Assembly (NCBI GenBank): GCA_964634875.1
Contig: CAZWKA010000001.1
Location: 37,600-101,599 of the forward strand
Source: an uncultured Gammaproteobacteria bacterium
GTDB taxonomy: Bacteria > Patescibacteriota > Patescibacteriia > Magasanikbacterales > GWA2-37-8
Length of the DNA stretch: 64,000 bases
Direction of reading: 5' to 3'
In this document: positions 1 through 64,000 of the stretch, one piece after another
How the letters are laid out: each line of letters starts with the position of its first letter
Numbering within the stretch: position 1 is the stretch's first letter
Translations under genes and position numbers: made by a program
Notes under the pieces: generated by a model
Database searches by the model: none
What the model was told of the DNA's origin: nothing
The model's input: the letters and a program-made list of their open reading frames with translations, nothing else

Positions 1-94
1 GGGGGAAATGAGGTCAAAGGTGTTGTTTGCTTCTCCCCAATTCAGTTAGGAAAACCGGGGAGAAGCGGTGAATACGCGTATCAAGCAAAAGTGC

Positions 95-487
95 TTAGCG
101 GCAGAGCTCAACAATGTAAGGCGGGCTGAGCGACTGCATACAGCTGCAGTATGCCTGATAACCGTGCTCTTTACGAACCTGCTGGCAGGCGAGCATTTCG
201 CATCCATACTCGTTCTCAGGCAGGTTGTGGCTCCAGTTTGGCTCCAGGTTCATCGAAGCCTTGATCTCCTGGGCGTCGTCGCTCTCGCGGCACAGGTCTG
301 GTGCAGCCAGCCACTGCTGCATGAGCAAGCAACGGGCAGTGATGGTGTCTCGCTCGCCCTGAGCCTGGGTGAACACCTCGTAGGCGTTTCGCAATTTGCT
401 GCACTTACCCTTGCAATCCGGTGCACCAAGCAGCGCAAGAGCAGTCAAACCGATGCCTAAACGTTGACAGAAACCTACAGCTCGCAT
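95..487 (-). CDS. Small Cys-rich (about 11 Cys) secreted protein, GC-rich, 130 aa
   Basis: ORF with strong upstream SD on minus strand (AAGGAGGAtccccATG, revcomp of 488-505); N-terminal hydrophobic signal-like segment; the overlapping +strand ORF 68..460 lacks any RBS. Confidence 0.45.
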   Translation of the reverse strand: MRAVGFCQRLGIGLTALALLGAPDCKGKCSKLRNAYEVFTQAQGERDTITARCLLMQQWLAAPDLCRESDDAQEIKASMNLEPNWSHNLPENEYGCEMLACQQVRKEHGYQAYCSCMQSLSPPYIVELCR

Positions 488-554
488 GGGGATCCTCCTT
501 TAAGGCCAATGTAAGCATAAAAAGGGCAAAGAGTCAAGATTGTAAAGTTGTATT

Positions 555-583
555 TTGACAAAAACCATCATTTCCACTATAGT
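555..583 (+). promoter_or_regulatory. sigma70-like promoter TTGACA-17nt-TATAGT driving the ileS leader
   Basis: TTGACA at 555-560, 17-nt spacer, TATAGT at 578-583. Confidence 0.5.
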
Positions 584-589
584 AAAAGT

Positions 590-783
590 ACCCACAGAAC
601 TTCTCGCTATCACCGAGGAATCCGCCCAAGGCGGACTGTCGAGAAAAGAAATTGGCTAAATTTAGCCAAAAATAGACTTCTCCGGGTAAGCCCGTTATCG
701 CTATCAAATGAGTATAATGCCGAGATGGTACCGCCCACTAGAAGGGCTCTCGCACGCTAATTTAAGCGTGTTTTTATTTTTGT
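590..783 (+). promoter_or_regulatory. Candidate T-box riboswitch leader (Ile specifier AUC-A) ending in intrinsic terminator 753-775
   Basis: About 190-nt leader before ileS; stem I candidate with CUAUCA loop (ATC at 609-611); antiterminator-like GAGA-UGGUACC-GCCC-loop-GGGC-UCUC at 722-750 (UGGU complementary to tRNA ACCA end); terminator CACGCT-aattta-AGCGTG + TTTTTATTTT right before ATG. Confidence 0.5.
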
Positions 784-3756
784 ATGCTGTATAACGCCAA
801 CAACGAAGAACAAGCAATCCTCAAATTTTGGGCAGAAAACAAGATTTTTGAGAAATCCATTTCCGAAAAATCGGCTGACAAGCCCTATGTTTTTTATGAC
901 GGCCCGCCGTTTGCTACTGGCACGCCGCACTATGGCCACTTTGTTTCATCGCTCATGAAAGACGTTGTGCCGCGCTTTTGGGCTATGAAGGGGTATTGCG
1001 TGGAACGCCGCTGGGGTTGGGATTGTCATGGGCTCCCGATTGAAAATATCGTGGAAAAAGAACTCGGTACCAAGAGTAAAAAAGAAATTGAAGCCTTGGG
1101 CGTCGCTAAATTCAATGAACTTTGTCGGTCGAAAGTGCTTGGTTATGTTGATGAGTGGAAAAAAACTATTACTCGTCTGGGTCGCTGGGTCGACATGGAC
1201 AATGCCTATCGCACCATGGACAAAGAGTATATGGAATCGGTCTGGTGGGTATTTAAACAGCTCTGGGATAAGGGGCTTATCTACGAAGATTATCGTTCCA
1301 TGTACATTTGTCCGCGCTGTGAAACTACCTTATCGCAGCAGGAAGTGAGTGAAGGTTATAAGGATGTTAAAGATATTTCGCTCTACGTAAAATTTGAGCT
1401 CACGAGCTATTCGCCGGAGATTTTTCAGCATGTCCCGAACGAACTCGACCGCAAATTCATGAGTGAACAGAAGGTGTATCTGGTCGCCTGGACCACGACA
1501 CCGTGGACACTCCCGGGTAACGTACTCCTTGCGGTGAATCCAGAAACGCTGTACACAATTTGCACCATTGAAAACGAAGCCGGTGTTTATATCATAGGCA
1601 AAGATCGGATTGCCGAGGTGCTCGAAAGCAAAAAATACACGGTCATTACCGACATTCCAGGATCGCTCCTTGCGGGTAGCGCATACGTTCCACTATTTCC
1701 GTATTACCAAGCTACGCCGAACGCTTTCCGTGTCGTTACCGCTGATTTTGTTACAACCGAAGACGGCAGTGGTGTGGTGCATATCGCCCCGGCGTTTGGC
1801 GACGATGACTTTAAAGTCGGCAAACGCGAAGGCTTGCCACTCGTACAGCATGTTGGTATGGACGGTCGCTTCAAACCAGAAGTTACTGATTTTGCAGGCC
1901 AAGAAGTGAAGCCGCGCTCAGACGACGACAAAGTTCGCTTGGCTACCGACATTGCTATTACCAAGTATTTGCAGGGTAAAGGTTCTTTTTTGGCGAAGAA
2001 AAATATTGTCCATAGTTATCCGCACTGCTGGCGCTGCGACACACCGCTCATCAATTATGCAACTTCGTCTTGGTTTGTAAAAGTAACTGCAGTTAAGGAA
2101 AAAGCCCTGGAATTGGCTAAAGAAATTAACTGGTCGCCAGAGCATATTAAAGAAGGACGCTTTGGTAAGTGGCTCGAAGGAGCCCGCGATTGGTCGATCT
2201 CTCGTCAGCGGTTTTGGGCAAGTGTTATGCCGATTTGGATGTGTGAAAATAAAGGTTCGTGCAGCGAAACAGTCGTTTTTGGTTCGGTTGTTGATTTAGA
2301 AGAAGCGAGCGGTCAGAAAATTGATGACCTGCATAAACACATCGTTGACTTGATTACATTCCCGTGTGCTAAATGCAGCGGTGTTATGAAACGCGTGCCC
2401 GATGTTATCGATACCTGGTTTGATTCCGGCTCCATGCCGTATGCCCAGGCACATTATCCGTTTGATAATAAAGCTAAATTTGAGGGTGGTTTTCCGGCAC
2501 AGTTTATTGCCGAAGGCCAGGATCAGACCCGTGCTTGGTTTTATTATCTGCATGTTTTATCAACGGCGCTTTTTGGAACGGTCGCATACAAAAATGTTAT
2601 TGTGAACGGTATCGTGCTGGCTGAAGACGGTAAGAAGATGAGTAAAAAACTGCAGAATTATCCTGATCCGAACATGCTGATCGAAAAATATGGTGCTGAT
2701 GCACTTCGCTACTACATTTTGAATTCCCCGGTCATGCATGCCGAGAGTCTTAATTTTTCGGAAGATGGTGTTAAAGAAATGTATAACAAGCTGATCAACA
2801 CTTTGTGGAATGTTTTTGAGTTCTACCAACTCTTTGCCAAAGACCTGCCAAGTAACAAGCCGTTCAAGTCTGCTCATGTTCTTGATCGGTGGGTAATGGC
2901 TAAACTCCACGAGACTGTTCGTGAGGTTACCGAAAATATGGAGCAGTATAATCTGGCCGAAGCAGCGCGTCCGATTATGGATTTTGTTACGGAACTCTCG
3001 CAGTGGTACGTTCGCCGTTCGCGTGAACGCGTGAAAGGGGTTGATGAAACAGATAAGCATCATGCATTGTACACACTGCGCGAAGTCTTGATTGTGGTGT
3101 CGAAATTACTGGCTCCGTTTACGCCGTTTATTGCTGAAAAAATGTATCAAGAACTTCGTTATGATGAAATTGGCGGCAAAGGCTGGGCTAAAGAAAGTGT
3201 TCACCTGGAACACTGGCCTGCGCTTCACGACGAACATCATGACCAGAGCGTACTTCAGGAAATGATCGCGGCTCGCAAGATCGTGGAACTGGGGCTTGCG
3301 CTCCGCGCTGAAACCGGGCTCAAGGTTCGCCAGCCACTGAACACACTAGCCATTAACAATGAACATTTGAGTCGGGAACTCCACACGATGATCGCCGAAG
3401 AGTTGAATGTAAAAAATATCGATGTTTGTGAAGTTTCTGCTGGTGATACTTGGAAACTCCGTGAAGACGGCGAGGTGAAGGTTTGGCTCGATACTGTGGT
3501 CGATGAAACGCTCAAAAAAGAAGGCTTGGTACGTGACGTAATCCGCGCAATTAACCAATACCGCAAAGAAAAAGGTTTTACGATTGAGGATCGGGTCTGT
3601 GTCTATTATGCCACCTCAAACGAGGAGTTGAAAAAAGTTTTTGTGGACTTTGCCGAACAGATTAAGTCAGCTGTGCTGGCTGACAGGCTCGAAACCGGGG
3701 ATAGTGGTGACGTTTCGACCGTGCCGGATTTGTTCTTATCGCTTGAAAAAATATAG
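784..3756 (+). CDS. ileS: Isoleucyl-tRNA synthetase (type 2, eukaryote/archaeal-like)
   Basis: 990 aa; HIGH-region PPFATGTPHYGH, KMSKS motif GKKMSKKLQNYPDP, editing and anticodon-binding regions typical of IleS. Confidence 0.95.
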   Translation: MLYNANNEEQAILKFWAENKIFEKSISEKSADKPYVFYDGPPFATGTPHYGHFVSSLMKDVVPRFWAMKGYCVERRWGWDCHGLPIENIVEKELGTKSKKEIEALGVAKFNELCRSKVLGYVDEWKKTITRLGRWVDMDNAYRTMDKEYMESVWWVFKQLWDKGLIYEDYRSMYICPRCETTLSQQEVSEGYKDVKDISLYVKFELTSYSPEIFQHVPNELDRKFMSEQKVYLVAWTTTPWTLPGNVLLAVNPETLYTICTIENEAGVYIIGKDRIAEVLESKKYTVITDIPGSLLAGSAYVPLFPYYQATPNAFRVVTADFVTTEDGSGVVHIAPAFGDDDFKVGKREGLPLVQHVGMDGRFKPEVTDFAGQEVKPRSDDDKVRLATDIAITKYLQGKGSFLAKKNIVHSYPHCWRCDTPLINYATSSWFVKVTAVKEKALELAKEINWSPEHIKEGRFGKWLEGARDWSISRQRFWASVMPIWMCENKGSCSETVVFGSVVDLEEASGQKIDDLHKHIVDLITFPCAKCSGVMKRVPDVIDTWFDSGSMPYAQAHYPFDNKAKFEGGFPAQFIAEGQDQTRAWFYYLHVLSTALFGTVAYKNVIVNGIVLAEDGKKMSKKLQNYPDPNMLIEKYGADALRYYILNSPVMHAESLNFSEDGVKEMYNKLINTLWNVFEFYQLFAKDLPSNKPFKSAHVLDRWVMAKLHETVREVTENMEQYNLAEAARPIMDFVTELSQWYVRRSRERVKGVDETDKHHALYTLREVLIVVSKLLAPFTPFIAEKMYQELRYDEIGGKGWAKESVHLEHWPALHDEHHDQSVLQEMIAARKIVELGLALRAETGLKVRQPLNTLAINNEHLSRELHTMIAEELNVKNIDVCEVSAGDTWKLREDGEVKVWLDTVVDETLKKEGLVRDVIRAINQYRKEKGFTIEDRVCVYYATSNEELKKVFVDFAEQIKSAVLADRLETGDSGDVSTVPDLFLSLEKI

Positions 3757-3851
3757 AATACTAATGCCTGGGTGTTCCTTGCGCGCGCAGGGATACGTTG
3801 AAAAGTAGGTTCAATTTTTAGCTATACATAGCAAAAAATTGCTTACAATTC

Positions 3852-3880
3852 TTGACAAGAAGCTGTGAATATAGTTAAAT
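3852..3880 (+). promoter_or_regulatory. sigma70-like promoter TTGACA-17nt-TTAAAT
   Basis: TTGACA 3852-3857, 17-nt spacer, TTAAAT 3875-3880, about 25 nt upstream of small ORF ATG. Confidence 0.4.
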
Positions 3881-3905
3881 ACAAACTTAATTGCTATCGG
3901 TTCAT

Positions 3906-3995
3906 ATGGAGTCTAGTTCACTGGACGACCCTGACCCTATCACAGTACAGCTGATCAGTCGGGGTAAGGAAACAAAAGATTTGCTTAACCCATAA
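3906..3995 (+). CDS. Unannotated 29-codon ORF (MESSSLDDPDPITVQLISRGKETKDLLNP): candidate leader/precursor peptide
   Basis: ATG..TAA in frame, absent from the 60-aa-minimum ORF track; sits between a good promoter and a terminator-like hairpin directly upstream of the ATP-grasp gene; no SD, but backbone genes here generally lack one. Confidence 0.3.
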   Translation: MESSSLDDPDPITVQLISRGKETKDLLNP

Positions 3996-4032
3996 CCCAA
4001 ACAGAGTTACCTGTTTGGGTTATTTATTTTTG
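3994..4032 (+). terminator. Intrinsic-terminator-like hairpin (possible attenuator) overlapping small-ORF stop codon
   Basis: AACCCAAACAG-agttac-CTGTTTGGGTT 11-bp perfect stem followed by ATTTATTTTTG. Confidence 0.5.
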
Positions 4033-4041
4033 TTAATTATT

Positions 4042-5319
4042 ATGGAGCGAGCGCTCAATGGTTCAACAGTGCTTTTGGTGCATGCCGGTTCATTAAGCAA
4101 GCAATTCATCCTCGAACGGGCGAAAGCGCTCGGTGTCCGCATCATTTGCTTGAACAAAAAAAAGGAAGCTTTTGCCGAGCCTTTTGTTGATCACTGGATT
4201 TTTGCTGACCTCAAAGACGAAACAAGCTGTTTTAAAAAAATTACAGAGTTTATCGTAGCTCACGCGGATATTAAAATTGATGGAGTAATTACCTTTTGGG
4301 ATGAATCCGTTGTTCTCGCCGCACACATCTCGGAACAATTTTGCTGGATAGGTATTTTGTCAAAAACAGCTGACCGGATTAAGAATAAATATGCTTTTAG
4401 GGATGCCTGCCAAACCGAGGGTATTCCCGCCCCACACCACCTCCTGCTCAATACCGAAGCTGACTTGGCGAAGGCTGATGCGGAGCTTGAATACCCAGTG
4501 GTGGTAAAACCGGTATACGGCGCCAGCAGTGCGTTTGTGGTACGCGCCGACAACCTTTCGGAATTAACGACTGTCTATAATGATCAAATTAAAAATATCC
4601 ATACGTTTTGGTTAGCACCAGAATGGAACAGTCTTCAGGTGTTGGTTGAAGAGTATATTGACGGCCAAGAAGTTGATATTGATATCCTGGTTCAGAACGG
4701 GGAAGTTAAATATATTTCGATTATTGATAATAAAGAAACCAACGAACCATTTTTTGTTGAAACAGGCTGGTCGTCTCCTTCGAGATTGGGAGCGAAAGAA
4801 CAAAAAGAACTGGAAGCGATGGCAGTTTTTACCCTGAAGGCGCTCAAGGTAGAGAATGGTTGCGTTCACTTTGAAGCGAAATATGGCAGCAAAGGTGCTG
4901 TACCGATTGAGATTAATTTGCGCATGGGCGGTGGAGAAGTGTACCTCTATTCCAAGCTCGTCTGGGGTGTTGATCTGGTTGAAAATGCCCTGAAGATTGC
5001 GCTCGGCCTGCCAGTTGTTATTGATAAGCCCGATAAACCGATCTGTCATCTGCTCTCGTATCGTTTTCTTCCGGAAAAAACCTGCAAACTGACTAAGCTC
5101 CGCGTTGATGAGGCGGTGTACGGTCAGTCCTCGGTAGTAAGTTTGTATTTTGAAAAACAAGTTGGCGATATTTTTCTAGCGCCGCCGGAAGGGTATGACC
5201 GCTGTATTGGTGTCATTACGGTAAAAGGTGAGAGCCATGTTGCCGCAGAAGAAAATTTGGCCAAAGCCCTAAAGTATATTAAATACGCCGTCGAACCACT
5301 TAATCACATCACTATTTAA
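4042..5319 (+). CDS. ATP-grasp domain ligase (L-amino-acid-ligase / carboxylate-amine ligase-like)
   Basis: ATP-grasp motifs VEEYIDGQEVDIDIL and IEINLRMGGGEV; about 425 aa from ATG 4042 (track ORF 4015 start overlaps the upstream hairpin). Confidence 0.8.
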   Translation: MERALNGSTVLLVHAGSLSKQFILERAKALGVRIICLNKKKEAFAEPFVDHWIFADLKDETSCFKKITEFIVAHADIKIDGVITFWDESVVLAAHISEQFCWIGILSKTADRIKNKYAFRDACQTEGIPAPHHLLLNTEADLAKADAELEYPVVVKPVYGASSAFVVRADNLSELTTVYNDQIKNIHTFWLAPEWNSLQVLVEEYIDGQEVDIDILVQNGEVKYISIIDNKETNEPFFVETGWSSPSRLGAKEQKELEAMAVFTLKALKVENGCVHFEAKYGSKGAVPIEINLRMGGGEVYLYSKLVWGVDLVENALKIALGLPVVIDKPDKPICHLLSYRFLPEKTCKLTKLRVDEAVYGQSSVVSLYFEKQVGDIFLAPPEGYDRCIGVITVKGESHVAAEENLAKALKYIKYAVEPLNHITI

Positions 5320-5329
5320 TACATCACGT

Positions 5330-6709
5330 ATGCATAAAAAGCAGGAAAAAATTTTAGATGTACGCGGTTCTTTTACCAAAGACGGTATTCGTATTATTGT
5401 TCGTGGGAAACGTTTTGATATTGCCTTTCCGGCGGCTATTTGGCAGAAAACACCGGCCGAAATCAAGCAGGTTTTACTTGAAAATTTAACCTTCGGTAAT
5501 ACCCACTTTTTGCCGGTGACGCTAGGGTATGATCGTATTAAATATAATATTCCACTGCCCCTCCTCGAGAGCCTCTTGTTTAGGAATCAGGCGGTATCTA
5601 TCGTAAAAGCAGAAGTGTACGACAAAGTGAAACCGGCTACGTATTTAAAAGCGTTCTTCAATACACAGTATGACTTTGCTCCCGGAGCCGGCGCACTGCC
5701 CTTTGGTCCGAAACGCCGTCAGTTCAAGAACAAAAAGCCAATTGCAATTTTACCATTTACTTTTGGTAAAGAAAGCTTGTTAACCTTTGCGCTCTGCCGT
5801 GAGCTTGGTATTAAACCTGTGCTTGTGTATTCCCAGGAACCTTCTTCGCCCTATGAAGAAACTTATAAGAAAAAACAGTTAGCGCTGTTCTCTAAAGAAT
5901 TCAAAGTTGATACTCATTTCGTAAAATACGAACCAGGTTTATTCCGCTACGATGTTGCCTTCAAAGAAAAACCAGGTACTGAAGTGGGTTGGGGGCTCCA
6001 AACCACGCTCCTGTCATGGCAGATGCTCCCTTTTGTTTTTGCCTACGGCGCCGAATATATTCTGTTTGGCAGCGAACACGCCAATAATGAGTATGAGATG
6101 AATGAAGATGGTTGGCGTGTACAGCTCTCCTACGATCAGAGCAGCTTCTTTACTATGGAGCAAGATCTGGCGGTGCGTACAGTTACGGAAGATAATTGCC
6201 GTGTCCGCACGAGTTTAGAACCAATGGAAGAAACATCTATTCTCTTCATGCTCCATACGCGCTATCCTGAAATTGGCAAATACCAGTTTTCTTGTACTGG
6301 CGAAAAACCGCTTCTCGCGGGTTCGCAGTGGTGCCATAACTGCTACAAGTGCTGGCGCATGTTCCTGATTGCCTGTGCAGTTGGTGTTGATCCGTATTCA
6401 TTTGGATTCAAGAAAGATATTTTGAATCAGACGGGAATCTTTACCAACTACTTTGGTGAAGATATCAAAAGCGGATCAAATAACGAATTAGATTTCTGTT
6501 TTTATATTCTTCACAAGAAGAATTGGCAGTCACCATATGTCGAGCTCTTCCGTAAAACAAAATTAGCTGGCCTAAAACCGTGGTCAGAATTTGTAAAAGA
6601 ATTTACAACGGTTCAACCGGAGCTTAACCTTCCTGCTGCCTACCGCAATACAATGATGAGTATCTTCAAAGAAGAGTTAAAAAATTTAAAGAAAATACTG
6701 CCTCGTTAG
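5330..6709 (+). CDS. QueC-superfamily (PP-loop-like, adenine nucleotide alpha-hydrolase) protein with degenerate P-loop and intact C-terminal Zn-binding Cys cluster; N-terminal 130-aa extension
   Basis: AILPFTFGKESLLTFAL aligns to QueC VVVFSGGQDSTTCL (SGGxDS degenerated); SC-x12-CHNCYKCWR matches QueC zinc motif C-x8-C-x2-C-x2-C-x-LR; 10-bp gap after ATP-grasp gene implies co-transcription. Confidence 0.5.
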   Translation: MHKKQEKILDVRGSFTKDGIRIIVRGKRFDIAFPAAIWQKTPAEIKQVLLENLTFGNTHFLPVTLGYDRIKYNIPLPLLESLLFRNQAVSIVKAEVYDKVKPATYLKAFFNTQYDFAPGAGALPFGPKRRQFKNKKPIAILPFTFGKESLLTFALCRELGIKPVLVYSQEPSSPYEETYKKKQLALFSKEFKVDTHFVKYEPGLFRYDVAFKEKPGTEVGWGLQTTLLSWQMLPFVFAYGAEYILFGSEHANNEYEMNEDGWRVQLSYDQSSFFTMEQDLAVRTVTEDNCRVRTSLEPMEETSILFMLHTRYPEIGKYQFSCTGEKPLLAGSQWCHNCYKCWRMFLIACAVGVDPYSFGFKKDILNQTGIFTNYFGEDIKSGSNNELDFCFYILHKKNWQSPYVELFRKTKLAGLKPWSEFVKEFTTVQPELNLPAAYRNTMMSIFKEELKNLKKILPR

Positions 6710-6793
6710 TAGAGCTAAGGTTGCAGGGTTTTGAGTTGACAGTCCAAACTTTTTGCTCTACAGTAGGGCATATTTATTGTACTTGATAATCAT

Positions 6794-7759
6794 ATGATGA
6801 GTGTAAAAAATGTCTTTGATCTTGGTGTAAAAATTGCTGTGTCGGCTGATCCGCGCGGGAGCAAGGGTGTCACCAAGTACCTCGAAACAATTAAACGCGA
6901 GTACGCTGAGATGAAAGAAAGCGATAAGAAGTATTTTGACATTTCTCGCCTCACAAATCCGTACCCGGACAGCTGTATCCATGTGGATGATGGATGTAAA
7001 GAAGTGAAGCGGGTTCTTGCTGGTATCGATATTGACGCTGGCGAGATCCTGTTAGCCAGCCAGTTGAACGAGCGTGGTAAGAAAATTGATCTCACGATTT
7101 CGCATCATCCGGTGGGCAATGCGCTTGCTGGTCTTCACGAGGTTATGGAGATGTCCACATCAATTTTTGAGAGCTTCGGTTTGCCGATTCATGTGGCCGA
7201 AAAAGTAATGGGGGATCGTATTAGCGAGGTTGGACGAAGCGTGCACCCCATTAACCATCATCGTGGCGTTGATATCGCCCGTATCTTGGGGATTAATTTC
7301 ATGAGCACGCACACGATTACTGATAATCTGGTCAACAAATTTTTGGAAGACCTTTTCAAAAAAGAAAAACCTGAAACCCTTGGTGAAATTATAGACCTCC
7401 TTATGGAGGTGCCTGAGTTCCAGGAAGCCCGCCGCCGCGGCGCGGGGCCTCGAATTGTTGCTGGAAATCGTAAAAAGAAAGTTGGTCGTTACCTGGTAGA
7501 AATGACCGGGGGCACGGAGCCACAGAGCCAGGTCTACGAAGAGTTCTCACGGATCGGTGTGAGTACGATGATTAGCATGCACATGCGAGAGGATGCTCTT
7601 AAAAAAGCTAATGAGCAGCATATGAATGTCGTTATTAGCGGGCACATGTCGTCTGATTCTGTTGGTATGAACCTGTTCCTCGATGAGCTCGAAAAGAAAG
7701 GGGTAGAGATTATTCCGTGCGGCGGACTCATCCGTGTAAGCCGGAATAAGAAACGGTAA
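6794..7759 (+). CDS. Nif3/YqfO family (GTP cyclohydrolase 1 type 2 homolog) dinuclear-metal protein
   Basis: 321 aa, conserved ISHHP motif and His/Glu metal ligands pattern of DUF34/NIF3. Confidence 0.75.
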   Translation: MMSVKNVFDLGVKIAVSADPRGSKGVTKYLETIKREYAEMKESDKKYFDISRLTNPYPDSCIHVDDGCKEVKRVLAGIDIDAGEILLASQLNERGKKIDLTISHHPVGNALAGLHEVMEMSTSIFESFGLPIHVAEKVMGDRISEVGRSVHPINHHRGVDIARILGINFMSTHTITDNLVNKFLEDLFKKEKPETLGEIIDLLMEVPEFQEARRRGAGPRIVAGNRKKKVGRYLVEMTGGTEPQSQVYEEFSRIGVSTMISMHMREDALKKANEQHMNVVISGHMSSDSVGMNLFLDELEKKGVEIIPCGGLIRVSRNKKR

Positions 7760-7826
7760 ATTTTGTAATAAGTTTGTAGGTCAGTAAGTAGTTAACTATT
7801 TACTGACTACGTTACTAACGCGCTAC

Positions 7827-8423
7827 TTGCTAACTTACGTTATGATCTCGCTCCTCCAAGGAAAAATTATTGCCAACAACCAGGTTGAAGTTGTCCTCCT
7901 GACCTCTGGGGGAGTTGGCTATAAAATACTCATCAGCTTGCGCGCTGCTGAAAAATGCTCTGTCGGAAACGATGTGCTGCTCGAAACGTACTTGGTTGTA
8001 CGCGAAGATGCCTTGGAATTGTTTGGTTTTGAGAACGCCCGCGAGCGGGAATTGTTTAAGCATTTCTTGTCTGTAAGCGGTGTGGGGCCAAAGACGGCCC
8101 TGCACCTTTTGGCCTTGGGTTCGGTGGATGATATTACCCGAGCAGTTGGTCGCGGCGACGTAGCGTACCTCACCAAGGTTAGCGGGATTGGCAAAAAAAC
8201 AGCTGAACGTATCGTGGTTGACCTCAAGGCCAAACTGACCGGCGTGGAATCGTTTGACAATGCCGTGCTAGCGGATACCCCGGACAATGTTGGTGACGTT
8301 ATTGACGGGCTGATTGCTTTGGGCTACTCTGCGGGTGAGGCTCGGGAGGTAGCGAAAGGGCTCGATAGTAAGGGTAAAACAAGCGAACAGTTGTTGAAAG
8401 AAGCTTTACAGCGAATCAAATAA
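7827..8423 (+). CDS. ruvA: Holliday junction DNA helicase subunit RuvA
   Basis: OB-fold N-terminus, tandem HhH motifs (VSGVGPKTALHLL, VSGIGKKTAERIV), C-terminal domain; true start probably ATG at 7842. Confidence 0.9.
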   Translation: MLTYVMISLLQGKIIANNQVEVVLLTSGGVGYKILISLRAAEKCSVGNDVLLETYLVVREDALELFGFENARERELFKHFLSVSGVGPKTALHLLALGSVDDITRAVGRGDVAYLTKVSGIGKKTAERIVVDLKAKLTGVESFDNAVLADTPDNVGDVIDGLIALGYSAGEAREVAKGLDSKGKTSEQLLKEALQRIK

Positions 8424-8447
8424 GATTTATTTTTAATACTCAAACGT

Positions 8448-9197
8448 ATGGGGTTTCTCATCATTATCCCGCTCATTATCCTCCTCCTCGGCCTGCGTAT
8501 CGTCCAGCAGTACCAAAAAGGCGTCATCTTTCGCTTTGGTAAAATTGTCGGTATTAAAGAACCGGGTTTAAACTGGATCATCCCTATCGTTGACCAAATG
8601 CGAAAAGTCGATTTCCGTACAGTTACTTTGCCGATCCCGCCGCAAAAAATTATTACTAAAGACAACGTCTCGGTTGATGTTTCGGCCGTCGCTTACTACA
8701 AGATTGTTGATTCTATCAAAAGTATTGTTGGAATCGAAAACGTGATGAGCGCTATCAATCAGATTGCCCAAACGTCAGTGCGCAATATTGTCGGCAAGTT
8801 TCAGCTCGACGAAATTTTAAGTGAGCGCGAAACGATCAACAAAGAAATTACCGCCGTTCTCGACCACCATACCGAAAGCTGGGGGGTGCTTGTGTCTGTG
8901 GTAGAAATTAAAGACATTGAACTTCCAGAAGGCATGCAGCGTGCCATGGCGAAGCAAGCTGAGGCTGAACGCGAAAAACGCGCCAAGATCATTGCTGCGG
9001 AAGGTGAGTTCCTTTCAAGCCAAAAATTAGCGGATACCGCGGATATTATGGCTGCCCATCCTATTGCGCTTCAATTGCGTAATCTCCAGACCATGGCGGA
9101 AATTAGTATTGAAAAGAATTCCACCATTATTTTCCCGGCGCAGTTTATGAGTACGATTTCCGAGATAAAACAATTCATGCAATCGGAGCATAAATAA
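8448..9197 (+). CDS. SPFH/band-7 (stomatin/prohibitin-like) membrane protein
   Basis: N-terminal TM then SPFH core (VSVDVSAVAYYKIVD..., EAEREKRAKIIAAEGE). Confidence 0.85.
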   Translation: MGFLIIIPLIILLLGLRIVQQYQKGVIFRFGKIVGIKEPGLNWIIPIVDQMRKVDFRTVTLPIPPQKIITKDNVSVDVSAVAYYKIVDSIKSIVGIENVMSAINQIAQTSVRNIVGKFQLDEILSERETINKEITAVLDHHTESWGVLVSVVEIKDIELPEGMQRAMAKQAEAEREKRAKIIAAEGEFLSSQKLADTADIMAAHPIALQLRNLQTMAEISIEKNSTIIFPAQFMSTISEIKQFMQSEHK

Positions 9198-9216
9198 AAT
9201 TTGCTAAAATAAAAAC

Positions 9217-9241
9217 TCTCCGAGCAATCGGAGAGTTTTTT
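9217..9241 (+). terminator. Intrinsic terminator after SPFH gene
   Basis: CTCTCCGA-gcaa-TCGGAGAG + TTTTT. Confidence 0.7.
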
Positions 9242-9430
9242 AAATTCGTGCAGTGTTTTTTTGACGGAGGTAATCGGCGGATCTGTAAACCCAATTACTT
9301 TTGCGCCCAGCGTTTGCATGGCGGTTTCAAAAGTGAGCTGTGTGCGGGCTGACGGTTCAAAGAAACAGCTGGCCATCACCTGCCCATCGAGCAGATGGGG
9401 CTTGAGGTGTTGTTTTATTTTTTTGCTTCA
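9242..9430 (-). pseudogene. Remnant of aspartate/ornithine carbamoyltransferase (pyrB/argF-like) gene, about 60 codons, no start codon, truncated at both ends
   Basis: Minus-strand translation ..KPHLLDGQVMASCFFEPSARTQLTFETAMQTLGAKVIGFTDPPITSV.. matches conserved ATCase/OTCase N-domain (E. coli PyrB ..[38 protein letters not shown]..); upstream in-frame TGA, downstream runs into SPFH terminator. Confidence 0.6.
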
Positions 9431-9520
9431 CTTAAAACCTGAGTATTGCGGGTTTACTGAGTTCGCAGATCGAAATGATGTCCTGGTTTTTAAAACAAGG
9501 AAGTATATCAGTCGAATGAT

Positions 9521-9550
9521 TATAAAAAAGCCACCCTGTATAGGTGGCTG
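9521..9550 (-). terminator. Minus-strand intrinsic terminator-like hairpin
   Basis: GCCACCC-tgtata-GGGTGGC read on minus strand followed by TTTTTTAT. Confidence 0.4.
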
Positions 9551-9660
9551 ATCAACGAGGAAAGAAAGGGGTTGTGGGGGAGAGAACGTTTCGTGTGATG
9601 AAGTGTAGCAGGGTACCGCACAAGCGTCAAAGGTTTCCTGTCCACAGTTTTGTGGGTATT

Positions 9661-9692
9661 AAAAAACTTCCCTAAAATGGGAAGTTTTATTT
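9661..9692 (+). terminator. Bidirectional terminator-like hairpin
   Basis: AAAAAA-CTTCCC-taaaat-GGGAAG-TTTTATTT. Confidence 0.4.
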
Positions 9693-9805
9693 CTGGTGGG
9701 CGGGCAATTACTTCACCCTGCTACCCACAGACTCAGTAGGTTGAGTGTGTGGGTAGGGGCAGGGCGAGGCGGTGCTCGCGGGTGAGTAAGGACGAGAGTT
9801 GTTCG

Positions 9806-10192
9806 TCAGCGACGAGGGGCGTGCCAGATCTGCACGTGGCGGATCTGCTCGGTCCGGAGGCTCTGGTAGGCCTCGAAGGTGAGGTTGCGCTGCATGACCG
9901 TGATGATGGCCAGGGCGAGGAACAGCATCGCGAGCAGGAGCGTGAGCAGGTTGAGGTGGGTCTTCATCTGGCGGCCCTGGGTGGTCAGGGCGCTGACCTG
10001 GGTGAACAGGGTGTTGACCTGTGTCGTCTTGGTCGCGAGGTCGGCCTCGAGGGCGGCGATGCGGCGCTGCTCGGGGGTGGGAGGCTCGGGCGGCGTCAGC
10101 TTGTGCTCGCCGGTGTCCTTGGGCTCCGGCGGCGACAGGTCGATTGTGTCGGGGGCCTTGGTTCCGGGGTTTCCGCTCTGGTCGTTCATCAC
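9806..10192 (-). CDS. GC-rich Pro-rich / coiled-coil / C-terminal TM-anchored hypothetical protein
   Basis: High-GC ORF with SD (CAGGAGctacagtgATG); PPEPKDT..PPEPPTPEQ low-complexity N-term, heptad-like middle, hydrophobic LLTLLLAMLFLALAIITVM. Confidence 0.5.
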   Translation of the reverse strand: MMNDQSGNPGTKAPDTIDLSPPEPKDTGEHKLTPPEPPTPEQRRIAALEADLATKTTQVNTLFTQVSALTTQGRQMKTHLNLLTLLLAMLFLALAIITVMQRNLTFEAYQSLRTEQIRHVQIWHAPRR

Positions 10193-10396
10193 TGTAGCTC
10201 CTGTTTGCAGTTGGGGGCAGCAGAGGCTCTAATAAGATATGTTTTATTAGAACTTTCGCTGCCCAACGAGCTTACAAGAACGTGTTACTATAGCACAAAA
10301 CAAGGTTTTCGTCAAGGGGTGTAGGGTATTTTTTGGCTAAAATAAGGCAAAAAATAAAAAACAGCCCTGTGTTTGAGCTGTCTTTTGAGCGATTCC

Positions 10397-11944
10397 TTAT
10401 TTCATTTTATCTCGTAAAAGTTTCTCCGCTACTTGTGGGTCGGCGCTGCCTTCGGTGGCTTTCATGAGCATGCCAACCAAGAACTTGATAATTGGTTCCT
10501 TGCCAGCCTTAAATTGAGCTACTTGTTCTGGATAATTTTTGATTATTTCGTCAGCAACTGTTCCAAGTTTGCCTTCGTCACTAATTTGGCCGTACCCTTT
10601 TTCTTCCATAATATGTGTTGGATCTTTGTCTACACCTGATTCGATCATTTCAATCAGGATTTTTTGAGCATTGGTAGCGTTGATTCGATTGGTGTAAATC
10701 AAAGCCATGAGTTCAGCAAAATTTTCTGGTTTGACGCGCAGAATGCGAATGTCGATTTTACGCTCAGCCATGGCACCCATGAGTTTGCTTGTCATCCAGC
10801 CGCCCGACAGTTTAGCGAGCTCACGTTGTTTTTGTGCGGTCAGTTCTTCGGCGGCTTCCTTGCTTTCTGGTAAATGACGTAGCCAGTCGATAAGTTCGCT
10901 AACGACCTGTTCAGTAAATTCAGCCCAGTCACGGTCGCTCGTCAAAATATGGGCATCAGCTTTTGAAAAACCATATTCACTACAAAAACGGAGACGCTTG
11001 GCTTGTGGTAGCTCGGGGAGTGAAAGCGCGTCTGCTAGCTTGGCGGGGTTGAAGGGCGGAATATCGGGCTCGGGGAAATAACGGTAATCGGCAGCTGATT
11101 CTTTGGTGCGTTGATGTGCTGTGCCTTGTTTTTTTTCATCCCAGCCGCGTGTTTCCGGCACCCAGCTTTCACCTTTTTCAATAAGTTCGGTTTGGCGTTT
11201 GATCTCAAATTCAATTGCCTTCTCGACGGCGCGGAATGAGTTGATGTTCTTTACTTCAACTTTTGAGTTAAGGGTGACGCCTTCGCTTGGTACGATGACT
11301 CCGTTCTGGTTAGTGAAGCTTCCCTCGTACTGAACAGAAACATTGGCTTCGCAGCGCATCTGGCCTTTTTCCATGTCAGCGTTGCTGACTCCAAGGGTGC
11401 GGAATAACAGCTGTAGTTCTTGGCAATAGGCTTTAGCTTCAGCAGCGCTTTGTATGTCCGGATCAGAAACAATTTCTACGAGAGGTACTCCAGCGCGGTT
11501 AAAGTCAACGAGCGCCGTTCCGCTAGCCGCGTGATTAAGCTTGGCAGTGTCTTCTTCCATGTGGACACGGGTAACGCCGATGCGTGCGGTTGAGCGATGG
11601 TTCGTTCCGGCTATTTCAAGTTCGATTGTGCCGTGTTCGCCAATCGGCTGGTCGTACTGTGAGATTTGGTAACCCCTGGGAAGATCCGGGTAAAAATAAT
11701 GTTTGCGGTCGAACTTACTTTCTGTCGCTATCGTGCAGTTAAGCGCGCGTGCGATTTTGATCGCGCCTTCAATGCCGGCCTGGTTGGGTACGGGTAGAGT
11801 GCCTGGGTGGGCAAGACAGACTTCGCAGATGTTCGTGTTGGGTGTATCGATGAAGGGGTCGTTCACACACGGACAAAACATCTTGGATTTCGTCTTGAGT
11901 TCTACGTGGATTTCAAGACCGATGATCGGGATAAGTTGGGGCAT
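10397..11944 (-). CDS. gatB: Asp-tRNA(Asn)/Glu-tRNA(Gln) amidotransferase subunit B
   Basis: 515 aa; N-terminus MPQLIPIIGLEIHVELKTKSKMFCPC typical of GatB, C-terminal YqeY-like domain. Confidence 0.95.
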   Translation of the reverse strand: MPQLIPIIGLEIHVELKTKSKMFCPCVNDPFIDTPNTNICEVCLAHPGTLPVPNQAGIEGAIKIARALNCTIATESKFDRKHYFYPDLPRGYQISQYDQPIGEHGTIELEIAGTNHRSTARIGVTRVHMEEDTAKLNHAASGTALVDFNRAGVPLVEIVSDPDIQSAAEAKAYCQELQLLFRTLGVSNADMEKGQMRCEANVSVQYEGSFTNQNGVIVPSEGVTLNSKVEVKNINSFRAVEKAIEFEIKRQTELIEKGESWVPETRGWDEKKQGTAHQRTKESAADYRYFPEPDIPPFNPAKLADALSLPELPQAKRLRFCSEYGFSKADAHILTSDRDWAEFTEQVVSELIDWLRHLPESKEAAEELTAQKQRELAKLSGGWMTSKLMGAMAERKIDIRILRVKPENFAELMALIYTNRINATNAQKILIEMIESGVDKDPTHIMEEKGYGQISDEGKLGTVADEIIKNYPEQVAQFKAGKEPIIKFLVGMLMKATEGSADPQVAEKLLRDKMK

Positions 11945-11997
11945 AGACGAAGATAAAAAGTACTGGGATACTATCAGTTTAGGCTTCTTTTGGCAAA

Positions 11998-12028
11998 TAA
12001 AAAATCCCGGAATTCTCCGGGATTTTTG
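11998..12028. terminator. Bidirectional intrinsic terminator
   Basis: A-run, ATCCCGGA-attc-TCCGGGAT, T-run. Confidence 0.6.
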
Positions 12029-12038
12029 TGTCTACTAG

Positions 12039-12860
12039 TTAGGTGCGAGAAGCACTGGCCGTGGGCATTTCTGCGACAGGAACAGGCTTGCTGCGGACAT
12101 CGAGGTATATGAGGACGATTGCTATAGTCGCAAGTGGGGCGGCAAAGGCTGAAGCTAGGCTGCTCATAACACCGACAACCATAGTCAGAACAACTTCTGA
12201 AGTGCTAACCGTGCGCCCGGCCTCTTGGAACGCGGCGACCTCTGGGCTATTCATAGAAATCAAGATCGTGAAGGGGGCGGTAAAAGCGAGGATGATAATG
12301 CTGACTAAGAGTCCAAATAAAATACTGGTCACACCTACTCTCCAGGCGATTGCCCACCAGCGCCCTTTGACGAGTTGCTTGCTGTAGCGCAAGGCTGCTA
12401 AGCCGCGCTGTCCGTCAAACAGGGTGGCGTAAGCACCGAAGACGTAATAAACGCTGAAAATAATACCGGGGATAATGAGGAGCAGTGTCCAAAGGCCTAC
12501 AAAGATGCTGGTAAGGAATGAAACCCAGAACACCGGTATCAACGAACCTTTAATGTTCATCATGCCTTGTTTCCAGGGTAGGGTTGGGCGTCCTTCGGCG
12601 ATGTCTTTGATTGCTTGGGCAAGTGCAAGCATGGCCCAGAAACTAATAAACCAACTGCAGAAACTGAGGATTACGGTAATGATGCTATTGAGCAAGTTCG
12701 TCGTTGGCAGGATAGTAGAAAGATAAGCGCTGCCGAGGCCGAGTAAAGCGAGGACTGCGCCAGGGACAAAGACCACAGCAATATACGGCAAAATAGTGCG
12801 CCAATTTTTGCCGTAGATACTAAAAGTCATTCTCAGGATCTCGGTTACTTTAAGGAGCAT
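12039..12860 (-). CDS. Polytopic membrane protein (DUF975/glycerophosphodiester-phosphodiesterase-membrane-domain-like)
   Basis: 273 aa, 6-7 predicted TM helices, no catalytic motifs recognised. Confidence 0.5.
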   Translation of the reverse strand: MLLKVTEILRMTFSIYGKNWRTILPYIAVVFVPGAVLALLGLGSAYLSTILPTTNLLNSIITVILSFCSWFISFWAMLALAQAIKDIAEGRPTLPWKQGMMNIKGSLIPVFWVSFLTSIFVGLWTLLLIIPGIIFSVYYVFGAYATLFDGQRGLAALRYSKQLVKGRWWAIAWRVGVTSILFGLLVSIIILAFTAPFTILISMNSPEVAAFQEAGRTVSTSEVVLTMVVGVMSSLASAFAAPLATIAIVLIYLDVRSKPVPVAEMPTASASRT

Positions 12861-12891
12861 ACGTTGGGTTTAGGAATAAAAATGGATTGCT

Positions 12892-13623
12892 TTAGATGCT
12901 CTGGCGAGCCAGGATTTTCTCAAGCAGTTCAGTGGATGCTTGGGTTATTGTAGCAAGATCAGTACCTGCTGACAAGTAATGAATTGTGGTGCCCAGATCC
13001 TTAAAGATGTTTTGAAATTCTGAACCCATGAATTTGGCGTAGGCCTTTTTTTGAAAATCAACCTCTTCAAAAATCGCATTATCATTTTTATCGAGGCGCG
13101 AAGCAAGGCGGGCTAATCCCTTTTCGGGATCAATCTCAAAAAGAATGAGGTCGGTTGGTGGGTGGGCGAGAGCTACGGCATTGCCCGGTAGCGTCCGGAT
13201 GATTTCGTAGGTGATCGTGGGGTCGCTGATAGTTTGGTAGACAAGCGAGGTCGAGATCGAACGATCCGAAATAATTGTTTTACCGGCAGCTAGTGCAGGA
13301 GCAAAGAATTTTTTGTAGAGGATCATGCGGTCGAGCGCATATGCCTCGGCTATTGCCAGGGACGGATAATCAGTGCCTTTGGCGATCAGTTCTTCGCGTA
13401 GCACTTTGCCGATACCGGTATAGGTCATCTCGGCGCTAAAAATAATGTCAGCAGCCAAGACTTCTTCAGCGGGTGGTTGTTTGTCGTATTGTTTCCAATA
13501 GGCTTTGAGGTCGAAGATTTTTTTGCCCTGTTCTTCCAAATGTTTTTTCCAAAAATCAATCACGGTACTTTTGCCAGACCCTTCGGTACCGTCGAGGACG
13601 ATGAATTTACCGGTGTAGTGCAT
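12892..13623 (-). CDS. tmk: Thymidylate kinase
   Basis: P-loop FIVLDGTEGSGKST, DR(Y/S) and lid regions. Confidence 0.9.
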   Translation of the reverse strand: MHYTGKFIVLDGTEGSGKSTVIDFWKKHLEEQGKKIFDLKAYWKQYDKQPPAEEVLAADIIFSAEMTYTGIGKVLREELIAKGTDYPSLAIAEAYALDRMILYKKFFAPALAAGKTIISDRSISTSLVYQTISDPTITYEIIRTLPGNAVALAHPPTDLILFEIDPEKGLARLASRLDKNDNAIFEEVDFQKKAYAKFMGSEFQNIFKDLGTTIHYLSAGTDLATITQASTELLEKILARQSI

Positions 13624-13637
13624 AACAAAAAAAACGA

Positions 13638-14111
13638 TTATTTTTTATTGTAGGTAACAAAACTAAATCCGTCACGATCGTCGCGCGCCACTTCTTTCCA
13701 GATACTTAGGTCGATGGTTGGAAAAAAGGCGTCGCCATCTATGGTTTGGTTAATATGCGTAATTTCTAATCGATCGGCATTGGCTATGGTTTCATTGTAA
13801 ATTTGTGCGCCACCAATAATCCACAAATCATCGTTGGCGTGATCGTTGAGCGCTCGGTCAAGTTCATGAAAAATTTCGACGCCATCCGGCGCAACAAAAT
13901 CATTTTGTTTGGTAATAACAATGCTCTGTCGGTTGGGAAGCGGTTTGCCAATGAGTGCAATAATTGAGTCAAATGTTTTGCGTCCCATGAGGACGGTTTT
14001 GCCTTTTGTAAGTTCGCGAAAGTGTTTAAGGTCTTCAGGAATATTCCAAGGGAGCGTATTATTTTTGCCGATACAATTATTTTTGGCGATAGCGGCGATG
14101 AGTGTGATCAT
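13638..14111 (-). CDS. folA: Dihydrofolate reductase
   Basis: MITLIAAIAKNNCIGKNNTLPWNIPEDLKHFRELTKGKTVLMGRKTFDSI = canonical DHFR N-terminus. Confidence 0.9.
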   Translation of the reverse strand: MITLIAAIAKNNCIGKNNTLPWNIPEDLKHFRELTKGKTVLMGRKTFDSIIALIGKPLPNRQSIVITKQNDFVAPDGVEIFHELDRALNDHANDDLWIIGGAQIYNETIANADRLEITHINQTIDGDAFFPTIDLSIWKEVARDDRDGFSFVTYNKK

Positions 14112-14114
14112 ACG

Positions 14115-14987
14115 TTAGACGGCAATTTCAAAAGCAATCCTTGGGTAACTTTCATACCCAACCACCTGTGTATCTTCGGCCTTCCAATCAAAGATAGAGG
14201 TAAAATTTTCGGTAACTAGCTTGGGTAGTTTGTGCATATTCGGGTCACGCGTCAGTTGTTCGCGCGCGCCATTTTGATGGTTTTTGTAGATATGAACGTC
14301 GGCTAGGAACCCTGTCAGCACACCTTCTTCGAGACCTGATTCTTTGGCAAGGAGGTGAAGTAGTAGGGCGTAGCTCGCAATATTGAACGGTAGTCCGAGC
14401 ATCGTGTCGACGGAACGCTGGTTCCAAAATAAATTGAGCCGCCCTTTAATTACTGTTACCTGGTAGCAGTAATGGCACGGTGGTAAACCCATTTCTGGGA
14501 GCATGACCGGATTCCACGAGTTGACGATCATGCGTCGGTCAGACGGATTTTTTTTGAGCGTGGTGACGAGATTTTGTAGTTGGTCAACGCCTTGTCCGGT
14601 ATAATCAGTATCGTAGGAAACATAGGGTGCTCCAAAGTGTCGCCATTGAAAGCCATAAATTGGGCCGAGATCGCGTTCTTCGCGCATGCGTTTTTTGCTT
14701 TCCTCGTCATGTCCATAGGGGGCTTTTTTGGGGTGAGCCCATTCATCCCAAATATGGTTGTTGCGGTCGATCAGCCATTGTTTGTCGGTGAGGCCTTTGA
14801 TAAAAAATTCAAGCTCGGTGGCAATGAGTCGAAAAGGGATTTTTTTGGTTGTTAGAAGTGGGAAGCCATTCTTGAGGTCATGCTGAAATAGCGCACCGGG
14901 AATAGCAATGGTACCAACACCCGTGCGGTCATCTTTTTCCTGACCGTTGTCTAAAACATTTTGAACAATGTCGAGATATTGTTGCAT
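14115..14987 (-). CDS. thyA: Thymidylate synthase
   Basis: 290 aa; conserved PLLTTKK, ELEFFIKG, catalytic Cys region LPPCH. Confidence 0.95.
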   Translation of the reverse strand: MQQYLDIVQNVLDNGQEKDDRTGVGTIAIPGALFQHDLKNGFPLLTTKKIPFRLIATELEFFIKGLTDKQWLIDRNNHIWDEWAHPKKAPYGHDEESKKRMREERDLGPIYGFQWRHFGAPYVSYDTDYTGQGVDQLQNLVTTLKKNPSDRRMIVNSWNPVMLPEMGLPPCHYCYQVTVIKGRLNLFWNQRSVDTMLGLPFNIASYALLLHLLAKESGLEEGVLTGFLADVHIYKNHQNGAREQLTRDPNMHKLPKLVTENFTSIFDWKAEDTQVVGYESYPRIAFEIAV

Positions 14988-15053
14988 AGTAGCAAGTGTA
15001 AAGTTGAAAGCGAAAAGTTAAAAATAGTTTTGCGCTTTTCGTTTTTAGCTTCG

Positions 15054-15500
15054 CTATTTCCCCGTGCTACCAAATCCACCCCGACTGGTAGCTTGCGGCA
15101 TTTCGGTTACTTCATTCCAAGCTGCTTGTTCAACCTTGATAAAAATACCCTGGGCAATACGTTCACCACGTTCAACGGTAACTGGTGTGTCAGTAAAATT
15201 GTGCACGGCAATTGAGATTTCATCTTCTGGCCCGCAATAGTCGCTATCAATAACGCCAATGCCGTTGGCCTGCTTCAAACCTTTTTTGAGGGAAAGACTG
15301 GAACGGGCAGCCATCATAAGCATGTACCCGGGCGGGGTAGCGATAATCAAATTAGAAGGAATTTTGGCGAGGCTGTGTGGGGCGATAACCGTCGCTTCAC
15401 GAGCGTAAAAATCAAAACCAGCCGCGCCAGAGGTATGGTAGTCGGGGAGTGGGAGGGTTTGGTCGATGCGTTTAATGGTGATGTGCATAAACACTGTCAT
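15054..15500 (-). CDS. dut: dUTP diphosphatase
   Basis: dUTPase motifs AGFDFYA, GVIDSDYCG, C-terminal RGGFGSTG. Confidence 0.9.
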   Translation of the reverse strand: MTVFMHITIKRIDQTLPLPDYHTSGAAGFDFYAREATVIAPHSLAKIPSNLIIATPPGYMLMMAARSSLSLKKGLKQANGIGVIDSDYCGPEDEISIAVHNFTDTPVTVERGERIAQGIFIKVEQAAWNEVTEMPQATSRGGFGSTGK

Positions 15501-15507
15501 TGCGAGG

Positions 15508-15611
15508 AGTGAAACGACGAAGCAATCCCCTGGATTAAGAATGTCTATTTAAATACTTTGCTGCAAGCGAGGGGGTTGCTTCGTCACTCGTTCCTCGTTG
15601 CTCGCAATGAC
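15508..15611. repeat. Imperfect long inverted repeat (about 35-40-nt arms, 11-bp perfect termini GTCATTGCGAG/CTCGCAATGAC) within the dNTP operon: MITE-like or regulatory hairpin
   Basis: Left arm 15508-15542 vs right arm 15571-15611 reverse-complementary with an 11-nt insertion in the right arm. Confidence 0.5.
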
Positions 15612-15619
15612 AAATTAAT

Positions 15620-16174
15620 TTATTGGTACTTTGCAACGAGTACATCAAGTTGGGCAAACAATTCCTCGCTCGAACCATTATTATCAATCCGTTCGGTCGC
15701 CTGTGCAGCAATTTCTGCAATACTCATTTCAGTGGAGCGTTCGTGATTGGCTTTGAATTGTTCCATAGTCAGCGTTGCGTCGTCCGGGTTTTCGCCGCGC
15801 TGCTGAATGCGCTTGAGACGGATGTCGATATCGGCGGTTACTTCGACCAGAACAAATTCAGGAAGTTTAAACAAATAAGCACAATCCGCAACACGCCGGA
15901 TGCCATCAATCATAATAAGCGGAGCATCATTCGTGCCAACGTCTTCGGCAATAACGCGGGCGAGCGTTTCTTCGCCAAACGTGGCGCGCACCATTTCTGA
16001 TGTTTTTACCATGGTATCTCGACTGGTCGGCAAGTAGAGGCGACCTAGAATATCGCGGAGGATAGTCGAAAATTTATACGTTTTTGCACCATGCTTTTCT
16101 TCGAGATATTTGGCAGCCGTTCCTTTGCCTGAACCCATTTGTCCAACAAAACCAAAAATAACTTTTTTAGACAT
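15620..16174 (-). CDS. P-loop nucleoside/nucleotide kinase (dNMP kinase or dephospho-CoA-kinase-like)
   Basis: Walker A GQMGSGKGT, small (184 aa) kinase fold; embedded between dut and dcd. Confidence 0.55.
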   Translation of the reverse strand: MSKKVIFGFVGQMGSGKGTAAKYLEEKHGAKTYKFSTILRDILGRLYLPTSRDTMVKTSEMVRATFGEETLARVIAEDVGTNDAPLIMIDGIRRVADCAYLFKLPEFVLVEVTADIDIRLKRIQQRGENPDDATLTMEQFKANHERSTEMSIAEIAAQATERIDNNGSSEELFAQLDVLVAKYQ

Positions 16175-16177
16175 AGT

Positions 16178-16741
16178 TTAAGGTAAAAAATTTTTCCACA
16201 TCTGACTGGCAACTGGTCGGTTGTCACCAATGTATTTGCTTCCTTTATCCATCGAATACGGTTTGGCGCAGGGACTCGACAGGTGTTCGAAGGCCATTTG
16301 GGCGATCGGCATTTTATAATAGAGCATGATGGGCATGTTGGCGACGTTGTGCAGTTCGAGCGTCATCTTAAGGCAATTGCCAGGGTCAAGGAATCCGGCA
16401 GTGACATGGATGAGGAGTCCCATGCGCCCGACGGAGCTTTTTCCTTCGAGGCGTGCCACCATGCGGTCGTTAACACCGGTTTTTTCGTAAATCATCCCAA
16501 GCGCAAATTCACCGGGGTGCAAAATAAATGGTCGGTCTTCGCCGATGTCTACGGGCACCATAATATCGTCCATTGGCTTTTTAGGATCAATCACGTAGTT
16601 ATTTTTGGTATCAAAAACCAAAAAATGCTTATCAAGGTGAAGGTCAATTGACGCTGCCTTAATATATTTTTCGTCAAATGGGTCAACGGTGATCGCGCCC
16701 TCCGCAAGGGCCTTTTTGATGTCTGTATCTGAAAGAATCAT
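16178..16741 (-). CDS. dcd: dCTP deaminase
   Basis: 187 aa; IDLHLDKHF and HVTAGFLDPG motifs of Dcd/dUTPase superfamily. Confidence 0.9.
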   Translation of the reverse strand: MILSDTDIKKALAEGAITVDPFDEKYIKAASIDLHLDKHFLVFDTKNNYVIDPKKPMDDIMVPVDIGEDRPFILHPGEFALGMIYEKTGVNDRMVARLEGKSSVGRMGLLIHVTAGFLDPGNCLKMTLELHNVANMPIMLYYKMPIAQMAFEHLSSPCAKPYSMDKGSKYIGDNRPVASQMWKNFLP

Positions 16742-16794
16742 AGTAAAAAAGGTTCGCTTGGATGATAGCAGAGGGTAGCTTGTTTGGCAATAGA

Positions 16795-16824
16795 AAAAAA
16801 AGAAGGCCAGAGCCTTCTTTTTGA
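16795..16824. terminator. Bidirectional intrinsic terminator
   Basis: AAAAAAAA-GAAGGC-caga-GCCTTC-TTTTT. Confidence 0.6.
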
Positions 16825-16838
16825 TACGAGCATGTTTA

Positions 16839-17162
16839 TTATTCCAGGTTGTGGGTGTAGTCGTTCAAGAGTGGTGTGATGCGTTCTGCAATAAGCTTGT
16901 CCCAGGTTGTAGGTGGGTATTTATTTTGGACAAACTGGAGCAGTTCTTCGTACTTTCTTTGTTCCGCCAGGCCCTGCATTTCTAGTTTTTCGTCATCGCC
17001 AAGCCATTTGTGTGCATCTTCGAGAATGGTTAAAAAAATGATCGTCGAAAGTTCGGTTGTATATTTTTGTTTGTCAGCTGCTGACAAAGAGTATTGTTTG
17101 AAAAGTCCGTCAAAAAATTGTTGCAGTGTCATACAATGGGCTAAATAGTTGTTTTTGACCAC
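16839..17162 (-). CDS. Hypothetical protein
   Basis: Backbone-composition ORF, no recognisable motif. Confidence 0.35.
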   Translation of the reverse strand: MVKNNYLAHCMTLQQFFDGLFKQYSLSAADKQKYTTELSTIIFLTILEDAHKWLGDDEKLEMQGLAEQRKYEELLQFVQNKYPPTTWDKLIAERITPLLNDYTHNLE

Positions 17163-17509
17163 TGTTCATGGTTGCGCTCGTCCTTGGCCCGTTTCATCCG
17201 GACTGCGCCTGCCAGACTGAGACTCATTAAAGTTGCAGGTATGGCAAATGGAATGGCGGCAGCAGGATCTTGTTCCACATCATCCAAAGTAACTTTTTTG
17301 TCGACATAGGCTTCCTCTCCTTCTTCCCGGGTCAGGTCGTGTGCTCCGATATAGCCGGTTGCGAGCAGGAGCGGCATCATCATTTCCATTGTTCTTAGAC
17401 CCACTTTATTTTTTTGAAGCCACTTTTTTATCCAGCTATCATGTTTTTTGCTGGGAAAATCACTTTTATTTTCCTTGTGTTCCGAGGCGTTTTCACGGGA
17501 ATGAGCCAT
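17141..17509 (-). CDS. Hypothetical single-pass membrane protein
   Basis: Central hydrophobic helix MMMPLLLATGYIGA.. ; no motif. Confidence 0.35.
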   Translation of the reverse strand: MAHSRENASEHKENKSDFPSKKHDSWIKKWLQKNKVGLRTMEMMMPLLLATGYIGAHDLTREEGEEAYVDKKVTLDDVEQDPAAAIPFAIPATLMSLSLAGAVRMKRAKDERNHEQWSKTTI

Positions 17510-17663
17510 AGAGATGGTGATGAGGTGCTAAGGTTAAATTTGGCTAATTGTAGCCAATAACACATGTAGTATAGCACATTTTTAGCATTTTGTCAATGGT
17601 AAATTGGCCTAGATCGTTGACAATAGAGCCAAAAAATGCTAGGGTCAGGTGTGTTCTTTTACA

Positions 17664-17716
17664 GTTTGGAATCTAAGATAGTTGGCGCTCACGGTGAGTG
17701 CTGAAAGCGAGGAAGC
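17664..17716 (+). promoter_or_regulatory. Conserved upstream element of lipoprotein cassette 1: motif GTTTGGAATCTAAGATAGTTGGCGCTC + hairpin + partial SD
   Basis: Near-identical motif copies at 18374-18400 and 19058-19084; hairpin GCGCTCAC-ggt-GAGTGCTG with one G-U wobble (17684-17703). Confidence 0.5.
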
Positions 17717-18220
17717 ATGAGAGTTAATGTCTTGGGTGTTCTGAGTGTCCTAGGGCTTCTTTCGGGCTGTGTTCATCAGCCCGATCTGCGCCCGCCGCTT
17801 GGATCAGAAGAGGTCGAGCGGATGTATGCGCAAAACGAGATTGATTGTGTCGAGGCGCCCTGGCGATACTGCATGGTCGCCGCCTTTGCGCAGTTCAAGA
17901 TGCCGAACTACGGGACGGAGGGGCGGGAAGGCCTTGCCGCCGAGATCGGTGCGGCTGCTTTCGTTGCCGACGATGGCTCGCCCAACGAGGATTGGTTTGG
18001 CAAGCTCCGGCGTGAGGTCGGCAAGCTGAGCCTCGGCGAAGTCAAGTTGGAAGAGGCCGATTCGTCCGACTTCGGAGCGATCCCCAAGGGACGCGCTGCT
18101 TTCCTTGTGTTGAAACACCGGGATGGTCGTGAGTTCTTCTTCATGATTACCCCGAGCAGGCATGGGGTGGTCTACGGTTTTAACAACAACCGGTGGATGC
18201 GAGCCGCTACCACCCCGTAA
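17717..18220 (+). CDS. GC-rich lipoprotein 1 (lipobox LLSGC)
   Basis: Signal peptide MRVNVLGVLSVLGLLSGC; high GC; SD GAGGAAG. Confidence 0.6.
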   Translation: MRVNVLGVLSVLGLLSGCVHQPDLRPPLGSEEVERMYAQNEIDCVEAPWRYCMVAAFAQFKMPNYGTEGREGLAAEIGAAAFVADDGSPNEDWFGKLRREVGKLSLGEVKLEEADSSDFGAIPKGRAAFLVLKHRDGREFFFMITPSRHGVVYGFNNNRWMRAATTP

Positions 18221-18272
18221 CTTCTGTGTAGCTCACCCCCCCCCCTCGCTCACTTCCGAGCGCCACTACTAT

Positions 18273-18433
18273 CCTAGGTTCTAAAAAGTTATTTTACAAT
18301 TTTATACATTACAGTAGTTGGCGCTCGTAGTGCTGTGCCTACTGAAGCGTATAAAACGCCCTTTAAAAATCAAGTTTATAATCTAAAGTAGCCGGCGCTC
18401 CCAGTAAGAGCGCTTTGCTAGGAGGAAATTACA
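18273..18433 (+). repeat. Intergenic repeat unit (block B CCTAGGTTCTAAAAAGTTATTTTACAAT + two copies of the TAGTTGGCGCTC-hairpin block) ending in AGGAGG SD
   Basis: Shared blocks with 17640-17716, 19022-19109, 19766-19828, 20385-20400. Confidence 0.55.
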
Positions 18434-18961
18434 ATGCGATTGAGAAGTGCTGCTCTCGTGATTGGTCTGGTTTTTCAGGGCTGTGCCCACCTGTCGAACA
18501 CGGATGATTCTTCCCCCAAAAAGGAAGCGGCCACGACGCCGGATGGAGGCATCTGCTACCGGCCCCGGCTCAATTATGGAGGGTATGAATATCTCAATGT
18601 GGAGGGTGGCGTCTATCCGCCGTATTACTACGTCCGGCTCCCAGGCGGCAACATGCCCGAGTTTACTCGGCTGCTCCATGCTGCCGAGTATGAGGTGACC
18701 CGCTGGGCCGATGACCACATTGAGGAGCTCGACAAGGGGTGCCATACGACCCCTGAGGGCTTGAACGTCCGCATCGAGGTCTTCGTGGCGAAAACGCCTG
18801 ATGGTCAAAGCTATGTTACTCGGGCAGAGTTCGTTGCGCCTCCCGTGGTTGGTAACCGGCGGCGGGCCTGGGGAAAGCCTGGCCAGTATGTGCTCAGTGA
18901 GGTTGGAACCGTGCTCGACGCCTCGCTTGAAGCGCTCCTGACCGAGATCCCCCACAGCTAA
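18434..18961 (+). CDS. GC-rich lipoprotein 2 (lipobox VFQGC)
   Basis: Signal peptide MRLRSAALVIGLVFQGC; AGGAGG 8 nt upstream. Confidence 0.6.
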   Translation: MRLRSAALVIGLVFQGCAHLSNTDDSSPKKEAATTPDGGICYRPRLNYGGYEYLNVEGGVYPPYYYVRLPGGNMPEFTRLLHAAEYEVTRWADDHIEELDKGCHTTPEGLNVRIEVFVAKTPDGQSYVTRAEFVAPPVVGNRRRAWGKPGQYVLSEVGTVLDASLEALLTEIPHS

Positions 18962-19021
18962 TCGTTCCTCGCAGCTCCTAGCGACTCACCGCCTCATTGT
19001 GGCGCCATCGCGAGCGCCGCC

Positions 19022-19109
19022 CTACTTTAGGTTATAAACATGCCCTTTAAAAATTACGTTTAGAATTTAAGGTAGTCGGCGCACGGAGCGTCGAAGGAGA
19101 GAAGAGAAA
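19022..19109 (+). repeat. Intergenic repeat unit copy (GCCCTTTAAAAATTACGTTTAGAATTTAAGGTAGTCGGCGCAC + hairpin + GGAGAG SD)
   Basis: About 85% identical to 18357-18400. Confidence 0.55.
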
Positions 19110-19703
19110 ATGTTGCTTCGCAAGGATTTATTTTTGGCTATAGCTATAGTTGTCAGCGGTTGCGCCTCGCGAGGTGTGGTTATCGAAGCTCGCCCGGATG
19201 ATCTGCCGAGCGTGAACGGGCATGAGTGTACGGGCCCTGGCTGGACGACCGTTTCGCCCGACCCCATTACCGTCGAAGACAGCAGCGGGGTGATCTGCCG
19301 GAAGGGCGGCTATCACGTGATCGTGAACGCTAGCTCTAGCGGCCAAGGCGTGGCGTCGTATGTCACGTGCCCGGCTGGTTTTGCCTCGGATAGCCAGGAG
19401 TGGAAGAATGGCCTCGTCAGGGCTGGTATCCTGAGCTGTTACAAGGATGGTCCGGATGAGACTCTGCTGGTCTGCCAGATCAATTCCGTGACGATACAGA
19501 CGAGCGCGTGCCCGGTAGACGAGCTGAAGACCTGGGAGCCAATCAAGAGGGGTATGAGCCCTGCCGCTCGCTCGAAGTGTGCGCCGCAGCAGTGTGCTTG
19601 TCGTGACTACACTGCCTTGGAGGTTCTGCGGCACGTGAAGGTCGATGCGCGTCCGGAGTGTTGCTCTGACTACTCTGGTCCATCTTCCGGCTGCGGTGAG
19701 TAA
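19110..19703 (+). CDS. GC-rich Cys-rich lipoprotein 3 (lipobox VVSGC)
   Basis: Signal peptide MLLRKDLFLAIAIVVSGC; 14 Cys in mature part. Confidence 0.6.
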   Translation: MLLRKDLFLAIAIVVSGCASRGVVIEARPDDLPSVNGHECTGPGWTTVSPDPITVEDSSGVICRKGGYHVIVNASSSGQGVASYVTCPAGFASDSQEWKNGLVRAGILSCYKDGPDETLLVCQINSVTIQTSACPVDELKTWEPIKRGMSPAARSKCAPQQCACRDYTALEVLRHVKVDARPECCSDYSGPSSGCGE

Positions 19704-19765
19704 CCGAACCTAAGCTCCAGACCACCACCCCTTCCGAGCGCAATCGCTTGCGTTCGCCGTCTCTA

Positions 19766-19828
19766 CCTTAGATTCTAAAAAGTTCTTTTACAATGTAATT
19801 ATTTGGAAATACATAGTGGGAGCAGCAG
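19766..19828 (+). repeat. Intergenic repeat unit copy (CCTTAGATTCTAAAAAGTTCTTTTACAAT...)
   Basis: Block B copy, 26/28 identical to 18273-18300. Confidence 0.5.
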
Positions 19829-19855
19829 TTGTACCCAACACAAAGGGGGTCTCAG

Positions 19856-20332
19856 ATGCACGTACGAAATGGTTCCGTGGTCGCCGCAATGTTCACTGTT
19901 TTGCTGGTTCTGTCTGGGTGTTCGGCCATGTTTGTTGGTGCGCCTAGTCGGACAAGCACCGAGTGGCTTGGCTGGTACCATAACCAGACCCAGAACATGT
20001 TGATCACGGTCGGCGACGAAAAGGCTGATCTAAGTGCTAGCGATGAGCGGCGCACGTCATATGTTGCCACTGCGTCGCTTCAGTTTGACGGCATGGTGAA
20101 AGGTACCTTTGCGCACGAAGAGATATGTGTTTCGTTCACTATGCCTGCCACAGACGACAACACCCCGATCTATCGGCGCATCATGATCGGTCGACGCACG
20201 CACGGTATCACCCCGGAGTTGCCCGTTGGCCACCTGACCATCGTCGAGTGTGCCTCACCATCTGGAGCCATTGTCGTTGATCTATACGCTGCCCCGCACA
20301 GCCAGGGAGTACTCGTCGGATCACTGCCATAA
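19856..20332 (+). CDS. GC-rich lipoprotein 4 (lipobox VLSGC)
   Basis: Start at ATG 19856 (GGGGG SD 9 nt upstream) giving MHVRNGSVVAAMFTVLLVLSGC. Confidence 0.55.
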   Translation: MHVRNGSVVAAMFTVLLVLSGCSAMFVGAPSRTSTEWLGWYHNQTQNMLITVGDEKADLSASDERRTSYVATASLQFDGMVKGTFAHEEICVSFTMPATDDNTPIYRRIMIGRRTHGITPELPVGHLTIVECASPSGAIVVDLYAAPHSQGVLVGSLP

Positions 20333-20391
20333 TTCCAACTCCACCCCATCAATGGCACCCCTGCTGCCCTTCTCCACTATGGTTTCTAAAT

Positions 20392-20431
20392 AAAAAAATA
20401 TCCCGGACATTTGTCCGGGATATTTTTTTAA
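20392..20431. terminator. Bidirectional intrinsic terminator shared by lipoprotein array (+) and rplA (-)
   Basis: AAAAAAAT-ATCCCGGACA-tt-TGTCCGGGAT-ATTTTTTT perfect palindrome. Confidence 0.7.
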
Positions 20432-20440
20432 GAAGATTTT

Positions 20441-21121
20441 TTATTCTTCACTCGCGATGCGGATTGCAGGACCCATCGTGGTGCAGATGATCAGGTTTAT
20501 AAGGTACGTGCCTTTGGCCGTGGCTGGCTTAGCGCGCTTCAAGACATCCAGGAAAGCAGTCAAGTTTTCTTTGAGTTGAGTCTCGGAGAAGCTTACTTTG
20601 CCGATCGATTGGTGGATGTTGCTGGTGTCGTCGTTTTTGAAAGTAATCTTACCTTTTTTCAATTCTTCGATCATTTTTTTGATGTTCGGACTAACCGTTT
20701 CGGTTTTAGGATTCGGCATCAAACCTTTCGGACCAAGTACTTTGGCGACGCCAGCGAGTTTGGACATCATGTCTGGTGTTGTTACGGCAACATCAAATTC
20801 GATTTTACCAGTATCTTTGATGCGTTTAATGTCTTCTTCGCCGTAGACAAAATCTGCCCCAGCGTCTTTGGCTTCTTTTTCTTTTTCAGCCGAAACAAAA
20901 GCGGCTACTTTTTTGGTTTTACCAGTACCGTGCGGAAGCGAAGCGCTGGCGCGAACCTGTTGTTCACCTTTCTTTGGATCAATACCAAGGTGGGCGTGGA
21001 CTTCTACGCTAGCGTCAAATTTAACGCCGCTGGTTTCGCGGACGAGCTTGATTGCGTCGTCCCAGGAATACACGCGGGTTTTGTCGATTTTCGCGGCGAT
21101 TTCCTTCATTCGTTTGTTCAT
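20441..21121 (-). CDS. rplA: 50S ribosomal protein L1
   Basis: MNKRMKEIAAKIDKTRVYS.. through ..TMGPAIRIASEE; the 312-aa track ORF is an upstream read-through into GC-rich DNA, trimmed to ATG at 21121. Confidence 0.9.
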   Translation of the reverse strand: MNKRMKEIAAKIDKTRVYSWDDAIKLVRETSGVKFDASVEVHAHLGIDPKKGEQQVRASASLPHGTGKTKKVAAFVSAEKEKEAKDAGADFVYGEEDIKRIKDTGKIEFDVAVTTPDMMSKLAGVAKVLGPKGLMPNPKTETVSPNIKKMIEELKKGKITFKNDDTSNIHQSIGKVSFSETQLKENLTAFLDVLKRAKPATAKGTYLINLIICTTMGPAIRIASEE

Positions 21122-21264
21122 AGTCCTTGAGTTTAGTGGTACAAGCCCTCTGGATGGCAGAGGTCCCACCGAAGTTAAAAGTAGGGAAAGTATAGCTAAG
21201 TACTGGGTTTTTGTCAAGAATACGAGCGGCCTCTCAGGAAGGGCCGCTCGGTGGGTAGTCGTGT

Positions 21265-22164
21265 TTAGGAAAGGCTGGGTGCTCCGGCTGTGCTGAATTT
21301 GCGCCGCGGCCTGAGATCCCAGATGATGTGGCAGCGTGCGAGCAGCCACAAGAGGTAGTAGGAGAGGTCGATCTGCCACCAGTGGTGACCCTGACGCGCC
21401 GCTGACTTGTCGTAGTGGTGGTTGTTATGCCACCCTTCGCCCATCGTCAGGAAGGCGATCAGGGCATTATTTCGGCTTTCGTCGCCGGTCTGGTAGGGCT
21501 TAGTGCCCCAGACATGGGCCAGACTATTCACCATAAACGTGGCATGCCAGAAGACGAGTGTCGAAGCGCCCATCCCGATCACGACACCGCTCCAGCCTGC
21601 GATCAAGTAACAGAGGCCTGTCAGTAAGAGGGGCGGCAGGTAGTGATAGTGGTGGAGCCAGTGCAGCTCTCTGAACTTAGCGAGATCCTTCACGACAGCT
21701 AGATCAGTGTGGCCGCGTTCAGCGTCACCGAGCCAGCCCACATGTGCCCACCAGAGACCGCGTTGGACAGGCGAGTGGACATCCTCAGGCTGGTCGGCGA
21801 ACTGGTGGTGTCGGCGGTGGTGCGCCGCCCACCAGAGCGGGCCTTTCTGTACGCACATACACCCGAAGAACGCGATCAGAAACTGGACGAAGCGACTGGT
21901 CTTGAAGGACCGGTGGGCGAAGTACCTATGGTACCCCGCAGTAATGACAAACATGCGCGTCCAGTAGAGCACGATAGCCAGGGCTACTGCCCGCCCGGTG
22001 ACGCCTGTCCAGATGGCAAGGATTGGTACAAGATGGATTGCTCGAAACGTGATCCAGTTTAGCCAATCGGTGGCTTTGGGCAGGACTTTGATTTCCGCTT
22101 CCATGGTGAATGGTGCCTCAACTTTCTTGGGCGTAATGATAGTCTCGGTAGTCGTGAAAGTCAA
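21265..22164 (-). CDS. Membrane fatty-acid (acyl-CoA/acyl-lipid delta-9-type) desaturase, GC-rich
   Basis: Three His boxes HRYFAH, HRRHH, HNNHH with 4 TM segments; start ambiguous (TTG 22164 or ATG 22104). Confidence 0.8.
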   Translation of the reverse strand: MTFTTTETIITPKKVEAPFTMEAEIKVLPKATDWLNWITFRAIHLVPILAIWTGVTGRAVALAIVLYWTRMFVITAGYHRYFAHRSFKTSRFVQFLIAFFGCMCVQKGPLWWAAHHRRHHQFADQPEDVHSPVQRGLWWAHVGWLGDAERGHTDLAVVKDLAKFRELHWLHHYHYLPPLLLTGLCYLIAGWSGVVIGMGASTLVFWHATFMVNSLAHVWGTKPYQTGDESRNNALIAFLTMGEGWHNNHHYDKSAARQGHHWWQIDLSYYLLWLLARCHIIWDLRPRRKFSTAGAPSLS

Positions 22165-22227
22165 TTGTTGTTTTTAAAATATAGACAAAAAGTATGCTTT
22201 AGCGTAGGATACAGTAACTTTTAAAAT

Positions 22228-22809
22228 ATGTTTTCCGGTATTATCCAAACAATTTGCAAAGTAGAAACTCGTGCCACGAAAAATGGCTCGCTTTTTTTAA
22301 CCATAGAAAAACCAAAAGGTTGGAAAATTAAACCCGGAGACTCGATTGCGACCAATGGTGTCTGTCTCACTGTCAAAACGCTGAATGGAAAAAAATACAC
22401 GACTGAACTTATGCCCGAAACACTTGAGCGCACCACCTTTGGTCAAATTGTTCCCAAGCTCGTGAACCTCGAACCATCGCTTACATTGAATACGCTCATG
22501 GATGGCCACCTTGTGCTCGGACATGTGGATACGATTGGAACAATTACCAAGCTTCAGGATAAAGGCCGCTCTCGGATATATACCGTACGTTTCCCCAAAA
22601 AATACAGCAATCTGGTCGTGGAAAAAGGTTCGATTACAATTGATGGTATTAGTCTTACGATTGTTGGTTGTGGCAAAGACTTTCTGACCGTCTCGCTCGT
22701 CGATTATACTATTCAGCACACGACACTCGGCGCGAAAAAAATCGGGGAAGCAGTTAACCTCGAATTTGATATCATGGCGAAGTATGTCGCCCGAATGCTT
22801 AAAAAATAA
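22228..22809 (+). CDS. ribE: Riboflavin synthase (alpha subunit)
   Basis: MFSGIIQ...NGVCLTV duplicated lumazine-binding repeats. Confidence 0.85.
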   Translation: MFSGIIQTICKVETRATKNGSLFLTIEKPKGWKIKPGDSIATNGVCLTVKTLNGKKYTTELMPETLERTTFGQIVPKLVNLEPSLTLNTLMDGHLVLGHVDTIGTITKLQDKGRSRIYTVRFPKKYSNLVVEKGSITIDGISLTIVGCGKDFLTVSLVDYTIQHTTLGAKKIGEAVNLEFDIMAKYVARMLKK

Positions 22810-22815
22810 AATTGT

Positions 22816-23295
22816 TTGTATATGCAGCACTCGAGCAAAGGACAGTTCAAAAAATTTAATGCCAAAGAATACCGGGTTGCTATTGTAGCCGCTCAATTTA
22901 ATCGCGACATCACCGAGGCGATTACCAAACACGCTGTGGCGGCGCTTACCGATTATGGTGTAGCACCTGAAAACAGGCCGATCCACCGCGTGGCGGGCAG
23001 CGTAGAAATTCCGGTTATTTTAAAAGCGCTTGTTGATACAAATCACTACGATGCGGTTGTCGTCGTTGGCGCAATTATTCGTGGTGCCACCGACCACTAT
23101 ACGCATGTAGCCAACATTGTTGTGGATGGAGTCAATCGGACGATGGCGGCCGGGCTTCCGGTTGGGTTCGCGGTACTTACTGTTGAAAATCATGCTCAGG
23201 CAGTAGAACGACTTGAAATTGGTCGTGATGCTGCGATAGCTGCGCTTCAGGCAGCCAAGATCGTTAGCGCTATTGAAAAAATTAGTAAAAAATAA
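22816..23295 (+). CDS. ribH: 6,7-dimethyl-8-ribityllumazine synthase
   Basis: RVAIVAAQFNRDITE..., GAIIRGATDHY core motifs. Confidence 0.9.
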   Translation: MYMQHSSKGQFKKFNAKEYRVAIVAAQFNRDITEAITKHAVAALTDYGVAPENRPIHRVAGSVEIPVILKALVDTNHYDAVVVVGAIIRGATDHYTHVANIVVDGVNRTMAAGLPVGFAVLTVENHAQAVERLEIGRDAAIAALQAAKIVSAIEKISKK

Positions 23296-23300
23296 TTCCT

Positions 23301-23366
23301 TTCACGTAACACGTAGCACATAACACGTAACCCACGGCAATTGTTAGGTGCTACGTGTTACGTGAA
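23301..23366. promoter_or_regulatory. 19-bp perfect inverted repeat TTCACGTAACACGTAGCAC..GTGCTACGTGTTACGTGAA with a third AACACGTAAC half-site in the 28-nt spacer
   Basis: Arms 23301-23319 and 23348-23366; ACGT-core operator-like; no T-tract. Confidence 0.45.
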
Positions 23367-23401
23367 TTGATACAATTTACTTCTATAGCATCTGAATAAA
23401 T

Positions 23402-23767
23402 ATGGAACTCAAGCCACTCACCCCTGAAGAAAAAAATGTTATCATCGACAAAGGCACTGAACGCCCTTTTACTGGCGAATACGATGATTTTTTTGTGGAA
23501 GGCACGTATCTCTGTCGTCAGTGCGAAACGCCGCTCTATACATCGGATAGTAAGTTTCACTCTGGGTGCGGTTGGCCGAGTTTTGACCAGGAAATTCCGG
23601 GCGCGGTGAAGCGCACCACGGATGCCGACGGTAGTCGTACCGAAATTACCTGTAACACCTGTGCCGGGCATCTTGGTCATGTTTTTACGGGTGAGCAGTT
23701 GACTGCCAAAAATACTCGTCATTGTGTAAATTCATTGTCGCTTAAATTTATCCCTAAACAAGTCTAA
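23402..23767 (+). CDS. msrB: Peptide-methionine (R)-S-oxide reductase
   Basis: [26 protein letters not shown] zinc and catalytic Cys motifs. Confidence 0.9.
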
Positions 23768-23792
23768 ATTGCTAAAAGCTTTTTACTTAGCC

Positions 23793-23822
23793 AAAAACAG
23801 CCTAAAATAGGCTGTTTTTGTT
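23793..23822 (+). terminator. Intrinsic terminator after msrB
   Basis: CAGCCTA-aaa-TAGGCTG + TTTTTGTTTT. Confidence 0.6.
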
Positions 23823-23932
23823 TTAGTTGAGCCAAAATACCCTTGACAAAACCTCAAAAATATGGTAGCGTTCAACGCTTTGCGTTAACGCGCAAAGTTT
23901 TTTTGTACGTTGAAAATTTTTAGCAAACAGAA

Positions 23933-23987
23933 GTTGTTTTAGCAGAAAACGCTGGTGTTGTGCGCCGTAGGTTTCTGCTAAAACAAC
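23933..23987. repeat. 16-bp perfect inverted repeat GTTGTTTTAGCAGAAA/TTTCTGCTAAAACAAC (24-nt loop) abutting the 5' end of a GC-rich gene
   Basis: seen directly. Confidence 0.5.
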
Positions 23988-24003
23988 AAACAGGGGGTAG
24001 CCC

Positions 24004-25725
24004 ATGACATTCCAAGAAAGTTATCGTTGTGCGCTCTTGTTTCTTGTCCTTGCCGCTTGCGGCGTGGAAGGGGTCTTTGTTCCAGGATATGTTCATCCGG
24101 ATGGTGAACCGCCGAGTACGCCTCCGGCTGGTCAAACCCGCTCGCCATCACTGGATCTTTCCAGTATTTGTCGGGATCTGCCGGCTGTTCGCGCACCGCT
24201 TGACGAGACTCGGTGGGGCGAGGCGCTCTGGAAGCCGCTCATCGCGGATAACATCGTCGAGTACGTGCGGTTGAGGGGGCTAACGACGACGGACCAGGTC
24301 GGTCACGCAAGTCAGGTCCCGCTCATCAACGATCTCCACGAGCCAGAGCGAATGCGCCGGGCCATCCGGGAGTTTCTAGGTGACAGTCTGAAAAACACCT
24401 GTGTGCCGATTTTGCCCAAACTCGATGCGCACGATCTCGGTCTTACCGAAGCGCAGAAGGAGCTCGCCCACATTCATCCATTCGAGGATGGTAGCGGCTT
24501 TTACCAGGAACCCTGGCTCGTCATGGCAAACGGGAATCCGCCACGTGAGACGCGGGTTCGGGTGTTGCGACTCACGATGCAGAACCTGATCGGCAACCAG
24601 AGCCAGGCGTTCGTGCTCGTGCCTACAAGTCCCGGGCCGCACCCGGTAACACTCGTCGCCCACCAGACGCTGGCGAAGTGCGGCGCACGTGAACCGGTCG
24701 GTGCGTGCACTCCCGAAGAAGACGGTCTCCCGTGGCAGGCACTCGCCATGAAACTGGCCGGTGACGGTTTTATCGTTATCGCGCCTGACATGATTGGGTA
24801 CGGTAGTGCTTATGATCCGGCGGTTTTGGTTAGCGAATACGACTCAAAAGAGATGCAGCGGATCCGCCAATACTTTCCGAACATATCGGTGATGGCAGTC
24901 GAGATGATCCAGCTTGAGCGTTTCGTCAAAGCGCTCTACCAGCTCGGGGACGCTGGCCACTTCAAGATAAAAGGGAAAAAGATTGCCATTGCCGGTCACT
25001 CCAAGGGTGGCTACCTTGCCGTTCTGTTTGCAGCGCTCTATCCAGAGTTCGTCAAAATTGTCTTCTCGAGCGCGGGAGCTTTCAACTATCCGCTCAAGGG
25101 GCCGTATGGCGACGATCTCGGATTTACTGAAGCGAAACCGTTGCTGCTTGGTATTGACGGACGTATCTGTGGTTGGGGGTACTCCCAGGCCGAGTGTGCT
25201 TTTGCTGGACGAAACCAGCGCTACCTCGCCATCGACTTCCCGGTTCTGGTTCGCGCCATGCTCGGGCAGGGGCAAGCGGTCTACCTTATTGCCATCGAAG
25301 ACGATCGGCTCTACCGCATACCAGCTGTGGAGCAGATTCGTCTTGCGGGCGAAGAAGGGGCGCGTCAGGCTCGTCTGGTTGGCGGCGAATTCTGGTACGG
25401 CATTGTGGAAAGTGGTCTGAGGGACGGAGACGGTAGCGCCTGTCGAGTGAAAGCCGAAATCCAGCACGAACAAAACCAGCTCGCCTGCGAAGATGAGCCC
25501 GAAGAAACTGATCGGGAATTCTGCTCTGGCAAGAGTGACCACGACTACTACCGCGAGATCTTCTTCTGCCAGCTCGTCCACGGGCGGAACCACGGCATCT
25601 ACTACGATCATGTTAACAGAGGTCTCGATGCTATCCGCCGCGTGATGCAGACGGACGTGGTCCGTGACTTCACCGGCGAAGTCTACCGCTCGAACGGTTC
25701 ACCTCGCAACTATCAGTCCTTCTAA
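24004..25725 (+). CDS. GC-rich secreted alpha/beta-hydrolase (esterase/lipase-like) lipoprotein
   Basis: Signal + lipobox LVLAACG; nucleophile elbow GHSKGG; GGGGG SD. Confidence 0.65.
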   Translation: MTFQESYRCALLFLVLAACGVEGVFVPGYVHPDGEPPSTPPAGQTRSPSLDLSSICRDLPAVRAPLDETRWGEALWKPLIADNIVEYVRLRGLTTTDQVGHASQVPLINDLHEPERMRRAIREFLGDSLKNTCVPILPKLDAHDLGLTEAQKELAHIHPFEDGSGFYQEPWLVMANGNPPRETRVRVLRLTMQNLIGNQSQAFVLVPTSPGPHPVTLVAHQTLAKCGAREPVGACTPEEDGLPWQALAMKLAGDGFIVIAPDMIGYGSAYDPAVLVSEYDSKEMQRIRQYFPNISVMAVEMIQLERFVKALYQLGDAGHFKIKGKKIAIAGHSKGGYLAVLFAALYPEFVKIVFSSAGAFNYPLKGPYGDDLGFTEAKPLLLGIDGRICGWGYSQAECAFAGRNQRYLAIDFPVLVRAMLGQGQAVYLIAIEDDRLYRIPAVEQIRLAGEEGARQARLVGGEFWYGIVESGLRDGDGSACRVKAEIQHEQNQLACEDEPEETDREFCSGKSDHDYYREIFFCQLVHGRNHGIYYDHVNRGLDAIRRVMQTDVVRDFTGEVYRSNGSPRNYQSF

Positions 25726-25894
25726 ATTCTTTTGCGCGGTTTCGATTTCTCTCTCACCACCCGCGCACTTAATCTGGCGAACAGTCACTGTTCCCTAGAT
25801 TGAGCGGGTGGTGGCTAGAAAGTTTTTGCTCAAGCCCACATTTGTTTAGTAAAAACTTTTTAGCTATGGTATTCTATATATATTCTTAACATGC

Positions 25895-26242
25895 GTGTCT
25901 ATGGCTCGACAACGAAACATATCTTCTGATGAAGAAGCGGCGCAGGTTGCCCGGTGGCTTGAACAAAATGCCCAGGCTGATTCAGCTCAGCAGGTGGAAG
26001 ATGTCTTAGTAAAAGCCCAGCGCGCTCACCAAGGAGATGATGAGGCTGAGTGGCAACGGGAAATGGGTGGAGGAAAAGAAAATGATAAACCCTCACAAGA
26101 TGCTGTTCACCTCAGCCCGCTTGCCAAAGAGGTTCGAGAGATAGCGGCGGCGCGAAAAGCACAACAACGAAAAGAACAGCCTCAAGCCCTGGGTTCTAAA
26201 AAAGAAAGTTGGATTGATAAAGCAAGAAATATTTTTAGATAG
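25895..26242 (+). CDS. Small charged hypothetical protein
   Basis: 115 aa, Gln/Glu/Lys-rich; followed by terminator. Confidence 0.35.
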   Translation: MSMARQRNISSDEEAAQVARWLEQNAQADSAQQVEDVLVKAQRAHQGDDEAEWQREMGGGKENDKPSQDAVHLSPLAKEVREIAAARKAQQRKEQPQALGSKKESWIDKARNIFR

Positions 26243-26243
26243 C

Positions 26244-26281
26244 AAAAAAATCCTTCCCGGATAACCAGGAAGGATTTTTTA
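26244..26281. terminator. Bidirectional intrinsic terminator
   Basis: AAAAAAA-TCCTTCC-cggataacca-GGAAGGA-TTTTTT. Confidence 0.65.
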
Positions 26282-27046
26282 TTAGCGGTTTTTATTTTTC
26301 ATTTGTTCGCTGCAGAAATATGCGATTCCGTCGCGCACCCACGCTGCGAGCCCGGGTCGGAATTTGTCGTAATACGCTGTAAAGCGCGGATCGTCCACAT
26401 ACATTTGTCCCAGGTTCTGGTACATCTCTATTGGGCAGTCGTAGAAAAATTGAATGCCTTGGTAATGTTCGGCCACGAGTCCTTGCGCTTTTTGGCTGTC
26501 AAAGGGCATGTCCATTGCTGCGGCAAGTCGCTCTGTCAGATTTTTTTGTTTTTCTTTGAGTGCTGCCATTTCGGCCTTAGTCATCTTGGCGACTTTCGCC
26601 GTACTTTGTTTGTACGCTTCGGTATTTCCCCAGCGTTCTTTCACTTCGGCTTGGTACTGTTTCACGTCGTTGTCTTTGAACGCGTCGTAAAGTTCTTCGT
26701 CTTTAATGGGTTGATTATTTTGCATAGTAGTAATTGTTGTGGTGATTGTAGTAATAAGTTTGTCCAGTCGTTTGCGTTTGAGCTCGATCATTTTTTTCTG
26801 TTCCTGAAGCGCGCCAATCACACTATAGTTAGGGCGATTCAGAATTTCTTTGATTTCGGAAAGTTCAAAATCAAGTTCGCGAAAAAATAATATTTGTTGC
26901 AAACGAATAAGCTGGGGCTCTTCGTATTGCCGGTAGCCATTTTTTTGGATACTGGCAGGGGAGAGGAGGCCAATCTCGTCGTAGTAATGCAGTGTGCGCA
27001 CGCTGACGCCGGCGAGTTTGGCCAGGTTGTGGATTGTGTAAGGCAT
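26282..27046 (-). CDS. MerR-family regulator with TipAS-like C-terminal effector domain
   Basis: HTH NLAKLAGVSVRTLHYYDEIGLL; coiled-coil linker; TipAS-like C-term. Confidence 0.8.
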   Translation of the reverse strand: MPYTIHNLAKLAGVSVRTLHYYDEIGLLSPASIQKNGYRQYEEPQLIRLQQILFFRELDFELSEIKEILNRPNYSVIGALQEQKKMIELKRKRLDKLITTITTTITTMQNNQPIKDEELYDAFKDNDVKQYQAEVKERWGNTEAYKQSTAKVAKMTKAEMAALKEKQKNLTERLAAAMDMPFDSQKAQGLVAEHYQGIQFFYDCPIEMYQNLGQMYVDDPRFTAYYDKFRPGLAAWVRDGIAYFCSEQMKNKNR

Positions 27047-27290
27047 AGTTTTTAGTAGCTACTATAACCCAGTTTAAACTATTACGTAACGTTAGAGTCA
27101 AGAAGGGGGTGTGGATAGGTTTATATGTGATCACGCTTTAGCCAAAAGCCGGTTACAGTTGACATTACGCTGGTTGTGTAGTATATTTGCGTGTTCTAAA
27201 AATAGAACAAAGGCAGTTTTTTTAGCTATACATGGCTCAAAAAACTGCCTCTGATTGTAGGGGCAACCAATAAAAAAGCGGAGGTTTGCC

Positions 27291-27926
27291 ATGGTCGATC
27301 GAGACAAGCTGGCTCAGATGCTGCGTCGTGCTCAGCCCGAGATCATGCTGATCATTACGTTTGCTGACGGAAGAGTTGAGATTGGTCTGCACTTTTTGTA
27401 CGTGCTCCACCAGAGCGGGTACGTTGTGATCAGTCCTGTTGATATCCGGCAAGTTGAGGCAGACCTTAATCTGAGGGGGTATAAGTCGCCTCAGAAGCGC
27501 TCGGTGCGTTTTCGAATCTGCTCGAAAGAAGGTTTGTTCGAGAACATGCTTCTCCTTGTCGATCATACCGAGTCGATAGGTGCGGCTGACGATCATCCGC
27601 TCAAGGCGCTAGTAACTCGTCGGATAGAGCTGCAGCGCCGGTTGGCTGATGGTGTCTTGAAGATTTTGGTAACCCCAGTGGTCAAGGTCGAGGCATCGAG
27701 TTGGGGCCTCACCTTGTCGGCAGCCTTCAATGCTGTTCAGGATTTCCCAGCGTTCACGGTCGACATTATGAACGGTGCCGCCGTTCAGCTGACGATTACT
27801 GTGGACTGCTGGAGTGGTGGTATTTTTGCGGGTGAATGTTACCTGGCGCGTTATGCGGGACCCGACGCGTTGGAGCACCATCTCATTACTCAGTTGACAG
27901 CGGTCGCTGAAAAGCTCGCTGGCTAA
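27291..27926 (+). CDS. GC-rich hypothetical protein
   Basis: 211 aa, no motif; followed by IR+T-tract terminator about 27950-28010. Confidence 0.4.
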   Translation: MVDRDKLAQMLRRAQPEIMLIITFADGRVEIGLHFLYVLHQSGYVVISPVDIRQVEADLNLRGYKSPQKRSVRFRICSKEGLFENMLLLVDHTESIGAADDHPLKALVTRRIELQRRLADGVLKILVTPVVKVEASSWGLTLSAAFNAVQDFPAFTVDIMNGAAVQLTITVDCWSGGIFAGECYLARYAGPDALEHHLITQLTAVAEKLAG

Positions 27927-28097
27927 TAGGCGCCCCTCCACTACCACAACCTATCACACGCTTCCAATCTCTCTGCCCCATGGCGGACAAAGAGATTGGC
28001 GTGTGATTTTTTGTTTATAAAAATACTCCTTCAGTTAAGAAGAAGTACTGTATATCTCGGACCAGTATCGTTGGTCCGCTGACGCTGAAACAAAAAA

Positions 28098-29159
28098 TCA
28101 GAGAGGAACTATAGTCATCCAGTCGTGCGGATCGGAGTCCGGCGCGCGCTGGATGCTATGGTAGCGATCGAGCAGAAGACGTGGCACGGCATGCTCGGCG
28201 CTGGTTGGGATGAAGGCCTGGTCGCTGCCCCGGACGAGCTCGGTAACAGCACAGATGGTGGCCGCAGTGCCTGTGCCAAAGAGCGAGTGAAGGCGACCTT
28301 GACTGTATGCTTCGAAAAGCTCGTCGACGGTGAGGCGGCGTTCTTCCACTTTCCAGCCAGCTTCGCGAAGCAGAACGATCGCGGTTTCGCGCGTCTGACC
28401 CGGAAGAATGGTGCCATCGAGTTCGGGGGTAACAACAGTGTCGCCAATAACAGCGAAGAGGTTCATTGATCCCATCTCACCGCAGAACTGGTGCGTACGG
28501 TCAGTCCAGAGCACCTGCCCGTAGCCGTCTTCTTTGGCAATGGCTGTGGCATCGATCGCAGCGGCGTAGTTGGCACCGGCTTTGACCTCGCCGAGTCCGC
28601 CCTCTGATGCGCGCACATGCTCTGTTTCGACTTTGATCCTAAGACCGTTCTGGCCGTAGAGGCTCATGATCGGTGAGGCGATAACGATAAGCAAGCACTC
28701 GTTGCCCGGGTCGATGCCGAGGTAAGGCTCGGTACCGAGAAGCAGCGGGCGGATATAGAGCGAACAGCCCGGTTCCGGAAGTGCCCAGCTTGACTCGATC
28801 TTGATGTACTCGAGAATCGCCGTGGCCAGATCATGAATTTCCGGGCACGGTAGACGGAGTCTCGCGGCACTTTTTCGAAAGCGCTTGAGGTGTTCGTAGA
28901 ATCGAAATATCCGCACACGGCCATCGCTGCCCGGGAAGGCTTTAAAACCGTCAAAAGCAGTTTGCGCATAGTGAACGCCGCAGGCTGCCGGCGAAATCGA
29001 GATGTGTTGATGGGGCTGCAAATGGCACGGCCCCCAGCCACTCGTGCTCGTCCAGCGCATCACGAGCATGTGGTCGGTGAAAGTACGCCCAAAGGGGAGT
29101 GGTTTGCCGGCCACAGGCTTTTCTTTTGGCTGCAAAACAAGATCGGTAACGAACTGCAT
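28098..29159 (-). CDS. ilvE: Branched-chain amino acid aminotransferase (class IV PLP enzyme), GC-rich
   Basis: FGRTFTDHMLVM N-terminal motif, class-IV fold length 353 aa; strong SD AGGAGGTG. Confidence 0.8.
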   Translation of the reverse strand: MQFVTDLVLQPKEKPVAGKPLPFGRTFTDHMLVMRWTSTSGWGPCHLQPHQHISISPAACGVHYAQTAFDGFKAFPGSDGRVRIFRFYEHLKRFRKSAARLRLPCPEIHDLATAILEYIKIESSWALPEPGCSLYIRPLLLGTEPYLGIDPGNECLLIVIASPIMSLYGQNGLRIKVETEHVRASEGGLGEVKAGANYAAAIDATAIAKEDGYGQVLWTDRTHQFCGEMGSMNLFAVIGDTVVTPELDGTILPGQTRETAIVLLREAGWKVEERRLTVDELFEAYSQGRLHSLFGTGTAATICAVTELVRGSDQAFIPTSAEHAVPRLLLDRYHSIQRAPDSDPHDWMTIVPL

Positions 29160-29272
29160 AGCGCCACCTCCTGATGTTCACATAACATAATCGTATAGAC
29201 CCGTCAAACCCAAGTTATTGACGCAACGTCACTCCTGTGACAAGATGTGTAAGTATTTTTAAAGTATTTGGT

Positions 29273-29809
29273 ATGGAAAAATCTCTTAAAGAAGAAACTA
29301 ATAATCGGCTAGAATTTTTGCTCGCCCTTATTTTTTTTAGCGTCATGGTTGCAATAAGTTTTGCCTACACCCAAGCGCCAGTCGGTAGTTTTAGTGCTAT
29401 TAGTGTTTTTGATTTTTTTATTATTGTCCTGGCCGTGTTCCGCTTGACCAGACTTTTTGTGTATGATGGCATCATGCAGTATGTTCGCGACCTATGTCTG
29501 ATTAAAGAGCGGGTTGTCGATGCTGTAACGGGGGAGGAAACAATGCGGTGTGGCAAACCGACCGTCGGTTTTCGGAAAGTTGCCTCGGACTTGTTGGCGT
29601 GCCCGTGGTGTGTAGGCGTCTGGTTGGCGGCGATCGTTATTATTTTTTATACGGCGCTACCTGCGAGTCATTTAATCATTATGATTCTGGCTGTCGCTGG
29701 ACTCGCTTCGTTTGTCCAAATTACGATCAATGCCATTGGGTGGAAAGCAGAGCGGGAGAAACTGGTCGTCAAGGACAAGGAAGAAAGCCAGGAAGCCAAG
29801 AAAGTGTGA
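29273..29809 (+). CDS. DUF1360-like membrane protein
   Basis: CGKPTVGFRKVASDLLACPWCVGVW motif; start set at ATG 29273 (track ORF begins at GTG 29237). Confidence 0.5.
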   Translation: MEKSLKEETNNRLEFLLALIFFSVMVAISFAYTQAPVGSFSAISVFDFFIIVLAVFRLTRLFVYDGIMQYVRDLCLIKERVVDAVTGEETMRCGKPTVGFRKVASDLLACPWCVGVWLAAIVIIFYTALPASHLIIMILAVAGLASFVQITINAIGWKAEREKLVVKDKEESQEAKKV

Positions 29810-29844
29810 TATACTAAACAACGAGTATAATTGTCATTATTTTT

Positions 29845-30177
29845 ATGCCCGACCCTAAAACACTAAAGGAAGGACTGGAAAAACTAGCTGATCTTACACT
29901 CAATCAGTCAGACGCCCAAAAAGGATTGTTTGCAGGCGAAGTCTACAAAAAACGGTATCGCAATTTTTTTACGTTGCCTCTCTACTGGGCAGTCATTGGT
30001 TTTTTTATCTGGCTCGGCATGCGGTACAAAGGCAGCTTTTCTCCGCCCGCTTGGTATATACTCATGGGTTTGTCGGGATTTTTTTTATTGTTGAGTTTTT
30101 TTGTCTGGCTCTCGTACGGCCATCTTATTATCAAAGGTTTAAAAAAACGGCCACCAGAAACTGGTAGCCGTCCTTAA
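29845..30177 (+). CDS. Small 2-TM membrane protein
   Basis: hydrophobicity only. Confidence 0.35.
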   Translation: MPDPKTLKEGLEKLADLTLNQSDAQKGLFAGEVYKKRYRNFFTLPLYWAVIGFFIWLGMRYKGSFSPPAWYILMGLSGFFLLLSFFVWLSYGHLIIKGLKKRPPETGSRP

Positions 30178-30195
30178 TGGTGTGTTTCGCAGGAT

Positions 30196-30630
30196 TTAGG
30201 GCACGAATTCAAACGTCGCTTCTTCTAAAACAAACTGGTTCCCTTGGGTTCCGCTTGCGGGAAGTTCAGGGGTGCCGGGGTCCGGGATATATTTTTTGCT
30301 GACCAAAACTCCGGTCGCGGCAATTTTTGCATCTCTCAGTTCGGCTGGCCAGCTCGCCAGGTTGTTGATATATATAACCTGCGAATCTGTCCGGAGGATC
30401 GCTCCGGCCTGAGCATCCACTGCTTTGCCTACGATGGTTACCCGTGTACCAACGACATTTTCGAGCGAGGCGGTGTTGTCTGCGGAAAGGATGGGGGGAG
30501 CAGTCGTTTGGTAATGTTCAATGGCATATGCCCCGGCGCCCAAGACTAAAAAGGCCAAGATAAGGAGCCAGATTTTAGTGGTGCGTTGCATACGCTGATG
30601 GGATTTAAGAATTTTTTTCAGCGATGTCAC
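30196..30630 (-). CDS. Membrane-anchored/secreted hypothetical protein
   Basis: N-terminal TM/signal KIWLLILAFLVLGAGAYA. Confidence 0.4.
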   Translation of the reverse strand: MTSLKKILKSHQRMQRTTKIWLLILAFLVLGAGAYAIEHYQTTAPPILSADNTASLENVVGTRVTIVGKAVDAQAGAILRTDSQVIYINNLASWPAELRDAKIAATGVLVSKKYIPDPGTPELPASGTQGNQFVLEEATFEFVP

Positions 30631-30952
30631 CGATTACAGGTAGCATGACTTTTTCGCCTTGGTAAGCTTTGATAATCATGTAGATGGTAAGGACGAGCGA
30701 GGCAAGTCCAACAACACCGCGGAGCATGTATAGACCAGGCAAGATGCCGACAACATAGTAAAGCACGTAAACAGCGATAGAGAGCAGAATTGACTGTAGG
30801 CCGTGGAAGCGGGCAAACTTATCTTTGTACACGAGGTAAACGATCAGTCCGCCAACGATGCCAAACAAGTAAGCAAGGGCGGCGGCGAGGTTTGATTTGA
30901 CGCTGGCCTCGGGTGGCTGTGACTGAGGGGCGACTGGAGTAGTGTTCTCCAT
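30605..30952 (-). CDS. Small 3-TM membrane protein
   Basis: hydrophobicity; overlaps next gene by 26 nt. Confidence 0.4.
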   Translation of the reverse strand: MENTTPVAPQSQPPEASVKSNLAAALAYLFGIVGGLIVYLVYKDKFARFHGLQSILLSIAVYVLYYVVGILPGLYMLRGVVGLASLVLTIYMIIKAYQGEKVMLPVIGDIAEKNS

Positions 30953-31068
30953 ACGAAAGTAGGTTTAAGAATAAACTGCGACTATTGTAGCATCGGGGCG
31001 TAAATTTGCCAATAAGGCCAAAGTCGATTGTTTTTTCGGTAAATTTTGGCTCATTCTTTAGGTGTGCG

Positions 31069-31878
31069 TTAGGGAGTATTCATTCGTTCGGACAGCAAAA
31101 TTTTTTTGGCACTAGGTTTGATTGCTGCGGTCCATAGGGCGTGTATTTTTTTTCCAGGATGGAGTCCGTCAGCTGCAAAAAGCGCTCCGTCCATTCCGAC
31201 TGCCCGGGTTTTTTGGGTTATATCAACAAACACTGCTCTTTGTTTTTTGGTTTCAGCGCGCGCAATATCGTTGAAGCGGTCAATTTCTTCGGCAATGGTG
31301 GTTTGGTCTTCGTTTCTGCCAAAGGGTGTCGCGCTCCAATCTGGAATAGAAATAACGACCACGTGGGCAGGAGTATTTCCGGCTAGCTTAATTGCTTCTT
31401 GAAGTACTTTTGTAAAAACGCGCTGGTACGTTTCGCTCGGTCGGCCTTGGAACTGGTCGTTCACGCCGATCATGAGGGTGACCAGGTCAAACGGCTCTTG
31501 GGGTGCGGTATTCTGCAGAGCGTAATCAAGGTCGGCAGTAGTCCAACCAGTTCGGGCAATAATAGTGGGGTCATCGATCGCAATAGCTTGAGTCCGTAAT
31601 TCTTGGGTTAGCTGGGTCGGCCAACGGTCAGCGGCACTAACGCCTTGACCGATCGTATATGAGTCGCCGAGCGCCAGGAATTTTTTGGAAATTATTTTTT
31701 GAGGCACCGGTAGCGTCGGGGTTGCTTGCAAAGAGGTGGTGGTAGGCGCGTGGGGTGCGTCTCGCGCAGTAGGGGTTTTTTCGGAAGGGCTTTGTGGCAG
31801 CGGGGAAGCGGGAGTCCGAGCGCAACCGCCAAGTAGGAAAGCGCTGGCTATAAGTATGAGCGTGGGGCGTAATTTCAT
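31069..31878 (-). CDS. SGNH/GDSL hydrolase lipoprotein
   Basis: Lipobox AFLLGGC; GDSL block LALGDSYTIGQG; trimmed to ATG 31878. Confidence 0.75.
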   Translation of the reverse strand: MKLRPTLILIASAFLLGGCARTPASPLPQSPSEKTPTARDAPHAPTTTSLQATPTLPVPQKIISKKFLALGDSYTIGQGVSAADRWPTQLTQELRTQAIAIDDPTIIARTGWTTADLDYALQNTAPQEPFDLVTLMIGVNDQFQGRPSETYQRVFTKVLQEAIKLAGNTPAHVVVISIPDWSATPFGRNEDQTTIAEEIDRFNDIARAETKKQRAVFVDITQKTRAVGMDGALFAADGLHPGKKIHALWTAAIKPSAKKILLSERMNTP

Positions 31879-32122
31879 AGTATTGATTAGTACACGAGAA
31901 CGTATACTATCACGAAGTACTCGTGGTTCAAAATTGGCTAAGATACAAGCATTTTCGCCCAACATCCTTGACAAAACCTTGTTTTTATGCTAGGGTGCAT
32001 GATCCCTTAAACCGAGGGAAAGTTCTTTTATAATCACCAACTCCTCGAGCAATCGAGCGGTTGGTTTGGTAAGTATTGTAAGTATTTTCCAGACCAAACC
32101 GTTCGATTCACCAAGGAGTATG

Positions 32123-32887
32123 CCTATGAGCGCCGCGACCATTACTGCTGACCACGATCCGCCCCCGGCCTCCCTCGCCCAGTCGCCCGCCACTGAGCTG
32201 GACACGCCCACGAGCGTGGAGACTTCCACCGACAAAGCGGCAGATCCGCCGGAGGATGAGCCGTTCTATGTTCGGCTGCAGAAAATTGGTGGGGTGAACC
32301 CCGAAGCCCCGCTCCGCAAGGTCCCGCCGTCCCGGCCGTTCGTTTTCGAGCTCGAAACTCCTGCTGAACCGCCTATCCATAAGGCGGATATACTGGTTCC
32401 GCTCGGGAGCGTGCCCGCATCCAATGAGGCCGACGACCCGGCTCTGTGGCTTCCGCAGACGTCGCGGCTGCAGCTGTTGCTGCAACGCCCGAAGGAGGAG
32501 CTCGCGCGAGTGCTACAGCTCTGGCAGCAGCGCTACCACCCCGCCATCGTGCTGCTCTCGTTTCTGCTGATTGTCTTTGGTTTGGGTCTCATCTGTTCGG
32601 CGAGTGTCGGTATGGTGCTCGCCTTCCAGACCAAGCTCCGGGATCTGCAGGTGTCCTCCGCTACCACGGAAGCCGCTCTGCGCGCCAGGATCAGTCAGCT
32701 CGAGACCCAGAGTACAGCTCCCATCGCGAAGTCGCCGACCCGCGAAGAGCTCGAGATGCTCGAGTACGCCCGCTGTAGCAAGGCACTCGGCGAGGCGCTC
32801 AAGCCGCCGCTGACGATCGCGCGCCAGACGAACCTCTGCCGAAGCGAGTACCAGCAGCGTACGGGTCGCGCGTTTGTTTCGCGCTGA
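32123..32887 (+). CDS. GC-rich Pro-rich N-term / single TM / coiled-coil hypothetical protein
   Basis: AAGGAG SD 7 nt upstream of ATG 32123; TM IVLLSFLLIVFGLGLICSASVGMVLAF; architecture mirrors 9806-10192. Confidence 0.5.
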   Translation, partial: PMSAATITADHDPPPASLAQSPATELDTPTSVETSTDKAADPPEDEPFYVRLQKIGGVNPEAPLRKVPPSRPFVFELETPAEPPIHKADILVPLGSVPASNEADDPALWLPQTSRLQLLLQRPKEELARVLQLWQQRYHPAIVLLSFLLIVFGLGLICSASVGMVLAFQTKLRDLQVSSATTEAALRARISQLETQSTAPIAKSPTREELEMLEYARCSKALGEALKPPLTIARQTNLCRSEYQQRTGRAFVSR

Positions 32888-33043
32888 TCACAAACAACTT
32901 CCCGACGCGGAAGTCCTACTCTCCCCGGCGGTGCCACGCACCGCCTCCCAAAACTTTCTATTTTCTCGAAGATATAAATAATGGGAAAAAAATATCCCGA
33001 TCCGCTGTGGCGGACGGGATATTTTAAATTACCTGTAAAATAA

Positions 33044-33856
33044 TTATTTTGTTATTTTCGTCCGGAAGAAATATGCGGCGAGCGGAATGGCAACTACAAT
33101 GATCCCTACGCACCAAACAATGGAAAGCCAGATGTGATTACCAGGTGGCGTGCCGACCATGAGTGCGCGGATCGCTTCGATCACATGTGTTACGGGTTGG
33201 TTCTCGGCAAAAATTTTGAGCGCCCACGGCATACTTTCGGTTGGGACAAAGGCCGAGCTGGCAAACGTTAGAGGGAAGACCGCGACAAAACCCATCCACT
33301 GCACTGCCTCGATACTTTTCGCTAGCAGCCCCATGATCGCTGCGATCCAGGAAATGGCAAAGGTAAATAAGAGTACGATGCCCCAAATAATAAGCCATTC
33401 GGTGAACGAAGCAACCGGCCGGAAACCGATAGCAAAAGCGACTGCAATCATGATAATTGATGAGATCGTATTACGTACCAGGTCAGCTGTAACGTGCCCG
33501 ATGATTACGGCCGAGCTCATGATCGGCAGCGATTTAAACCGATCAATAATGCCGCGTTTCAAGTCGGCGGCGACGCTAAGCGAAGTGGTGAGCGCACCGA
33601 ACGCGGCGGTTTGTACCAAAATGCCGGCCACTAAAAAATTTACATAACTCACACCGCCCGTATTGATTGCACCGCCAAACACATAGCGGAACAAGAGCAT
33701 GAACATGATCGGCGAAATAGCCACCGACAACAATTGGTCCATGTTGCGGATAATATGCCGAAGGCTCCGGCGAATGAGGACGCTCGCATCACTTGCGCCC
33801 CAGCGGATCTTGGATCCAAGGGTTTGAGAAGTTTGAACAGGGGAAAGTGTAGTCAT
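33044..33856 (-). CDS. ABC-2 type transporter permease
   Basis: 6 TM, ABC-2 family pattern. Confidence 0.8.
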   Translation of the reverse strand: MTTLSPVQTSQTLGSKIRWGASDASVLIRRSLRHIIRNMDQLLSVAISPIMFMLLFRYVFGGAINTGGVSYVNFLVAGILVQTAAFGALTTSLSVAADLKRGIIDRFKSLPIMSSAVIIGHVTADLVRNTISSIIMIAVAFAIGFRPVASFTEWLIIWGIVLLFTFAISWIAAIMGLLAKSIEAVQWMGFVAVFPLTFASSAFVPTESMPWALKIFAENQPVTHVIEAIRALMVGTPPGNHIWLSIVWCVGIIVVAIPLAAYFFRTKITK

Positions 33857-33859
33857 ATA

Positions 33860-34822
33860 TTATTGAGTTTCTTCTTGAGAAGGAGTAACTTCGCGACCTG
33901 TAAGGCGGAGGAACACATCGTCGAGAGTTGGTTTGTGTACCGACATACTGTCAATTTCAATCTTGGCTGTGTACAGTGCGTCGAGGATGCGTTTGACTTC
34001 GCGCACACTGCCGTCGGTCGGCACACTGATGCTGCGTTCCTCGTTGTTGGTCCGGGCAGTAGCGCCATCCACCGCGCGCACGGCTTCGTCAAAATTACTC
34101 TTCGCATCAATGACTAATTCAATTCGCTCCTGGCCAACATTATTTTTGAGCTCATCAGCCGTACCCGAAGCAATCACTTTACCATGGTCAATAACCATAA
34201 TGTGGTCGGCGAGCTTGTCCGCTTCTTCCAGGTATTGGGTCGTCAGTAAAATCGTCGTCCCTTTCTTGGCCAGTTTTTCGATCACTTCCCAGATCGCGAT
34301 ACGGCTGCGCGGGTCAAGTCCGGTGGTTGGTTCATCAAGGAAAATAACCGGCGGTTCAGCAATAAGGCTTGCCGCGAGGTCGATGCGTCGGCGCATACCA
34401 CCGGAATAAGTTTTGACCGCCCGCCCCGAAGCTTCGACTAAATCAAATTGCTCAAGTAATTCTTGGGCCCGTTTTTTGCTGGCAACTTTCCCAAGGTGGT
34501 AGAGTTCGCCCATCATTTCTAAGTTTTCCCGTCCTGTCAGGTATTCGTCAACCGCCGCATACTGCCCGGTAAGACCAATCAGGCTCCGGACTTTTGCGGG
34601 GTTGTTAACCACGTCGTGGCCATTGATATGAACCGTTCCGGCATCTGGTTTAAGGAGGGTGCTTAAAATACGCACAATGGTTGTTTTGCCAGCGCCGTTT
34701 GGCCCGAGAAGTGCCAGGATGGTGCCAGTTTTGACGCTGAGGTCAATGCCTTCCAGGACTTTGAGATCTTTAAAGGATTTAAAAAGTCCGCGGACCTCAA
34801 TCGTATTCGCTGTGTCTGTCAT
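33860..34822 (-). CDS. ABC transporter ATP-binding protein (DrrA-like)
   Basis: Walker A GPNGAGKTT, signature LSGGMRRR, Walker B ILLDEPT. Confidence 0.9.
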   Translation of the reverse strand: MTDTANTIEVRGLFKSFKDLKVLEGIDLSVKTGTILALLGPNGAGKTTIVRILSTLLKPDAGTVHINGHDVVNNPAKVRSLIGLTGQYAAVDEYLTGRENLEMMGELYHLGKVASKKRAQELLEQFDLVEASGRAVKTYSGGMRRRIDLAASLIAEPPVIFLDEPTTGLDPRSRIAIWEVIEKLAKKGTTILLTTQYLEEADKLADHIMVIDHGKVIASGTADELKNNVGQERIELVIDAKSNFDEAVRAVDGATARTNNEERSISVPTDGSVREVKRILDALYTAKIEIDSMSVHKPTLDDVFLRLTGREVTPSQEETQ

Positions 34823-35000
34823 AGGTTGGTGAAGAAAAAGTAATTATACATATATAACACGCGAAGCTAAGGAGCGCAACTGCCAGGGTTAATTGAAAAA
34901 AAGGATTACATAGATGGGTTAACCCTTTACAAAACTGCCATTTTGTGCTTAGCTGGTAGGACCAAGCTGATCAGTGTGATTGGCAAAACCTAGGAGGTAC

Positions 35001-36080
35001 ATGATGAAATGGTTGGTGTTGTGGAGTTTGTCTGTAGGCGCTTGCGGTGGGGTTGAGCCTGCTGAGGATCCTGGGATGTACAACTACCGCCTGGAGTTCA
35101 AGTTGCCGCGCGGGGTCGGTTTCCACAAGATCAAGATCGTTCGGGTGGGGGATGGCGCCCAGCCGGTCGAGATGCCGGGCTGTACCGCGGTTGACCCGAT
35201 CCCCGGGTGGGGCACGCTGACCTCTCACACGTGCTCGGTATGGCTGCCGACTGCAGTCCCGGGCGAGTTTAACGTCGCCTTGACGACCGGCATGACGGAA
35301 GATAACCCCTATGTGTCTGAGATGGGGTCGTATTTTACCCAGCGGCACCCGGCGCTCGGTACGCTCGATGTGTACCGCAATGGCGCCTTGTCCAAGCTGG
35401 TGTATGTGAGCAGTGCTCCGACGTCTATGGAAGGCATGAAGCCGCCCACCTACTACCATCCGAATGTCTGGGATACCGGTTCGATGTGTCCGAGCCGTTT
35501 CCCCGCCAAGAACGATCGGGGTATCTGTTCCTTCTGGTCGCCCGAGATGGCGTGTGGCACCATCGAGATCGCGAACATGAAAAATTTTACGCTGGACGTG
35601 GGAGGACTGCCGGTTGTTACGTTGCCCGAAGTGCAGACGGATGTTTACACCAAGCCGGGTGAGAGTCTGCTCGGCGTCTTCGACTTCGGCGCGGCCAAGG
35701 GGCAGTACTGCTCTTCGGTCACCGTGGATGACTTCAATCTTCGCTTCGAATATCCGTACGATACAACCGTGCCCGGGCGTGCTAACCTCGATCTCGAGCT
35801 GCGTATCGGGGAGCGCGACTACTCGGCGCCGCTCACCGCAAACGGCGGCTCGTGCCCTGACACCGGGTGCGTCAAGCACTTCGTAGCGTTCGGTCAGTCG
35901 AACCTTGACCCGTCGCGAGAAAAATTTCCAGTCGCGGTGGTGTGCAAGAATTGCCGCGGGGTCGCGATGGGTATCGAGATCACCACGATCTTCACCGGCA
36001 ACGTGCACTACCGCGTCGGAGTCGAAGAGAGCTATCGTGCCCAGCTCCCCGAGCTGAGGAGCACGGCAGTCATTCGCTAG
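35001..36080 (+). CDS. GC-rich secreted lipoprotein, hypothetical (Cys-rich, beta-rich)
   Basis: AGGAGG 5 nt upstream of ATGATG 35001; signal + lipobox LSVGACGG. Confidence 0.55.
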   Translation: MMKWLVLWSLSVGACGGVEPAEDPGMYNYRLEFKLPRGVGFHKIKIVRVGDGAQPVEMPGCTAVDPIPGWGTLTSHTCSVWLPTAVPGEFNVALTTGMTEDNPYVSEMGSYFTQRHPALGTLDVYRNGALSKLVYVSSAPTSMEGMKPPTYYHPNVWDTGSMCPSRFPAKNDRGICSFWSPEMACGTIEIANMKNFTLDVGGLPVVTLPEVQTDVYTKPGESLLGVFDFGAAKGQYCSSVTVDDFNLRFEYPYDTTVPGRANLDLELRIGERDYSAPLTANGGSCPDTGCVKHFVAFGQSNLDPSREKFPVAVVCKNCRGVAMGIEITTIFTGNVHYRVGVEESYRAQLPELRSTAVIR

Positions 36081-36196
36081 TCGCCGTCCCAATCCCCCTT
36101 TTTTGATTTTTCATCGAGGGGCGCAAAAAAACAGGCCCCTCTTCCTTTGTCTCTAAAATTTTTAGAAATAAAGGCAGGGCCTGTTTTTTATTTTTG

Positions 36197-36397
36197 TTAG
36201 TAGAGATCTGTCTTTGGTCGGCTGCGGTTTCGGGTGTCGATGGGGTTTACCATCCGTGTATTCATTTTTTGTTTGGCGCGGAGCGCTTCAGCTGCAGACA
36301 GTTTTTTGTCCGGGACAACAGGCTCCTTTTTTGCCGCTTTTTTCTTCGTCCCTTTTTTAGCTTCTAAGATTTCAAGTTGTTTTTTATACCATTTCAT
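36197..36397 (-). CDS. Small Lys-rich hypothetical protein
   Basis: 66 aa ORF; weak. Confidence 0.25.
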   Translation of the reverse strand: MKWYKKQLEILEAKKGTKKKAAKKEPVVPDKKLSAAEALRAKQKMNTRMVNPIDTRNRSRPKTDLY

Positions 36398-36443
36398 AAG
36401 GGTAGTTTAATGCGGGTAAGTGTACCAGATTATGTTCGCGCTG

Positions 36444-37646
36444 TCATTCGCTGGCTGTCTCAGAAACGATGCTTTGTAACAATAACTGTCCTTTGGCTGC
36501 CGAAATTACAAGCCCCAGGGTTTGTTTTTCAAAAATATACCCATCCACAATATACGCTTTTTCATGCGGGTCTTGGGTGGCCGCTACTTGCCGTTCAAGT
36601 ATGGCAAAATGGAGTTTCTCACGGACGCCTTCGTCATCAACCTGGAGCCACAGCTGTTTTTCAACCACGTCGTTGATGCTGGATTTTGCGGCGATCCTTT
36701 TTTCCAGGTACTTTACCAATTCTGCTTGGATGGTAGCAAGCGACAAAGTAGAGGTGCGTACCACGGCCGGGGTAGTGAAGGTAGAAAGAAATTTTTGTGG
36801 GTCATCAAAGTCAAAATGGAAATCGGTGACAGCTAAGTGTGATTTTAAACGTAACTGAATCCGTTCGGGGTGCTCGGCCAACCCTGATTCTTGGAAAGCC
36901 TTCAGGAGTACGTAGAGCGAGGTAAAATCAATATCTGCTTCGGTGTACGAATAGGCGATCTTTAATAAGGGCAGCATGGCGGCGTTGTTCAGGCTGTCGA
37001 TTTGTCTGAGGAGCAGGTCTTTCATGAAGACTGCTTGGTTGTGGCTGCGCTGCGGGTCGCCAATCGCAAAACTCTGGCGGTTGCGAAGCCACTGCAGCGA
37101 TTCGGTCGCTGGCATCTTAAAAACACGAAGGATACCCATGGTTTGAGAGAACCCGACTTTAACCACATGGTCAGCTTTGACGCCCAGTATTTTTTCAATT
37201 TGTTTGATGGTATAGGCATGCCCCGCGAGCTCACAGGCGTTTCCTAGGTAGTATTGGTTTGGGGCATAGTTACCGGGCGGGATATAGGTGTACGTGCCGC
37301 GTGGTATCGAAGTTATGTCCACGGTCATTTTTTTAAGATCCAGCGTGAACAAATGAATGGCATCGCAGTGCGGTGAGGTAGTTGAATTTTTGCGTGAATC
37401 AAGGCCGAGCAGCAAGATATTTATTTTTGAGCTGCCAAGGAGTTCGCTGGCCTCGGGGGTCGTTGTAGCGGTTTCGCTGGGGGTGCTTGTTGTTACTTCC
37501 CTTTTTTCAGCGGTTGTTTTGAGGATGGTATCGACATTGGTTTTGGACACCGCCCTCCATTCGCGGTGCCAAAAGGCAGCAAAGACAAGAATCCCCGCAA
37601 GGACGATGCCGGCGGGAATGATGATGTATAGGGTCTTTTTTGACAT
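36444..37646 (-). CDS. LytR-CpsA-Psr (LCP) family cell-envelope phosphotransferase
   Basis: N-terminal TM anchor; LCP core INILLLGLDSR...HCDAIHLFTLD. Confidence 0.75.
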   Translation of the reverse strand: MSKKTLYIIIPAGIVLAGILVFAAFWHREWRAVSKTNVDTILKTTAEKREVTTSTPSETATTTPEASELLGSSKINILLLGLDSRKNSTTSPHCDAIHLFTLDLKKMTVDITSIPRGTYTYIPPGNYAPNQYYLGNACELAGHAYTIKQIEKILGVKADHVVKVGFSQTMGILRVFKMPATESLQWLRNRQSFAIGDPQRSHNQAVFMKDLLLRQIDSLNNAAMLPLLKIAYSYTEADIDFTSLYVLLKAFQESGLAEHPERIQLRLKSHLAVTDFHFDFDDPQKFLSTFTTPAVVRTSTLSLATIQAELVKYLEKRIAAKSSINDVVEKQLWLQVDDEGVREKLHFAILERQVAATQDPHEKAYIVDGYIFEKQTLGLVISAAKGQLLLQSIVSETASE

Positions 37647-37780
37647 ATCAGAAGTTTAAACACTACAGCTAGCGTCAAGTATGCCTGGTTTATCTTGGTC
37701 TGTAAATAATAGAGGAGTGAATAAAAAAAGCAACACAGCCAGGGGCAGTTTTGGGTAGAGACAGGCGCTAAGCCCTTTGT

Positions 37781-38380
37781 TTAGGCTCTGAGGCCGTGGC
37801 CGTACTTTTTAATCAAAGGCTCCAGGTTTGGAATACCAAATTCAGCGGCCAGTTTTTCAAACGTAGCAGGTTTATCAGCACCAAATTTTGCACTCTCGGT
37901 TTTGTACCATTCAAATGAATTAAAATAAGGAGCAAATTTTGAATGGAACTTATCAGCGTACATAACCAGTCTTTCTTCGGCTGTTTCGGCAGTATAATCG
38001 GCGGCTGGCAGCGACAGGTGTTGGTCTTGGATATTTTGTTTTGTGAGTCCAAGTCCGGTATGGTGAGAAGCAAAACGCCAGAGTCTTTGGGGCAACTGTT
38101 CAGTTTGTAAAATGTGTTCGCCCAAAATGCCGTGGGTAATATACTGCGAGGGATCTTTTTCTTTTCCCGCGGCATCAAGCAGTGGGTAGACACCAATATC
38201 GTGAAGTAGACAAGCCGCTTTTACGAGCTCAACGTCAACTACAAAACTGCCTTTCGCAATCAGTTGTTCGGCAATCGCCCCTACGATTTGGCAATGGGTA
38301 AATACCGTGGCAAATGCTGCAGGAGAGGAGGCATATTTTTTGTGGAGCATTTCGATTTCGGCGATGGTGGGTAATTGCAT
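37781..38380 (-). CDS. HD-domain phosphohydrolase
   Basis: H..HD metal motif (CLLHDIGV), 199 aa. Confidence 0.7.
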   Translation of the reverse strand: MQLPTIAEIEMLHKKYASSPAAFATVFTHCQIVGAIAEQLIAKGSFVVDVELVKAACLLHDIGVYPLLDAAGKEKDPSQYITHGILGEHILQTEQLPQRLWRFASHHTGLGLTKQNIQDQHLSLPAADYTAETAEERLVMYADKFHSKFAPYFNSFEWYKTESAKFGADKPATFEKLAAEFGIPNLEPLIKKYGHGLRA

Positions 38381-38442
38381 AAAAAGATTTTGAAACTACT
38401 ATATTTCCTTTGTATTAAAAATGCAATACTTAGAATAAAAAA

Positions 38443-38469
38443 AGAGCCTTCAGCGAAGGCTCTTTTTTA
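38443..38469. terminator. Bidirectional intrinsic terminator
   Basis: AAAAAAA-GAGCCTTC-agc-GAAGGCTC-TTTTTT. Confidence 0.65.
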
Positions 38470-38473
38470 CAAT

Positions 38474-38511
38474 GGTTCAGGTGTTTCGGGGCAACCCGAA
38501 ACACCTGAACC
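38474..38511. repeat. 17-bp perfect inverted repeat GGTTCAGGTGTTTCGGG-gcaa-CCCGAAACACCTGAACC at 3' end of GC-rich gene
   Basis: seen directly. Confidence 0.55.
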
Positions 38512-38519
38512 GGTTCTTG

Positions 38520-38966
38520 TTAGCAGCGTACGATCTCGACGTTCGCCTTGAGGCGTTGGAGCTCCCGGACGACGTAGCTCTCCCAACTGATCCGGAGACT
38601 CATAAGCTCGCGCTCTTCGGCGCTCGGCTGGTTGATGGTTGGCAGGCCATTCGCTGCGAAGAAGTGGTTGACGGCGATGGTCATCGAGGTAACCGGGAAC
38701 TGCTTCCGGACGTCGGTGTCGATCCAGAGCATGCGACCCTCGCACTCGCCGGTGGTCAGCGCTTCGAGCATCGTGTCGAATGATGCGCTCGGGTAGTGCT
38801 GCTGGATCCAGCGACGCATGCTTGCGATCTTGTTCGTACGGCTCGGATCCATGTTGGCGTCGAAGAACGCCAGGGCCGTTGTAGGTGAGATCTCTTTGCC
38901 GGACGCGATGCGTTTGCAAAAGACACTGAACATGAAGTAGAGGCGTGGTGGCTGCTGCTGAGGCAT
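38520..38966 (-). CDS. GC-rich hypothetical protein
   Basis: 148 aa, SD GAGGGGAAAC-ATG; bracketed by long IRs on both sides. Confidence 0.4.
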   Translation of the reverse strand: MPQQQPPRLYFMFSVFCKRIASGKEISPTTALAFFDANMDPSRTNKIASMRRWIQQHYPSASFDTMLEALTTGECEGRMLWIDTDVRKQFPVTSMTIAVNHFFAANGLPTINQPSAEERELMSLRISWESYVVRELQRLKANVEIVRC

Positions 38967-38978
38967 GTTTCCCCTCTG

Positions 38979-39026
38979 TGTGTTGGTTAGCCCAATTTTG
39001 GTTATAAAACTGGGCTAACCAACACA
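38979..39026. repeat. 16-bp perfect inverted repeat TGTGTTGGTTAGCCCA / TGGGCTAACCAACACA (16-nt loop) immediately 5' of the GC-rich gene
   Basis: seen directly. Confidence 0.55.
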
Positions 39027-39107
39027 ATCAAAAAGAGGATAGTTTTTAAAGAACAGTAAACTATAGCCTAAAAGAGGCTATTTGTCAATAGAAGAAGCCT
39101 CAAGCAA

Positions 39108-39731
39108 TCAGGTTCGTGCATTACTTTTTTTCCACTCAATCAATTTTCCTGCCTTGCGTTCCATGCCATCTGCCGGACGGATCAACCGAATATTTTTCTT
39201 TGGCACAAGAGTATGGTGCACTGAGGTGTCGATTGCTGCGGCAATATGAAATAAATCTTCATCCGCTGTTATCCATTGCGTCCCCAGCTTCTTCAAGTTA
39301 AAGGGTTCCGAAAAACTACGCAATACTTTTTTACCATTTGAGTCCAAAAAATATTCATGGAAATACGACAGAGCCAGTTCGCGAAGCGTTTTGTATACCG
39401 GGTCACGAAAACGCAACGATGTATGGTTCGTTTTACTGATCGCTCCCCAATAGCCATTGCGTTTGTAGAGCGCGACGACGTGATCGTCGTCACCTTTGGT
39501 TTTAAGGTCCATAAGGAGCGCTGGTTCGCCGCGCAGCCAGAGCGCTACTGCGGCCACAAGGGCACCCTCCAGGCAGTGCATCTTACCTTCTCGTAAAGTT
39601 CGGCGGGGGGACATGTACGTCTCGCCTTGTTTTTCGTGATTGATTGGAAATGTATCCAAGAAGTCTTGGATTTTTATGGGGCTAGAAAGTTTTTTGAGCG
39701 TCGTAAGCTCGCGCGCGGTAAGGCCGAACAT
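39108..39731 (-). CDS. Hypothetical protein
   Basis: 207 aa; no motif recognised. Confidence 0.35.
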   Translation of the reverse strand: MFGLTARELTTLKKLSSPIKIQDFLDTFPINHEKQGETYMSPRRTLREGKMHCLEGALVAAVALWLRGEPALLMDLKTKGDDDHVVALYKRNGYWGAISKTNHTSLRFRDPVYKTLRELALSYFHEYFLDSNGKKVLRSFSEPFNLKKLGTQWITADEDLFHIAAAIDTSVHHTLVPKKNIRLIRPADGMERKAGKLIEWKKSNART

Positions 39732-39738
39732 GAGGGAA

Positions 39739-40293
39739 CTACGGTTGCTTTTCGAATGTCTGACTAATCAGCGCATAGATATCCTGCGGTATCTCGTCTT
39801 TGCCGGTATCCAGCAGCCATTTTTCCACACTGCGTCCTGGGTCGCTTTTGTAAGCAAGGTGCGGGTTTGGTTTGTCGATATACGATCGGCTGTCGATCAT
39901 GGCCTTGCCATCTTTGTTGTAGGAAAGGATTCCATCAAACACATTTATGGAAACCGGAAAACCCCCCTCGCCCAAAGGCATGTTTTGCTGAAGAGCCGCA
40001 TTCAGACCGTGGTAGCCGAGCGGAATAATCTGTTTCTGCCAGGTTGTATCCTCGAGTAGTTGTATTTTAGTGGTCAGTTCGAGTTCTTCAAAATCGGTTA
40101 ATTGCCAGCAGATATTGTCTGGTCTTCCCGAGTACAGAAGTGCGCAGACGTTCGTGCCAGGCACGGGCGCGGTGTTGGCGCTCAGAGGCATAGCCGCTGG
40201 TTCCGGGGCAATTTTTTGCGGTGAGGCGCAACCGGCACCCAAGCTAAACGTAAGAGCCAGGCCGATAATAAGGGCTGGGTATTTCATAAACAT
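39739..40293 (-). CDS. Secreted lipoprotein, hypothetical
   Basis: MFMKYPALIIGLALTFSLGAGC lipobox; trimmed start. Confidence 0.5.
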   Translation of the reverse strand: MFMKYPALIIGLALTFSLGAGCASPQKIAPEPAAMPLSANTAPVPGTNVCALLYSGRPDNICWQLTDFEELELTTKIQLLEDTTWQKQIIPLGYHGLNAALQQNMPLGEGGFPVSINVFDGILSYNKDGKAMIDSRSYIDKPNPHLAYKSDPGRSVEKWLLDTGKDEIPQDIYALISQTFEKQP

Positions 40294-40376
40294 GGTTAAA
40301 AATATATATAGTAGTATGTCTTTTTTTAGAATAAAAAACAAGGCCGAGTAAGCCTTGTTTAAGGGGTAGTGTTCTG

Positions 40377-40760
40377 CTAGTTTGCCTGGAGCACGCTTAA
40401 AATATTTCCAGCCGGGTCTTTGAACCACGCCATGGCCTTGGGTCCTTCTGTTCCTCGGGCAATACCTTTCGCATCGGTTTTGAGATAGGGCAGGTTGTAC
40501 TGTTCCATCGTCACACCTTTGGCTATAAGTTCGTCAACTATTTTTTCTACATCCGTCACTTCAAAATTTAGCACCGTAAAATCCGCTGGTTTATTGGTGG
40601 GGGATTGGTAGATAAACACATGTGTGCCACCCGCCAGGTGGAGTGAAAGTCCTTCGCGGGTTTTTTTGGTGGTAAGGCCGAGGGTTTCGCGGTAGAATTT
40701 TTCGGCTGAGTTGATGTCGGGAACGGAGAAGCTTGCGAAAGCGGGGGAGGGGGTAAGCAT
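40377..40760 (-). CDS. VOC/glyoxalase-bleomycin-resistance family protein
   Basis: paired beta-alpha-beta-beta-beta module pattern; start ATG 40760. Confidence 0.65.
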   Translation of the reverse strand: MLTPSPAFASFSVPDINSAEKFYRETLGLTTKKTREGLSLHLAGGTHVFIYQSPTNKPADFTVLNFEVTDVEKIVDELIAKGVTMEQYNLPYLKTDAKGIARGTEGPKAMAWFKDPAGNILSVLQAN

Positions 40761-40770
40761 AAAGTTTTGA

Positions 40771-41262
40771 TTAAAATATAAGTTGGTTGCCGCGAAGTAA
40801 TGAAAAACCTTTCTTAATATTTTGAATTTCCGGATCATCACTCACTCGCTGTTCACCCATTACTTTGAGAGTTTCAACTTCGGAAAACCAACCCGCTTCC
40901 GAATGATCGTTTGTGTTAAGTTTTACATTTTCAACCGAACCTTCAAACTGTACAAAATAAAGTACCTCTATAGAATGGGAGCCTTTGGTTTCGTTAGTGT
41001 AGGTGAACGCTGCAAAAGGATCTCCGACGTTTACGGTCATTCCAAGTTCTTCCTTAATTTCACGCTTAAGTCCGCCAATAATATCTTCGCCGTATTCGAT
41101 ATGCCCGCCCGGCAGTTCATACACCCCCGGTAGAAATTTTTTCGTAGCAGCACGCTTCGGTAGAAATACCTTTTTTACGCCATCAAAAGTATGGTGGATA
41201 AAAGCGCAGGCAGTGATTACTTGTTGATTAGTCAGAGGTGTTTCGCTGTTGTGGTTGGCCAT
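40771..41262 (-). CDS. NUDIX hydrolase
   Basis: Nudix box GGHIEYGEDIIGGLKREIKEELG. Confidence 0.85.
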   Translation of the reverse strand: MANHNSETPLTNQQVITACAFIHHTFDGVKKVFLPKRAATKKFLPGVYELPGGHIEYGEDIIGGLKREIKEELGMTVNVGDPFAAFTYTNETKGSHSIEVLYFVQFEGSVENVKLNTNDHSEAGWFSEVETLKVMGEQRVSDDPEIQNIKKGFSLLRGNQLIF

Positions 41263-41379
41263 AGGCTAGGTTCTTTAAGACTATATAGATTTTTAATATA
41301 GGATAACCTTATCCTATATTCCTAAAAGTATCAATTAAAAAATGGCTTTGAAAGCCATTTTTTAATTGTAAGGGTTGCT

Positions 41380-41796
41380 TTATTTTTTATCGTAATTTAG
41401 CATCCACGGCATTCCAAATTTATCCATCAGCATCCCAAACGTCGCGCCCCAAAACTGCGTGGCGAGCGGCATGGTTACCGTGCCACCTTCGGAGAGCTTG
41501 GCAAAGCAGGTGTTAATTTCTTCTTCGCTGGTGCAGTTGAGCGAGAGAGTAACGTGGGTGCCTTTGATCGGTTCATAGTCCTTGTTCATCATGTCTGAAG
41601 CCATAAGGAGGGTCTGGCCGTCCTTACTGAGGCTCGCATGCATAATCATGTCGTGCATTTCGGCAGGCATAGTGTCTTTCATTGGTGACTCGCCAACGGT
41701 TTGCAGTGTGAGCTCGGCGCCGAGGGCTGCTTTGTAAAATTCCATGGCTTCCCGACAGTTTGTTGTGAAGCCGAGGTAGGGGTTGATAGTGAGCAT
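41380..41796 (-). CDS. VOC family protein (PhnB-like)
   Basis: 138 aa, PhnB/3-demethylubiquinone-9 MTase-like VOC pattern. Confidence 0.65.
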   Translation of the reverse strand: MLTINPYLGFTTNCREAMEFYKAALGAELTLQTVGESPMKDTMPAEMHDMIMHASLSKDGQTLLMASDMMNKDYEPIKGTHVTLSLNCTSEEEINTCFAKLSEGGTVTMPLATQFWGATFGMLMDKFGMPWMLNYDKK

Positions 41797-41874
41797 GGTA
41801 CTTTAGTTATATGAATTAGCGGGTAAAGTTTGTCATTCCTACCGAGGCGGGTTCGCTCGGAATGACAGCTTAAT

Positions 41875-42258
41875 TTAACCAAGCACTGGAGTTCCAATAC
41901 TTTTTTTAGAGAGCGAGTACGACATCAAGACCAGTCCCAAGAAAATAAGGGGCAAGACCACGTTAAACACTGGCCCACCAACAAATATCCATGACACTGC
42001 TGCGCCAATAAGATTGATCGCAAACCCAGCGTAAGCCCATTCTTTAAGTGTGGGGTATTTTGGTTGCAAAAGCCCGATAACGCCGAGAAGCTTGCTGACG
42101 CCCACAATAGTTAACAGATACATCGGGTACCCTAAGAGACGCATGCTTTCTTTACCCGCTTCCACCTGGGTAATGCCGCCAATTCCGTCAAAGATGAAGA
42201 AGGCACACAAGAGGCCGGTAATAGTCCAATACATTATTTTTCTTGTTTTGGGTTGCAT
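41875..42258 (-). CDS. DoxX-family membrane protein
   Basis: 4 TM, DoxX pattern. Confidence 0.7.
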   Translation of the reverse strand: MQPKTRKIMYWTITGLLCAFFIFDGIGGITQVEAGKESMRLLGYPMYLLTIVGVSKLLGVIGLLQPKYPTLKEWAYAGFAINLIGAAVSWIFVGGPVFNVVLPLIFLGLVLMSYSLSKKSIGTPVLG

Positions 42259-42267
42259 AGGAATGCT

Positions 42268-42657
42268 TTACATTGAAGAAGAGGGTGCGGTGGCGTGTAC
42301 TTTGCGGTGGAGGAGGTACGAAACGGTCAACATGATAAGCGGAACAAGTGGTGCCAGCCAACCCTGTGGTCCGTCGCCAACTGCGAGGTGGGAGATGAGC
42401 GCGCCAATTAAATCAAATGCAATGCCTGCGTATGCCCATTCGCGTAGGGCCGGGAACTTTGGTTGCCACACACCAATCACGCCAAGAATTTTGGCCCAGC
42501 CAACGATGTAGAGAAGGTAGATGGGGTATCCTAAGTGGATCATCATATCTCGGGCTGCCGGTACAGCGAGGATATCAAACACAGAACCAAAGGCAATAAA
42601 AGCCGTAAAGAGGACTGTGACAACGTAGTACGCGATTTTGGTTTTTTTCATACGCAA
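42268..42657 (-). CDS. DoxX-family membrane protein (paralog)
   Basis: similar to preceding gene. Confidence 0.7.
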   Translation of the reverse strand: MRMKKTKIAYYVVTVLFTAFIAFGSVFDILAVPAARDMMIHLGYPIYLLYIVGWAKILGVIGVWQPKFPALREWAYAGIAFDLIGALISHLAVGDGPQGWLAPLVPLIMLTVSYLLHRKVHATAPSSSM

Positions 42658-42679
42658 AGCGTAGATAATTAAGAATAAG

Positions 42680-43054
42680 TTATATACTTATAAAGGGAGC
42701 GAAACCGCCGTAGTACATTTTTTTCATATCAAAGAGGGGCGCTGATTGTTCCATCATTTTATCCATCGCTGGGTCGGTGAACATTTTTTTATTTACCTCA
42801 TCGCGGTGTTTGCGGGATTTGAATTCTGCCATAGCCGTAATGATGATTTCATTTGATTTGACGTTGACCAGTTTTTTGTACGACGGACAACCTTTGATAG
42901 TAAGATCATCGCCTTGAAATTCGCGGTACGCAAGCCCGCCGTGTTTTTTGAAGAGTTTGGCAAATACCGCGGCTTGTTTACGATACTCGGTCAAGTTTTT
43001 CTTGGGAAGCGTTAGAAGGTACATGTCGACATAGCCTTTCATACTGATACGCAT
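42680..43054 (-). CDS. DUF1428/YbaA-like small protein
   Basis: size and composition; start chosen to avoid overlap with SRPBCC gene. Confidence 0.45.
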   Translation of the reverse strand: MRISMKGYVDMYLLTLPKKNLTEYRKQAAVFAKLFKKHGGLAYREFQGDDLTIKGCPSYKKLVNVKSNEIIITAMAEFKSRKHRDEVNKKMFTDPAMDKMMEQSAPLFDMKKMYYGGFAPFISI

Positions 43055-43071
43055 TAATAATAATTCGCGTA

Positions 43072-43545
43072 TTATGACATTTTTTCCATACATTCCGCAA
43101 GGCGTTCCCAGCTTTCCACCGCTCCGCCTTCCATGCCCGAAGCAACCATGCCGTCCAAGTCTTCGACACTCGCATATTCAGCTGTGCTTGTTACCTTGGT
43201 CTTGTCACCCAGGTCTTCAAACACGGCGGTCTCCACGAGAATATGCCCGGCCATCAGTTCGAATTCAAAGGTATTACAAATTCTTTCTGGCGGTGTTACT
43301 TCTTTGTAAACGCCATTAAAGGCAAACTCGTTACCATTTTCGTCGCGTTGGATAAAACGCCACGTGCCGCCGACGCGTACATCCATACTTTCAACGGTTG
43401 TAGTTAGATTCCGCGGTCCCCACCATTTGGGGAGGGTTGCCGGGTCAGTGAAAACTTTAAATACTTTTTCACGTGGTGCATTAAAGATACGTTCAATGAC
43501 GACCTTGAGTTCATCGCGTTTAACGGTAAAAGTTGTCTGAGGCAT
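43072..43545 (-). CDS. SRPBCC (AHSA1/activator-of-Hsp90-ATPase-like) domain protein
   Basis: VIERIFNAPREKVFKVFTDP..KWWGP motif. Confidence 0.8.
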   Translation of the reverse strand: MPQTTFTVKRDELKVVIERIFNAPREKVFKVFTDPATLPKWWGPRNLTTTVESMDVRVGGTWRFIQRDENGNEFAFNGVYKEVTPPERICNTFEFELMAGHILVETAVFEDLGDKTKVTSTAEYASVEDLDGMVASGMEGGAVESWERLAECMEKMS

Positions 43546-43559
43546 AGAGGCAGGGTTAT

Positions 43560-44042
43560 TTATAATGAAGTGTCCATTTTATCAAACGATTGATTCCAGC
43601 CCTCAGTCATTTGATTCTGCAACTCCCCAGCAGGCATACCAACATGACGCAGGATCATTTTGGTTTTGTCGCCCAGGTCTTCGAATGTTATGGTTACTTC
43701 CATTTCGAGTGGATGAGCGGGCATGCCGTATGCTTCAGCTGATACGATATTCCCGTCTTTGTCGGCAAAGCTGTCAGTACAAACAATTTTTTGCATTGGT
43801 ATAATTTCTTTATATGTACCGGTACTCCAAAAATCTTTGCCCACCATTTCCGCCGGTAAACCTTCTTCGGCACGCATGCAAAAAAGGTATGTACCACCAA
43901 CACGAAAATCAATCTTCATGACTGGTGCGCTAAAGTTTTTTGGTCCCCACCATTTCTTGGCTTGTTCCGGCTGGGTCCAGGCAGCCCAGACACGGGCGAT
44001 TGGTGCGTTGAAAATGCGTTCAATAACAACTTCGTTGTTCAT
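43560..44042 (-). CDS. SRPBCC (AHSA1-like) domain protein (paralog)
   Basis: VIERIFNAPIARVWAAWTQPE..KWWGP. Confidence 0.8.
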   Translation of the reverse strand: MNNEVVIERIFNAPIARVWAAWTQPEQAKKWWGPKNFSAPVMKIDFRVGGTYLFCMRAEEGLPAEMVGKDFWSTGTYKEIIPMQKIVCTDSFADKDGNIVSAEAYGMPAHPLEMEVTITFEDLGDKTKMILRHVGMPAGELQNQMTEGWNQSFDKMDTSL

Positions 44043-44079
44043 ATGTTTGTGTGTTACATGAGTAAAAATTAGATCTTTT

Positions 44080-44415
44080 TTATTTTTCTTTCCCTTCAGT
44101 AGCTAAATACACTTCCAAAGCATCGAACCGGTCATTCCACAGTTTCTCGTAGTGCCGCAAAAATTGGTTTGCCTCTTTAAGCGCGGCGGGGGAAAGTTTC
44201 ACCATCTGTTGTTTACCGATACGGCGCTTGGTAATGAGCTGAGCCTTTTCCATGAACTTTAAATGTTTTGAGATGGCGGCGTACGTTAACTTGTAGAACT
44301 TCGCAATCTCGCCAACTGTCAGTTCGGCCTTTTCCAGGTGCCGTAAGATATCCCTCCGGGTAGGGTCGGCAAGGCAGCTGAAAATGGAATTAAGGCGAAG
44401 AGTATATTCAACCAT
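44080..44415 (-). CDS. ArsR/SmtB-family transcriptional regulator
   Basis: LADPTRRDILRHL + wHTH. Confidence 0.85.
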   Translation of the reverse strand: MVEYTLRLNSIFSCLADPTRRDILRHLEKAELTVGEIAKFYKLTYAAISKHLKFMEKAQLITKRRIGKQQMVKLSPAALKEANQFLRHYEKLWNDRFDALEVYLATEGKEK

Positions 44416-44471
44416 ATAGTTGAATGATACTGTAAAAAGAAACCCGGGTCAAGCCCGGGCTTATCCACACC

Positions 44472-44720
44472 TTATTTTTTCCACCGTGGTGCAAAGCGTA
44501 TGCACCAAGCAAAAAATTTGGCTTTCAGCTTGTTCATCCCGCCATGGATCATGTTCTCGTAGCACACTTTTTGAAATTCTGTGACGTCGGTACCTTTGTA
44601 ACAGAGTTCGCCATTTTTAAAACAGAGGCTGCAGTATTTGTCTGACTCGCGCTTGCCTGGATCGTTGCTAAAGGGCATGAGGCAGCTTTCGCATTTGGTG
44701 GTGCAGGTTTGGTTTTCCAT
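44472..44720 (-). CDS. Small zinc-ribbon protein
   Basis: CxxC...CxxC pairs (CTTKCESC, CSLCFKNGELC). Confidence 0.45.
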   Translation of the reverse strand: MENQTCTTKCESCLMPFSNDPGKRESDKYCSLCFKNGELCYKGTDVTEFQKVCYENMIHGGMNKLKAKFFAWCIRFAPRWKK

Positions 44721-44750
44721 AGGTAGTAAGAGAATTTATATAAAAATATG

Positions 44751-45446
44751 TTACGTGCTATACATGGATTTTGGATAATTTTTCATATATACCTTCGGAC
44801 TCTTGAGTTGCCGTAGGGCGTCGTTGCCGATCCATCGGGCGCTCGGATGTTTTAGCGTGCTTAGTTCCTCGGCCAAAGCGCAGGCTAGTTTGAATAAATC
44901 TTTGTTGCGTTTGCCGATTTGCCTAAGTGCCCAGTTAACACTTTTCATCACGTAGGTTCTTTCGTCAGTGGCGTGTTTTTTTATGACCTGAAAAAACTTC
45001 TCGAATACTTCGTTACCAGCTTCTTTGTTCGTAAACGAATATTGCACCATGCACACAAAGCCAGCACGTTTGTGGAACTCCGCTTTTTTCTTGCTCCACT
45101 CCAAGGCCTTGGTAGTAGTAAAGGCGCTTTTCCCAAACAAGTTCATACAAAAAGTATCACAAATTTCCCAATTTTCAAATGTCTTCGCCCAGGTGTCCAT
45201 CAGGCGTGCAGTCAGATTTTTTGGGTTAAACAGCATGCTGGCGAGAAGGCGCGCTTCGTAGACATCGGTGTCAAAGAGTTCGATTGCCAGCGCGTCATTT
45301 TCACCAATTTTCTTGGCATACTTCCGAAGGTCGGTCAGAAATATACCATGAGAATTTTTGGCGGTGATGGCAAAGCCTTCTTTAATTTTTTTCACTTTAG
45401 GGCTGCCCATGTTCTTGAGCCGCGCCAAAATCTGTTGTGTGGTCAT
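44751..45446 (-). CDS. DNA alkylation repair protein (AlkD/AlkC HEAT-like repeat family)
   Basis: 231 aa helical repeat protein with AlkD-like N-terminal pattern. Confidence 0.7.
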   Translation of the reverse strand: MTTQQILARLKNMGSPKVKKIKEGFAITAKNSHGIFLTDLRKYAKKIGENDALAIELFDTDVYEARLLASMLFNPKNLTARLMDTWAKTFENWEICDTFCMNLFGKSAFTTTKALEWSKKKAEFHKRAGFVCMVQYSFTNKEAGNEVFEKFFQVIKKHATDERTYVMKSVNWALRQIGKRNKDLFKLACALAEELSTLKHPSARWIGNDALRQLKSPKVYMKNYPKSMYST

Positions 45447-45449
45447 ACC

Positions 45450-45863
45450 TTAGACTGTCTGTAATTCATACATTTGGATCAAATTTCCGCATGTATCATC
45501 AAAAATAGCCACGGTCGTTGGCCCACTTGCGGTGGGCGTTTTCGTAAAGATAACGCCCATCCCTTTTAGTCGTTCATACTCGCCGGCAATATTTTCAACT
45601 GCAAAAGCAGTGTAGGGAATACCTTTTTCAACGAGTGTTTTTTTGAAATTCTGTGCCGCCCCTTGCAGTGTTGGATTCCAGTCTGGTTCGAGGACAAGTT
45701 GTGGGCCGTTGGGGTCGCTTGGCGACACGACCGTCAGCCAGCGGGCGTCACCCATGGGTATATCCATCTTTTTAACAAAACGAAGTTTTTCCGTATAGAA
45801 TTCCAAAGCTTTTTGTTGATCGTCGACGAGAATGCTGGTAAGGGTGATTTTCATAACAGACAA
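45450..45863 (-). CDS. VOC/glyoxalase family protein
   Basis: 137 aa VOC module. Confidence 0.65.
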   Translation of the reverse strand: MSVMKITLTSILVDDQQKALEFYTEKLRFVKKMDIPMGDARWLTVVSPSDPNGPQLVLEPDWNPTLQGAAQNFKKTLVEKGIPYTAFAVENIAGEYERLKGMGVIFTKTPTASGPTTVAIFDDTCGNLIQMYELQTV

Positions 45864-45982
45864 AGTTTAAATAGTTTAGTGTGTATATGTATAGCATAGG
45901 ATGGTGCTAGTGCAAAGCCGTGTTCATTGACAAAGAGAAAAGGGTATGGTTTGGTGGAGAAAACTCCAGCGTGAGGATTCCA

Positions 45983-46426
45983 ATGCCAGCAAGCCAAGTA
46001 CAGTCCGCCCCAACTGCTGATTCCGCTCCTGCACGTGAGCGGCGGCGCGTGCTCGTGCGCTCCCTCAACCGAGCCTTTGACGCCCTCCAGATCGGCAAGC
46101 TCACCGAGCAGGATCTGGTGGATGCCTGGTTCTTGGTGGAGGAGGATGAGGACGTCAGCTTCTATGGAAACTACTACCTCACCGGCCAATGGCCTTCGGT
46201 GCGCCATCGGGTCAACGCCCATATCCTTCGCCGGGCCCTCGTTCGCGCCAACCAGGACGGGCGAGTGGTTTGGAAGAATACCAGAGAAAATTTGGCCGAT
46301 AAATTCAACGAGCTCCTCATCAAGAACGGCTGCGCGTCGCTTCCTCCCCGCTCCGGGTTTCAGCAGGCACTGGCTATGTCAGCCTTGGTACTTAGGTGTG
46401 GTGTTGCTCTGAGGCTCATCAGCTAG
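45983..46426 (+). CDS. GC-rich hypothetical protein
   Basis: GAGGA SD 7 nt before ATG 45983. Confidence 0.4.
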   Translation: MPASQVQSAPTADSAPARERRRVLVRSLNRAFDALQIGKLTEQDLVDAWFLVEEDEDVSFYGNYYLTGQWPSVRHRVNAHILRRALVRANQDGRVVWKNTRENLADKFNELLIKNGCASLPPRSGFQQALAMSALVLRCGVALRLIS

Positions 46427-46473
46427 TATCGCCTGCGACCGATACCGACCACCTACAACACATTCCATCAAAA

Positions 46474-46533
46474 CCAGCTCTCCTTCCTGTGGGCATAGGA
46501 CACTACGTGCCTAAAGGAAGAGCTGGTTTTTTT
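46474..46533. terminator. Bidirectional terminator (about 11-bp stem, 30-nt loop, flanking A- and T-runs)
   Basis: AAAA-CCAGCTCTCCTTCC..GGAAGAGCTGG-TTTTTTT. Confidence 0.55.
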
Positions 46534-46542
46534 GTTGGCAGC

Positions 46543-47553
46543 TTATTTGAGTAAACCGGTAATTTTTTTAATATAGTGCCGCCATTTAAACAGTTTAAAT
46601 TCAGCTAGTACCAAGGTTGCAGCCAAAATGATGTCCACAAAAGCCAGTGATCCCCGGGCGCGTGGAGCAGAGGAAGTCTGAGGTAGGCCGACGTACTCAG
46701 CATATTTTTTTGGTTTCGGCAGGCCGTGGCGTTCTTCGGTGTACGCTTTGGTAAATTCGACACCAAAAAACATGATTTGGGCGGAGTAATTAACCCAGAC
46801 GAGCAACACAATCAATGATCCGGCAACGCCGTAAGCGGAAGTAAAGTTTCGTTGTCCCAAGTACCAGCCCAGCAAGCTTTTGCCGGCGGTAAAAAAGAAG
46901 GCGGTAAGCACGGCGCCTACGATAATGTGTCGCCAGTCCAGGTGGACATCGGGCAAATATTTAAAAAGTAAAGCAAAAAGTGCGGTTGTTACCACGAGCG
47001 ACACCGCAAGGTCGAGTAGTGGTAAAAGCGTAGTGAGCCAGGTAAGGTTAGTCGAAGCGATTTCAATAAAAAAACTGACCCCAGCGGAAAGCACGAGTGA
47101 CACCATAAGCAAGAACCCAATGGCTAAGATGAGGCCGAATGAAAAAATTCTTTTTAAAATTGTCGCCACCAGGTGCCCCTTTTCTTTTTTAAGCGAAACT
47201 TTCCAAATAGAATTAAACGCATTTTGAAGGGCAACTAAGAGTCCTGTCGCGCCGATAATGAGGACAAGAATGCCAACAGCCGTTGCTGCGAACGAGCGAG
47301 GGCTTTGCTCGGCTGCGCTGAGCATGGTACTGATTGCCTCCGCGCCTTCAGCGCCGACCATAGTTCCAGCCTGCTCGATGATACGTGTTTGGACAGTTGC
47401 TGAATCAAAGAAAAAACCGGCTAGGCTAATAATAATCACCAAGAGAGGGGCGAGTGAGAAAATTGTATAGTATGCAGTTGCAGCGGCGAGTTGAGGTGCT
47501 TTGTCGTTTTTCCAAGCCGTGAAGCTGGTCTTAAAAAGCGAGAGATACTGCAT
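46543..47553 (-). CDS. YihY/BrkB-family membrane protein
   Basis: AATAYYTIFSLAPLL signature, 6 TM. Confidence 0.8.
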   Translation of the reverse strand: MQYLSLFKTSFTAWKNDKAPQLAAATAYYTIFSLAPLLVIIISLAGFFFDSATVQTRIIEQAGTMVGAEGAEAISTMLSAAEQSPRSFAATAVGILVLIIGATGLLVALQNAFNSIWKVSLKKEKGHLVATILKRIFSFGLILAIGFLLMVSLVLSAGVSFFIEIASTNLTWLTTLLPLLDLAVSLVVTTALFALLFKYLPDVHLDWRHIIVGAVLTAFFFTAGKSLLGWYLGQRNFTSAYGVAGSLIVLLVWVNYSAQIMFFGVEFTKAYTEERHGLPKPKKYAEYVGLPQTSSAPRARGSLAFVDIILAATLVLAEFKLFKWRHYIKKITGLLK

Positions 47554-47671
47554 AGTGTAACGTTAGAGGTAACTACATACTTACTGTAGCGCGCTGAGGC
47601 GCGGTTGTCGAATGGTAATAAAAAACCAACGCTTTGCATCGCGTTGGTTTTAGGTATTGATGCTACTTTCG

Positions 47672-48451
47672 CTATTGGGCAGGATACCAGTTTACCAGCA
47701 CAACTTCGATAGTTGAATCACCAGTATTCACGAGTTCCTTGAATGTATTCACGTCAGCCAAGCCGTCTTGTCCGCGATAGTGGTACGGGTAGACTTTTTT
47801 TGGTTTAAAATCGAGTACTGCGCTGGCCGCTTCGTCGACACCCATTGTAAAGGGTAAATTCATGGGAATAAAAGCTATGTCGATGTCGGTGAGGGCGCGC
47901 ATTTCTGGTGTGCCAGCTGTGTCACCGGCGACATACACGCGGTAGCCATCTTTTTCAATCACATAGCCATTGCCGCGGCCCTTGGTGTGGCGGCTGTCTG
48001 CTGTTTCCGGCAGGTTGTACATGGGGATGCCTTGAAACGCAAAACCTTGTTCAGTGAGTGTTGCACCGTTGGCCAAAACTTTGGCGCGTGCAGCCAAAGT
48101 ATCGGGTAACAAATCTTCGACTGCTTGAGGTACTATGAGGACAGCATCACCAGTAATAGCTTCAAGCGTGCTCGTACTTAAATGGTCGCCGTGAATGTCG
48201 GTTACCACAATAATATCCGCAGCAGGCTGGCCAGCAAAAGCCGCTGCGCCGCCTGTGGGGTCGGTGTATATGACAGTGTCATCCCACGTGAGAACAGCTG
48301 TGGCGTGGGAGATGGGAGTTACTTGGACGGGTGAGGATTGTTCCATAGTTTGGTTATTGGGTTGGGGCGGGGCTGGTGGACGTGTGAAGGCGTAGAGGGC
48401 AATAAGTACGATGACCATTGCGGCAATGATCCAGATAAGTGATTTTTGCAT
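47672..48451 (-). CDS. Secreted MBL-fold metallo-hydrolase
   Basis: signal peptide; VVTDIHGDH metal motif. Confidence 0.7.
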   Translation of the reverse strand: MQKSLIWIIAAMVIVLIALYAFTRPPAPPQPNNQTMEQSSPVQVTPISHATAVLTWDDTVIYTDPTGGAAAFAGQPAADIIVVTDIHGDHLSTSTLEAITGDAVLIVPQAVEDLLPDTLAARAKVLANGATLTEQGFAFQGIPMYNLPETADSRHTKGRGNGYVIEKDGYRVYVAGDTAGTPEMRALTDIDIAFIPMNLPFTMGVDEAASAVLDFKPKKVYPYHYRGQDGLADVNTFKELVNTGDSTIEVVLVNWYPAQ

Positions 48452-48545
48452 ATGGTTTTAAATAAAAGTTTTAATACATTGTCGTACTCTTTAAACTAGT
48501 ACGTAGAGTTAGCTTATAATTTATTTTTCAAAAAAGCAAATAAGC

Positions 48546-49277
48546 CTAAAGCCGTTCAAATAAGAGTTTGAATAATTTTCGTTGAAAGTTTGCCAGCTTC
48601 TGATGTTCGATAATAATACCCGTTTCGCTTTCAAAGTCTACGATAGATATTTTGGTATCGTAAATCATCAATTGAATATTGTCGTCAAAGAGAAGTTTCT
48701 GGGGAACGGTTTTTACCACTCGGTTCATGTCTTTGCTGTAGGCTGAAGCGCGCTCTGTGCTGGTAATTACCAATCGTTGGAGTTGTTTTCGGTCACGGTC
48801 CCGGACGAAGTTTGGCGGGCGCAGTCGTTCAATATCATCAAGCGTAGTTTTTGTTTTTCGCGATCCATACCGGTAATAAACCGACCCCGGCTTAAGCGTT
48901 GTCACCAGGTCGCTGATTACTCGCTGTACACCATGTTTACCTTCAAAATAGAGTACTCGCGGCCGCGAGCGTCGTTTTTCGTAGGCTGCTTTTAGGTCGT
49001 GTACGGAGTCATCGATCGAGGCTTTGATTGCTTCGATTTCTGGGATAAGCGCATCTGGTGGAGCGGCTACGTACTTGATTCGTTTTCCGGAGGATCGTTT
49101 ACTGACGAGTCCGTGGCTGGCCAGGAGGGGTAGGGTTTTATAAATCGCGGGGCGATGCAGGCCAGACTCACGCTCAAGTTCTGCAATCGATGCTGGTCCG
49201 TGTTCTACGAGGCAGCGATACAGGAGGGCGAGTTTTGGCGGTAATCCAGCTAAGGTTAGGAGGGTAGTCATTTCCAT
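48546..49277 (-). CDS. HTH (MarR/TrmB-like) transcriptional regulator
   Basis: N-terminal wHTH ASIAELERESGLHRPAIYKTL. Confidence 0.55.
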   Translation of the reverse strand: MEMTTLLTLAGLPPKLALLYRCLVEHGPASIAELERESGLHRPAIYKTLPLLASHGLVSKRSSGKRIKYVAAPPDALIPEIEAIKASIDDSVHDLKAAYEKRRSRPRVLYFEGKHGVQRVISDLVTTLKPGSVYYRYGSRKTKTTLDDIERLRPPNFVRDRDRKQLQRLVITSTERASAYSKDMNRVVKTVPQKLLFDDNIQLMIYDTKISIVDFESETGIIIEHQKLANFQRKLFKLLFERL

Positions 49278-49430
49278 AAATGTACTATTTAGTACAAATT
49301 AAATATGTCAGTATTTTAGCTTATTATAGTTATTTTAGTAAAGTTAATAGTTACTAACTACAGTATATGTACTTTTTATACCATAAAAAGAGATGCAACG
49401 TGTAGGATGACTGCAGACAAGGAGGGCACT

Positions 49431-50210
49431 ATGCCGCAGATCATTCGTACCATTACGTTTGTCCGCCACGGGCAGAGCGAGCAGAATCTTATTAAGCCTG
49501 ACAAGCACCCCGTAACACCCGAACAGCTCAGGTTGTTCCGCGAGCGTGAAACTGGCGACCATCGCCTCACCAAGCAGGGCGTTGCCGAAGCCCGTCGACT
49601 GGGCGAGATGCTTCGCAGCCTTAAGCTCACGTTTGATCTCTTGGTTACCTCGAGCTATGTGCGAGCCCAGGAAACCCTGCTCGAAGCGGGGCTCGAGGGT
49701 TCAATCGAAGTTTCGCCGCTCCTCGACGAGCGCTACTCGGGTGAGCATGAACCCCTCCGGCATAGCGAGGCTCTCGAGCGTTTCCCCAGCGCTGACCGCG
49801 ACCGGCGGCGTAAGGAAACCCGTTGGCGGCCGGAGAATGGTGAGAGTATGCGTGACGTTCTTACGCGGACACTTCTGTTTATGGGGCAGTTGCACGAGCT
49901 CGAGGGTGGTAATGGTAATGTGCTTATCGTTTCTCACTCGCGGGTTATCGCCTCGTATATGTGGTGGGCCGAGCAGCTCGAGGACGGCCAGGTTCCGGGC
50001 GCAGCTGATGGCAGTGGTGGCGGGATCGTTGTTGCGAATGGCGAGGTCACTCAGTATGGCTGGGCAAAAAACTCGCTCCGCCCCACACATAAGCGCTCTT
50101 TCTTATCGGGCCAGCTACAGAGTCTCGATTGGCAGCCGCTTCCCACGAGCCCTCGCTTTTCTCCGGCTGACCTTCGCCGGATGGTCGAAGCGTATCCCCG
50201 GATACTCTAA
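49431..50210 (+). CDS. Histidine phosphatase (phosphoglycerate-mutase-like) family protein, GC-rich
   Basis: RHGQS catalytic motif; AAGGAGGG SD before ATG 49431. Confidence 0.75.
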   Translation: MPQIIRTITFVRHGQSEQNLIKPDKHPVTPEQLRLFRERETGDHRLTKQGVAEARRLGEMLRSLKLTFDLLVTSSYVRAQETLLEAGLEGSIEVSPLLDERYSGEHEPLRHSEALERFPSADRDRRRKETRWRPENGESMRDVLTRTLLFMGQLHELEGGNGNVLIVSHSRVIASYMWWAEQLEDGQVPGAADGSGGGIVVANGEVTQYGWAKNSLRPTHKRSFLSGQLQSLDWQPLPTSPRFSPADLRRMVEAYPRIL

Positions 50211-50283
50211 AACAAAAGGACGACGCCCTGCGTCGTCCTCTTTCTATGCTCATGCTTGTTTCAGGTATGAGCGCAGATGTTCT

Positions 50284-50535
50284 TTAGCGATGGCTGCAAC
50301 CTGGCCAGCAACAGGGACGGTTTTTTCCAACTAAAAGATCGTGGCCAACCCGTTCGATGCGGCCATTCCGGGTTTCTATTTTTTTGGCGGATTCAATAAA
50401 ACACAGCCACTCATTGCGGGCGAGTGGTGTAATAGCGTTCCAAGCTTCGAGTACCGTAGGTTTGGAAGTAATGAACTTTCGTAGATCTGCGGGCACTCGG
50501 TGCACTACGCCACTAGCAATTTCTTTTTTGGTCAT
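50284..50535 (-). CDS. Small hypothetical protein (YdeI/OmpD-associated-like?)
   Basis: 83 aa; weak family resemblance only. Confidence 0.3.
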   Translation of the reverse strand: MTKKEIASGVVHRVPADLRKFITSKPTVLEAWNAITPLARNEWLCFIESAKKIETRNGRIERVGHDLLVGKNRPCCWPGCSHR

Positions 50536-50546
50536 ATGTGTGCTTT

Positions 50547-50954
50547 TTATTTTCTGGGAAATTTTTCATCTTCCTGGTGTGCTTTTTCAATAATGAAGCA
50601 AAATTTTTCGAGTAAATCAGGGATATCCTTTAGACGCGCGGTTTCTAAAGCCGCTTGAAATGCTTCATAACCCGGCCGTATCCGTTCAACTTGCCGACCC
50701 GAGTCTTCTCCGGTATATTCTTCCCACAAACCTGCAATAGTGCCTACAATAGTGGTAATACCTTCTTCTCCAGAGTCTAATCCGTACGACTCTTTCCAGG
50801 GTGTGGCCGCTGATTCTTCGCCAATAAATTCAAGCCGAGCTTGCGTTAATTCCTTTTGATACCTCACCTGGGCGAGGAGTTCAGCTGGCACGCGCTCTTT
50901 TGGTCTAAAAAATTCAGCTACTCTACTTCCAAAACTGCGAAAATTTTCGCTCAT
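50547..50954 (-). CDS. Acidic hypothetical protein
   Basis: 135 aa. Confidence 0.35.
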   Translation of the reverse strand: MSENFRSFGSRVAEFFRPKERVPAELLAQVRYQKELTQARLEFIGEESAATPWKESYGLDSGEEGITTIVGTIAGLWEEYTGEDSGRQVERIRPGYEAFQAALETARLKDIPDLLEKFCFIIEKAHQEDEKFPRK

Positions 50955-51073
50955 AGGTTATTTTTTAATAAGTACAGATCTCAAATTAATACCTGCCGTT
51001 ATTTTTATTAGTTCTCGAAAGTGAGATTGCAGCAGTTAATTTGAGAGTAACAGTTTGACTGAGTGTTGTAGGC

Positions 51074-51604
51074 TTACATTTTTCGACTATCGTATGCCCA
51101 GTGGAGTAGGGCTTGTCGTTGGACAGGGCGGCAGGCGAGGTCCTTGGGTCGGCAGTTCTTTTTAAGCTGGCCAATGTGGCGACGGATCGCTTTCCAGCGG
51201 CCGATTTGGCGGTGGTCTTCTTTGGGGATGCGCCGACCTAAGTAATACCGACAATACCACTGGAACCAGCCGTGCGGGTCGCACAATGTGATCCATCCCT
51301 TTTTTTGCCAAACACTTAGGGGTTGGCTGGCGTGAACACCAAAAAAATTTAAAGTTTTTTCTTTTTTAAAACTCTTGGACAGACGAGCTCCTTTAAACCA
51401 AGACTTTGGCAGATCGTCGGGGATAAGTCCGGGTACGCCAATAAAATAAGCGCCACCAAAAACGCCAAGAGCCAACATTTCTGAGGGCGTAAGTTCCGGT
51501 TTAAATTCAGGATCAAACTGCTTGCCTGTTGGGGCAGAAAGTTCGTAGGTATAATGACTCTGGAAGTTGTCTGATTCGGTTCGGAGGTTGCTGTTTTTTG
51601 GCAT
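51074..51604 (-). CDS. Hypothetical protein (Trp/Cys-containing, basic C-terminus)
   Basis: 176 aa. Confidence 0.35.
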   Translation of the reverse strand: MPKNSNLRTESDNFQSHYTYELSAPTGKQFDPEFKPELTPSEMLALGVFGGAYFIGVPGLIPDDLPKSWFKGARLSKSFKKEKTLNFFGVHASQPLSVWQKKGWITLCDPHGWFQWYCRYYLGRRIPKEDHRQIGRWKAIRRHIGQLKKNCRPKDLACRPVQRQALLHWAYDSRKM

Positions 51605-51641
51605 ATAACAAGAGCGTGGTATGGCCTGGAAATGGATTGCG

Positions 51642-52646
51642 TTAATTAATCCGGTTGTTAATTTGTCCGCTTATAAAACTTTTAATATTTTCAGCGGTTA
51701 CGTCTATAATTCGTTCTAAGGCCTCAATGCTATTAAAAGCATTGTGCGGAGTAACGATGGTGTTGGGGTGGTCAATGATGAGATTATTAATGAGGGTGGT
51801 TTTTATTTTACAGTTGGCATCCTTGCAGCGCATCACTTCTTCAAAATTCTGTAGCAAATTTTCATCCTCGAGCACATCAAGTCCGGCGCCGGAGAGTTGC
51901 CCTGTGTTGAGGGCTTCGAGGAGTGCCTCTGGATCAATAAGTGCGCCGCGGGCAGTGTTGATGAGCAGGCTGCCGTGCTTCATGAGGCCAATTTTTTCTT
52001 TGTTGATGAGGTGGTGGGTGCTGGAAAGAAGGGGGACGTGCAGTGAAACAATGTCGGATTGTTCGAGGAGTTTTTCGAGTGTGGTATATGTAAATCCAAT
52101 TGTTGTGGCGGTAGCTTGGTTCGGAAATGCGTCGTAGGCGAGCACCTGCATTTCAAAACCCTTGGCGATGCGGGCAATATGCGCTCCAATATGTCCGGTA
52201 CCAATAATACCCAATGTTTTATCTTTAAGATCAATTCCCCGCAAGCCGTGAAAATCATACGTTCCCTCCTTGACCCGTTTAACCGACTGGAAAATTTTTC
52301 TGGTCAGGCCAAGAATCAAAGCAAAGGTATGTTCAGCTACGGTATTTTCACCGTAGGTTGGTACGTTTGATACTGCAATACCGCTTGCCTTTGCTGCGGC
52401 GAGATCAATGTGGTCGTAGCCGGTACTCATGGCCGCAATGTACGTAAGTTTGGGCAAGTGGTCGAAAATTTCGCGGGTAACGGGCGACTCGATAAACAGA
52501 CCAAGTATGGTGGCGGTTTCATCTGCGTTTTTAAGCGTAATCGGTTCGCTGTGCAGGGTGGCTGGAAGGTCGCCAAGCTGCTTCTTGGTATACTCGTGAA
52601 GCTCTGGCCATAAGCCGTAAAAAACAATGTGAGGTGTAGAGGGCAT
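51642..52646 (-). CDS. D-isomer-specific 2-hydroxyacid dehydrogenase
   Basis: NAD-binding GIIGTGHIGAHIA and catalytic R/E/H pattern; trimmed to ATG 52646. Confidence 0.8.
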   Translation of the reverse strand: MPSTPHIVFYGLWPELHEYTKKQLGDLPATLHSEPITLKNADETATILGLFIESPVTREIFDHLPKLTYIAAMSTGYDHIDLAAAKASGIAVSNVPTYGENTVAEHTFALILGLTRKIFQSVKRVKEGTYDFHGLRGIDLKDKTLGIIGTGHIGAHIARIAKGFEMQVLAYDAFPNQATATTIGFTYTTLEKLLEQSDIVSLHVPLLSSTHHLINKEKIGLMKHGSLLINTARGALIDPEALLEALNTGQLSGAGLDVLEDENLLQNFEEVMRCKDANCKIKTTLINNLIIDHPNTIVTPHNAFNSIEALERIIDVTAENIKSFISGQINNRIN

Positions 52647-52686
52647 AGAAGTAAAGCGTTCCAAGTCCGAATTAAAATAGTTACCA

Positions 52687-53091
52687 TTATTTAGCTGGTT
52701 TTTTTTCGGTGGTTTTTCCGTCGAAGTGTTCGTGATCTGCTTCGGCTTCGGCTTTGGTTCGGTGAATAACGCCGTCGCGATGGTGTGGTGGTGCATACAA
52801 GGTGTACAGTTTCATGGTTTCAGCACCGGCCATGATGTTGTGACGGGTTCCAGCGGGTACGATAATCACGCTGCCATCGCCAACGGCTTGGGGTTCGCCA
52901 TGTATGACCATTGTTCCACTTCCTTTTTCAATGCGGAAAAATTGGTCGACATCATGAACCTCTTCGCCAATTTCTTCGTGCGGTAGTAGTGACATGATGA
53001 CAAGCTGTGTATTTTTATCGGTGTAGAGCACCTTTCGAAAATGAGGGTTTTCGACCGAAAGCTTTTCAATGTTCGCAATATATCCGTGCAT
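52687..53091 (-). CDS. Cupin-domain protein
   Basis: two-motif cupin pattern (G..H.H...E ; P.G..H...N). Confidence 0.6.
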   Translation of the reverse strand: MHGYIANIEKLSVENPHFRKVLYTDKNTQLVIMSLLPHEEIGEEVHDVDQFFRIEKGSGTMVIHGEPQAVGDGSVIIVPAGTRHNIMAGAETMKLYTLYAPPHHRDGVIHRTKAEAEADHEHFDGKTTEKKPAK

Positions 53092-53096
53092 ACAAG

Positions 53097-53519
53097 TTAT
53101 TTAATTAAAATGGCGGCCATGACCCCGGCTGTTACCAGGGTGCCACCGATAATATTTCCGGCACTTGGTTTTTCACTTAAAATAAAAAAAGCTAGTAAAA
53201 TACTAAGTGCAACGCTTAATTTATCAACCGTTGATACCCGGCTGACAGGTCCGAGTTGCAGCGCTTTATAATAAAAAAGCCACGAAAGGCCGGTGGCAAG
53301 AGCTGAAAGGGCAATGAAAAGATATGAATGTTTGGAAATTTTGAATATGTCACCGGACTTTCCTTCGAGGAATACGATGCCCCAGGCAAAAAAGACAATA
53401 ATAAGCGTGCGAATTGCAACTGCAACATTGGAGTTAACGTTTTGAATACCGATTTTGCCAAAAATGGCCACCAAAGCAGCGAACAGGGCTGAGAGGAGAG
53501 CATAGATGATCCAGCTCAT
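53097..53519 (-). CDS. EamA-like (DMT superfamily) small transporter
   Basis: 4 TM, EamA repeat. Confidence 0.65.
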   Translation of the reverse strand: MSWIIYALLSALFAALVAIFGKIGIQNVNSNVAVAIRTLIIVFFAWGIVFLEGKSGDIFKISKHSYLFIALSALATGLSWLFYYKALQLGPVSRVSTVDKLSVALSILLAFFILSEKPSAGNIIGGTLVTAGVMAAILIK

Positions 53520-53621
53520 AGGTGATGTTAGTAATTAAGTATACCAATATAGTATACCAGTTCGCAAAGCAGCACCAGGTAGTGTGGTAGTACTATGAAA
53601 TACTTCTGTGCGCAATAGAAG

Positions 53622-53653
53622 AGCGCACGGAGCCTGTTTGGCGTCCGTGCGCT
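53622..53653. repeat. 10-bp perfect inverted repeat AGCGCACGGA / TCCGTGCGCT at 3' end of GC-rich island
   Basis: seen directly. Confidence 0.45.
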
Positions 53654-53672
53654 ATGTTGTTGCGGAGTCGTT

Positions 53673-54737
53673 CTAGTTTTTGGCAAACAAGCTAAGCCCG
53701 GCCACTGCTATGCCGCCCCACCCGGTTCTGGGGTCGTACCCTTCAGACGGGGTTCGTGTCTGAACCGCAGATATTTCTACGAAGGGGTGTATTGGCCAGT
53801 TGTTTGGGTTTGCTGAGAAAGTAACAGTTCCGGCGAACCGAGAGCCATCGACGACGAGAGCTGGGATTTCTGGTTTACGCACTTCGTGGCAGCCGTCGGC
53901 CCTGGCGGACACAGCTAGCTGCCAGTTGGCTAGCTTGGGGGTTTTGGTGCGTACATCGGCCACCCCGCATGTCCACACCCGCGCATTTGCTCCAGTTTCG
54001 CCGCCAGCGTTCCAGTGGAGGCGTAAAGACCACGGCCCCATAGCTGAGAGCGCCAAGGCGACATCGCCGTCAAAACGGCCGCCACCAGGTTCGGGACGCA
54101 AGCTGAACATGTAGGACAGGTAGCTGTTGGGGGTTGTATGGCGGATGCCGGCGTAGTAGGTAAGGCCTTCCGGGTCACGAGAAGGTGTTCCGCCCCAGCT
54201 AGGCGTCATGCCGACTGCTATAGTCAGGCCGCCCGCATGACTGAGTGAGAGTTCTGCGCCCGTGTTCCAGTAGGGCAGGCCATAGGTGGGGAGCGCGTGC
54301 ATGATGTGATACCGGTCGGCCATGGCACTCGGGTTCACGGGTTCGTAGCCCCGGTGGCCCGCGCAGTGTCCGCCAGTTGCGACCGCACTCCACTGGGTAG
54401 TGAGGTTCGCTTTGAGCGTGAGGCAGGCTACCTGAAGGCCGGGGACTGTGCCGATCTTGTCCGCCATGGCACCAGTCCAGGGTACGACCGTCAGCGAGAT
54501 TCGTTCGTTGAGTGCGTTCAGGTCGATCTGCAGCGCAGCCTGGTGTAGCACAGGGAAGGGTGCTACCTCGGTGGTCGCGAGAGCCAGCAGGTGCGGCGGA
54601 TTTCCGAACGAGCCTCCCCAGGTGAGGTCGAGCACTCCTGCGACTGATCCGGTGATGAGCGGTTTTTTTGTAGTTTCCGCCGGGGCAACTTTTGTCCAGG
54701 CAAGCATGACAATTACGAGTAGGGCGCTCAGGCGCAT
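53673..54737 (-). CDS. GC-rich secreted protein, beta-rich (porin/beta-barrel-like?) hypothetical
   Basis: signal peptide MRLSALLVIVMLAWTKVAPA; Gly/Thr/Trp-rich; AGGAGA SD. Confidence 0.45.
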   Translation of the reverse strand: MRLSALLVIVMLAWTKVAPAETTKKPLITGSVAGVLDLTWGGSFGNPPHLLALATTEVAPFPVLHQAALQIDLNALNERISLTVVPWTGAMADKIGTVPGLQVACLTLKANLTTQWSAVATGGHCAGHRGYEPVNPSAMADRYHIMHALPTYGLPYWNTGAELSLSHAGGLTIAVGMTPSWGGTPSRDPEGLTYYAGIRHTTPNSYLSYMFSLRPEPGGGRFDGDVALALSAMGPWSLRLHWNAGGETGANARVWTCGVADVRTKTPKLANWQLAVSARADGCHEVRKPEIPALVVDGSRFAGTVTFSANPNNWPIHPFVEISAVQTRTPSEGYDPRTGWGGIAVAGLSLFAKN

Positions 54738-54837
54738 TGTTTTCTCCTCTAGAAATTATAGGGAATTTTTCATGCCCCGTGCAGTTCTCTTTTTAAAAAA
54801 GAGAGCCGGACGGGAGATGAACTAAATTGTGGTGCAT

Positions 54838-54865
54838 AAAACCTCCGCGGTAACGGAGGTTTTTG
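54838..54865. terminator. Bidirectional intrinsic terminator
   Basis: AAA-CCTCCG-cggtaa-CGGAGG-TTTTT. Confidence 0.6.
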
Positions 54866-54944
54866 TTCCTCTAAATTCAACGAATTGAAGGTAAAGGAAA
54901 TGGGGACAGAGAGGTGTGATGCGCGACTGGTCCCCGGGCAGTCG

Positions 54945-56339
54945 TTATCGTGCCAGGGCAACCATGATCGCCAGCGCGATGATGTGGATCAGCGCCGTCG
55001 GGTAGATCTTCCAGGACGAGCCGAGCCACTGCCCCGCGCTCACCCGCAGGCTGCGAGCCAGCGGGAAGTTAGGCAGGTTCGCCGGGATCGTGAGGAATCC
55101 TCCGAAGAGGGCCCCCAAGATCACCGCGGTCGCGAGCACCTCGGCGGGCGCCTGTCCGAGCGTCGTGATCATCGTCACCGGGATGGCGATGAAGACGCGC
55201 GAGGCCAGGGCGTTGTCGGCGAAGTGGCTGACGATGGCCGTGACGAAGAAGAGGGTCACGGCCAAGGCGAAGAGCGGCATCGCCGAGGGGATGAGTCCTG
55301 CGATGGACGCGATCGTCGGCGTTGCCCACAGGCCGATCACCTCGAGCGCCACGAGCAGGATGCCCAGGATGAGTGGCTGCCATGCTGCGGCGTGCGCCTC
55401 TTCCCGGCGATCCTCCTCCGCGCCCCGGTACTCGCGCTTGGCGAGGATGAGGTTCGTGAGGCCGATCGCGAGGTCAGCGCCCAGGACGAGCGGGTTGTCG
55501 GTGGTGAGGATGTGCAGCGTGACGAGTGCGACGAGCGGTAGCAGAGGGAGGAAGCGCTGGGCGCTCAGTGGCGCGCGCTGGATCTCGGTGGGAGCCTGGA
55601 GATACTTCAGCATGATCTTCGTGCACACCACCACGTGCGCTGTGCAGACGAGTCCCGCCATGAGCAAGAGTCGTCCGATTCCCCAGCCGAACTGCTGCTG
55701 GAGCGTGCCCCAGACGATCAGCACGGGCGGCGCGACGAACGGCAACAGACCGTTACCGCTTCCGATGGTGGCCGCGAGTAGGGTAGCGACCTTCGGGCGA
55801 TCCTTCTCCTTGCTCCGCGTCTTGACGTATTCGGCCATGTAGAGCGACGCGGCCGGTCCAGTGAGTGCCGAGAGCAGAGAGCCGACGGCGATGGCGAAGC
55901 CGCGGCCGCCGACCCGCTCTAGCAGGGACATGATCTCGTTCATGCTGCGCGTCGCCAGCCGGGCGGCCGACAGTACGCCGATGATCGTAGCCATGCCATA
56001 GATCGGAAGATGGGGCAGGTGGCCGTTGGTGAAACCGTAGAGGACGAGGGCGATGAACCCGACGAGGATGCCGGCGAGCTCCCCCTCGCTTGTAACGTGG
56101 TGGAGCCAGCGAAGGCTGGGGTGTTCCTTCCACACACTCGGGCCCTGTTCGGTCAGGAGGTTCTCGGTCCGGGCCAGACCGTTCATGGCCAGGACGGCTG
56201 CAACAATCAGTGCCGCGCCTGCGGCGACGGGGTGGTTACCCAGCCCGAACGTCACAAACAGCACGAGGGCCAACAGGCCAAGCCATGACTCGATCACGGC
56301 GTTTTTGGCAATTTGAAAAACGCTTTTCTTCGTTTGCAT
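54945..56339 (-). CDS. GC-rich polytopic membrane transporter (ion/anion permease-like)
   Basis: 464 aa, 12 or more TM; family not resolved. Confidence 0.5.
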   Translation of the reverse strand: MQTKKSVFQIAKNAVIESWLGLLALVLFVTFGLGNHPVAAGAALIVAAVLAMNGLARTENLLTEQGPSVWKEHPSLRWLHHVTSEGELAGILVGFIALVLYGFTNGHLPHLPIYGMATIIGVLSAARLATRSMNEIMSLLERVGGRGFAIAVGSLLSALTGPAASLYMAEYVKTRSKEKDRPKVATLLAATIGSGNGLLPFVAPPVLIVWGTLQQQFGWGIGRLLLMAGLVCTAHVVVCTKIMLKYLQAPTEIQRAPLSAQRFLPLLPLVALVTLHILTTDNPLVLGADLAIGLTNLILAKREYRGAEEDRREEAHAAAWQPLILGILLVALEVIGLWATPTIASIAGLIPSAMPLFALAVTLFFVTAIVSHFADNALASRVFIAIPVTMITTLGQAPAEVLATAVILGALFGGFLTIPANLPNFPLARSLRVSAGQWLGSSWKIYPTALIHIIALAIMVALAR

Positions 56340-56367
56340 GAGGTACGCTCCTTGCTGGTGGTTGTCC

Positions 56368-56430
56368 AGAGACTATCAATGTAACAACCAAGAATGATTA
56401 TTACATTGATAGTCTCTTTTTTCGTTTTTT
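56368..56430 (+). terminator. 17-bp perfect IR AGAGACTATCAATGTAA / TTACATTGATAGTCTCT + TTTTTCGTTTTTTT
   Basis: seen directly; sits just 5' of the GC-rich transporter start. Confidence 0.55.
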
Positions 56431-56682
56431 TACCTCTCTGTCAAATTGTAAAGAGCGTTTGTCTGTAGCAAGACTTTGCAGCCTATCTATAGAACAGCGT
56501 AGCATAGCACAAAAAACACTTTTTGTCAAGAGTCTTGTTCAGTAAAAAAAGCCGTTTTTAAGCCAAAAAAGGCGTTGTCAGCACGCCAAAAACAAAAATC
56601 GAATGCGGCTAGAATATTTTATTTGACGCAGTACTCACTTCGCACTACAATAGCACTACTATTTACTCATCAATTATTTTCT

Positions 56683-57138
56683 ATGAAAGTCCGCGATATC
56701 ATGGAAACAAACGTTATAACTGTTTCGCCCGATACGTCGTATCATGATATTGCCCGTATTTTGTATGAAAAAAATATTAGCGGTATGCCGGTAGTGGATG
56801 CTGCGGGCGAGGTGCTGGGTATTGTGTCGGAAAAAGATATCTTTCGGGTACTGTATCCTTCGTACCAAAATCTCTATGATGACATGGGTGCGGCAACTGC
56901 GAGTTATTTGGAAGGGCGTGAAAAGGAAGCTCAGCAAAAAGAAAATATCCCGGCCAGTGCTTTTATGACCAAGAATGTTATTCAGCTGCATCCGGACGAC
57001 CCGATCATGAAAGCCGGGTCTCTCATGCTCGCCAAAAATATCAGCCGTTTTCCGGTTGTCGAGAACGGTCGGGTGGTTGGGGTCATTAGCCGCAAGATGA
57101 TTTACCGCGCCATTTTAAAGAAAAGTTTTGGGTTTTAA
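56683..57138 (+). CDS. CBS-domain pair protein
   Basis: two CBS motifs (VITVSPDTSYHDIARIL, ISRFPVVENGRVVGVIS). Confidence 0.8.
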   Translation: MKVRDIMETNVITVSPDTSYHDIARILYEKNISGMPVVDAAGEVLGIVSEKDIFRVLYPSYQNLYDDMGAATASYLEGREKEAQQKENIPASAFMTKNVIQLHPDDPIMKAGSLMLAKNISRFPVVENGRVVGVISRKMIYRAILKKSFGF

Positions 57139-57154
57139 GTGTGCTCAAAAAAAT

Positions 57155-57177
57155 AACCCCGTAGGGGGTTATTTTTG
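57155..57177 (+). terminator. Intrinsic terminator
   Basis: AACCCC-gtag-GGGGTT + ATTTTTG. Confidence 0.65.
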
Positions 57178-57214
57178 TTTACCAAATGTCAGTCGTTGTG
57201 GTGGTTTCAGGTGC

Positions 57215-59857
57215 TTATGATTTTTTCTCCTTATTTGGCTTGGCGCGACGAAATTTATCAAATAGAGCAGTCCTCGTTACCGTATTTGGCTCGCGCGTCT
57301 GTACAGCAGGAGGTTTAGGTTCGTGCTTGGGAGCGTGCTCAAGTTCCTGAAAGGCAGCGAACAGCATGCCTATCGAGATGCCTATTGTAGCTCCGTTCAA
57401 GGCTACGGAATATTTATTTTTTAAAAGACCCTGTACGGTGGGACGAGTGATGACAGTGTCCAATTTTCCGTCTTCCACCCTTAGGCGGCAGTTTTCCTGA
57501 AGGAAGTTTGGTCCATTGCCTAGTAGCGTGAGGGAACCAGCCTGCATAGCAAGCAAAAGAGAAGACGTGACGATGGCGTCTTCGATCGCAGGATTGTTCT
57601 TGAGTACATCTTTGCCGTAGAGCTCGATCGCCAGGTCGGAGAGAACTTTTTGGCCGTATAAGAAAGCGGCTACATTGTCCGCATATGCTGAAATTGCGGC
57701 TTCACTTGTAAACACGGCTGTAGCTGCGGCAATCATTTTCGATAATCGGGTGGGCAGTGCATCTTTGGTGGTTTCAAGTGCCTTAAGCAGGCTCCATTTT
57801 ACGGTTTCAGCCATGGGTTCGACACAGGGCATCTGACTGCCGAGCGCATAGGCGACTTCTTGTGCCGCTGGGCTGAGGAAGTGTTTCTCCGTTTCTTTGC
57901 GCTCAGATCCTTCCGCCCGCTCTTTCAACGTAAGAAATTTTTCGACCGCCATTTTGAGGTGCGGTTCCGATATTTCGCCGATCTGCGCGAGCGTTGCTGT
58001 TAATGTATGAGGCTGTTCGTGCAAAATCCTTTTTTCAATTAAAAGTTGTAAAATTTCTTCCTCAAGCTTTTTTAGTTCGTCGCTACGCTGCGGTTCATTT
58101 TTTTCCTGCAGCGCGCGTTCTGCTGGGCTAAGGACGAATGGCATGCTGCTGCGCAAATCCTGCACCTGCCGGGTAATTCGATCAATCGTTCCTTGGTGAT
58201 CTTTCGAAGACGTATCTGATTCGTCTTCAGCTGCCGCTGTCACCTGGGTGCGAGCAATATCCTGTTGGAGCGAAAGAAGTTCTTGGGAAATTTCACCACT
58301 CGACATTTCGAGGTGTAATTTCATGAGGCGCGCCAAAGATCCTGCATCTCCAGTTTGCGAGGCGGCAGCGATGATTTCTGGTGTAATGGCCTCGGGAAGT
58401 TTTTGTCCCAACAAAGGGGAAACTAATTTTTGAAAGCCGATATTTTCTATGTTGCGTAAGCCATCGAGTTTGCTGTCGATCCATGCTCCGATCGAAACTT
58501 CTATTCCCGGTCTTTTGAGGCGTCCAAGTGCCTCCCCGACTTTGGCAAAGCCGTCCTCATTTTTGCCCATGTCTTTCAGGGCTCCCACCAGTTCTTTGAA
58601 GGAAGATGTGTCGACCTCGCCCGTGGTAATTCCGCGAAGTGCCTGAAGCGTTTTCTTTTCCGCTTCTAAAAATTTGCCACCAAAATCGATGGGGGAGACT
58701 GTAGTAGTCCCGCTAATTGATTTGTCACCGATACCTGCTTCGTTTAACCAGCTGGCGGCTATGGTGTGCGATGCTAGTTGGCTATTGATAATTCCAGCAG
58801 CTTCAATCTGAGCCAGGCGCTTGGGATTGTTCAGGTTTTGGGCGTAGGCAACGATTTTTGGTGGATCACCAACCAGGCTAGACCCCTGAGTATTGCATGA
58901 AAGGGTAACTACCATTTGTTCGAAGTTCTCCATGAGCTTGTTGGCGCGCTCCACGCTATTTCGTTGCATTCGCTCATCATCGCGTTCCTGGCCACAGGCG
59001 GTCAGGGCGTGCCGAGCATAGGACTGTTCGAACAAGAGAGAGAGGACACTTTTCTTTTTTTCATTAAAAGCATTCTTAAGCTGGTCCGCCGCACCAGAAG
59101 AAACGTAGGTCGTTAAAAAGGGGGCCAACACTTCGGTCAAACCCAAAAGCTGAGCCGTTTGTTCTACGAGCTGTTCATTTACTTTTTCTAAATGTTCAGC
59201 CCATTCTCGTTTGTATTCAGTCGCTTCCCGGGCATCGAGACCCCGCTGTGGTCGGGCGGGTAAAAGCCCGCGTTCACTCTGGGCTGCTCCGACTTCGGCC
59301 GCCTGGCCAAAGATGCTGTCGGCGTTGATTTTTATCGCTTGGCTGGCAAAGTCGGCCGCAACGACGAGTGGAATGGTTATGGCGTAACCTTCGAGCAGTG
59401 CATGCTCCTCGTGTTTGGCCAGTTCCTGGCCTTCTTTACCGCCGCCCCATTTGAGGGCTTCGCGCCGTGCTGCATTCACCAGATTAAGTTCAATGATTGA
59501 AGCAGGGCCAAAGGAAGCGGAGCCTTCCTTGCATTTTTTTACCCATCTAAAAAACATCGCGGTGCTGGCGGCTGCGGTGCTGATATTGATGCCTTCAAAA
59601 AGGCTGTTATTACTTTCCTTAGAATCTTTTTTAGATTCGTGGTTGAAAGGGTTTAAAAGCTGCTCAGCTTTGCGTGCTGCCAGAGCTGTTGCGCCTGCTC
59701 CGGCCATTTTTAATACATCCCGTCGGCTGATGCCATGCCCATGTTCTTGAGTAGGGGGGTGGTCGCCATCATGCTTTTCTTCCGGGGTATGTACTTTCTT
59801 GTTTTTGCCTTCTTTTAAAAAAGTACCGATACTCTCCCTGAGGCCGGATAGGCGCAT
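57215..59857 (-). CDS. Large (880 aa) alpha-helical secreted protein with twin-arginine (Tat) signal, hypothetical
   Basis: SRRDVLKMAGAGATALAA Tat motif near N-terminus; no catalytic motif; C-terminal hydrophobic segment. Confidence 0.5.
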   Translation of the reverse strand: MRLSGLRESIGTFLKEGKNKKVHTPEEKHDGDHPPTQEHGHGISRRDVLKMAGAGATALAARKAEQLLNPFNHESKKDSKESNNSLFEGINISTAAASTAMFFRWVKKCKEGSASFGPASIIELNLVNAARREALKWGGGKEGQELAKHEEHALLEGYAITIPLVVAADFASQAIKINADSIFGQAAEVGAAQSERGLLPARPQRGLDAREATEYKREWAEHLEKVNEQLVEQTAQLLGLTEVLAPFLTTYVSSGAADQLKNAFNEKKKSVLSLLFEQSYARHALTACGQERDDERMQRNSVERANKLMENFEQMVVTLSCNTQGSSLVGDPPKIVAYAQNLNNPKRLAQIEAAGIINSQLASHTIAASWLNEAGIGDKSISGTTTVSPIDFGGKFLEAEKKTLQALRGITTGEVDTSSFKELVGALKDMGKNEDGFAKVGEALGRLKRPGIEVSIGAWIDSKLDGLRNIENIGFQKLVSPLLGQKLPEAITPEIIAAASQTGDAGSLARLMKLHLEMSSGEISQELLSLQQDIARTQVTAAAEDESDTSSKDHQGTIDRITRQVQDLRSSMPFVLSPAERALQEKNEPQRSDELKKLEEEILQLLIEKRILHEQPHTLTATLAQIGEISEPHLKMAVEKFLTLKERAEGSERKETEKHFLSPAAQEVAYALGSQMPCVEPMAETVKWSLLKALETTKDALPTRLSKMIAAATAVFTSEAAISAYADNVAAFLYGQKVLSDLAIELYGKDVLKNNPAIEDAIVTSSLLLAMQAGSLTLLGNGPNFLQENCRLRVEDGKLDTVITRPTVQGLLKNKYSVALNGATIGISIGMLFAAFQELEHAPKHEPKPPAVQTREPNTVTRTALFDKFRRAKPNKEKKS

Positions 59858-59882
59858 AGGATTGCTATTAATCCTTAAGGGG

Positions 59883-60320
59883 TTATTTTTTTTCTTCGTT
59901 TTTTTGTCCGCTGACTACCTCTATCATTTTGGAGAGCGCCTCGCCATGTTCTTCGAGGTACGTTATCTGAAACGGATTGAGATCTGTTGTGTTAGACAGT
60001 TTCTCGAGGATAAATTGCTGATATTCGCGGATGGTCTTTAGGTCAGCGTGGCTGACCAGGTCGCAGCCAGCTACCAGTACAGTAGTGTGGTTTTTTATCC
60101 CGTCCACGATCACGAGGCCGTTGCGCATGAGGTATTCTTCTTCGGAGTTTAGCGTCCGGACCAGTGTATTTGAAAAAGAAATAGTTCCCATCAGGCTGGC
60201 GTGCTGGGGCAAGATTTCGAGGTCGCCCGTTTCATTGGTGAGTTTGAGTGACACAACTTCCCCGTCGTAAGAGACGTGTTCAGGTGTTTGGATAGTAAGG
60301 TGGAAGGTGGTTTCAGCCAT
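59883..60320 (-). CDS. atpC: F0F1 ATP synthase epsilon subunit
   Basis: beta-sandwich N-term + helical C-term, position after atpD. Confidence 0.8.
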   Translation of the reverse strand: MAETTFHLTIQTPEHVSYDGEVVSLKLTNETGDLEILPQHASLMGTISFSNTLVRTLNSEEEYLMRNGLVIVDGIKNHTTVLVAGCDLVSHADLKTIREYQQFILEKLSNTTDLNPFQITYLEEHGEALSKMIEVVSGQKNEEKK

Positions 60321-60322
60321 AG

Positions 60323-62651
<2,329 letters not shown>

Positions 62652-62654
62652 ACG

Positions 62655-64000
62655 TTATTTTTTAAAGAAATCAGTTGCCGCGGCTGCTAATTCGCTTTCA
62701 ACTTCGGGAGTTAGGGTTTTACCGGTTTCGATCGTCGTAACCAGTTGTGGTTTAAATGATTCTACGTGTTCCAAGAATTGGATTAATTTGTCGGCTACCG
62801 CTGCTGTTGGAGTTTCGTCAACATACCCTTTGAGCGTAGCGTAGAGCACGGCACATTCCTGCCACAGCGGTCGAGGACGGTTTTGTTTTTGTTTGAGGGC
62901 TTCGATAAGACGTTCGCCGCGGGTCAGTTGCTTTTTGGAAGAAGCATCAAGTTCGCTAGCAAACTGGGCAAAAGCAGCGAGTTCGTAATATTGTGCCAGG
63001 TCAAGCTTGGCGCTGCCAGACAATTTTTTCATGATGTGAGTTTGGGCGGCCGAACCAACGCGTGATACCGAAATACCAACGTTAATAGCCGGACGGATGC
63101 CGCGGTAGAAAAGACCGGGTTCAAGGAAGATCTGACCATCGGTAATGGAAATAACGTTGGTTGGAATATAGGCAGAAACGTCACCAGCCTGCGTTTCAAT
63201 AATAGGCAGAGCCGTGATAGAACCGCCGCCATGTTCGGGATTAAGTTTTACAGCGCGTTCGAGCAAGCGAGAGTGAATATAAAACACGTCACCAGGGTAC
63301 GCTTCGCGACCTGGGGGTTTGCGCAGCAAGAGTGATACTTCACGGTAAGCGATGGCATGCTTTGATAAATCATCGTAGACAACCAGCACATCTTTTCCTT
63401 GTGCTAGGAAAAATTCGGCAATTGCTGCTCCGGCATACGGCGCAAGAAACTGCACAATGGCTGGGTCTCCGGCCGAAGCGGAAACCACGACCGTGTACTG
63501 CATCGCTCCAGTATCGGTGAGTGTTTTGATGACTTGAGCGGTTTTAGAGTCGCGTTGGCCGACAGCAACGTACACACAGATCATGTTTTGGCCTTTCTGA
63601 TTGATGATGGTATCAAGGGCAATGGCAGTTTTACCGGTCTGACGGTCGCCGATAATAAGTTCACGTTGTCCGCGACCAATAGGAATGAGGGAATCGATTG
63701 CCAGGATACCGGTTTGAACCGGTTGTGAAACGGACTCGCGAGCCATAACACCGGCGGCTACGCGTTCAAGTGGCATTAAGACAGTTTTCTGAAGTGGGGG
63801 CTGTTCGTCGAGGGGCTTTCCGAGCGGACTAACAACGCGGCCGATAATCTGGTCGCTGACCGGGATAGCAAGGGATTTTCCGGTGCGGACGGCTGCAAAC
63901 CCGGTGCGGAGCTCGATAGAAGGATCAAGGCTAACGGCGATATTGATATCACGGCCGACCTGGAGCACCACCGCTTCAGTACCGGTTTCTTCGATAGTAA
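62655..64000 (-). CDS. atpA: F0F1 ATP synthase alpha subunit (5' end beyond window)
   Basis: P-loop GDRQTGKTAIA; N-terminal about 55 aa missing, gene runs off the window. Confidence 0.9.
   Translation of the reverse strand, partial: TIEETGTEAVVLQVGRDINIAVSLDPSIELRTGFAAVRTGKSLAIPVSDQIIGRVVSPLGKPLDEQPPLQKTVLMPLERVAAGVMARESVSQPVQTGILAIDSLIPIGRGQRELIIGDRQTGKTAIALDTIINQKGQNMICVYVAVGQRDSKTAQVIKTLTDTGAMQYTVVVSASAGDPAIVQFLAPYAGAAIAEFFLAQGKDVLVVYDDLSKHAIAYREVSLLLRKPPGREAYPGDVFYIHSRLLERAVKLNPEHGGGSITALPIIETQAGDVSAYIPTNVISITDGQIFLEPGLFYRGIRPAINVGISVSRVGSAAQTHIMKKLSGSAKLDLAQYYELAAFAQFASELDASSKKQLTRGERLIEALKQKQNRPRPLWQECAVLYATLKGYVDETPTAAVADKLIQFLEHVESFKPQLVTTIETGKTLTPEVESELAAAATDFFKK

Follow-up and report, generated by a model that had tools for sequence, protein, structure and literature searches.

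The window analyzed here, a stretch of DNA of 64 kb from an uncultured ultra-small bacterium, shows the anatomy of an attenuator in that a promoter, a short leader open reading frame (ORF), and an intrinsic terminator follow each other in this order, directly before the gene for an ATP-grasp ligase. A QueC-like PP-loop protein is encoded next. Promoter, leader, terminator, and both enzyme genes lie on the plus strand.

The leader promoter can be read directly from the sequence as a −35 hexamer TTGACA (3852-3857) and, 17 nt further on, a −10 hexamer TTAAAT (3875-3880), upstream of a 29-codon ORF as the initial annotation had described it. It was not listed by our promoter scan because the scan accepts a −10 hexamer only with A as its second base, where a T is found here. 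Between this promoter and the ATP-grasp start codon (3880-4042), the scan found no promoter-like site on the plus strand. TTGACA is invariant in an alignment of the window with the related loci L002 and L003, and the hexamer with its 17-nt spacer is kept in L002, L003, L005, and L096. The −10 hexamers aligned with TTAAAT are TAAACT (L002), TACACT (L003), CATAAT (L005), and TACTAT (L096).

The leader ORF, MESSSLDDPDPITVQLISRGKETKDLLNP, occupies 3906-3995 with its ATG at 3906, 29 codons, and a TAA stop codon at 3993-3995. It was also predicted by a gene caller on an identical Logan contig and has counterparts in L002, L003, L005, and L096, as well as in more distant CPR loci. No Shine-Dalgarno sequence precedes it, which is weak counter-evidence, since such a sequence is found for only 11 of the window's 38 long ORFs; we take the leader to be translated.

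The stop codon is embedded in the 5' arm of a hairpin at 3992-4023. Its stem was initially given as 11 bp, but direct reading yields 13 perfect base pairs (5' arm 3992-4004, 3' arm 4011-4023) around a 6-nt loop (4005-4010). The hairpin has a folding energy of −18.6 kcal/mol (z = −5.4 versus shuffles) and was also found by a terminator scan. The T-rich tract behind the stem, TTATTTTTGTT (4024-4034, 9 T in 11 nt), is likewise seen both by direct reading and by the terminator scan. From there it is only 7 nt to the ATP-grasp ATG at 4042, and 18 nt from the hairpin. The stem motif AACCCA...TGGGTT has its sole site in the 64-kb window here (in two overlapping registers), against a chance expectation of 0.15 matches. 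L002, L003, and L005 keep the outer stem, ATAACCCA/TGGGTTAT, and carry changes in both arms of the inner stem that preserve the pairing.

The two enzymes and their neighbors

The ATP-grasp ligase (4042-5319, 425 aa) had been assigned correctly from the sequence, as a Pfam search matched it to ATP-grasp_4 (PF13535, 2e-22), ATPgrasp_N, and LAL_C2. The last of these scores 27.6 bits in the window protein, just below the cut-off of 29.4, and clearly above it in relatives. Among solved structures, the best matches are two L-amino acid ligases, BL00235 (3vot, 2.4e-21) and 4wd3, ahead of the alanine-anticapsin ligase BacD. By sequence, the protein is thus of the L-amino-acid-ligase type, which is predicted to act on free amino acids. 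It shares the ATPgrasp_N and LAL_C2 domains with BL00235, 4wd3, BacD, and DdaF, but its identity to them is low, and most of its own relatives are fused to a second, D-Ala-D-Ala-ligase-like (Ddl-like) ATP-grasp module, giving proteins of about 800-820 aa. This Ddl-like module is missing from the window.

The second gene (5330-6709) starts 10 nt after the ATP-grasp stop codon and encodes a 459-aa protein of an uncharacterized family. The pairing noted in the initial annotation recurs: for at least 44 of 73 loci, the gene immediately upstream is an ATP-grasp gene. The label QueC-like stands at the level of the fold, where the QueC core was confirmed, but not at that of sequence, as neither Pfam nor NCBIfam returned a match for this protein even at E = 10; some relatives give sub-threshold QueC matches (E 0.001-0.006). 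The PP-loop reads [ST]FGK[ED]SL, a variant of SGGxDS in which G146, K147, S149, and L150 are invariant. Also invariant, in 28 sequences, are C322, C335, C338, and C341, the C...CxxCxxC four-cysteine pattern of a putative zinc site. Extra domains are present at the N-terminus (~120 residues) and, helical in nature, at the C-terminus (~110 residues).

The canonical 7-carboxy-7-deazaguanine-binding motifs of QueC are YxQxHxxE, VPxRN, and YPDC (PMC13329287), none of which was seen in the family consensus on inspection of the alignment. The protein thus differs from QueC, Cap9, and QatC (PF06508) in falling below every Pfam threshold, in its variant PP-loop, and in lacking the substrate motifs. The gene setting differs as well: QueC, Cap9, and QatC are found with queD/queE/tgt or with defense genes, whereas ATP-grasp and dipeptide-epimerase-like neighbors occur here. 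The link of QueC-like enzymes to defense that the initial annotation mentioned is correct for the literature, where the family members Cap9 and QatC can modify proteins (bioRxiv 10.1101/2025.04.06.647259; PMC13279940). The protein encoded here, however, lacks the canonical motifs, and no PADLOC model matched it.

Downstream lies a NIF3-like gene (6794-7759), whose assignment in the initial annotation was confirmed. In the 84-nt gap before it, the promoter scan found a promoter-like site of its own, TTGACA-17-TACAGT (6736-6764, 10/12 matches), likely the 3' boundary of the regulated two-gene unit, so that NIF3 is probably transcribed separately. Across the operon family, the neighbors include ATP-grasp, MR_MLE (dipeptide-epimerase-like), NIF3, LD-carboxypeptidase, and decarboxylase genes. 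A profile search of 3757-9200 in the window found no transporter or peptidase genes. The pathway served by the ATP-grasp and QueC-like pair is uncharacterized; to judge by the neighboring genes alone, its product is probably a small peptide with D-amino acids that the two enzymes assemble or amidate, possibly related to the cell wall.

The leader in related genomes

The close relatives L002, L003, L005, and L096 share one order, namely TTGACA-17-(−10), an ORF of 26-37 codons, a hairpin with T-run, and the operon, whose first gene follows 12-50 nt after the hairpin/T-run. Within the leader peptide, conservation is confined to an N-terminal patch of acidic residues and proline, and the C-terminus is free in both length and sequence. 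The patch comprises residues 7-11 of the window leader (3924-3938), encoded by GAC GAC CCT GAC CCT (DDPDP). The corresponding codons are GAC GAT CCG GAA CCA (DDPEP) in L096, GAG GAG CCC GAT CCT (EEPDP) in L002, and GAA GAG CCG GAG CCC (EEPEP) in L003. Over these four sequences all 10 first and second codon positions are invariant and all five third positions vary, a pattern from which we conclude that the ORF is under selection as a protein.

Such patches have been defined as ribosome-destabilizing DE/P segments, with at least four D, E, or P in six residues near the N-terminus (bioRxiv 10.1101/2021.02.02.429294). Residues 6-11 of the window leader, LDDPDP, satisfy this definition with five of six. 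Acidic/proline short ORFs occur in distant CPR lineages as well, with hairpins of unrelated sequence. Examples are MDSDDQPPG.. (L008), MEIIKEEDQPPG.. (L011), MHTSSLEEPPSIVLN (L015), ..EESEEPPQ.. (L007), MAYTDPP..EDPLP.. (L013), MDPMGDDDD.. (L087), MEIEESDSDPGG.. (L088), and MEIIDCEPEPDPNPE.. (L089). The peptides are 15-37 residues long with the motif at residues 2-17, and their C-termini are unrelated, some crossing the terminator. In L005 and L087, the acidic patches contain little or no proline.

DE/P-positive short ORFs were found in 10 of 40 dereplicated upstream regions of CPR operon loci. Among the controls, regions upstream of other genes gave 7 of 305 and reverse complements 1 of 40, and shuffles had a mean of 0.59 (maximum 3); the threshold behind these counts was taken from a paper, and the motif search began only after the pattern had been noticed. 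Conservation in related genomes, which the initial annotation had proposed to check, holds for the ORF, promoter, and hairpin of the four close relatives, but the DE/P short ORF is missing from about 70% of the operon-bearing loci. A plain promoter takes its place in, for example, the close relative L004 and in L014, L016, and L020, and L017, L018, and L019 have a short ORF and terminator without the motif.

The position of the stop codon relative to the hairpin was compared in every leader whose hairpin is clear, 15 in all: L096 and 14 from an initial set of 16, of which L007 (no clear terminator) and L024 (no terminator) were left out. The stop codon farthest upstream, that of L015, precedes the hairpin by 14 nt, the limit of what a ribosome would cover; the others lie closer to the hairpin, within it, or past it. 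The ORFs of L008 and L011 extend across the whole hairpin as far as the enzyme gene, whose start codon overlaps the leader stop as ATGA. L024 goes further still, with the acidic/proline motif fused in frame to the enzyme's N-terminus. The ATGA overlaps, the codon-periodic conservation of the motif, and its enrichment lend indirect support to translation of the leader.

Proposed control of the operon by its leader

We favor, with moderate confidence, transcription attenuation by a leader peptide as the means of controlling a two-gene operon for the L-amino-acid-ligase-type ATP-grasp and the QueC-like PP-loop protein. Transcription would start ~7 nt after TTAAAT, and a ribosome on the 29-codon leader would have to translate DDPDP at codons 7-11, a kind of patch expected to slow or destabilize ribosomes while the nascent chain is short. 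A ribosome that has passed the patch close behind RNA polymerase would arrive at the stop codon, which lies within the terminator's 5' arm, and physically block the hairpin, allowing the polymerase to continue into the operon. If the ribosome were instead stalled or lost at the patch, the hairpin would form and transcription would terminate at the T-tract. Several parts of this scheme are inferred, among them stalling or abortion at the patch, the switch's polarity, and the signal sensed in the cell. Terminator masking, the ATGA coupling in L008 and L011, and the L024 fusion are consistent with one polarity, in which enzyme output depends on passing the motif. Of the two readings offered in the initial annotation, the attenuator is supported by the conserved ORF, promoter, and hairpin, by a stop codon that tracks the hairpin, and by the absence of a promoter-like site between the leader promoter and the ATP-grasp ATG, only 18 nt of which lie after the hairpin.

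Since enzyme output would require passage of the patch, operon output would be a readout of the capacity of ribosomes to get through DE/P sequences, a capacity for which Mg2+, polyamines, EF-P, and ABC-F factors matter in other bacteria. An extended version, which we consider very unlikely, would make the leader a sensor of ribosome integrity across CPR phyla (responding to Mg2+, polyamines, EF-P, or ABC-F), with a gated pathway that feeds back on translation. This pathway would consist of the LAL(-Ddl) ligase and the QueC-like adenylating enzyme, to which fuller operons would add a dipeptide-epimerase-like enzyme, a second ATP-grasp, and a PLP decarboxylase. Its product might be a cationic or peptide compound that stabilizes ribosomes, or else a modified translation factor. 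If true, the loop between sensor and product would be closed, in organisms with uncharacterized translation-factor modifications.

The anatomy of a masking attenuator would equally suit hungry-codon attenuation, in which Asp, Glu, and Pro codons sense charged tRNA and scarcity leads to stalling, terminator formation, and shutdown of an operon whose ligase consumes amino acids. Just two or three amino acids account for the codon run of the patch, an amino-acid ligase is encoded downstream, and CPR bacteria rely on scavenged amino acids. However, Asp and Glu codons interchange among the close relatives (DDPDP, DDPEP, EEPDP, EEPEP), an exchange that a sensor of tRNA charging with one amino acid should not allow, and the patches of other leaders include Gln, Gly, or Ser (DQPPG, DSDPGG). 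Known amino-acid attenuators, moreover, have an antiterminator; no such fold was predicted here, and the terminator persisted in 10 of 10 leaders with a ribosome footprint forced onto the motif (held single-stranded). We regard sensing of tRNA charge as doubtful. Also unlikely, in our view, is the RiPP-type precursor raised in the initial annotation, a RiPP-like or microcin-C-like peptide modified by the ATP-grasp and/or QueC-like enzyme, with a leaky terminator securing a high ratio of peptide to enzyme transcript. A conserved small ORF directly before two carboxylate-activating enzymes would fit such a precursor, as would the protein-modifying activity of Cap9 and QatC and the C39 peptidase gene found near the operon at L086 only. 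In the mccA-mccB operon, a leaky terminator comes after a peptide gene. Conservation in the leaders stops after the N-terminal patch, however, and includes neither a core nor the C-terminus, and the stop position tracks the hairpin and not a core peptide. The L008 and L011 ORFs cross the terminator and overlap the enzyme gene, the L024 patch belongs to the enzyme itself, and the peptide is absent from most loci with both enzymes, including the close relative L004. The ATP-grasp belongs to the free-amino-acid ligase class, mostly with a Ddl-like fusion, and not to the graspetide/RimK type; the neighbors are dipeptide-epimerase-like, LD-carboxypeptidase, and decarboxylase genes, with no exporters or leader peptidases, and PADLOC gave no match.

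The remaining alternatives dispense with translation of the leader altogether. The hairpin might terminate the IleRS transcript or a short non-coding RNA, the 29-codon ORF being a chance frame without regulatory link to the operon. IleRS ends 236 nt upstream of the hairpin and lacks its own T-tract terminator, no Shine-Dalgarno sequence precedes the short ORF, and chance small ORFs are common. Yet a conserved promoter sits between IleRS and the hairpin, substitution in the motif is codon-periodic, DE/P short ORFs are enriched over controls, and there is too little space after the hairpin for an operon promoter. The same leader design, moreover, occurs in L008, where the upstream gene is not IleRS but an integrase on the other strand. 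Together these points make a chance arrangement quite unlikely. A structured cis-acting RNA, that is, a riboswitch or protein-binding leader with the terminator as expression platform, would agree with the somewhat better folding of the ~105-nt leader (predicted start to hairpin) relative to shuffles (z −2.8, −2.2, and −1.8). It is nonetheless highly improbable: a search of the leader against Rfam gave no family match even at permissive thresholds, the predicted upstream helices differ among the window, L002, and L003, it is the peptide that is conserved while third codon positions vary, and distant leaders have a common peptide motif but no common nucleotide sequence.

The leader-peptide attenuator that we favor has parallels in characterized systems. 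A trp/his-type attenuator was rejected, given the absence of an antiterminator hairpin in the 10 leaders and of a codon run for one operon-made amino acid. In pyrBI of Escherichia coli, a ribosome near RNA polymerase blocks the terminator hairpin (PMC5021804). The leader ORF (pyrL) reaches or crosses the intrinsic terminator directly before the structural genes, as it does here, and the position of the window's stop codon in the 5' arm corresponds to this geometry; pyrBI needs no antiterminator, and none is predicted in window-type leaders. The variable in pyrBI, however, is polymerase pausing at low UTP, whereas here it would be the N-terminal acidic/proline patch of the peptide, and the genes downstream in the window are unrelated to pyrimidine synthesis, which pyrBI controls.

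The patch itself recalls MgtL, the leader of mgtA in Salmonella and E. coli, whose EPDP motif aborts translation and serves as a sensor, the risk being highest near the N-terminus (bioRxiv 10.1101/2021.02.02.429294; PMC11282234). MgtL, too, is a very short peptide with an N-terminal acidic/proline motif (MEPDPT.., compared with ..DDPDP.., ..EEPEP.., and ..EPEPDPNPE.. here), and its signal is the continuity of translation, as we propose for the window leader. Its motif lies at residues 2-5, compared with 2-17 here, and it acts through alternative RNA stem-loops and Rho, whereas the window has an intrinsic terminator with T-tract and no alternative fold. Drop-off on MgtL turns the gene on, opposite to the polarity predicted here, and the regulated gene encodes a Mg2+ transporter instead of ligases.

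An engineered construct offers a further parallel. A polyproline stall placed upstream of the pyrL terminator uncouples the ribosome from the polymerase and raises termination 26-32-fold without EF-P (Elgamal, Artsimovitch, Ibba 2016, PMC5021804). As proposed here, a proline-based stall thus precedes an intrinsic terminator inside a translated ORF, though in an artificial E. coli reporter with PPPPPP in place of mixed acidic/proline motifs. The window locus would be a natural and conserved CPR equivalent of this stall.

Anatomy and conservation of the leader

Between the gene for isoleucyl-tRNA synthetase (IleRS, 784-3756; TIGR00392, 5.6e-275) and an ATP-grasp gene of 425 aa (ATG at 4042), the window carries a promoter, a short ORF, a hairpin, and a T-rich tract, in that order. 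Read from the sequence, the promoter consists of a -35 TTGACA (3852-3857) and, after a 17-nt spacer, a -10 TTAAAT (3875-3880), and the ORF of 29 codons (MESSSLDDPDPITVQLISRGKETKDLLNP) runs from an ATG at 3906 to a TAA at 3993-3995. This stop codon lies within a perfect 13-bp hairpin (5' arm 3992-4004, loop 4005-4010, 3' arm 4011-4023), followed 3' of the stem by the T-rich tract (4024-4034). The initial annotation had described the same promoter, ORF, and hairpin with its internal stop codon, and all of these can be read in the window; only the stem, given there as 11 bp, is longer by our count. The folding energy of the hairpin is -18.6 kcal/mol (z = -5.4 vs shuffles), and a terminator scan also picks it up. 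The promoter scan demands an A at the second position of the -10 element and leaves TTGACA-17-TTAAAT unlisted, so that the promoter call rests on conservation.

The stem motif occurs at a single site in the 64-kb window (chance expectation 0.15 matches) and, among 83 loci, only in L001 (a duplicate contig of the window) and the related loci L002, L003, and L005, for which reason a generic repeated terminator was rejected. A known riboswitch, T-box, or sRNA was likewise ruled out, as an Rfam scan gave nothing at gathering thresholds in the whole window and only noise at E <= 10 in the leader. Just 3' of the IleRS stop codon we observed a GC-rich near-palindrome, CCTTGCGCGCGCAGGG (3766-3795), which has no T-tract; it could serve as a binding site or as a weak terminator for IleRS.

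No Shine-Dalgarno-like motif precedes the leader ATG, the ATP-grasp gene, or the QueC-like gene downstream of it. For the leader this is uninformative, because only 11 of the 38 long ORFs in the window carry such a motif. Many starts in the window follow ..CGT ATG, ..CCT ATG, or ..CAT ATG, and the sequence context suggests that initiation in this genome is mostly independent of Shine-Dalgarno pairing.

The full leader design is maintained in the relatives that share the window's gene order, namely L002 and L003 (both with 74% identity in the QueC-like protein) and L096 (56%). Their promoters read TTGACA-17-TAAACT, TTGACA-17-TACACT, and TTGACA-17-TACTAT, and their leader peptides MSLHNSEEPDPGTCSYENKITKEFTITQRVRVAVGLF, MEASYSKEEPEPNSTIHHRNQPALFL, and MDNIITSSQSDDPEPIKNNSNVIKNTRT, respectively; the stop codon falls 4 nt past the hairpin in L002, touches it in L003, and sits in the loop of another hairpin in L096. 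In L005 (55%), a leader with TTGACA-17-CATAAT and the peptide MEIVITITASEADETDSRELIKNNLPKSTG precedes a first gene different from that of the window. The hairpin there is the ATAACCCA...TGGGTTAT one of the window, and its 5' arm holds the TAA. The hairpins of the window, L002, L003, and L005 share a conserved outer stem, and their inner stem varies on both arms with pairing preserved (AAACAG/CTGTTT, AGCG/CGTT, ATGAAT/ATTCTT, and AAGTAG/TACTTT, respectively).

The acidic and proline codons near the N-terminus of the leader (the DE/P patch, DDPDP in the window) read GAC GAC CCT GAC CCT in the window, GAC GAT CCG GAA CCA in L096, GAG GAG CCC GAT CCT in L002, and GAA GAG CCG GAG CCC in L003. Over these four loci the first and second codon positions are invariant (10/10) and the third positions all vary (5/5); five variable sites placed at random among 15 would all hit third positions with a chance of 1 in 3003. 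Judged from this comparison, the pattern is a signature of selection on the peptide and not on an RNA motif. The nucleotide motif GANGANCCNGANCC was seen in the three closest loci only, so that, farther out, it is the peptide that is conserved. The close clade is represented by five loci (window, L002, L003, L005, and L096): a metagenome scan with the QueC-like protein returned no more than 8 loci, none above 53% identity, and no new close relatives, and in L082, L083, L084, L085, and L097 the upstream sequence is too short for a leader to show.

In distant lineages (41-50% identity in the QueC-like protein) the hairpin and the nucleotide sequence are unrelated to those of the window, but the same layout is found again: a short ORF, acidic and proline-rich at its N-terminus, then a hairpin and T-run just 5' of the start of the ATP-grasp(-Ddl) gene. 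Such leaders read MDSDDQPPGAF.. (L008), MEIIKEEDQPPGN.. (L011), MHTSSLEEPPSIVLN (L015), MAESPLATTPIEESEEPPQ.. (L007), MAYTDPPRSLGEDPLP.. (L013), MDPMGDDDDSN.. (L087), MEIEESDSDPGG.. (L088), and MEIIDCEPEPDPNPELKFKI (L089), some of them with ambiguous start codons. Using the published DE/P definition, by which D, E, or P must fill >=4 of 6 residues, scored over the N-terminal 20 (bioRxiv 10.1101/2021.02.02.429294), to which we added the criterion of >=1 P and >=1 D or E, a positive short ORF was found in 10 of 40 dereplicated upstream regions. The controls gave 7/305 for the regions 5' of other long ORFs in these loci, 1/40 for reverse complements, and on average 0.59 (at most 3) positives over 200 shuffles; the motif had been recognized before this test, the threshold itself being independently published. 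Outside the 10/40, the definition is also satisfied by the window (left out of the set because it duplicates L001), L007 (whose short ORF begins just beyond the 200-nt limit of the set), and L096 (not part of the set). Some loci lack the motif. The promoter of L004 is a plain TTGACA-17-TATAAT, L014, L016, L020, and others look similar, and in L017, L018, and L019 a short ORF and terminator are present but the DE/P motif is not. Conservation of the small ORF and hairpin, proposed as a check in the initial annotation, holds for L002, L003, L005, and L096 and breaks down in L004, L014, L016, and L020.

A candidate ribosome-dependent switch

A clear hairpin is present in 15 leaders, and their stop codons range in position from 14 nt 5' of it to past it. 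The stop lies within the hairpin in the window, L005, L017, L018, L088, and L096, before it in L003 (0-1 nt), L089 (4), L013 (9), L087 (9), and L015 (14), and after it in L002 and L019; in L008 and L011 the ORF passes through the hairpin and closes in an ATGA overlap with the enzyme start codon. By their predicted placement, these stop codons are inside the reach of a terminating ribosome's footprint or beyond the hairpin. Two more leaders complete the 17 examined: a terminator is unclear in L007 and absent from L024. In the latter, a patch MKNSQPTSNNDDPPDSGKT.. (NNDDPPDSG; L024:3522-3606) is in frame with the N-terminus of the ATP-grasp-Ddl protein, and it looks as if the leader peptide had been absorbed into the enzyme. 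Terminator masking, ATGA coupling, and in-frame fusion would all agree in one polarity, in which output needs a ribosome that has moved past the patch.

Acidic residues with interspersed prolines are known to destabilize or stall bacterial ribosomes while the exit tunnel is nearly empty; the risk peaks near N-termini, and the MgtL leader (MEPDPT...) exploits ribosome destabilization as a Mg2+ sensor (bioRxiv 10.1101/2021.02.02.429294; PMC11282234). A ribosome close behind RNA polymerase blocks intrinsic terminator hairpins, and a stall motif placed 5' of the pyrL terminator raised termination 26-32-fold when stalling was unrelieved (PMC5021804). We propose that a ribosome clearing DDPDP would arrive at the stop codon in the 5' arm of the hairpin and mask the terminator, turning the operon on, and that a ribosome stalled or lost at DDPDP would leave the hairpin free to form, turning it off. 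The signal would be whatever determines ribosome performance on DE/P sequences, such as Mg2+, polyamines, and EF-P or ABC-F factors. We infer leader translation, stalling, read-through, and the physiological signal; all support for the switch model is comparative or predicted. The switch belongs to neither known type. It resembles pyrBI in its geometry, but the variable there is polymerase pausing and here would be the peptide; it resembles MgtL in sensor type, but MgtL has a Rho/alternative-structure component that is missing here, and a polarity opposite to the one we predict.

Several other readings of the region were weighed. If the ORF were a chance one next to an IleRS terminator, neither the conserved promoter between IleRS and the hairpin nor the codon pattern and DE/P enrichment would be expected, and the same design stands behind a non-IleRS gene in L008; this explanation is contradicted. 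A structured RNA element is not supported, since there is no Rfam match, helices 5' of the terminator are not common to the window, L002, and L003, and distant leaders show no nucleotide conservation. A trp-type antiterminator is absent from the predicted structures, as folds with the ribosome footprint on the motif forced single-stranded keep the terminator in 10/10 leaders (a simple hairpin scan had missed the bulged stems of L002, L003, and L087, all three of which RNAfold recovered). A weak GGGUAAGG/CUUAACCC pairing, picked out by eye in the window, was dismissed as an antiterminator because it leaves the 13-bp stem untouched.

Two readings accept a translated peptide. A leader sensing one charged tRNA through hungry codons is less likely, as Asp and Glu replace each other freely among close relatives. 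The short ORF could also encode a RiPP or microcin-C-like precursor, the former having been suggested in the initial annotation, but conservation is confined to the N-terminal patch, the length and end of the peptide track the hairpin and not a core sequence, most loci keep the enzymes without the peptide, and the ATP-grasp protein falls in a class of free-amino-acid ligases; the precursor reading is thus disfavored.

Regulation in Patescibacteria is almost unexplored, and our literature search found no leader-peptide attenuator from this group, no description of such a leader, and no pairing of QueC-like and ATP-grasp enzymes. If true, the switch model would describe a natural device uniting an MgtL-type ribosome-faltering motif with pyrBI-type terminator masking, hitherto separate; the sole joint example we found in the literature is an engineered reporter. 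Its simple design makes it testable in a reconstituted system and would offer a handle on transcription-translation coupling in ultra-small cells.

The enzyme pair and its gene context

By sequence comparison, the leader is attached to an uncharacterized enzyme pair that is conserved in CPR bacteria and several archaeal lineages. The 425-aa protein (4042-5319) matches ATP-grasp_4 (2e-22), as the initial annotation had anticipated, and ATPgrasp_N, with LAL_C2 near threshold (Pfam). Among solved structures it comes closest to the L-amino acid ligases BL00235 and 4wd3 and then to the alanine-anticapsin ligase BacD, and it is accordingly predicted to be an ATP-grasp enzyme of the L-amino-acid-ligase class.

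The 459-aa QueC-like gene (5330-6709) starts 10 nt past the ATP-grasp stop codon. Its product has no Pfam or NCBIfam match, even at E = 10, and a profile search of the family against PDB sequences returned only a spurious repeat protein; for the distant members P0083, P0084, P0087, and P0100, PF26298 is precomputed but does not appear in our local Pfam scan. In a 28-member family alignment, a G-K-x-S-L loop ([ST]FGK[ED]SL, a variant PP-loop) and four cysteines (C322, C335, C338, and C341) are invariant. The AlphaFold2 model built from this alignment (pLDDT 92.8, pTM 0.92) finds QatC, QueC, and Cap9 as best Foldseek matches, so the label "QueC-like" given initially stands at the level of fold and not at that of sequence families.

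The protein is not a QueC orthologue, because the SGGxDS loop of canonical QueC is altered, the defining substrate motifs (PMC13329287) are absent from the family consensus, additional N- and C-terminal domains are present, and no neighbor has a role in making 7-deazaguanine or in defense. In type IV CBASS and QatABCD, enzymes of the QueC family attach a 7-deazaguanine to proteins (bioRxiv 10.1101/2025.04.06.647259; PMC13279940), which bears out a remark in the initial annotation. We found no tie of the window locus to defense: the QueC-like neighborhood has no 7-deazaguanine synthesis or defense gene, and PADLOC models match neither enzyme.

A profile search recovered 182 QueC-like clusters (50% identity) at E <= 1e-30, and this uncharacterized QueC-like-fold family occurs in CPR bacteria, DPANN, and other archaea. 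Homologs occur in Patescibacteria (Magasanikbacteria, Peregrinibacteria, Kerfeldbacteria, Komeilibacteria, Falkowbacteria, and others) and in Woesearchaeota, Aenigmatarchaeota, Iainarchaeia, and Bathyarchaeia; the closest are from Magasanikbacteria MAGs (74% identity), and a Logan contig carries a stretch identical to that of the window. This distribution places the origin of the window in a CPR bacterium.

The gene adjoining the QueC-like gene upstream has a Ddl-type ATP-grasp domain in 44 of 73 readable loci and LAL_C2 in 30 of 73. On this gene order, which answers the two-gene synteny check proposed at the outset, the two genes form a unit. Most CPR loci have, as the partner of the QueC-like gene, a gene for an 800-821-aa protein in which LAL-type and D-Ala-D-Ala-ligase-like ATP-grasp modules are fused (e.g., L008:3560-6004, L086:2442-4907, and L087:3592-5994). 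A stand-alone ATP-grasp protein of 423-429 aa was found, among the loci examined, only in the window/L001, L002, L003, and L096; the 64-kb window holds only the first half of the fusion and no detached Ddl-like half. In L004 (4403-5980) and L005 (1675-3276) we observed a 525-533-aa protein in place of the ATP-grasp directly 5' of the QueC-like gene, with no Pfam, PDB, or ATP-grasp similarity; in L005 its gene follows the same TAACCCA hairpin leader.

Downstream in the window, an 84-nt gap before a NIF3-like gene contains a promoter-like TTGACA-17-TACAGT (6736-6764, 10/12 matches). This gene is probably transcribed separately, and the regulated unit would thus probably be the ligase and QueC-like genes alone. 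Further along (9749-10324), a 191-aa ORF without Pfam/NCBIfam match lies between an SPFH gene and gatB.

Over 65 loci (alignment A3), the gene immediately downstream of the QueC-like gene encodes a dipeptide-epimerase-like MR_MLE protein in 13, a further ATP-grasp in 9, and more rarely ThiF (4), HEPN (3), lysine-2,3-aminomutase/radical-SAM (2), or a PLP decarboxylase (2); LD-carboxypeptidase is also among the downstream neighbors elsewhere. These neighbors suggest metabolism of small peptides with D-amino acids, possibly linked to the cell wall, and the steady pairing with an ATP-grasp of L-amino-acid-ligase/Ddl type points to an undescribed pathway of amino-acid or peptide metabolism. As a separate observation, L017 (5995-8746) has two tandem QueC-like paralogs that overlap (5995-7386 and 7370-8746), and behind them an MR_MLE (dipeptide-epimerase-like) gene.

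Follow-up and report, generated by a model that had tools for sequence, protein, structure and literature searches.

The window analyzed here, a 64,000-nucleotide stretch of DNA, carries a gene for a MurL-like PP-loop protein of QueC fold (5330..6709, + strand), surrounded by genes for IleRS, an ATP-grasp enzyme, a NIF3-like protein, RuvA and an SPFH protein. The reading frame runs from ATG to TAG and encodes 459 amino acids; it is real, and a protein of identical sequence is present in public data. The stop codon 11 bp upstream of its start belongs to the gene for an ATP-grasp ligase of L-amino-acid-ligase (LAL) type with a single module (4042..5319, + strand) that matches the Pfam models ATP-grasp_4, ATPgrasp_N and LAL_C2. 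We take the ATG at 4042 as the likely start of this gene because a longer frame that begins with TTG at 4015 overlaps an upstream hairpin. That terminator-like hairpin (3992..4023, + strand), a 13-bp stem followed by a T-run, lies directly upstream of the ATP-grasp start, and its stem (ATAACCCAA...TTGGGTTAT) is kept in loci L011, L012 and L003; it could be either the upstream boundary of an operon or an attenuator. It is preceded by a small ORF of 29 amino acids (MESSSLDDPDPITVQ...; 3906..3995, + strand) that is among the genes called for the public contig and is a candidate leader peptide. The acidic-Pro motif of this ORF is kept in all four loci with the order IleRS/ATP-grasp/MurL-like, and its membership in the ATP-grasp/MurL-like system is uncertain. 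An Rfam search returned no family for the hairpin, and no riboswitch or T-box for the leader or elsewhere in the window. Past the MurL-like stop and ahead of the NIF3-like gene lies a sigma-70-like promoter match, by consensus only (TTGACA-17-TACAGT, 10/12 positions; 6736..6764, + strand), suggesting that a two-gene unit ends there. This arrangement suggests that the ATP-grasp and MurL-like genes form an operon and are co-transcribed.

The AF2 model of the 459-residue protein has a pLDDT of 95.6 and a pTM of 0.94. It comprises an N-terminal domain of three beta strands followed by helices (residues ~1-135; 5330..5734, + strand), a Rossmann-like PP-loop domain (residues ~138-316), a Cys4 knuckle (residues 321-343) and a helical C-terminal domain of ~115 residues (residues ~344-459). 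A sequence-only reading of the locus had described an N-terminal extension of about 130 residues. Consistent with that description, ~135 residues precede the Rossmann-like domain, and they are both conserved and confidently folded: pLDDT is 94-99 except in residues 1-10 (82) and 121-130 (91), G19 is invariant among homologues, and P34, W38, N52, T58, Y72 and P77 are nearly so. Residue conservation was judged on 73-105 homologues of 27-74% identity (alignment A1) and motif counts were taken over 314 full-length family members. The family is large. We found 111 homologues of the protein, and a search of a representative library yielded 1515 matches, 180 of them at E<=1e-30. Members are annotated only as "hypothetical protein" and occur in CPR/Patescibacteria, DPANN, Bathyarchaeota, Asgard archaea and Omnitrophica.

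The best Foldseek matches to the model in the PDB were QatC, QueC, YcfA and Cap9, which supports a QueC-like PP-loop fold, as the sequence-only reading had proposed. About 40 of the top 50 matches were PP-loop ATPases, including MnmA, TtuA, ArgG and GMP synthetase in addition to these four, and the Rossmann-like core with its beta1-loop-alpha1 arrangement in the model places the protein, at the level of fold, in the PP-loop ATP pyrophosphatase superfamily. When the canonical S-G-G-x-D-S motif was aligned on beta1 (residues 138-142) and alpha1 (residues 147-159), it fell on T144-F145-G146-K147-E148-S149 (5759..5776, + strand), the predicted pyrophosphate-binding loop. Faint matches to the PP-loop families QueC and PAPS_reduct were found over this region in homologues. 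Of the two glycines only the first is replaced, by Phe; elsewhere the motif's fixed positions are retained or conservatively substituted. The loop had been called degenerate and lacking both glycines, which overstated the change. In alignment A1, G146, K147 and S149 are invariant, and the motif [ST]-x-G-K-[DE]-S is present in 305 of the 314 full-length members, most commonly as SFGKDS. We therefore regard the loop as a family-specific PP-loop variant. The coordinates also needed correction: the segment AILPFTFGKESLLTFAL spans residues 139-155 rather than 135-150. Because the loop is nearly canonical, its supposed remodeling is a weak argument for new chemistry. The Phe substitution could in principle point to a non-catalytic scaffold or regulator that kept the PP-loop fold and lost the use of ATP. 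However, G146, K147, E/D148 and S149, together with E249 and Y312, two invariant polar residues outside the loop, vary little or not at all over hundreds of sequences with identities down to ~27%. Such conservation of the loop, E249 and Y312 is what one would expect if the enzyme is active, and we consider a scaffold role very improbable.

The second motif recognized in the sequence-only reading, a Cys cluster likened to the QueC zinc site, was correctly identified. It reads S321-C322-x12-C335-x2-C338-x2-C341-W-R343 (6290..6358, + strand), and all four cysteines are invariant across the 73-105 aligned homologues. The cluster is present in 313 of the 314 full-length members, with the x12 spacing in 248, far beyond chance. 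In an hhalign comparison of the family with the single E. coli QueC sequence, the cluster fell on the QueC motif TCYNG..CGHCAAC; the alignment was weak (probability 1.5%, E 0.034) and colinear over the Cys cluster. The Cys4 knuckle is thus predicted to be a structural site as in QueC, with zinc as the probable metal.

These features raise the question of whether the protein is a genuine QueC or another enzyme of the 7-deazaguanine pathway, for preQ0 synthesis or QatC/Cap9-like deazaguanylation. Like QueC (3BL5, 2PG3; Foldseek E 5e-5 to 4e-4, target-normalized TM-score 0.60-0.65), which adenylates a carboxylate, it has a Rossmann-like core with a PP-loop and, after it, a Cys4 knuckle of zinc-site type. 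By contrast, its loop reads TFGKES where QueC has SGGxDS, its first Cys spacing is x12 compared to x9 in E. coli QueC, and the 135-residue N-terminal and ~115-residue helical C-terminal domains make it twice the length of QueC. Family membership by sequence was not found either. A Pfam profile search of the 459-residue protein gave no match at E<=0.1, including to QueC (PF06508), and sequence and profile searches of the PDB returned nothing meaningful. Only 2 of 73 family members had Pfam QueC matches, and these were faint and below threshold (best E 0.0044). Furthermore, no queD, queE, queF or tgt was seen beside the gene or among the immediate neighbors in 81 related loci, as labeled with a 16-protein reference panel, and neither was a CD-NTase or Qat partner. 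We give next to no credence to a deazaguanine role, and the earlier view that this is not a nitrile synthase agrees with every family test.

Among all fold matches, QatC and Cap9 were the best overall (QatC 9y02_B, E 6.5e-6; Cap9, target-normalized TM-score 0.72), and both are QueC-fold enzymes co-opted for work on a partner that is a protein or peptide. Superposed globally, the model nevertheless fitted QatC poorly (TM ~0.4, rmsd ~10 Angstrom). A PADLOC search of the protein at E<=1 produced no QatC or Cap9 match, there is no Qat, CD-NTase or Cap10 gene among its neighbors, and the gene context is biosynthetic, with ATP-grasp ligases, rather than defensive. With a likeness at the level of fold only, we rejected assignment to a QatABCD or type IV CBASS defense system. 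Pfam and NCBIfam likewise gave no Asn_synthase match, and no asparagine-synthetase-like enzyme or lasso cyclase appeared in the top 50 fold matches. The closest named relative is accordingly not a ligase or transferase of the QatC/Cap9 or lasso-cyclase type, with which a comparison had been proposed, but MurL.

MurL (NCBIfam NF041275) was the only named family recovered by profile search. MurL, the one characterized distant relative of the family, is an ATP-dependent epimerase that turns the C-terminal L-residue of a cell-wall peptide into its D-form (PMC5808125). It requires ATP and Mg, forms AMP and acts in the L-to-D direction only, and it has been proposed to adenylate the terminal carboxylate (PMC5808125; PMC8788868). 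Reviews describe it as having no known conserved domains and an unclear mechanism. The 459-residue protein itself matched the MurL model with 11.6 bits (E 0.069; residues 225-347 on model positions 213-337), below the cut-off of 700 bits. However, a family member with 32% identity to it, P0100, matched with an E-value of 3.5e-13 over residues 43-435, which align with positions 73-445 of the 447-position model, and the PP-loop lies at a comparable position in that alignment. Two others, P0084 and P0107, matched with E-values of 6e-12 and 4e-9. In all, 41 of 73 members matched the model, with a best E-value of 8e-14, every one far under the cut-off (best ~49 bits versus 700), and several members carry a precomputed match to Pfam PF26298 (MurL_epimerase_C). 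The sequence-only reading had named placement in an unrelated family by profile search as a refutation. The searches gave neither QueC nor QatC/Cap9, and the family to which they do point, MurL, was reached below threshold. Through its relatives, then, the protein appears homologous to the MurL profile, in a transitive manner and colinearly over most of its length. The colinear matches of family members span the N-terminal domain, which is apparently common to the protein and MurL, the PP-loop region, a W-C-x2-C-x-[KR]-C stretch and the C-terminus; in P0241 the MurL model matches the Cys-cluster stretch. When the most MurL-like members served as queries for a second homologue search, every protein recovered was again a hypothetical one from this family, none of them named MurL, and a tblastn search with P0100 against plasmids found no match.

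The best sequence relatives of the ATP-grasp protein in the PDB were the LALs BL00235 (E 2.4e-21), RizA and BacD (YwfE). These are dipeptide synthetases, and the protein shares their ATPgrasp_N, ATP-grasp_4 and LAL_C2 architecture. It differs from them in scoring under every curated equivalog cut-off and in having a counterpart that most related CPR loci encode as a fusion with a second ATP-grasp module, which is Ddl-like. Specifically, it is 40% identical to the N-terminal half of a double ATP-grasp protein of ~800 residues encoded beside MurL-like genes in other CPR. We carried out the survey of genomic neighborhoods that had been proposed, and the pairing recurs. An ATP-grasp gene is adjacent to the MurL-like gene in 46 of 81 loci and within three genes in 56; the remaining 25 have none nearby. 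ATP-grasp genes account for 32% of adjacent ORFs compared to 0.7% of distant ORFs (Fisher p 8e-32). Other recurrent neighbors are L-Ala-D/L-Glu-epimerase-like proteins, LysA-like decarboxylases, LD-carboxypeptidase, Ddl-like ligases and KamA-like aminomutases, which handle D-residue or unusual peptides, and 16 loci also carry an enolase-superfamily dipeptide epimerase. The NIF3-like gene was considered as a third component and rejected. It is linked in 6 of 81 loci, all from a single lineage, and has a promoter-like site of its own, and we therefore treat its position as synteny.

The IleRS gene bears on another alternative, that the protein is a sulfur-transferring or RNA-modifying PP-loop enzyme of the TtuA, MnmA or ThiI type, with the Cys cluster holding Fe-S and IleRS hinting at tRNA. 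MnmA, TtuA and related thiolases do appear lower in the fold list, homologues have faint trmU and PAPS-reductase matches, and IleRS lies upstream in 7 loci. However, linkage to IleRS is restricted to a single CPR lineage, whereas linkage to ATP-grasp genes extends over the whole family, and the Cys spacing fits the QueC zinc site. In addition, Pfam found no THUMP or PUA RNA-binding domain, and the scanned neighbors included no gene for a sulfur carrier or a cysteine desulfurase. A role of this kind seems to us very improbable.

Our preferred reading, to which we assign a probability of roughly 0.45 as a whole, is that the protein is a distant member of the MurL lineage that adenylates the C-terminal carboxylate of the ATP-grasp ligase product and then inverts that residue. 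In this scheme, the ATP-grasp ligase would couple two L-amino acids, or an L-amino acid and a small acid, to leave a product with a free C-terminal alpha-carboxylate. The PP-loop enzyme would take ATP/Mg and adenylate this carboxylate with release of PPi. Activation of the N-acylated residue would acidify its C-alpha proton, directly or by way of an oxazolone, and an active-site base and acid, for which the invariant polar residues K147, E249 and Y312 are candidates, could then invert the center. Hydrolysis of the adenylate would yield AMP and an L,D-peptide, and since ATP would be spent the conversion from L to D would be one-way. Several features are in keeping with this scheme. The top solved fold matches are all carboxylate-adenylating PP-loop enzymes of QueC type, followed by other PP-loop ATPases, and the ATP-dependent, AMP-forming chemistry of MurL suits a PP-loop fold. 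The protein resembles MurL in length (459 residues versus a 447-position model), and its gene adjoins that of a peptide-bond-forming ligase, the C-terminal residue of that bond being the proposed target.

Other observations weigh against epimerization. The link to MurL is transitive, given the protein's own score of 11.6 bits against 700. PP-loop enzymes end in amidation, thiolation or transfer more often than in epimerization. The dipeptide epimerase in 16 loci looks redundant, unless the two enzymes act on different centers. Moreover, MurL works with a Mur-family ligase, MurD2, on a UDP-sugar peptide, whereas the partner here is an ATP-grasp L-amino-acid ligase; 25 of the 81 loci have no ATP-grasp gene nearby, no UDP-sugar context is evident, and none of the labeled neighbors directly next to the gene in the 81 loci is a Mur ligase. 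The hosts differ as well, MurL occurring in Xanthomonadales, Alphaproteobacteria and actinomycetes and the present family in CPR/DPANN and other uncultured lineages.

The live rival is a C-terminal amidotransferase or ligase, in which the carboxylate of the ATP-grasp product would be adenylated and then attacked by ammonia or an amine to form an amide. The amine could be another amino acid, a polyamine or a protein N-terminus, which is essentially the ligation or transfer onto a peptide or protein suggested in the sequence-only reading. Such chemistry is that of the first half-reaction of QueC, of Cap9/QatC, of asparagine synthetase and of WbuX-type amidotransferases. Amide formation is the default outcome of this fold, the top matches QatC, QueC, YcfA and Cap9 are all carboxylate-adenylating, and Cap9 joins a carboxylate to a protein N-terminus by the QueC mechanism; two family members also match a model of the WbuX N-acetyl-sugar amidotransferase (best E 5.8e-8). 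Set against this, MurL, an epimerase, stands alone among named families in giving colinear profile matches over nearly the full length, and no gene for a glutaminase or ammonia-donor subunit adjoins the MurL-like gene. PADLOC gave no QatC/Cap9 match and there is no defense-type operon, and in related clusters extra ATP-grasp ligases already supply amide-bond formation. We therefore regard amidation as possible but doubtful. Of the earlier suggestion, the part that stands is the substrate, which is probably a peptide because the gene is operonic with an L-amino-acid-ligase-type ATP-grasp enzyme; ligation as the outcome is not the best-supported one.

If the protein is instead an epimerase of the MurL lineage, the pair could represent the minimal form of a widespread racemase-free route to D-residue peptides in CPR, DPANN, Bathyarchaeota and Asgard archaea, in which the ligase builds an all-L peptide and the PP-loop enzyme then flips its C-terminal residue with ATP. 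We consider this extension speculative. To our knowledge, no peptide epimerase other than MurL is both ATP-driven and one-way, and our literature search found no paper on its structure or on ATP-grasp/PP-loop epimerase pairs in CPR. The reading would place MurL in the QueC/PP-loop superfamily; tying its lineage to a carboxylate-adenylating QueC-type fold would provide a mechanistic frame and a set of invariant residues as targets for mutation. The ligase-then-epimerase logic would also apply outside the peptidoglycan of Xanthomonas, in hundreds of ultra-small bacterial and archaeal lineages that depend on hosts, organisms in which D-amino-acid supply and the building of envelope peptides are poorly understood. 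The CPR products could feed the stem peptide of the cell wall and the archaeal ones would be a new class of small D-peptides. Should the enzyme prove to be an amidoligase, it would still define a new functional branch of QueC-like enzymes.

Elsewhere in the window, a class IV aminotransferase (28098-29159) was considered as a D-amino-acid transaminase; it is a branched-chain aminotransferase.

The query gene (5330-6709, + strand, ATG to TAG) encodes a 459-aa protein identical to P0001 in public data. The window has a G+C content of 49%, and the nearest relatives, at 74% identity, are Candidatus Magasanikiibacteriota MAGs, which places the source among CPR/Patescibacteria. An AlphaFold2 model built from a 73-sequence alignment had a mean pLDDT of 95.6 and a pTM of 0.94. 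When this model was compared with the PDB using Foldseek, the leading matches were QatC (9y02_B; E 6.5e-6), QueC (2pg3 and 3bl5; E 5e-5 to 4e-4, target TM 0.60-0.65), YcfA (9kq7 and related entries; E 6.2e-4 and weaker) and Cap9 (9nto_B; target TM 0.72), with MnmA, TtuA, argininosuccinate synthase and GMP synthetase ranking under them. On these matches, the QueC-like PP-loop fold proposed in the sequence-only reading is supported at the level of the predicted structure. Membership of QatC/Cap9 was rejected, as PADLOC returned no match. That the protein is a true QueC or deazaguanine enzyme is barely credible, since it fails tests of family and of context.

The N-terminal extension noted in the sequence-only reading proved to be a conserved domain of 135 residues, modeled with high confidence. 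The cysteine motif reported there is also real: in S321-C322-x12-C335-x2-C338-x2-C341-W-R343 all four cysteines, the presumed zinc ligands, are invariant in alignments of 73-105 homologs with identities down to 27%, and 313 of the 314 full-length family members collected carry the cluster. By contrast, the PP-loop had been placed at 135-150 and described as degenerate and lacking both glycines. We found that AILPFTFGKESLLTFAL spans residues 139-155 and that the first glycine alone is replaced, G146 being retained and invariant. The model shows strand 138-142 leading through a loop into helix 147-159, which is the beta1/PP-loop/alpha1 unit, and therefore SGGxDS aligns to T144-F145-G146-K147-E148-S149, in which K147 and S149 are likewise invariant. 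A [ST]-x-G-K-[DE]-S loop occurs in 305 of the 314 members (SFGKDS in 94, SFGKES in 72, TFGKES in 71 and TFGKDS in 42). The loop is therefore a PP-loop variant specific to the family rather than a degenerate one. A pseudoenzyme is highly improbable given that residues of catalytic type, whose individual roles we infer, are invariant.

Profile matches link the family distantly, at the level of sequence, to MurL, a peptide C-terminal L-to-D epimerase. The query matched the MurL model (NF041275) faintly (E 0.069; residues 225-347 on model positions 213-337), and colinear matches over most of the length came from homologs 30-35% identical to it. E-values were 3.5e-13 for the homolog P0100 (residues 43-435 on positions 73-445 of 447), 6e-12 for P0084 and 4e-9 for P0107, and 41 of the 73 aligned members matched, the best at 8e-14. 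Pfam PF26298, named MurL_epimerase_C in the context look-up, is precomputed on several members. In the homolog P0241, the stretch matched by the model is exactly ...RWCHNCPRCARAF..., and genuine MurL therefore appears to have the C-x2-C-x-[KR]-C motif in common with the family. Every family score lies far under the 700-bit equivalog cut-off and, on these profile scores, the family is a distant sister of MurL and not an ortholog. According to reviews, MurL requires ATP and Mg, yields AMP and works one way, from L to D; adenylation of the terminal alpha-carboxylate has been proposed for it, and it is described as an enzyme that "lacks known conserved domains" (PMC5808125; PMC8788868). These properties are consistent with a PP-loop fold of the QueC type, with its carboxylate-adenylating chemistry. 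Among PP-loop enzymes of the MurL kind, the query is a novel and highly divergent form that differs from MurL in its partner, an ATP-grasp L-amino-acid ligase (LAL) instead of MurD2, and in the hosts of its family. We found no open-access paper on this protein or on the fold of MurL.

The family is large and without a functional name, every member being a "hypothetical protein" in its source. A first search found 111 homologs; when 1.84 billion representatives were searched exhaustively with a profile, 1515 proteins matched at E<=1e-3, of which 558 reached E<=1e-10 and 180 reached E<=1e-30. CPR hosts include Magasanik-, Peregrini-, Komeili-, Roizman-, Gottesman- and Jacksonbacteria; the others are DPANN archaea (Woese-, Aenigm-, Nano- and Iainarchaeota), Bathyarchaeota, Asgard archaea and Omnitrophica.

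The partner gene (4042-5319, + strand) stops (5317-5319) 11 bp 5' of the query start. Its product has ATPgrasp_N, ATP-grasp_4 and LAL_C2 domains, and among solved structures it comes closest to the dipeptide-forming LALs BL00235 (E 2.4e-21), RizA and BacD. Upstream of the pair lie IleRS and a leader that contains a small ORF and, at 3992-4023, a strong hairpin plus T-run; the NIF3-like gene downstream has a promoter-like site (6736-6764) in front of it. This arrangement suggests a functional unit of two genes, ATP-grasp and MurL-like. A thiolase or tRNA enzyme bearing an Fe-S cluster is very unlikely, IleRS linkage being limited to one lineage.

In the leader between IleRS and the ATP-grasp gene (window 3906-4023), the small ORF encodes 29 aa (MESSSLDDPDPITVQ...) and is followed directly by the hairpin, which has a 13-bp stem. 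Counterparts lie in L011 (6555-6690), L012 (4930-5030) and L003 (5493-5590), loci of relatives. All 4 loci ordered IleRS/ATP-grasp/MurL-like keep both the hairpin, ATAACCCAA..TTGGGTTAT, and an acidic-Pro motif in the peptide, [DE][DE]P[DE]P; 23 other loci have neither 5' of ATP-grasp. The peptides differ at their C-termini, and the leader matches no Rfam family. It may act as a leader-peptide attenuator, through its Asp, Glu and Pro codons, or be a small peptide gene.

We surveyed gene neighborhoods, as the sequence-only reading had suggested, in 80 loci from species-representative genomes and in contigs of individual homologs, labeling called ORFs by phmmer against a reference panel. ATP-grasp linkage was recurrent: the gene lies directly beside the MurL-like gene in 46/81 loci and at most 3 genes away in 56/81, and ATP-grasp genes account for 32% of the ORFs next to it versus 0.7% of those >3 genes away (Fisher p 8e-32). 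The majority of CPR loci have as partner a double ATP-grasp protein of ~800 aa, to whose N-terminal, LAL-like half the single-module protein of the window is 40% identical. Other recurrent neighbors are an enolase-superfamily protein, best matching L-Ala-D/L-Glu epimerase (16 loci), a LysA-like PLP decarboxylase (13), a functionally unassigned ~340-aa protein (12), a KamA-family aminomutase (5), a third ATP-grasp gene, a FemAB-like GNAT, an LD-carboxypeptidase and DUF1611, with a Ddl-like ATP-grasp gene and ThiF in archaea. All are enzymes that serve the chemistry of small peptides, D-residues or C-terminal activation.

We propose, with a probability of roughly 0.45, that the query adenylates the C-terminal carboxylate of the ligase product and inverts that residue. 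The ligase product would be a peptide or N-acyl amino acid whose C-terminal carboxylate is free, and the PP-loop enzyme would adenylate this group, PPi leaving via the TFGKES loop. Epimerization of C-terminally activated peptides is well known, and so the activated N-acyl residue may lose its alpha proton via an oxazolone, or else directly. Reprotonation on the opposite face and hydrolysis would then free AMP and the L,D-product. This scheme would account both for the need of a ligase to act first and for the observed linkage of the two genes. The same adenylate could instead serve C-terminal amidation or transfer, the usual outcome for this fold and the type of reaction catalyzed by Cap9; two family members match the WbuX amidotransferase model. 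We consider this less likely, as there is no linked ammonia-donor subunit and the profile evidence favors MurL.

A six-gene CPR cluster recurs in L005/L065 (4524-12833), L027, L028, L062 and L026: double ATP-grasp, MurL-like, the enolase-superfamily protein most similar to L-Ala-D/L-Glu epimerase, a functionally unassigned ~340-370-aa protein with a faint DegT/PseC-like match, a third ATP-grasp (MfnD/PylC-like) and the LysA-like decarboxylase. It looks like a route, involving a decarboxylation step, to a small peptide with D-residues, of which the window carries just the minimal two-gene version. In archaeal loci L056, L064, L069, L074, L082 and L084 the order is Ddl-like ATP-grasp (~350 aa), MurL-like and a ThiF-family E1-like adenylyltransferase (~315-330 aa), a second enzyme adenylating C-terminal carboxylates. 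An LD-carboxypeptidase (Peptidase_S66) gene directly 5' of the MurL-like gene in Magasanikbacteria (L022, 6994-7998) suggests a possible connection with the chemistry of murein peptides. In the close relatives L013 (6403-7980) and L014 (1675-3276), 55-58% identical, the usual ATP-grasp slot directly 5' of the MurL-like gene holds a 525-533-aa protein with no Pfam/NCBIfam match and no similarity to the ATP-grasp protein; L013 does have an ATP-grasp gene, on the opposite strand and one gene farther off.

Two MurL-like paralogs stand side by side in 21/81 loci, usually with no ATP-grasp gene within 8 kb. They are convergent in Gottesmanbacteria (about 487 and 457 aa; L044, L045, L048, L050, L058, L060, L067, L078 and L087, Gottesmanbacteria/Microgenomates) and tandem in DPANN (about 442 and 445 aa; L042, L070 and L073, Woese-/Nanoarchaeia), where a DUF1611 protein follows the pair in archaeal loci. 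Such pairs could possibly form a heteromeric enzyme.

Many species-representative MAGs titled [quoted passage not shown], among them those of L013, L025 and L027, carry the CPR-type locus, and their order IleRS, MurL-like, NIF3-like, RuvA fits Magasanikbacteria; these titles look unreliable as taxonomic labels. Elsewhere in the window, an 880-aa ORF (57215-59857, - strand) and a 373-aa ORF (34971-36092, - strand) match no Pfam family at E<=1e-5, and F-type ATP synthase alpha/beta genes (60323-63971) adjoin the former.

Follow-up and report, generated by a model that had tools for sequence, protein, structure and literature searches.

The locus considered in this study raises the question of why mutually unrelated lipoprotein genes should stand in tandem within a repeated non-coding frame, and whether that frame works in the DNA or in the RNA copied from it. 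It lies in a window of 64,000 nucleotides (64 kb, the whole stretch of DNA that was analyzed) from a Candidatus Magasanikbacteria MAG, of the candidate phyla radiation (CPR). A sequence-only reading of the window had described diverse cargo in a conserved non-coding frame, a description that is upheld, the coding content being fast-evolving and relatives differing by whole cassettes.

The four genes are co-oriented on the + strand, to which all array coordinates refer, and each matches the lipoprotein signal/lipobox pattern, as had been claimed. They encode lipoproteins of 167 aa (lp1, 17717-18220, lipobox LLSGC), 175 aa (lp2, 18434-18961, VFQGC), 197 aa (lp3, 19110-19703, VVSGC, Cys-rich) and 158 aa (lp4, 19856-20332, VLSGC). 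Their mature parts show no mutual relationship by BLASTP or hhalign, in agreement with the sequence-only reading, and the signal peptides alone align; lp1 and lp2 have 15 nt of similarity around the lipobox, and conservation otherwise ends at the start codon. The reported GC excess is likewise real, with values of 0.55-0.59 (GC3 0.61-0.68) in the array genes and 0.42-0.49 in neighboring genes. None of the four proteins matches any Pfam family, and an AF2 model of lp1 (pLDDT 66.6) has no significant fold match in the PDB, the top hit, a CdiA-CT/CdiI complex, being meaningless at E 0.7. These ORFs are nevertheless real genes under purifying selection, with dN/dS of 0.2-0.4 (0.38 for lp2). Orthologous cassette proteins are 24-67% identical between species: lp1 is ∼49% identical to its orthologue in the relative L088, lp2 and lp3 are 49% and 67% identical to theirs in the relative R, and lp4 has no match beyond a weak colinear one with gene X of R (24% over 128 aa). 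The L088 gene Y is paralogous to lp3, at 26-28% identity.

The array occurs only at the rplA|dcd junction, in a small Magasanikbacteria clade of ∼6 genomes. The window carries, in order, lp1, an empty cassette, lp2, lp3, and lp4; R carries lp2, lp3, and X, L088 carries lp1 and Y, L002 carries two different lipoproteins (A and B), and in the close relative L003 the array is absent from this junction. Among the ∼5 genomes known, gene order is colinear wherever the array is present, whole cassettes are present or absent, and neither shuffling nor a cassette in a second context was seen. Differences between genomes are cassette-precise, with gain/loss junctions in or beside the linker between cassettes; neither such junctions nor the conservation of linker sequence is required by a pure RNA model. 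A search with the repeat using nhmmer returned five copies in the array (E 1e-12 to 1e-19) but nothing in the rest of the 64 kb, a 25-mer of the repeat has three matches where 0.00 are expected by chance, and no unit was found outside the array in the 64 kb, the loci of 80 related genomes, or two public collections. No recombinase domain (Phage_integrase, resolvase) was detected in the 27 window ORFs scanned, and no transposase was seen in the window. The earlier comparison with cassette arrays and recombination-prone families finds no evidence of mobility, given a single-locus repeat, colinear order, and no recombinase domain in those 27 ORFs. That reading had also allowed for a simple operon with duplicated UTRs, its repeat found only here and its genes conserved in all relatives; half of this holds, as the repeat is indeed confined to this locus but not every relative keeps the genes. 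An assembly artefact, also raised there, is unlikely because a Logan contig is 100% identical to the window over 4,659 bp and analogous arrays exist in relatives.

All 12 cassettes in four species are co-oriented, with one conserved promoter and one terminator. The promoter (17617-17645), as read from the sequence, comprises TTGACA (17617-17622), a 17-nt spacer ending in TGC, and TAGGGT (17640-17645). It is identical to that of R at 24 of 29 positions, and in R, L088, and L002 the first cassette likewise stands behind the same -35/TGn/-10 arrangement. A consensus promoter scan did not list it because TAGGGT matches at only three of six positions; the same scan found no + strand promoter inside the array. 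At the far end lies a perfect, bidirectional intrinsic terminator (20391-20430, 19-nt arms 100% complementary, fold z = -5.9), which, as had been proposed, is common to the array and the convergent rplA (20441-21121, minus strand), and which is kept in relatives, array-less L003 included. Matches to Rfam 15 were sub-threshold only and driven by the terminator (20352-20454).

Every ORF lies between the 25-30-base arms of an inverted repeat of its own (22-29 bp, -27 to -40 kcal/mol), with the 5' arm just upstream of the ribosome-binding site and the 3' arm 30-65 nt past the stop codon, and the cassettes are joined by conserved, A/T-rich linkers of 14-18 nt. The leader linker GTGTTCTTTTACA (17651-17663), compared with R and L088, aligns with these inter-cassette linkers. 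It is followed by the lp1 5' arm GTTTGGAATCTAAGATAGTTGGCGCTC (17664-17690), which pairs at -35.4 kcal/mol with the lp1 3' arm GAGCGCCACTACTATCCTAGGTTCTAAA (18258-18285); the C-rich, G-poor proximal 3'UTR of lp1 contains a C10 tract (18236-18245). Linker variant A, AAGTTATTTTACAA (18286-18299), then leads to the empty cassette (18300-18356), where a 5' arm (18300-18326) and a 3' arm (18339-18356) form a local hairpin with no ORF between them. Read by eye, this 5' arm matches the one that stands before Y in L088, and its 3' counterpart, CTACTGAAGCGTATAAAA, is similar to the Y 3' flank CTACTGAGTTTCGTAATAAAA, so that the empty cassette looks like the ghost of a Y-like gene. Its retention of both arms was counted against a role for them in RNA.

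Linker variant B, CGCCCTTTAAAAATCAA (18357-18373), separates the empty cassette from the lp2 5' arm GTTTATAATCTAAAGTAGCCGGCGCTC (18374-18400), 3' of which come a small hairpin (18394-18414) and an AGGAGG ribosome-binding site (18420-18425). This arm with its 5'UTR is identical to R at 53 of 59 positions and pairs at -40.0 kcal/mol with the lp2 3' arm GAGCGCCGCCCTACTTTAGGTTATAAAC (19012-19039, 24/27 identical to R). A further variant B linker, ATGCCCTTTAAAAATTAC (19040-19057, 15/18 identical to R), precedes the lp3 5' arm GTTTAGAATTTAAGGTAGTCGGCGCAC (19058-19084, 47/50 identical to R when taken with the 5'UTR), whose partner at -34.9 kcal/mol is the lp3 3' arm GTTCGCCGTCTCTACCTTAGATTCTAAA (19752-19779, 25/27 identical to R). 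After variant A again, AAGTTCTTTTACAAT (19780-19794), the lp4 5' arm (19795-19828) has diverged from the family consensus (..ATTTGGAAATACATAGTGGGAGCAGCAG) and is complementary to the lp4 3' arm CTGCTGCCCTTCTCCACTATGGTTTCTAAATAA (20361-20393), pairing with it at -34.8 kcal/mol and with other window arms at -19.7 kcal/mol or weaker. The lp4 3' arm abuts the terminator, and the last 3' arm meets the terminator at the same point in every genome with the array.

Much of this had been described in the sequence-only reading as three blocks shared by five spacers, with their inverted-repeat relation unnoticed: the 3' arm, made up of blocks 1-2, is the reverse complement of the 5' arm, block 3, and the best partner of an arm lies across the same ORF. 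Repeated spacers do exist, beyond chance, and the third block does occur twice in spacer 1 (18297-18331 and 18371-18405), but the full set is not present in all five. Block 1 is missing from the spacer before gene 1, where the supposed block 2 is the promoter -10 region, the spacer after gene 3 has, of the third block, only a degenerate form, and the spacer after gene 4 holds just half of block 2. As a description of the repeat, a cassette-specific inverted repeat flanking each ORF is more apt than an attC-like spacer element.

This specificity was measured in an all-against-all matrix of duplex energies for the arms of 12 cassettes in four genomes. With the exception of the empty cassette, an arm finds its best non-orthologous partner within its own cassette, and pairing own partners is the single best permutation in each genome (one of 120, one of six, and twice one of two). 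Own partners average -32.7 kcal/mol, against -21.2 kcal/mol for the adjacent spacer hairpin. Divergent cassettes (lp4, X, Y, and A and B of L002) have arms that are off-consensus yet complementary within each cassette, and in both the window and R the lp2 arms have TATAA/TTATA where the lp3 arms have TAGAA/TTCTA. What is kept is the structure and not the sequence, a pattern that suits a nucleic-acid helix better than a site for protein binding. In a duplex-energy scan for complementarity between the upstream and downstream flanks of all window ORFs, lp1-lp4 rank first to fourth. Unbiased minimum free energy (MFE) folds of whole predicted transcripts place all four window ORFs and both L088 ORFs inside own-partner helices of 19-40 pairs, those of the window being 34 pairs for lp1 (17661-17700/18251-18289), 28 for lp2 (18371-18400/19012-19042), 27 for lp3 (19061-19089/19746-19777), and 25 for lp4 (19801-19826/20363-20391). 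In R, own-partner closure is seen in one of three cassettes because the lp2 5' arm pairs with the lp3 3' arm.

Synonymous sites between the window and R are saturated (dS 1.2-2.5), and despite this, identity between species reaches 83-94% in the arms, 5'UTRs, and linkers (90-94% for arm plus 5'UTR and 89-93% for 3' arms, window against R). In a strain pair there are no differences in 418 non-coding nt, and lp1h differs by 8%. The arm helices are almost fully Watson-Crick, and a weak strand test found the sense duplex stabler in seven of ten, with 16 G-U pairs in sense and 13 in antisense. RNAalifold on six spacer units found no compensatory pairs, the structure tested being the adjacent spacer hairpin and not the own-partner helix. 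Complementarity of the arms is fitted equally well by a role in DNA and a role in RNA; taken as a whole, the arm layout probably acts at the RNA level. The proximal 3'UTRs are rich in C (C 0.41, G 0.17), eight of nine cassettes having CUCC/UCCCC motifs there, and the MFE fold pairs three of four window Shine-Dalgarno (SD) regions with C-rich 3'UTRs. For this pairing a gene's own 3'UTR is no better than shuffled or foreign partners; the complementarity is compositional, not cassette-specific.

The reading tentatively preferred here, and a quite possible one, is that the array yields one polycistronic RNA whose cistrons are each closed off by a long-range helix governing processing, stability, or translation. 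A single sigma-70-like promoter would drive the array up to the terminator common with rplA, and the two flanks of every cistron would pair in the RNA as a closing helix of 22-29 bp, making the transcript a string of stem-closed ORF loops with single-stranded A/U-rich linkers between them. The helices may be substrates for a double-strand RNase (RNase III-type) and the linkers sites for a single-strand endonuclease, and cuts at both would split the precursor into single-gene mRNAs whose two ends are still base-paired. Each helix would also bring the C-rich 3'UTR near the Shine-Dalgarno of the same gene.

Parts of such a layout have precedents. In hok, inhibition by fold-back depends on pairing of 5' and 3' segments within one mRNA. 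In Staphylococcus aureus icaR, pairing of the 5'- and 3'-UTRs makes an RNase III substrate and blocks the SD (PMC3868564), and in Bacillus subtilis hbs, it modulates cleavage by RNase Y (PMC5737220). The array resembles these in having complementary 5' and 3' UTR segments in one message, here in silico, and a C-rich 3'UTR motif facing the Shine-Dalgarno, with a duplex that is, here by prediction, the substrate or modulator of an RNase. It differs from them in that its helix, of 22-29 bp, is longer than the 14 bp of hbs, lies outside the SD, is repeated for each cistron of an operon with co-evolution cassette by cassette, and is known from sequence alone. Precursors of rRNA are processed by RNase III where the flanks of each rRNA pair into a helix, and rRNA operons likewise produce a polycistronic precursor with units enclosed by own-flank helices and short spacers between; the enclosed units of the array, however, are protein-coding cistrons of 0.5-0.6 kb, and their cleavage is predicted only. 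No described system was found to match a stem-bracketed lipoprotein operon of this kind.

An unlikely alternative is that these are gene cassettes of an integron-like, but non-integron, type with hairpin sites. In an excised circle, the 3' arm would run on through the linker into the 5' arm, the whole folding into one hairpin recombination site, and crossover in the conserved linker would insert or excise cassettes and leave the arms split around the ORF. This explains why the best match lies within a cassette and the array junctions are hybrids, why no other element within a genome is as uniform as the linker, and why presence/absence is cassette-precise; it also suits the constant junction with the terminator and the existence of an empty cassette. 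The first unit of R looks, by eye, like the left half of window unit 0 and the right half of the unit preceding lp2, joined within the linker CTTT. As in integrons and CALINs, the ORFs are co-oriented, small, orphan, GC-skewed, and apparently promoterless behind one upstream promoter, with imperfect palindromes between them. The best-matched arms are, however, split around the ORF, whereas an attC is contiguous 3' of it; RYYYAAC/GTTRRRY cores are not at the outer ends, where the boxes are GAGCGCC/GGCGCTC, and AAAC..GTTT occurs only beside the linker and fails the attC consensus (TATAAAC, GTTTAGA). Nor was an intI with attI and Pc seen beside the array, which is flanked by dcd and rplA, with no IntI among the 27 window ORFs. 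The confinement of the unit to this locus and the colinear order everywhere count against mobile sites as well. Since orthologous cassettes have diverged vertically to 24-67% identity, mobility must be rare, and rare mobility would not maintain the complementarity of a cassette's two arms.

It is quite unlikely that the array is an ordinary operon, formed by tandem duplication of one lipoprotein gene with its UTRs and with coding parts since diverged beyond recognition. The arms would then be separate 5' (leader or internal promoter) and 3' (stabilizer) elements, their complementarity inherited or kept by gene conversion without a pairing function. Duplication inside the array does happen, as Y and lp3 are paralogous, and linker variants common to one genome imply concerted evolution. 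Orthologues diverge extremely fast, as with lp4 and X, every member is a lipoprotein of 157-197 aa and their GC is similar, a 3' arm can be aligned with the promoter -10 region, and TATAAT/TAGAAT hexamers lie inside 5' arms. By eye, however, these internal hexamers have no acceptable -35 at 16-18 nt, the promoter scan was empty there, and hhalign finds the lp1, lp2, and lp3 families unrelated beyond the signal peptide. Independent drift of the arms would erode, not create, the matched pairs of lp4, X, Y, A, and B. Very unlikely is inversion of single genes relative to one promoter, giving combinatorial on/off surface variation: near-perfect inverted repeats of 22-29 bp do flank each ORF, surface lipoproteins are a classical substrate of phase variation, and recombination between inverted repeats tends to homogenize both arms, but the ORF has the promoter-sense orientation in all 12 cassettes and all contigs (11 of R, five of L088), the 27 window ORFs include no invertase and there is no far-side promoter, the arms vary between cassettes in a way unexpected for a single site-specific invertase, and the conserved linker is left unexplained.

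Several other known loci were compared, and the earlier judgment against attC, DGR, and vlp architectures was confirmed. The vlp, vsp, vsa, and mpl loci of Mollicutes consist of lipoprotein genes in tandem, in which conserved non-coding modules accompany divergent mature proteins, and they too belong to host-dependent bacteria with reduced genomes. The array has no conserved signal-peptide exon, invertible promoter, or mixed gene orientation, and no repeat switch of a phase-variable locus was seen in its promoter or coding regions, where TRF finds no tandem repeat; the sole homopolymer is the C10 in a 3'UTR. Mobile insertion cassettes and MITE-like elements have inverted terminal repeats around a cargo gene without transposase, as here, but the arm tips are non-uniform between cassettes, and copies outside the array, clear target-site duplications, and a matching IS element are all lacking. 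The rAID-1 arrays of Bacteroidales also combine small genes, repetitive intergenic sequences, and skewed GC (bioRxiv 10.1101/471110). The present array differs in having 2-4 genes only, a fixed chromosomal site, and vertical inheritance, and it lacks a XerD-family recombinase among the 27 window ORFs and detectable immunity-gene homology.

The best explanation of the array is a lineage-specific operon of 2-4 fast-evolving orphan secreted lipoproteins inserted between rplA and dcd. If its cistrons are closed one by one in the RNA, as is tentatively preferred here, cleavage together with the proximity of 3'UTR and Shine-Dalgarno would set mRNA stability and translation separately for each lipoprotein cistron, and recombination between homologous linkers or arms may alter the cassette content over evolutionary time.

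The four genes of the array, lp1 to lp4 (17717-18220, 18434-18961, 19110-19703 and 19856-20332), all lie on the plus strand, and each encodes a basic N-terminus, a hydrophobic stretch and a lipobox, with 4/4 products matching the lipoprotein signal pattern, in agreement with the sequence-only reading. The excess of GC that it described was also borne out (0.55-0.59, compared with 0.42-0.49 in the neighboring genes; GC3 of 0.61-0.68), as was the unrelatedness of the mature proteins, the signal peptide being the only part related between them by BLASTP and profile-profile comparison. No Pfam family matched any of the four, and a search of ~15 billion proteins gave no homologues of lp1, lp3 or lp4 outside the clade beyond two weak matches to lp1; lp1 to lp4 are orphans within about this number of proteins. 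The predicted structure of lp1 is of moderate quality (pLDDT 66.6), its fold matches in the PDB all being non-significant, and that of lp3 (pLDDT 40) is unusable. The array ORFs evolve several times faster than core genes, and their dN/dS of 0.2-0.4 indicates that they are real, mildly constrained genes.

Long antisense ORFs occur in the GC-rich lipoprotein genes, as at 18383-18955 (minus strand, 190 aa) and at 4253-4804 of L093, a strain of the related L088 species, and in one public contig the gene caller chose the antisense ORF over the lipoprotein gene; automatic annotation of these loci is unreliable. The 3'UTR of lp1 holds a C10 homopolymer (18236-18245), a potential slipped-strand site, in which no length variation was seen because the one independent contig is identical.

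The repeat between the genes is genuine, with three matches to a 25-mer consensus where 0.00 were expected, and an nhmmer profile found five copies (E 1e-12 to 1e-19) and none elsewhere in the 64 kb. The claim that all five spacers share three blocks was too broad, since at least one block is missing or degraded in spacers one, four and five; the third block is indeed duplicated in one spacer, spacer 1, and a perfect 19-bp bidirectional terminator, which the convergent rplA shares, does close the array. An assembly artefact was ruled out by an independent Logan contig, 100% identical over 4,659 bp, and by the same architecture in three other species.

A repeat search showed that the first two blocks and the third are mutual reverse complements, and all 5' arms (third block) were therefore compared with all 3' arms (first two blocks). 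The best partner of each arm in these all-against-all duplexes is the arm across the same ORF, not the neighbor across the spacer, so that 5' arm, ORF and 3' arm together form a cassette. Duplexes between these own partners have 22-29 pairs and energies of -27 to -40 kcal/mol (mean -32.7), compared with -13 to -31 kcal/mol (mean -21.2) for adjacent spacer hairpins, and in 4/4 array-bearing genomes no other permutation is as good as the own-partner assignment (1/120, 1/6, 1/2 and 1/2). The hairpin within the spacer had been tried as the unit and was dropped for own-partner pairing, as only 2/5 spacers fold well; RNAalifold on six spacer units gave -4.6 kcal/mol and zero compensatory pairs. Arms of several cassettes (lp4, the third lipoprotein X of the related genome R, the second lipoprotein Y of L088, and both lipoproteins, A and B, of L002) have drifted from the family consensus, yet remain mutually complementary, and a matched change distinguishes lp2 (TATAA/TTATA) from lp3 (TAGAA/TTCTA) and is kept in two species. 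This conservation of complementarity, not of sequence, points to a helix of nucleic acid more than to a DNA site bound by a protein.

The cassettes are joined by a conserved A/T-rich linker of 14-18 nt (ATGTTCTTTAAAAATTAA in R; two variants in the window). Spacer 1 also holds an empty cassette (18300-18356), whose 5' and 3' arms are 12 nt apart (18327-18338) and are the counterparts of those that flank Y in L088. The -10 region of the array promoter with its leader (GCTAGGGTCAGGTGTGTTCTTTTACA, 17640-17663) aligns with a 3' arm plus linker (CCTAGGTTCTAAAAAGTTATTTTACA, 18273-18299), and the promoter-proximal unit may therefore have been derived from, or recombined with, a cassette boundary.

Each of the four species has one sigma-70-like promoter (TTGACA-17 nt-TAGGGT, TGn-extended) ahead of its first cassette and a single terminator after its last, and all 12 cassettes have the same orientation. 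The consensus promoter scan listed no promoter inside the array; internal sigma-70 promoters were rejected in the 3' arm, where TAGGTT/TAGATT lies only 14-15 nt from any -35-like hexamer, and in the 5' arm, where TATAAT/TAGAAT has no acceptable -35. When the predicted whole transcript (17652-20432) was folded, the unbiased minimum free energy structure enclosed each of the four ORFs by its own-partner helix: 17661-17700 with 18251-18289 for lp1, 18371-18400 with 19012-19042 for lp2, 19061-19089 with 19746-19777 for lp3, and 19801-19826 with 20363-20391 for lp4. The same closure was predicted for 2/2 cassettes of L088 and 1/3 of R. A duplex-energy scan of all window ORFs placed lp1 to lp4 at ranks 1-4 for flank complementarity. 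In a generic scan of other loci for such complementarity, GC-rich loci and palindromic terminators swamped the result, which was uninformative.

By its rplA relatives, the source is a MAG of Candidatus Magasanikbacteria (Patescibacteria/CPR), and the 90%-identity dcd cluster has six members only, which constitute the whole known clade. Arrays sit at exactly the rplA|dcd junction. The window carries lp1, the empty cassette, lp2, lp3 and lp4; R (JGI 3300045392-98, SRR237024xx) carries lp2 (49% amino acid identity), lp3 (67%) and X; the L088 group carries lp1 (about 49%) and Y, a paralogue of lp3 (26-28%); and L002 carries two other lipoproteins, with arms that have diverged and are still complementary. 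L003 has no array despite being, by core genes, the window's closest relative (88%), and its rplA-dcd gap, like that of more distant relatives, falls within 53-133 bp; a short gap without an array is the ancestral state. Gene order is colinear among the array genomes, which differ by whole cassettes, and the last 3' arm adjoins the terminator at the same point in each. On a reading of the sequence, the first unit of R resembles the unit before lp1 in the window fused, within the linker, to the unit before lp2. No repeat copies were found by nhmmer in the loci of 80 Magasanikbacteria/Patescibacteria genomes, the 5'-arm pattern had 0 matches in genome_contigs, and the 3'-arm pattern had three chance matches in metagenome_contigs and 0 in viral_contigs. 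A more distant member of the Magasanikbacteria (L013, 10681-12117) has a different insertion at the same junction, in which one ORF, encoded on the other strand, is GC-rich, Cys-rich and lipoprotein-like, so that genes for surface proteins may have a general hotspot here.

Between dcd and the array promoter lie two minus-strand ORFs (16839-17162, 107 aa; 17141-17509, 122 aa) with no convincing Pfam family and their own TTGACA-17-TATACT promoter (17596..17568), present in the window only and absent from R, L088, L002 and L003. A GC-rich (0.59) fatty-acid desaturase gene (21265-22164, minus strand) interrupts the rplA-ribE junction; R (locus L082) does not have it there, it was not found in any of 80 related loci, and it has the look of a gene recently gained by horizontal transfer. 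The genome is a mosaic, with many genes of GC 0.57-0.65 (GC3 up to 0.85) in a backbone of 0.42-0.50, for example 9749-10324, 24004-25725, 28098-29159, 32066-32887, 34971-36092, 45920-46426, 49407-50210 and 53673-56339, and the array repeat occurs in none of the window's GC-rich mosaic genes. Some of these are apparently conserved, such as a lipoprotein-like alpha/beta hydrolase (24004-25725), for which R and L088 have a similarly sized ORF in the corresponding position; accessory genes in this genome have therefore long been GC-rich, and high GC is not solely a mark of very recent transfer.

Synonymous divergence between the window and R is saturated (dS 1.2-2.5), and at this distance the non-coding parts are 83-94% identical, compared with 24-67% for the proteins. 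Identities are 53/59 and 47/50 for the 5' arm plus 5'UTR, 24/27 and 25/27 for the 3' arms, 15/18 for the linker and 24/29 for the promoter; the proximal 3'UTRs are the least conserved part (36/48 for lp2, with large length differences, and 25/46 for lp3). Such conservation indicates strong purifying selection on the non-coding frame. Two strains of the L088 species, L094 and L093, are identical (0 differences) across the 418 nt that make up promoter, spacer and terminator, while their lp1 homologue differs at 8% of sites (dS 0.20, dN/dS 0.26) and Y at 2.9%. Divergence between these strains peaks sharply (locus positions 3482-5000) in the lp1 homologue and in rplA (3.2%, dS 0.15), whereas the difference is 0.2-1.1% in dcd, ribE and ribH and 0% in all non-coding parts of the array, a pattern that suggests alleles brought in by recombination anchored in the conserved frame.

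Selection for arm pairing appears to have been continuous, and is most simply explained at the RNA level because the two arms of a cassette lie ~0.6 kb apart in the array. This spacing, the one promoter and terminator, the co-orientation of the cassettes and the conserved complementarity of their arms lead us to favor an RNA-level model. From this anatomy, which is what was observed, we infer all further steps: each cistron of a polycistronic transcript would be closed by a 22-29-bp helix and set apart from the next by single-stranded A/U-rich linkers, the helices would serve either as substrates for an RNase III-type enzyme or as clamps that protect the ends, single-strand endonucleases would act at the linkers, and the C-rich 3'UTRs (C 0.41, G 0.17) would be brought beside the Shine-Dalgarno (SD) sequence. 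Some results weaken the model or lend it no support: the strand asymmetry of G-U pairs is too weak to decide between RNA and DNA, and the SD/anti-SD complementarity is compositional only. The flanks of rRNA precursors form helices, and the array would function most like these and like mRNAs with paired 5'/3'-UTRs, namely icaR, whose duplex is an RNase III substrate and blocks the SD (PMC3868564), and hbs, with a 14-bp interaction (PMC5737220). It differs from all of these in that every cistron of the operon is paired and the arms have co-evolved cassette by cassette.

Recombination of cassettes at hairpin sites, with the crossover in the linker, would neatly yield own-partner arms split around each ORF, and DNA-level recombination in the linker accounts equally well, or better, for linker conservation and cassette-precise indels; it is opposed by the lack of any sign of mobility, of a recombinase among the 27 window ORFs tested and of extra repeat copies. 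The full proposal, a previously undescribed CPR cassette-recombination site in which the split hairpin of each cassette is reunited in an excised circle, crossover falls in the linker and an unlinked recombinase adds, removes or flips surface-lipoprotein genes singly, strikes us as improbable. At such a site crossover would be at the hairpin apex in the A/T-rich linker, unlike attC, where it is at the base; attC core sites were absent from the array, and no integrase was found among the window ORFs tested. DNA inversion of single genes fits the presence of inverted repeats around surface-protein genes, but an inverted cassette was never seen, and we give a new DNA cassette or switch system of any kind only a small chance. 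Duplicated UTR modules without a pairing function would fit the paralogy of Y and lp3 and the fast divergence of the genes, but leave the cassette-specific matched arms unexplained. The array lacks the defining features of integrons, Mollicutes-type variable lipoprotein loci, MIC/MITE elements and rAID-1 arrays (bioRxiv 10.1101/471110), and Rfam gave only sub-threshold terminator matches.

At this locus the constraint on non-coding RNA or DNA structure is far stronger than that on the proteins within it. A life attached to host cells is assumed for CPR/Patescibacteria, and surface lipoproteins are leading candidates for making this contact; to our knowledge, almost nothing is known of how such lipoproteins are regulated or diversified. 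Should the helices act at the RNA level, we would know of no earlier operon whose cistrons are each clamped by 5'/3' pairing, and the single-gene cases of icaR and hbs would be extended to an operon-wide design resembling rRNA processing; should they act in DNA, the array would represent a new cassette or switch system.
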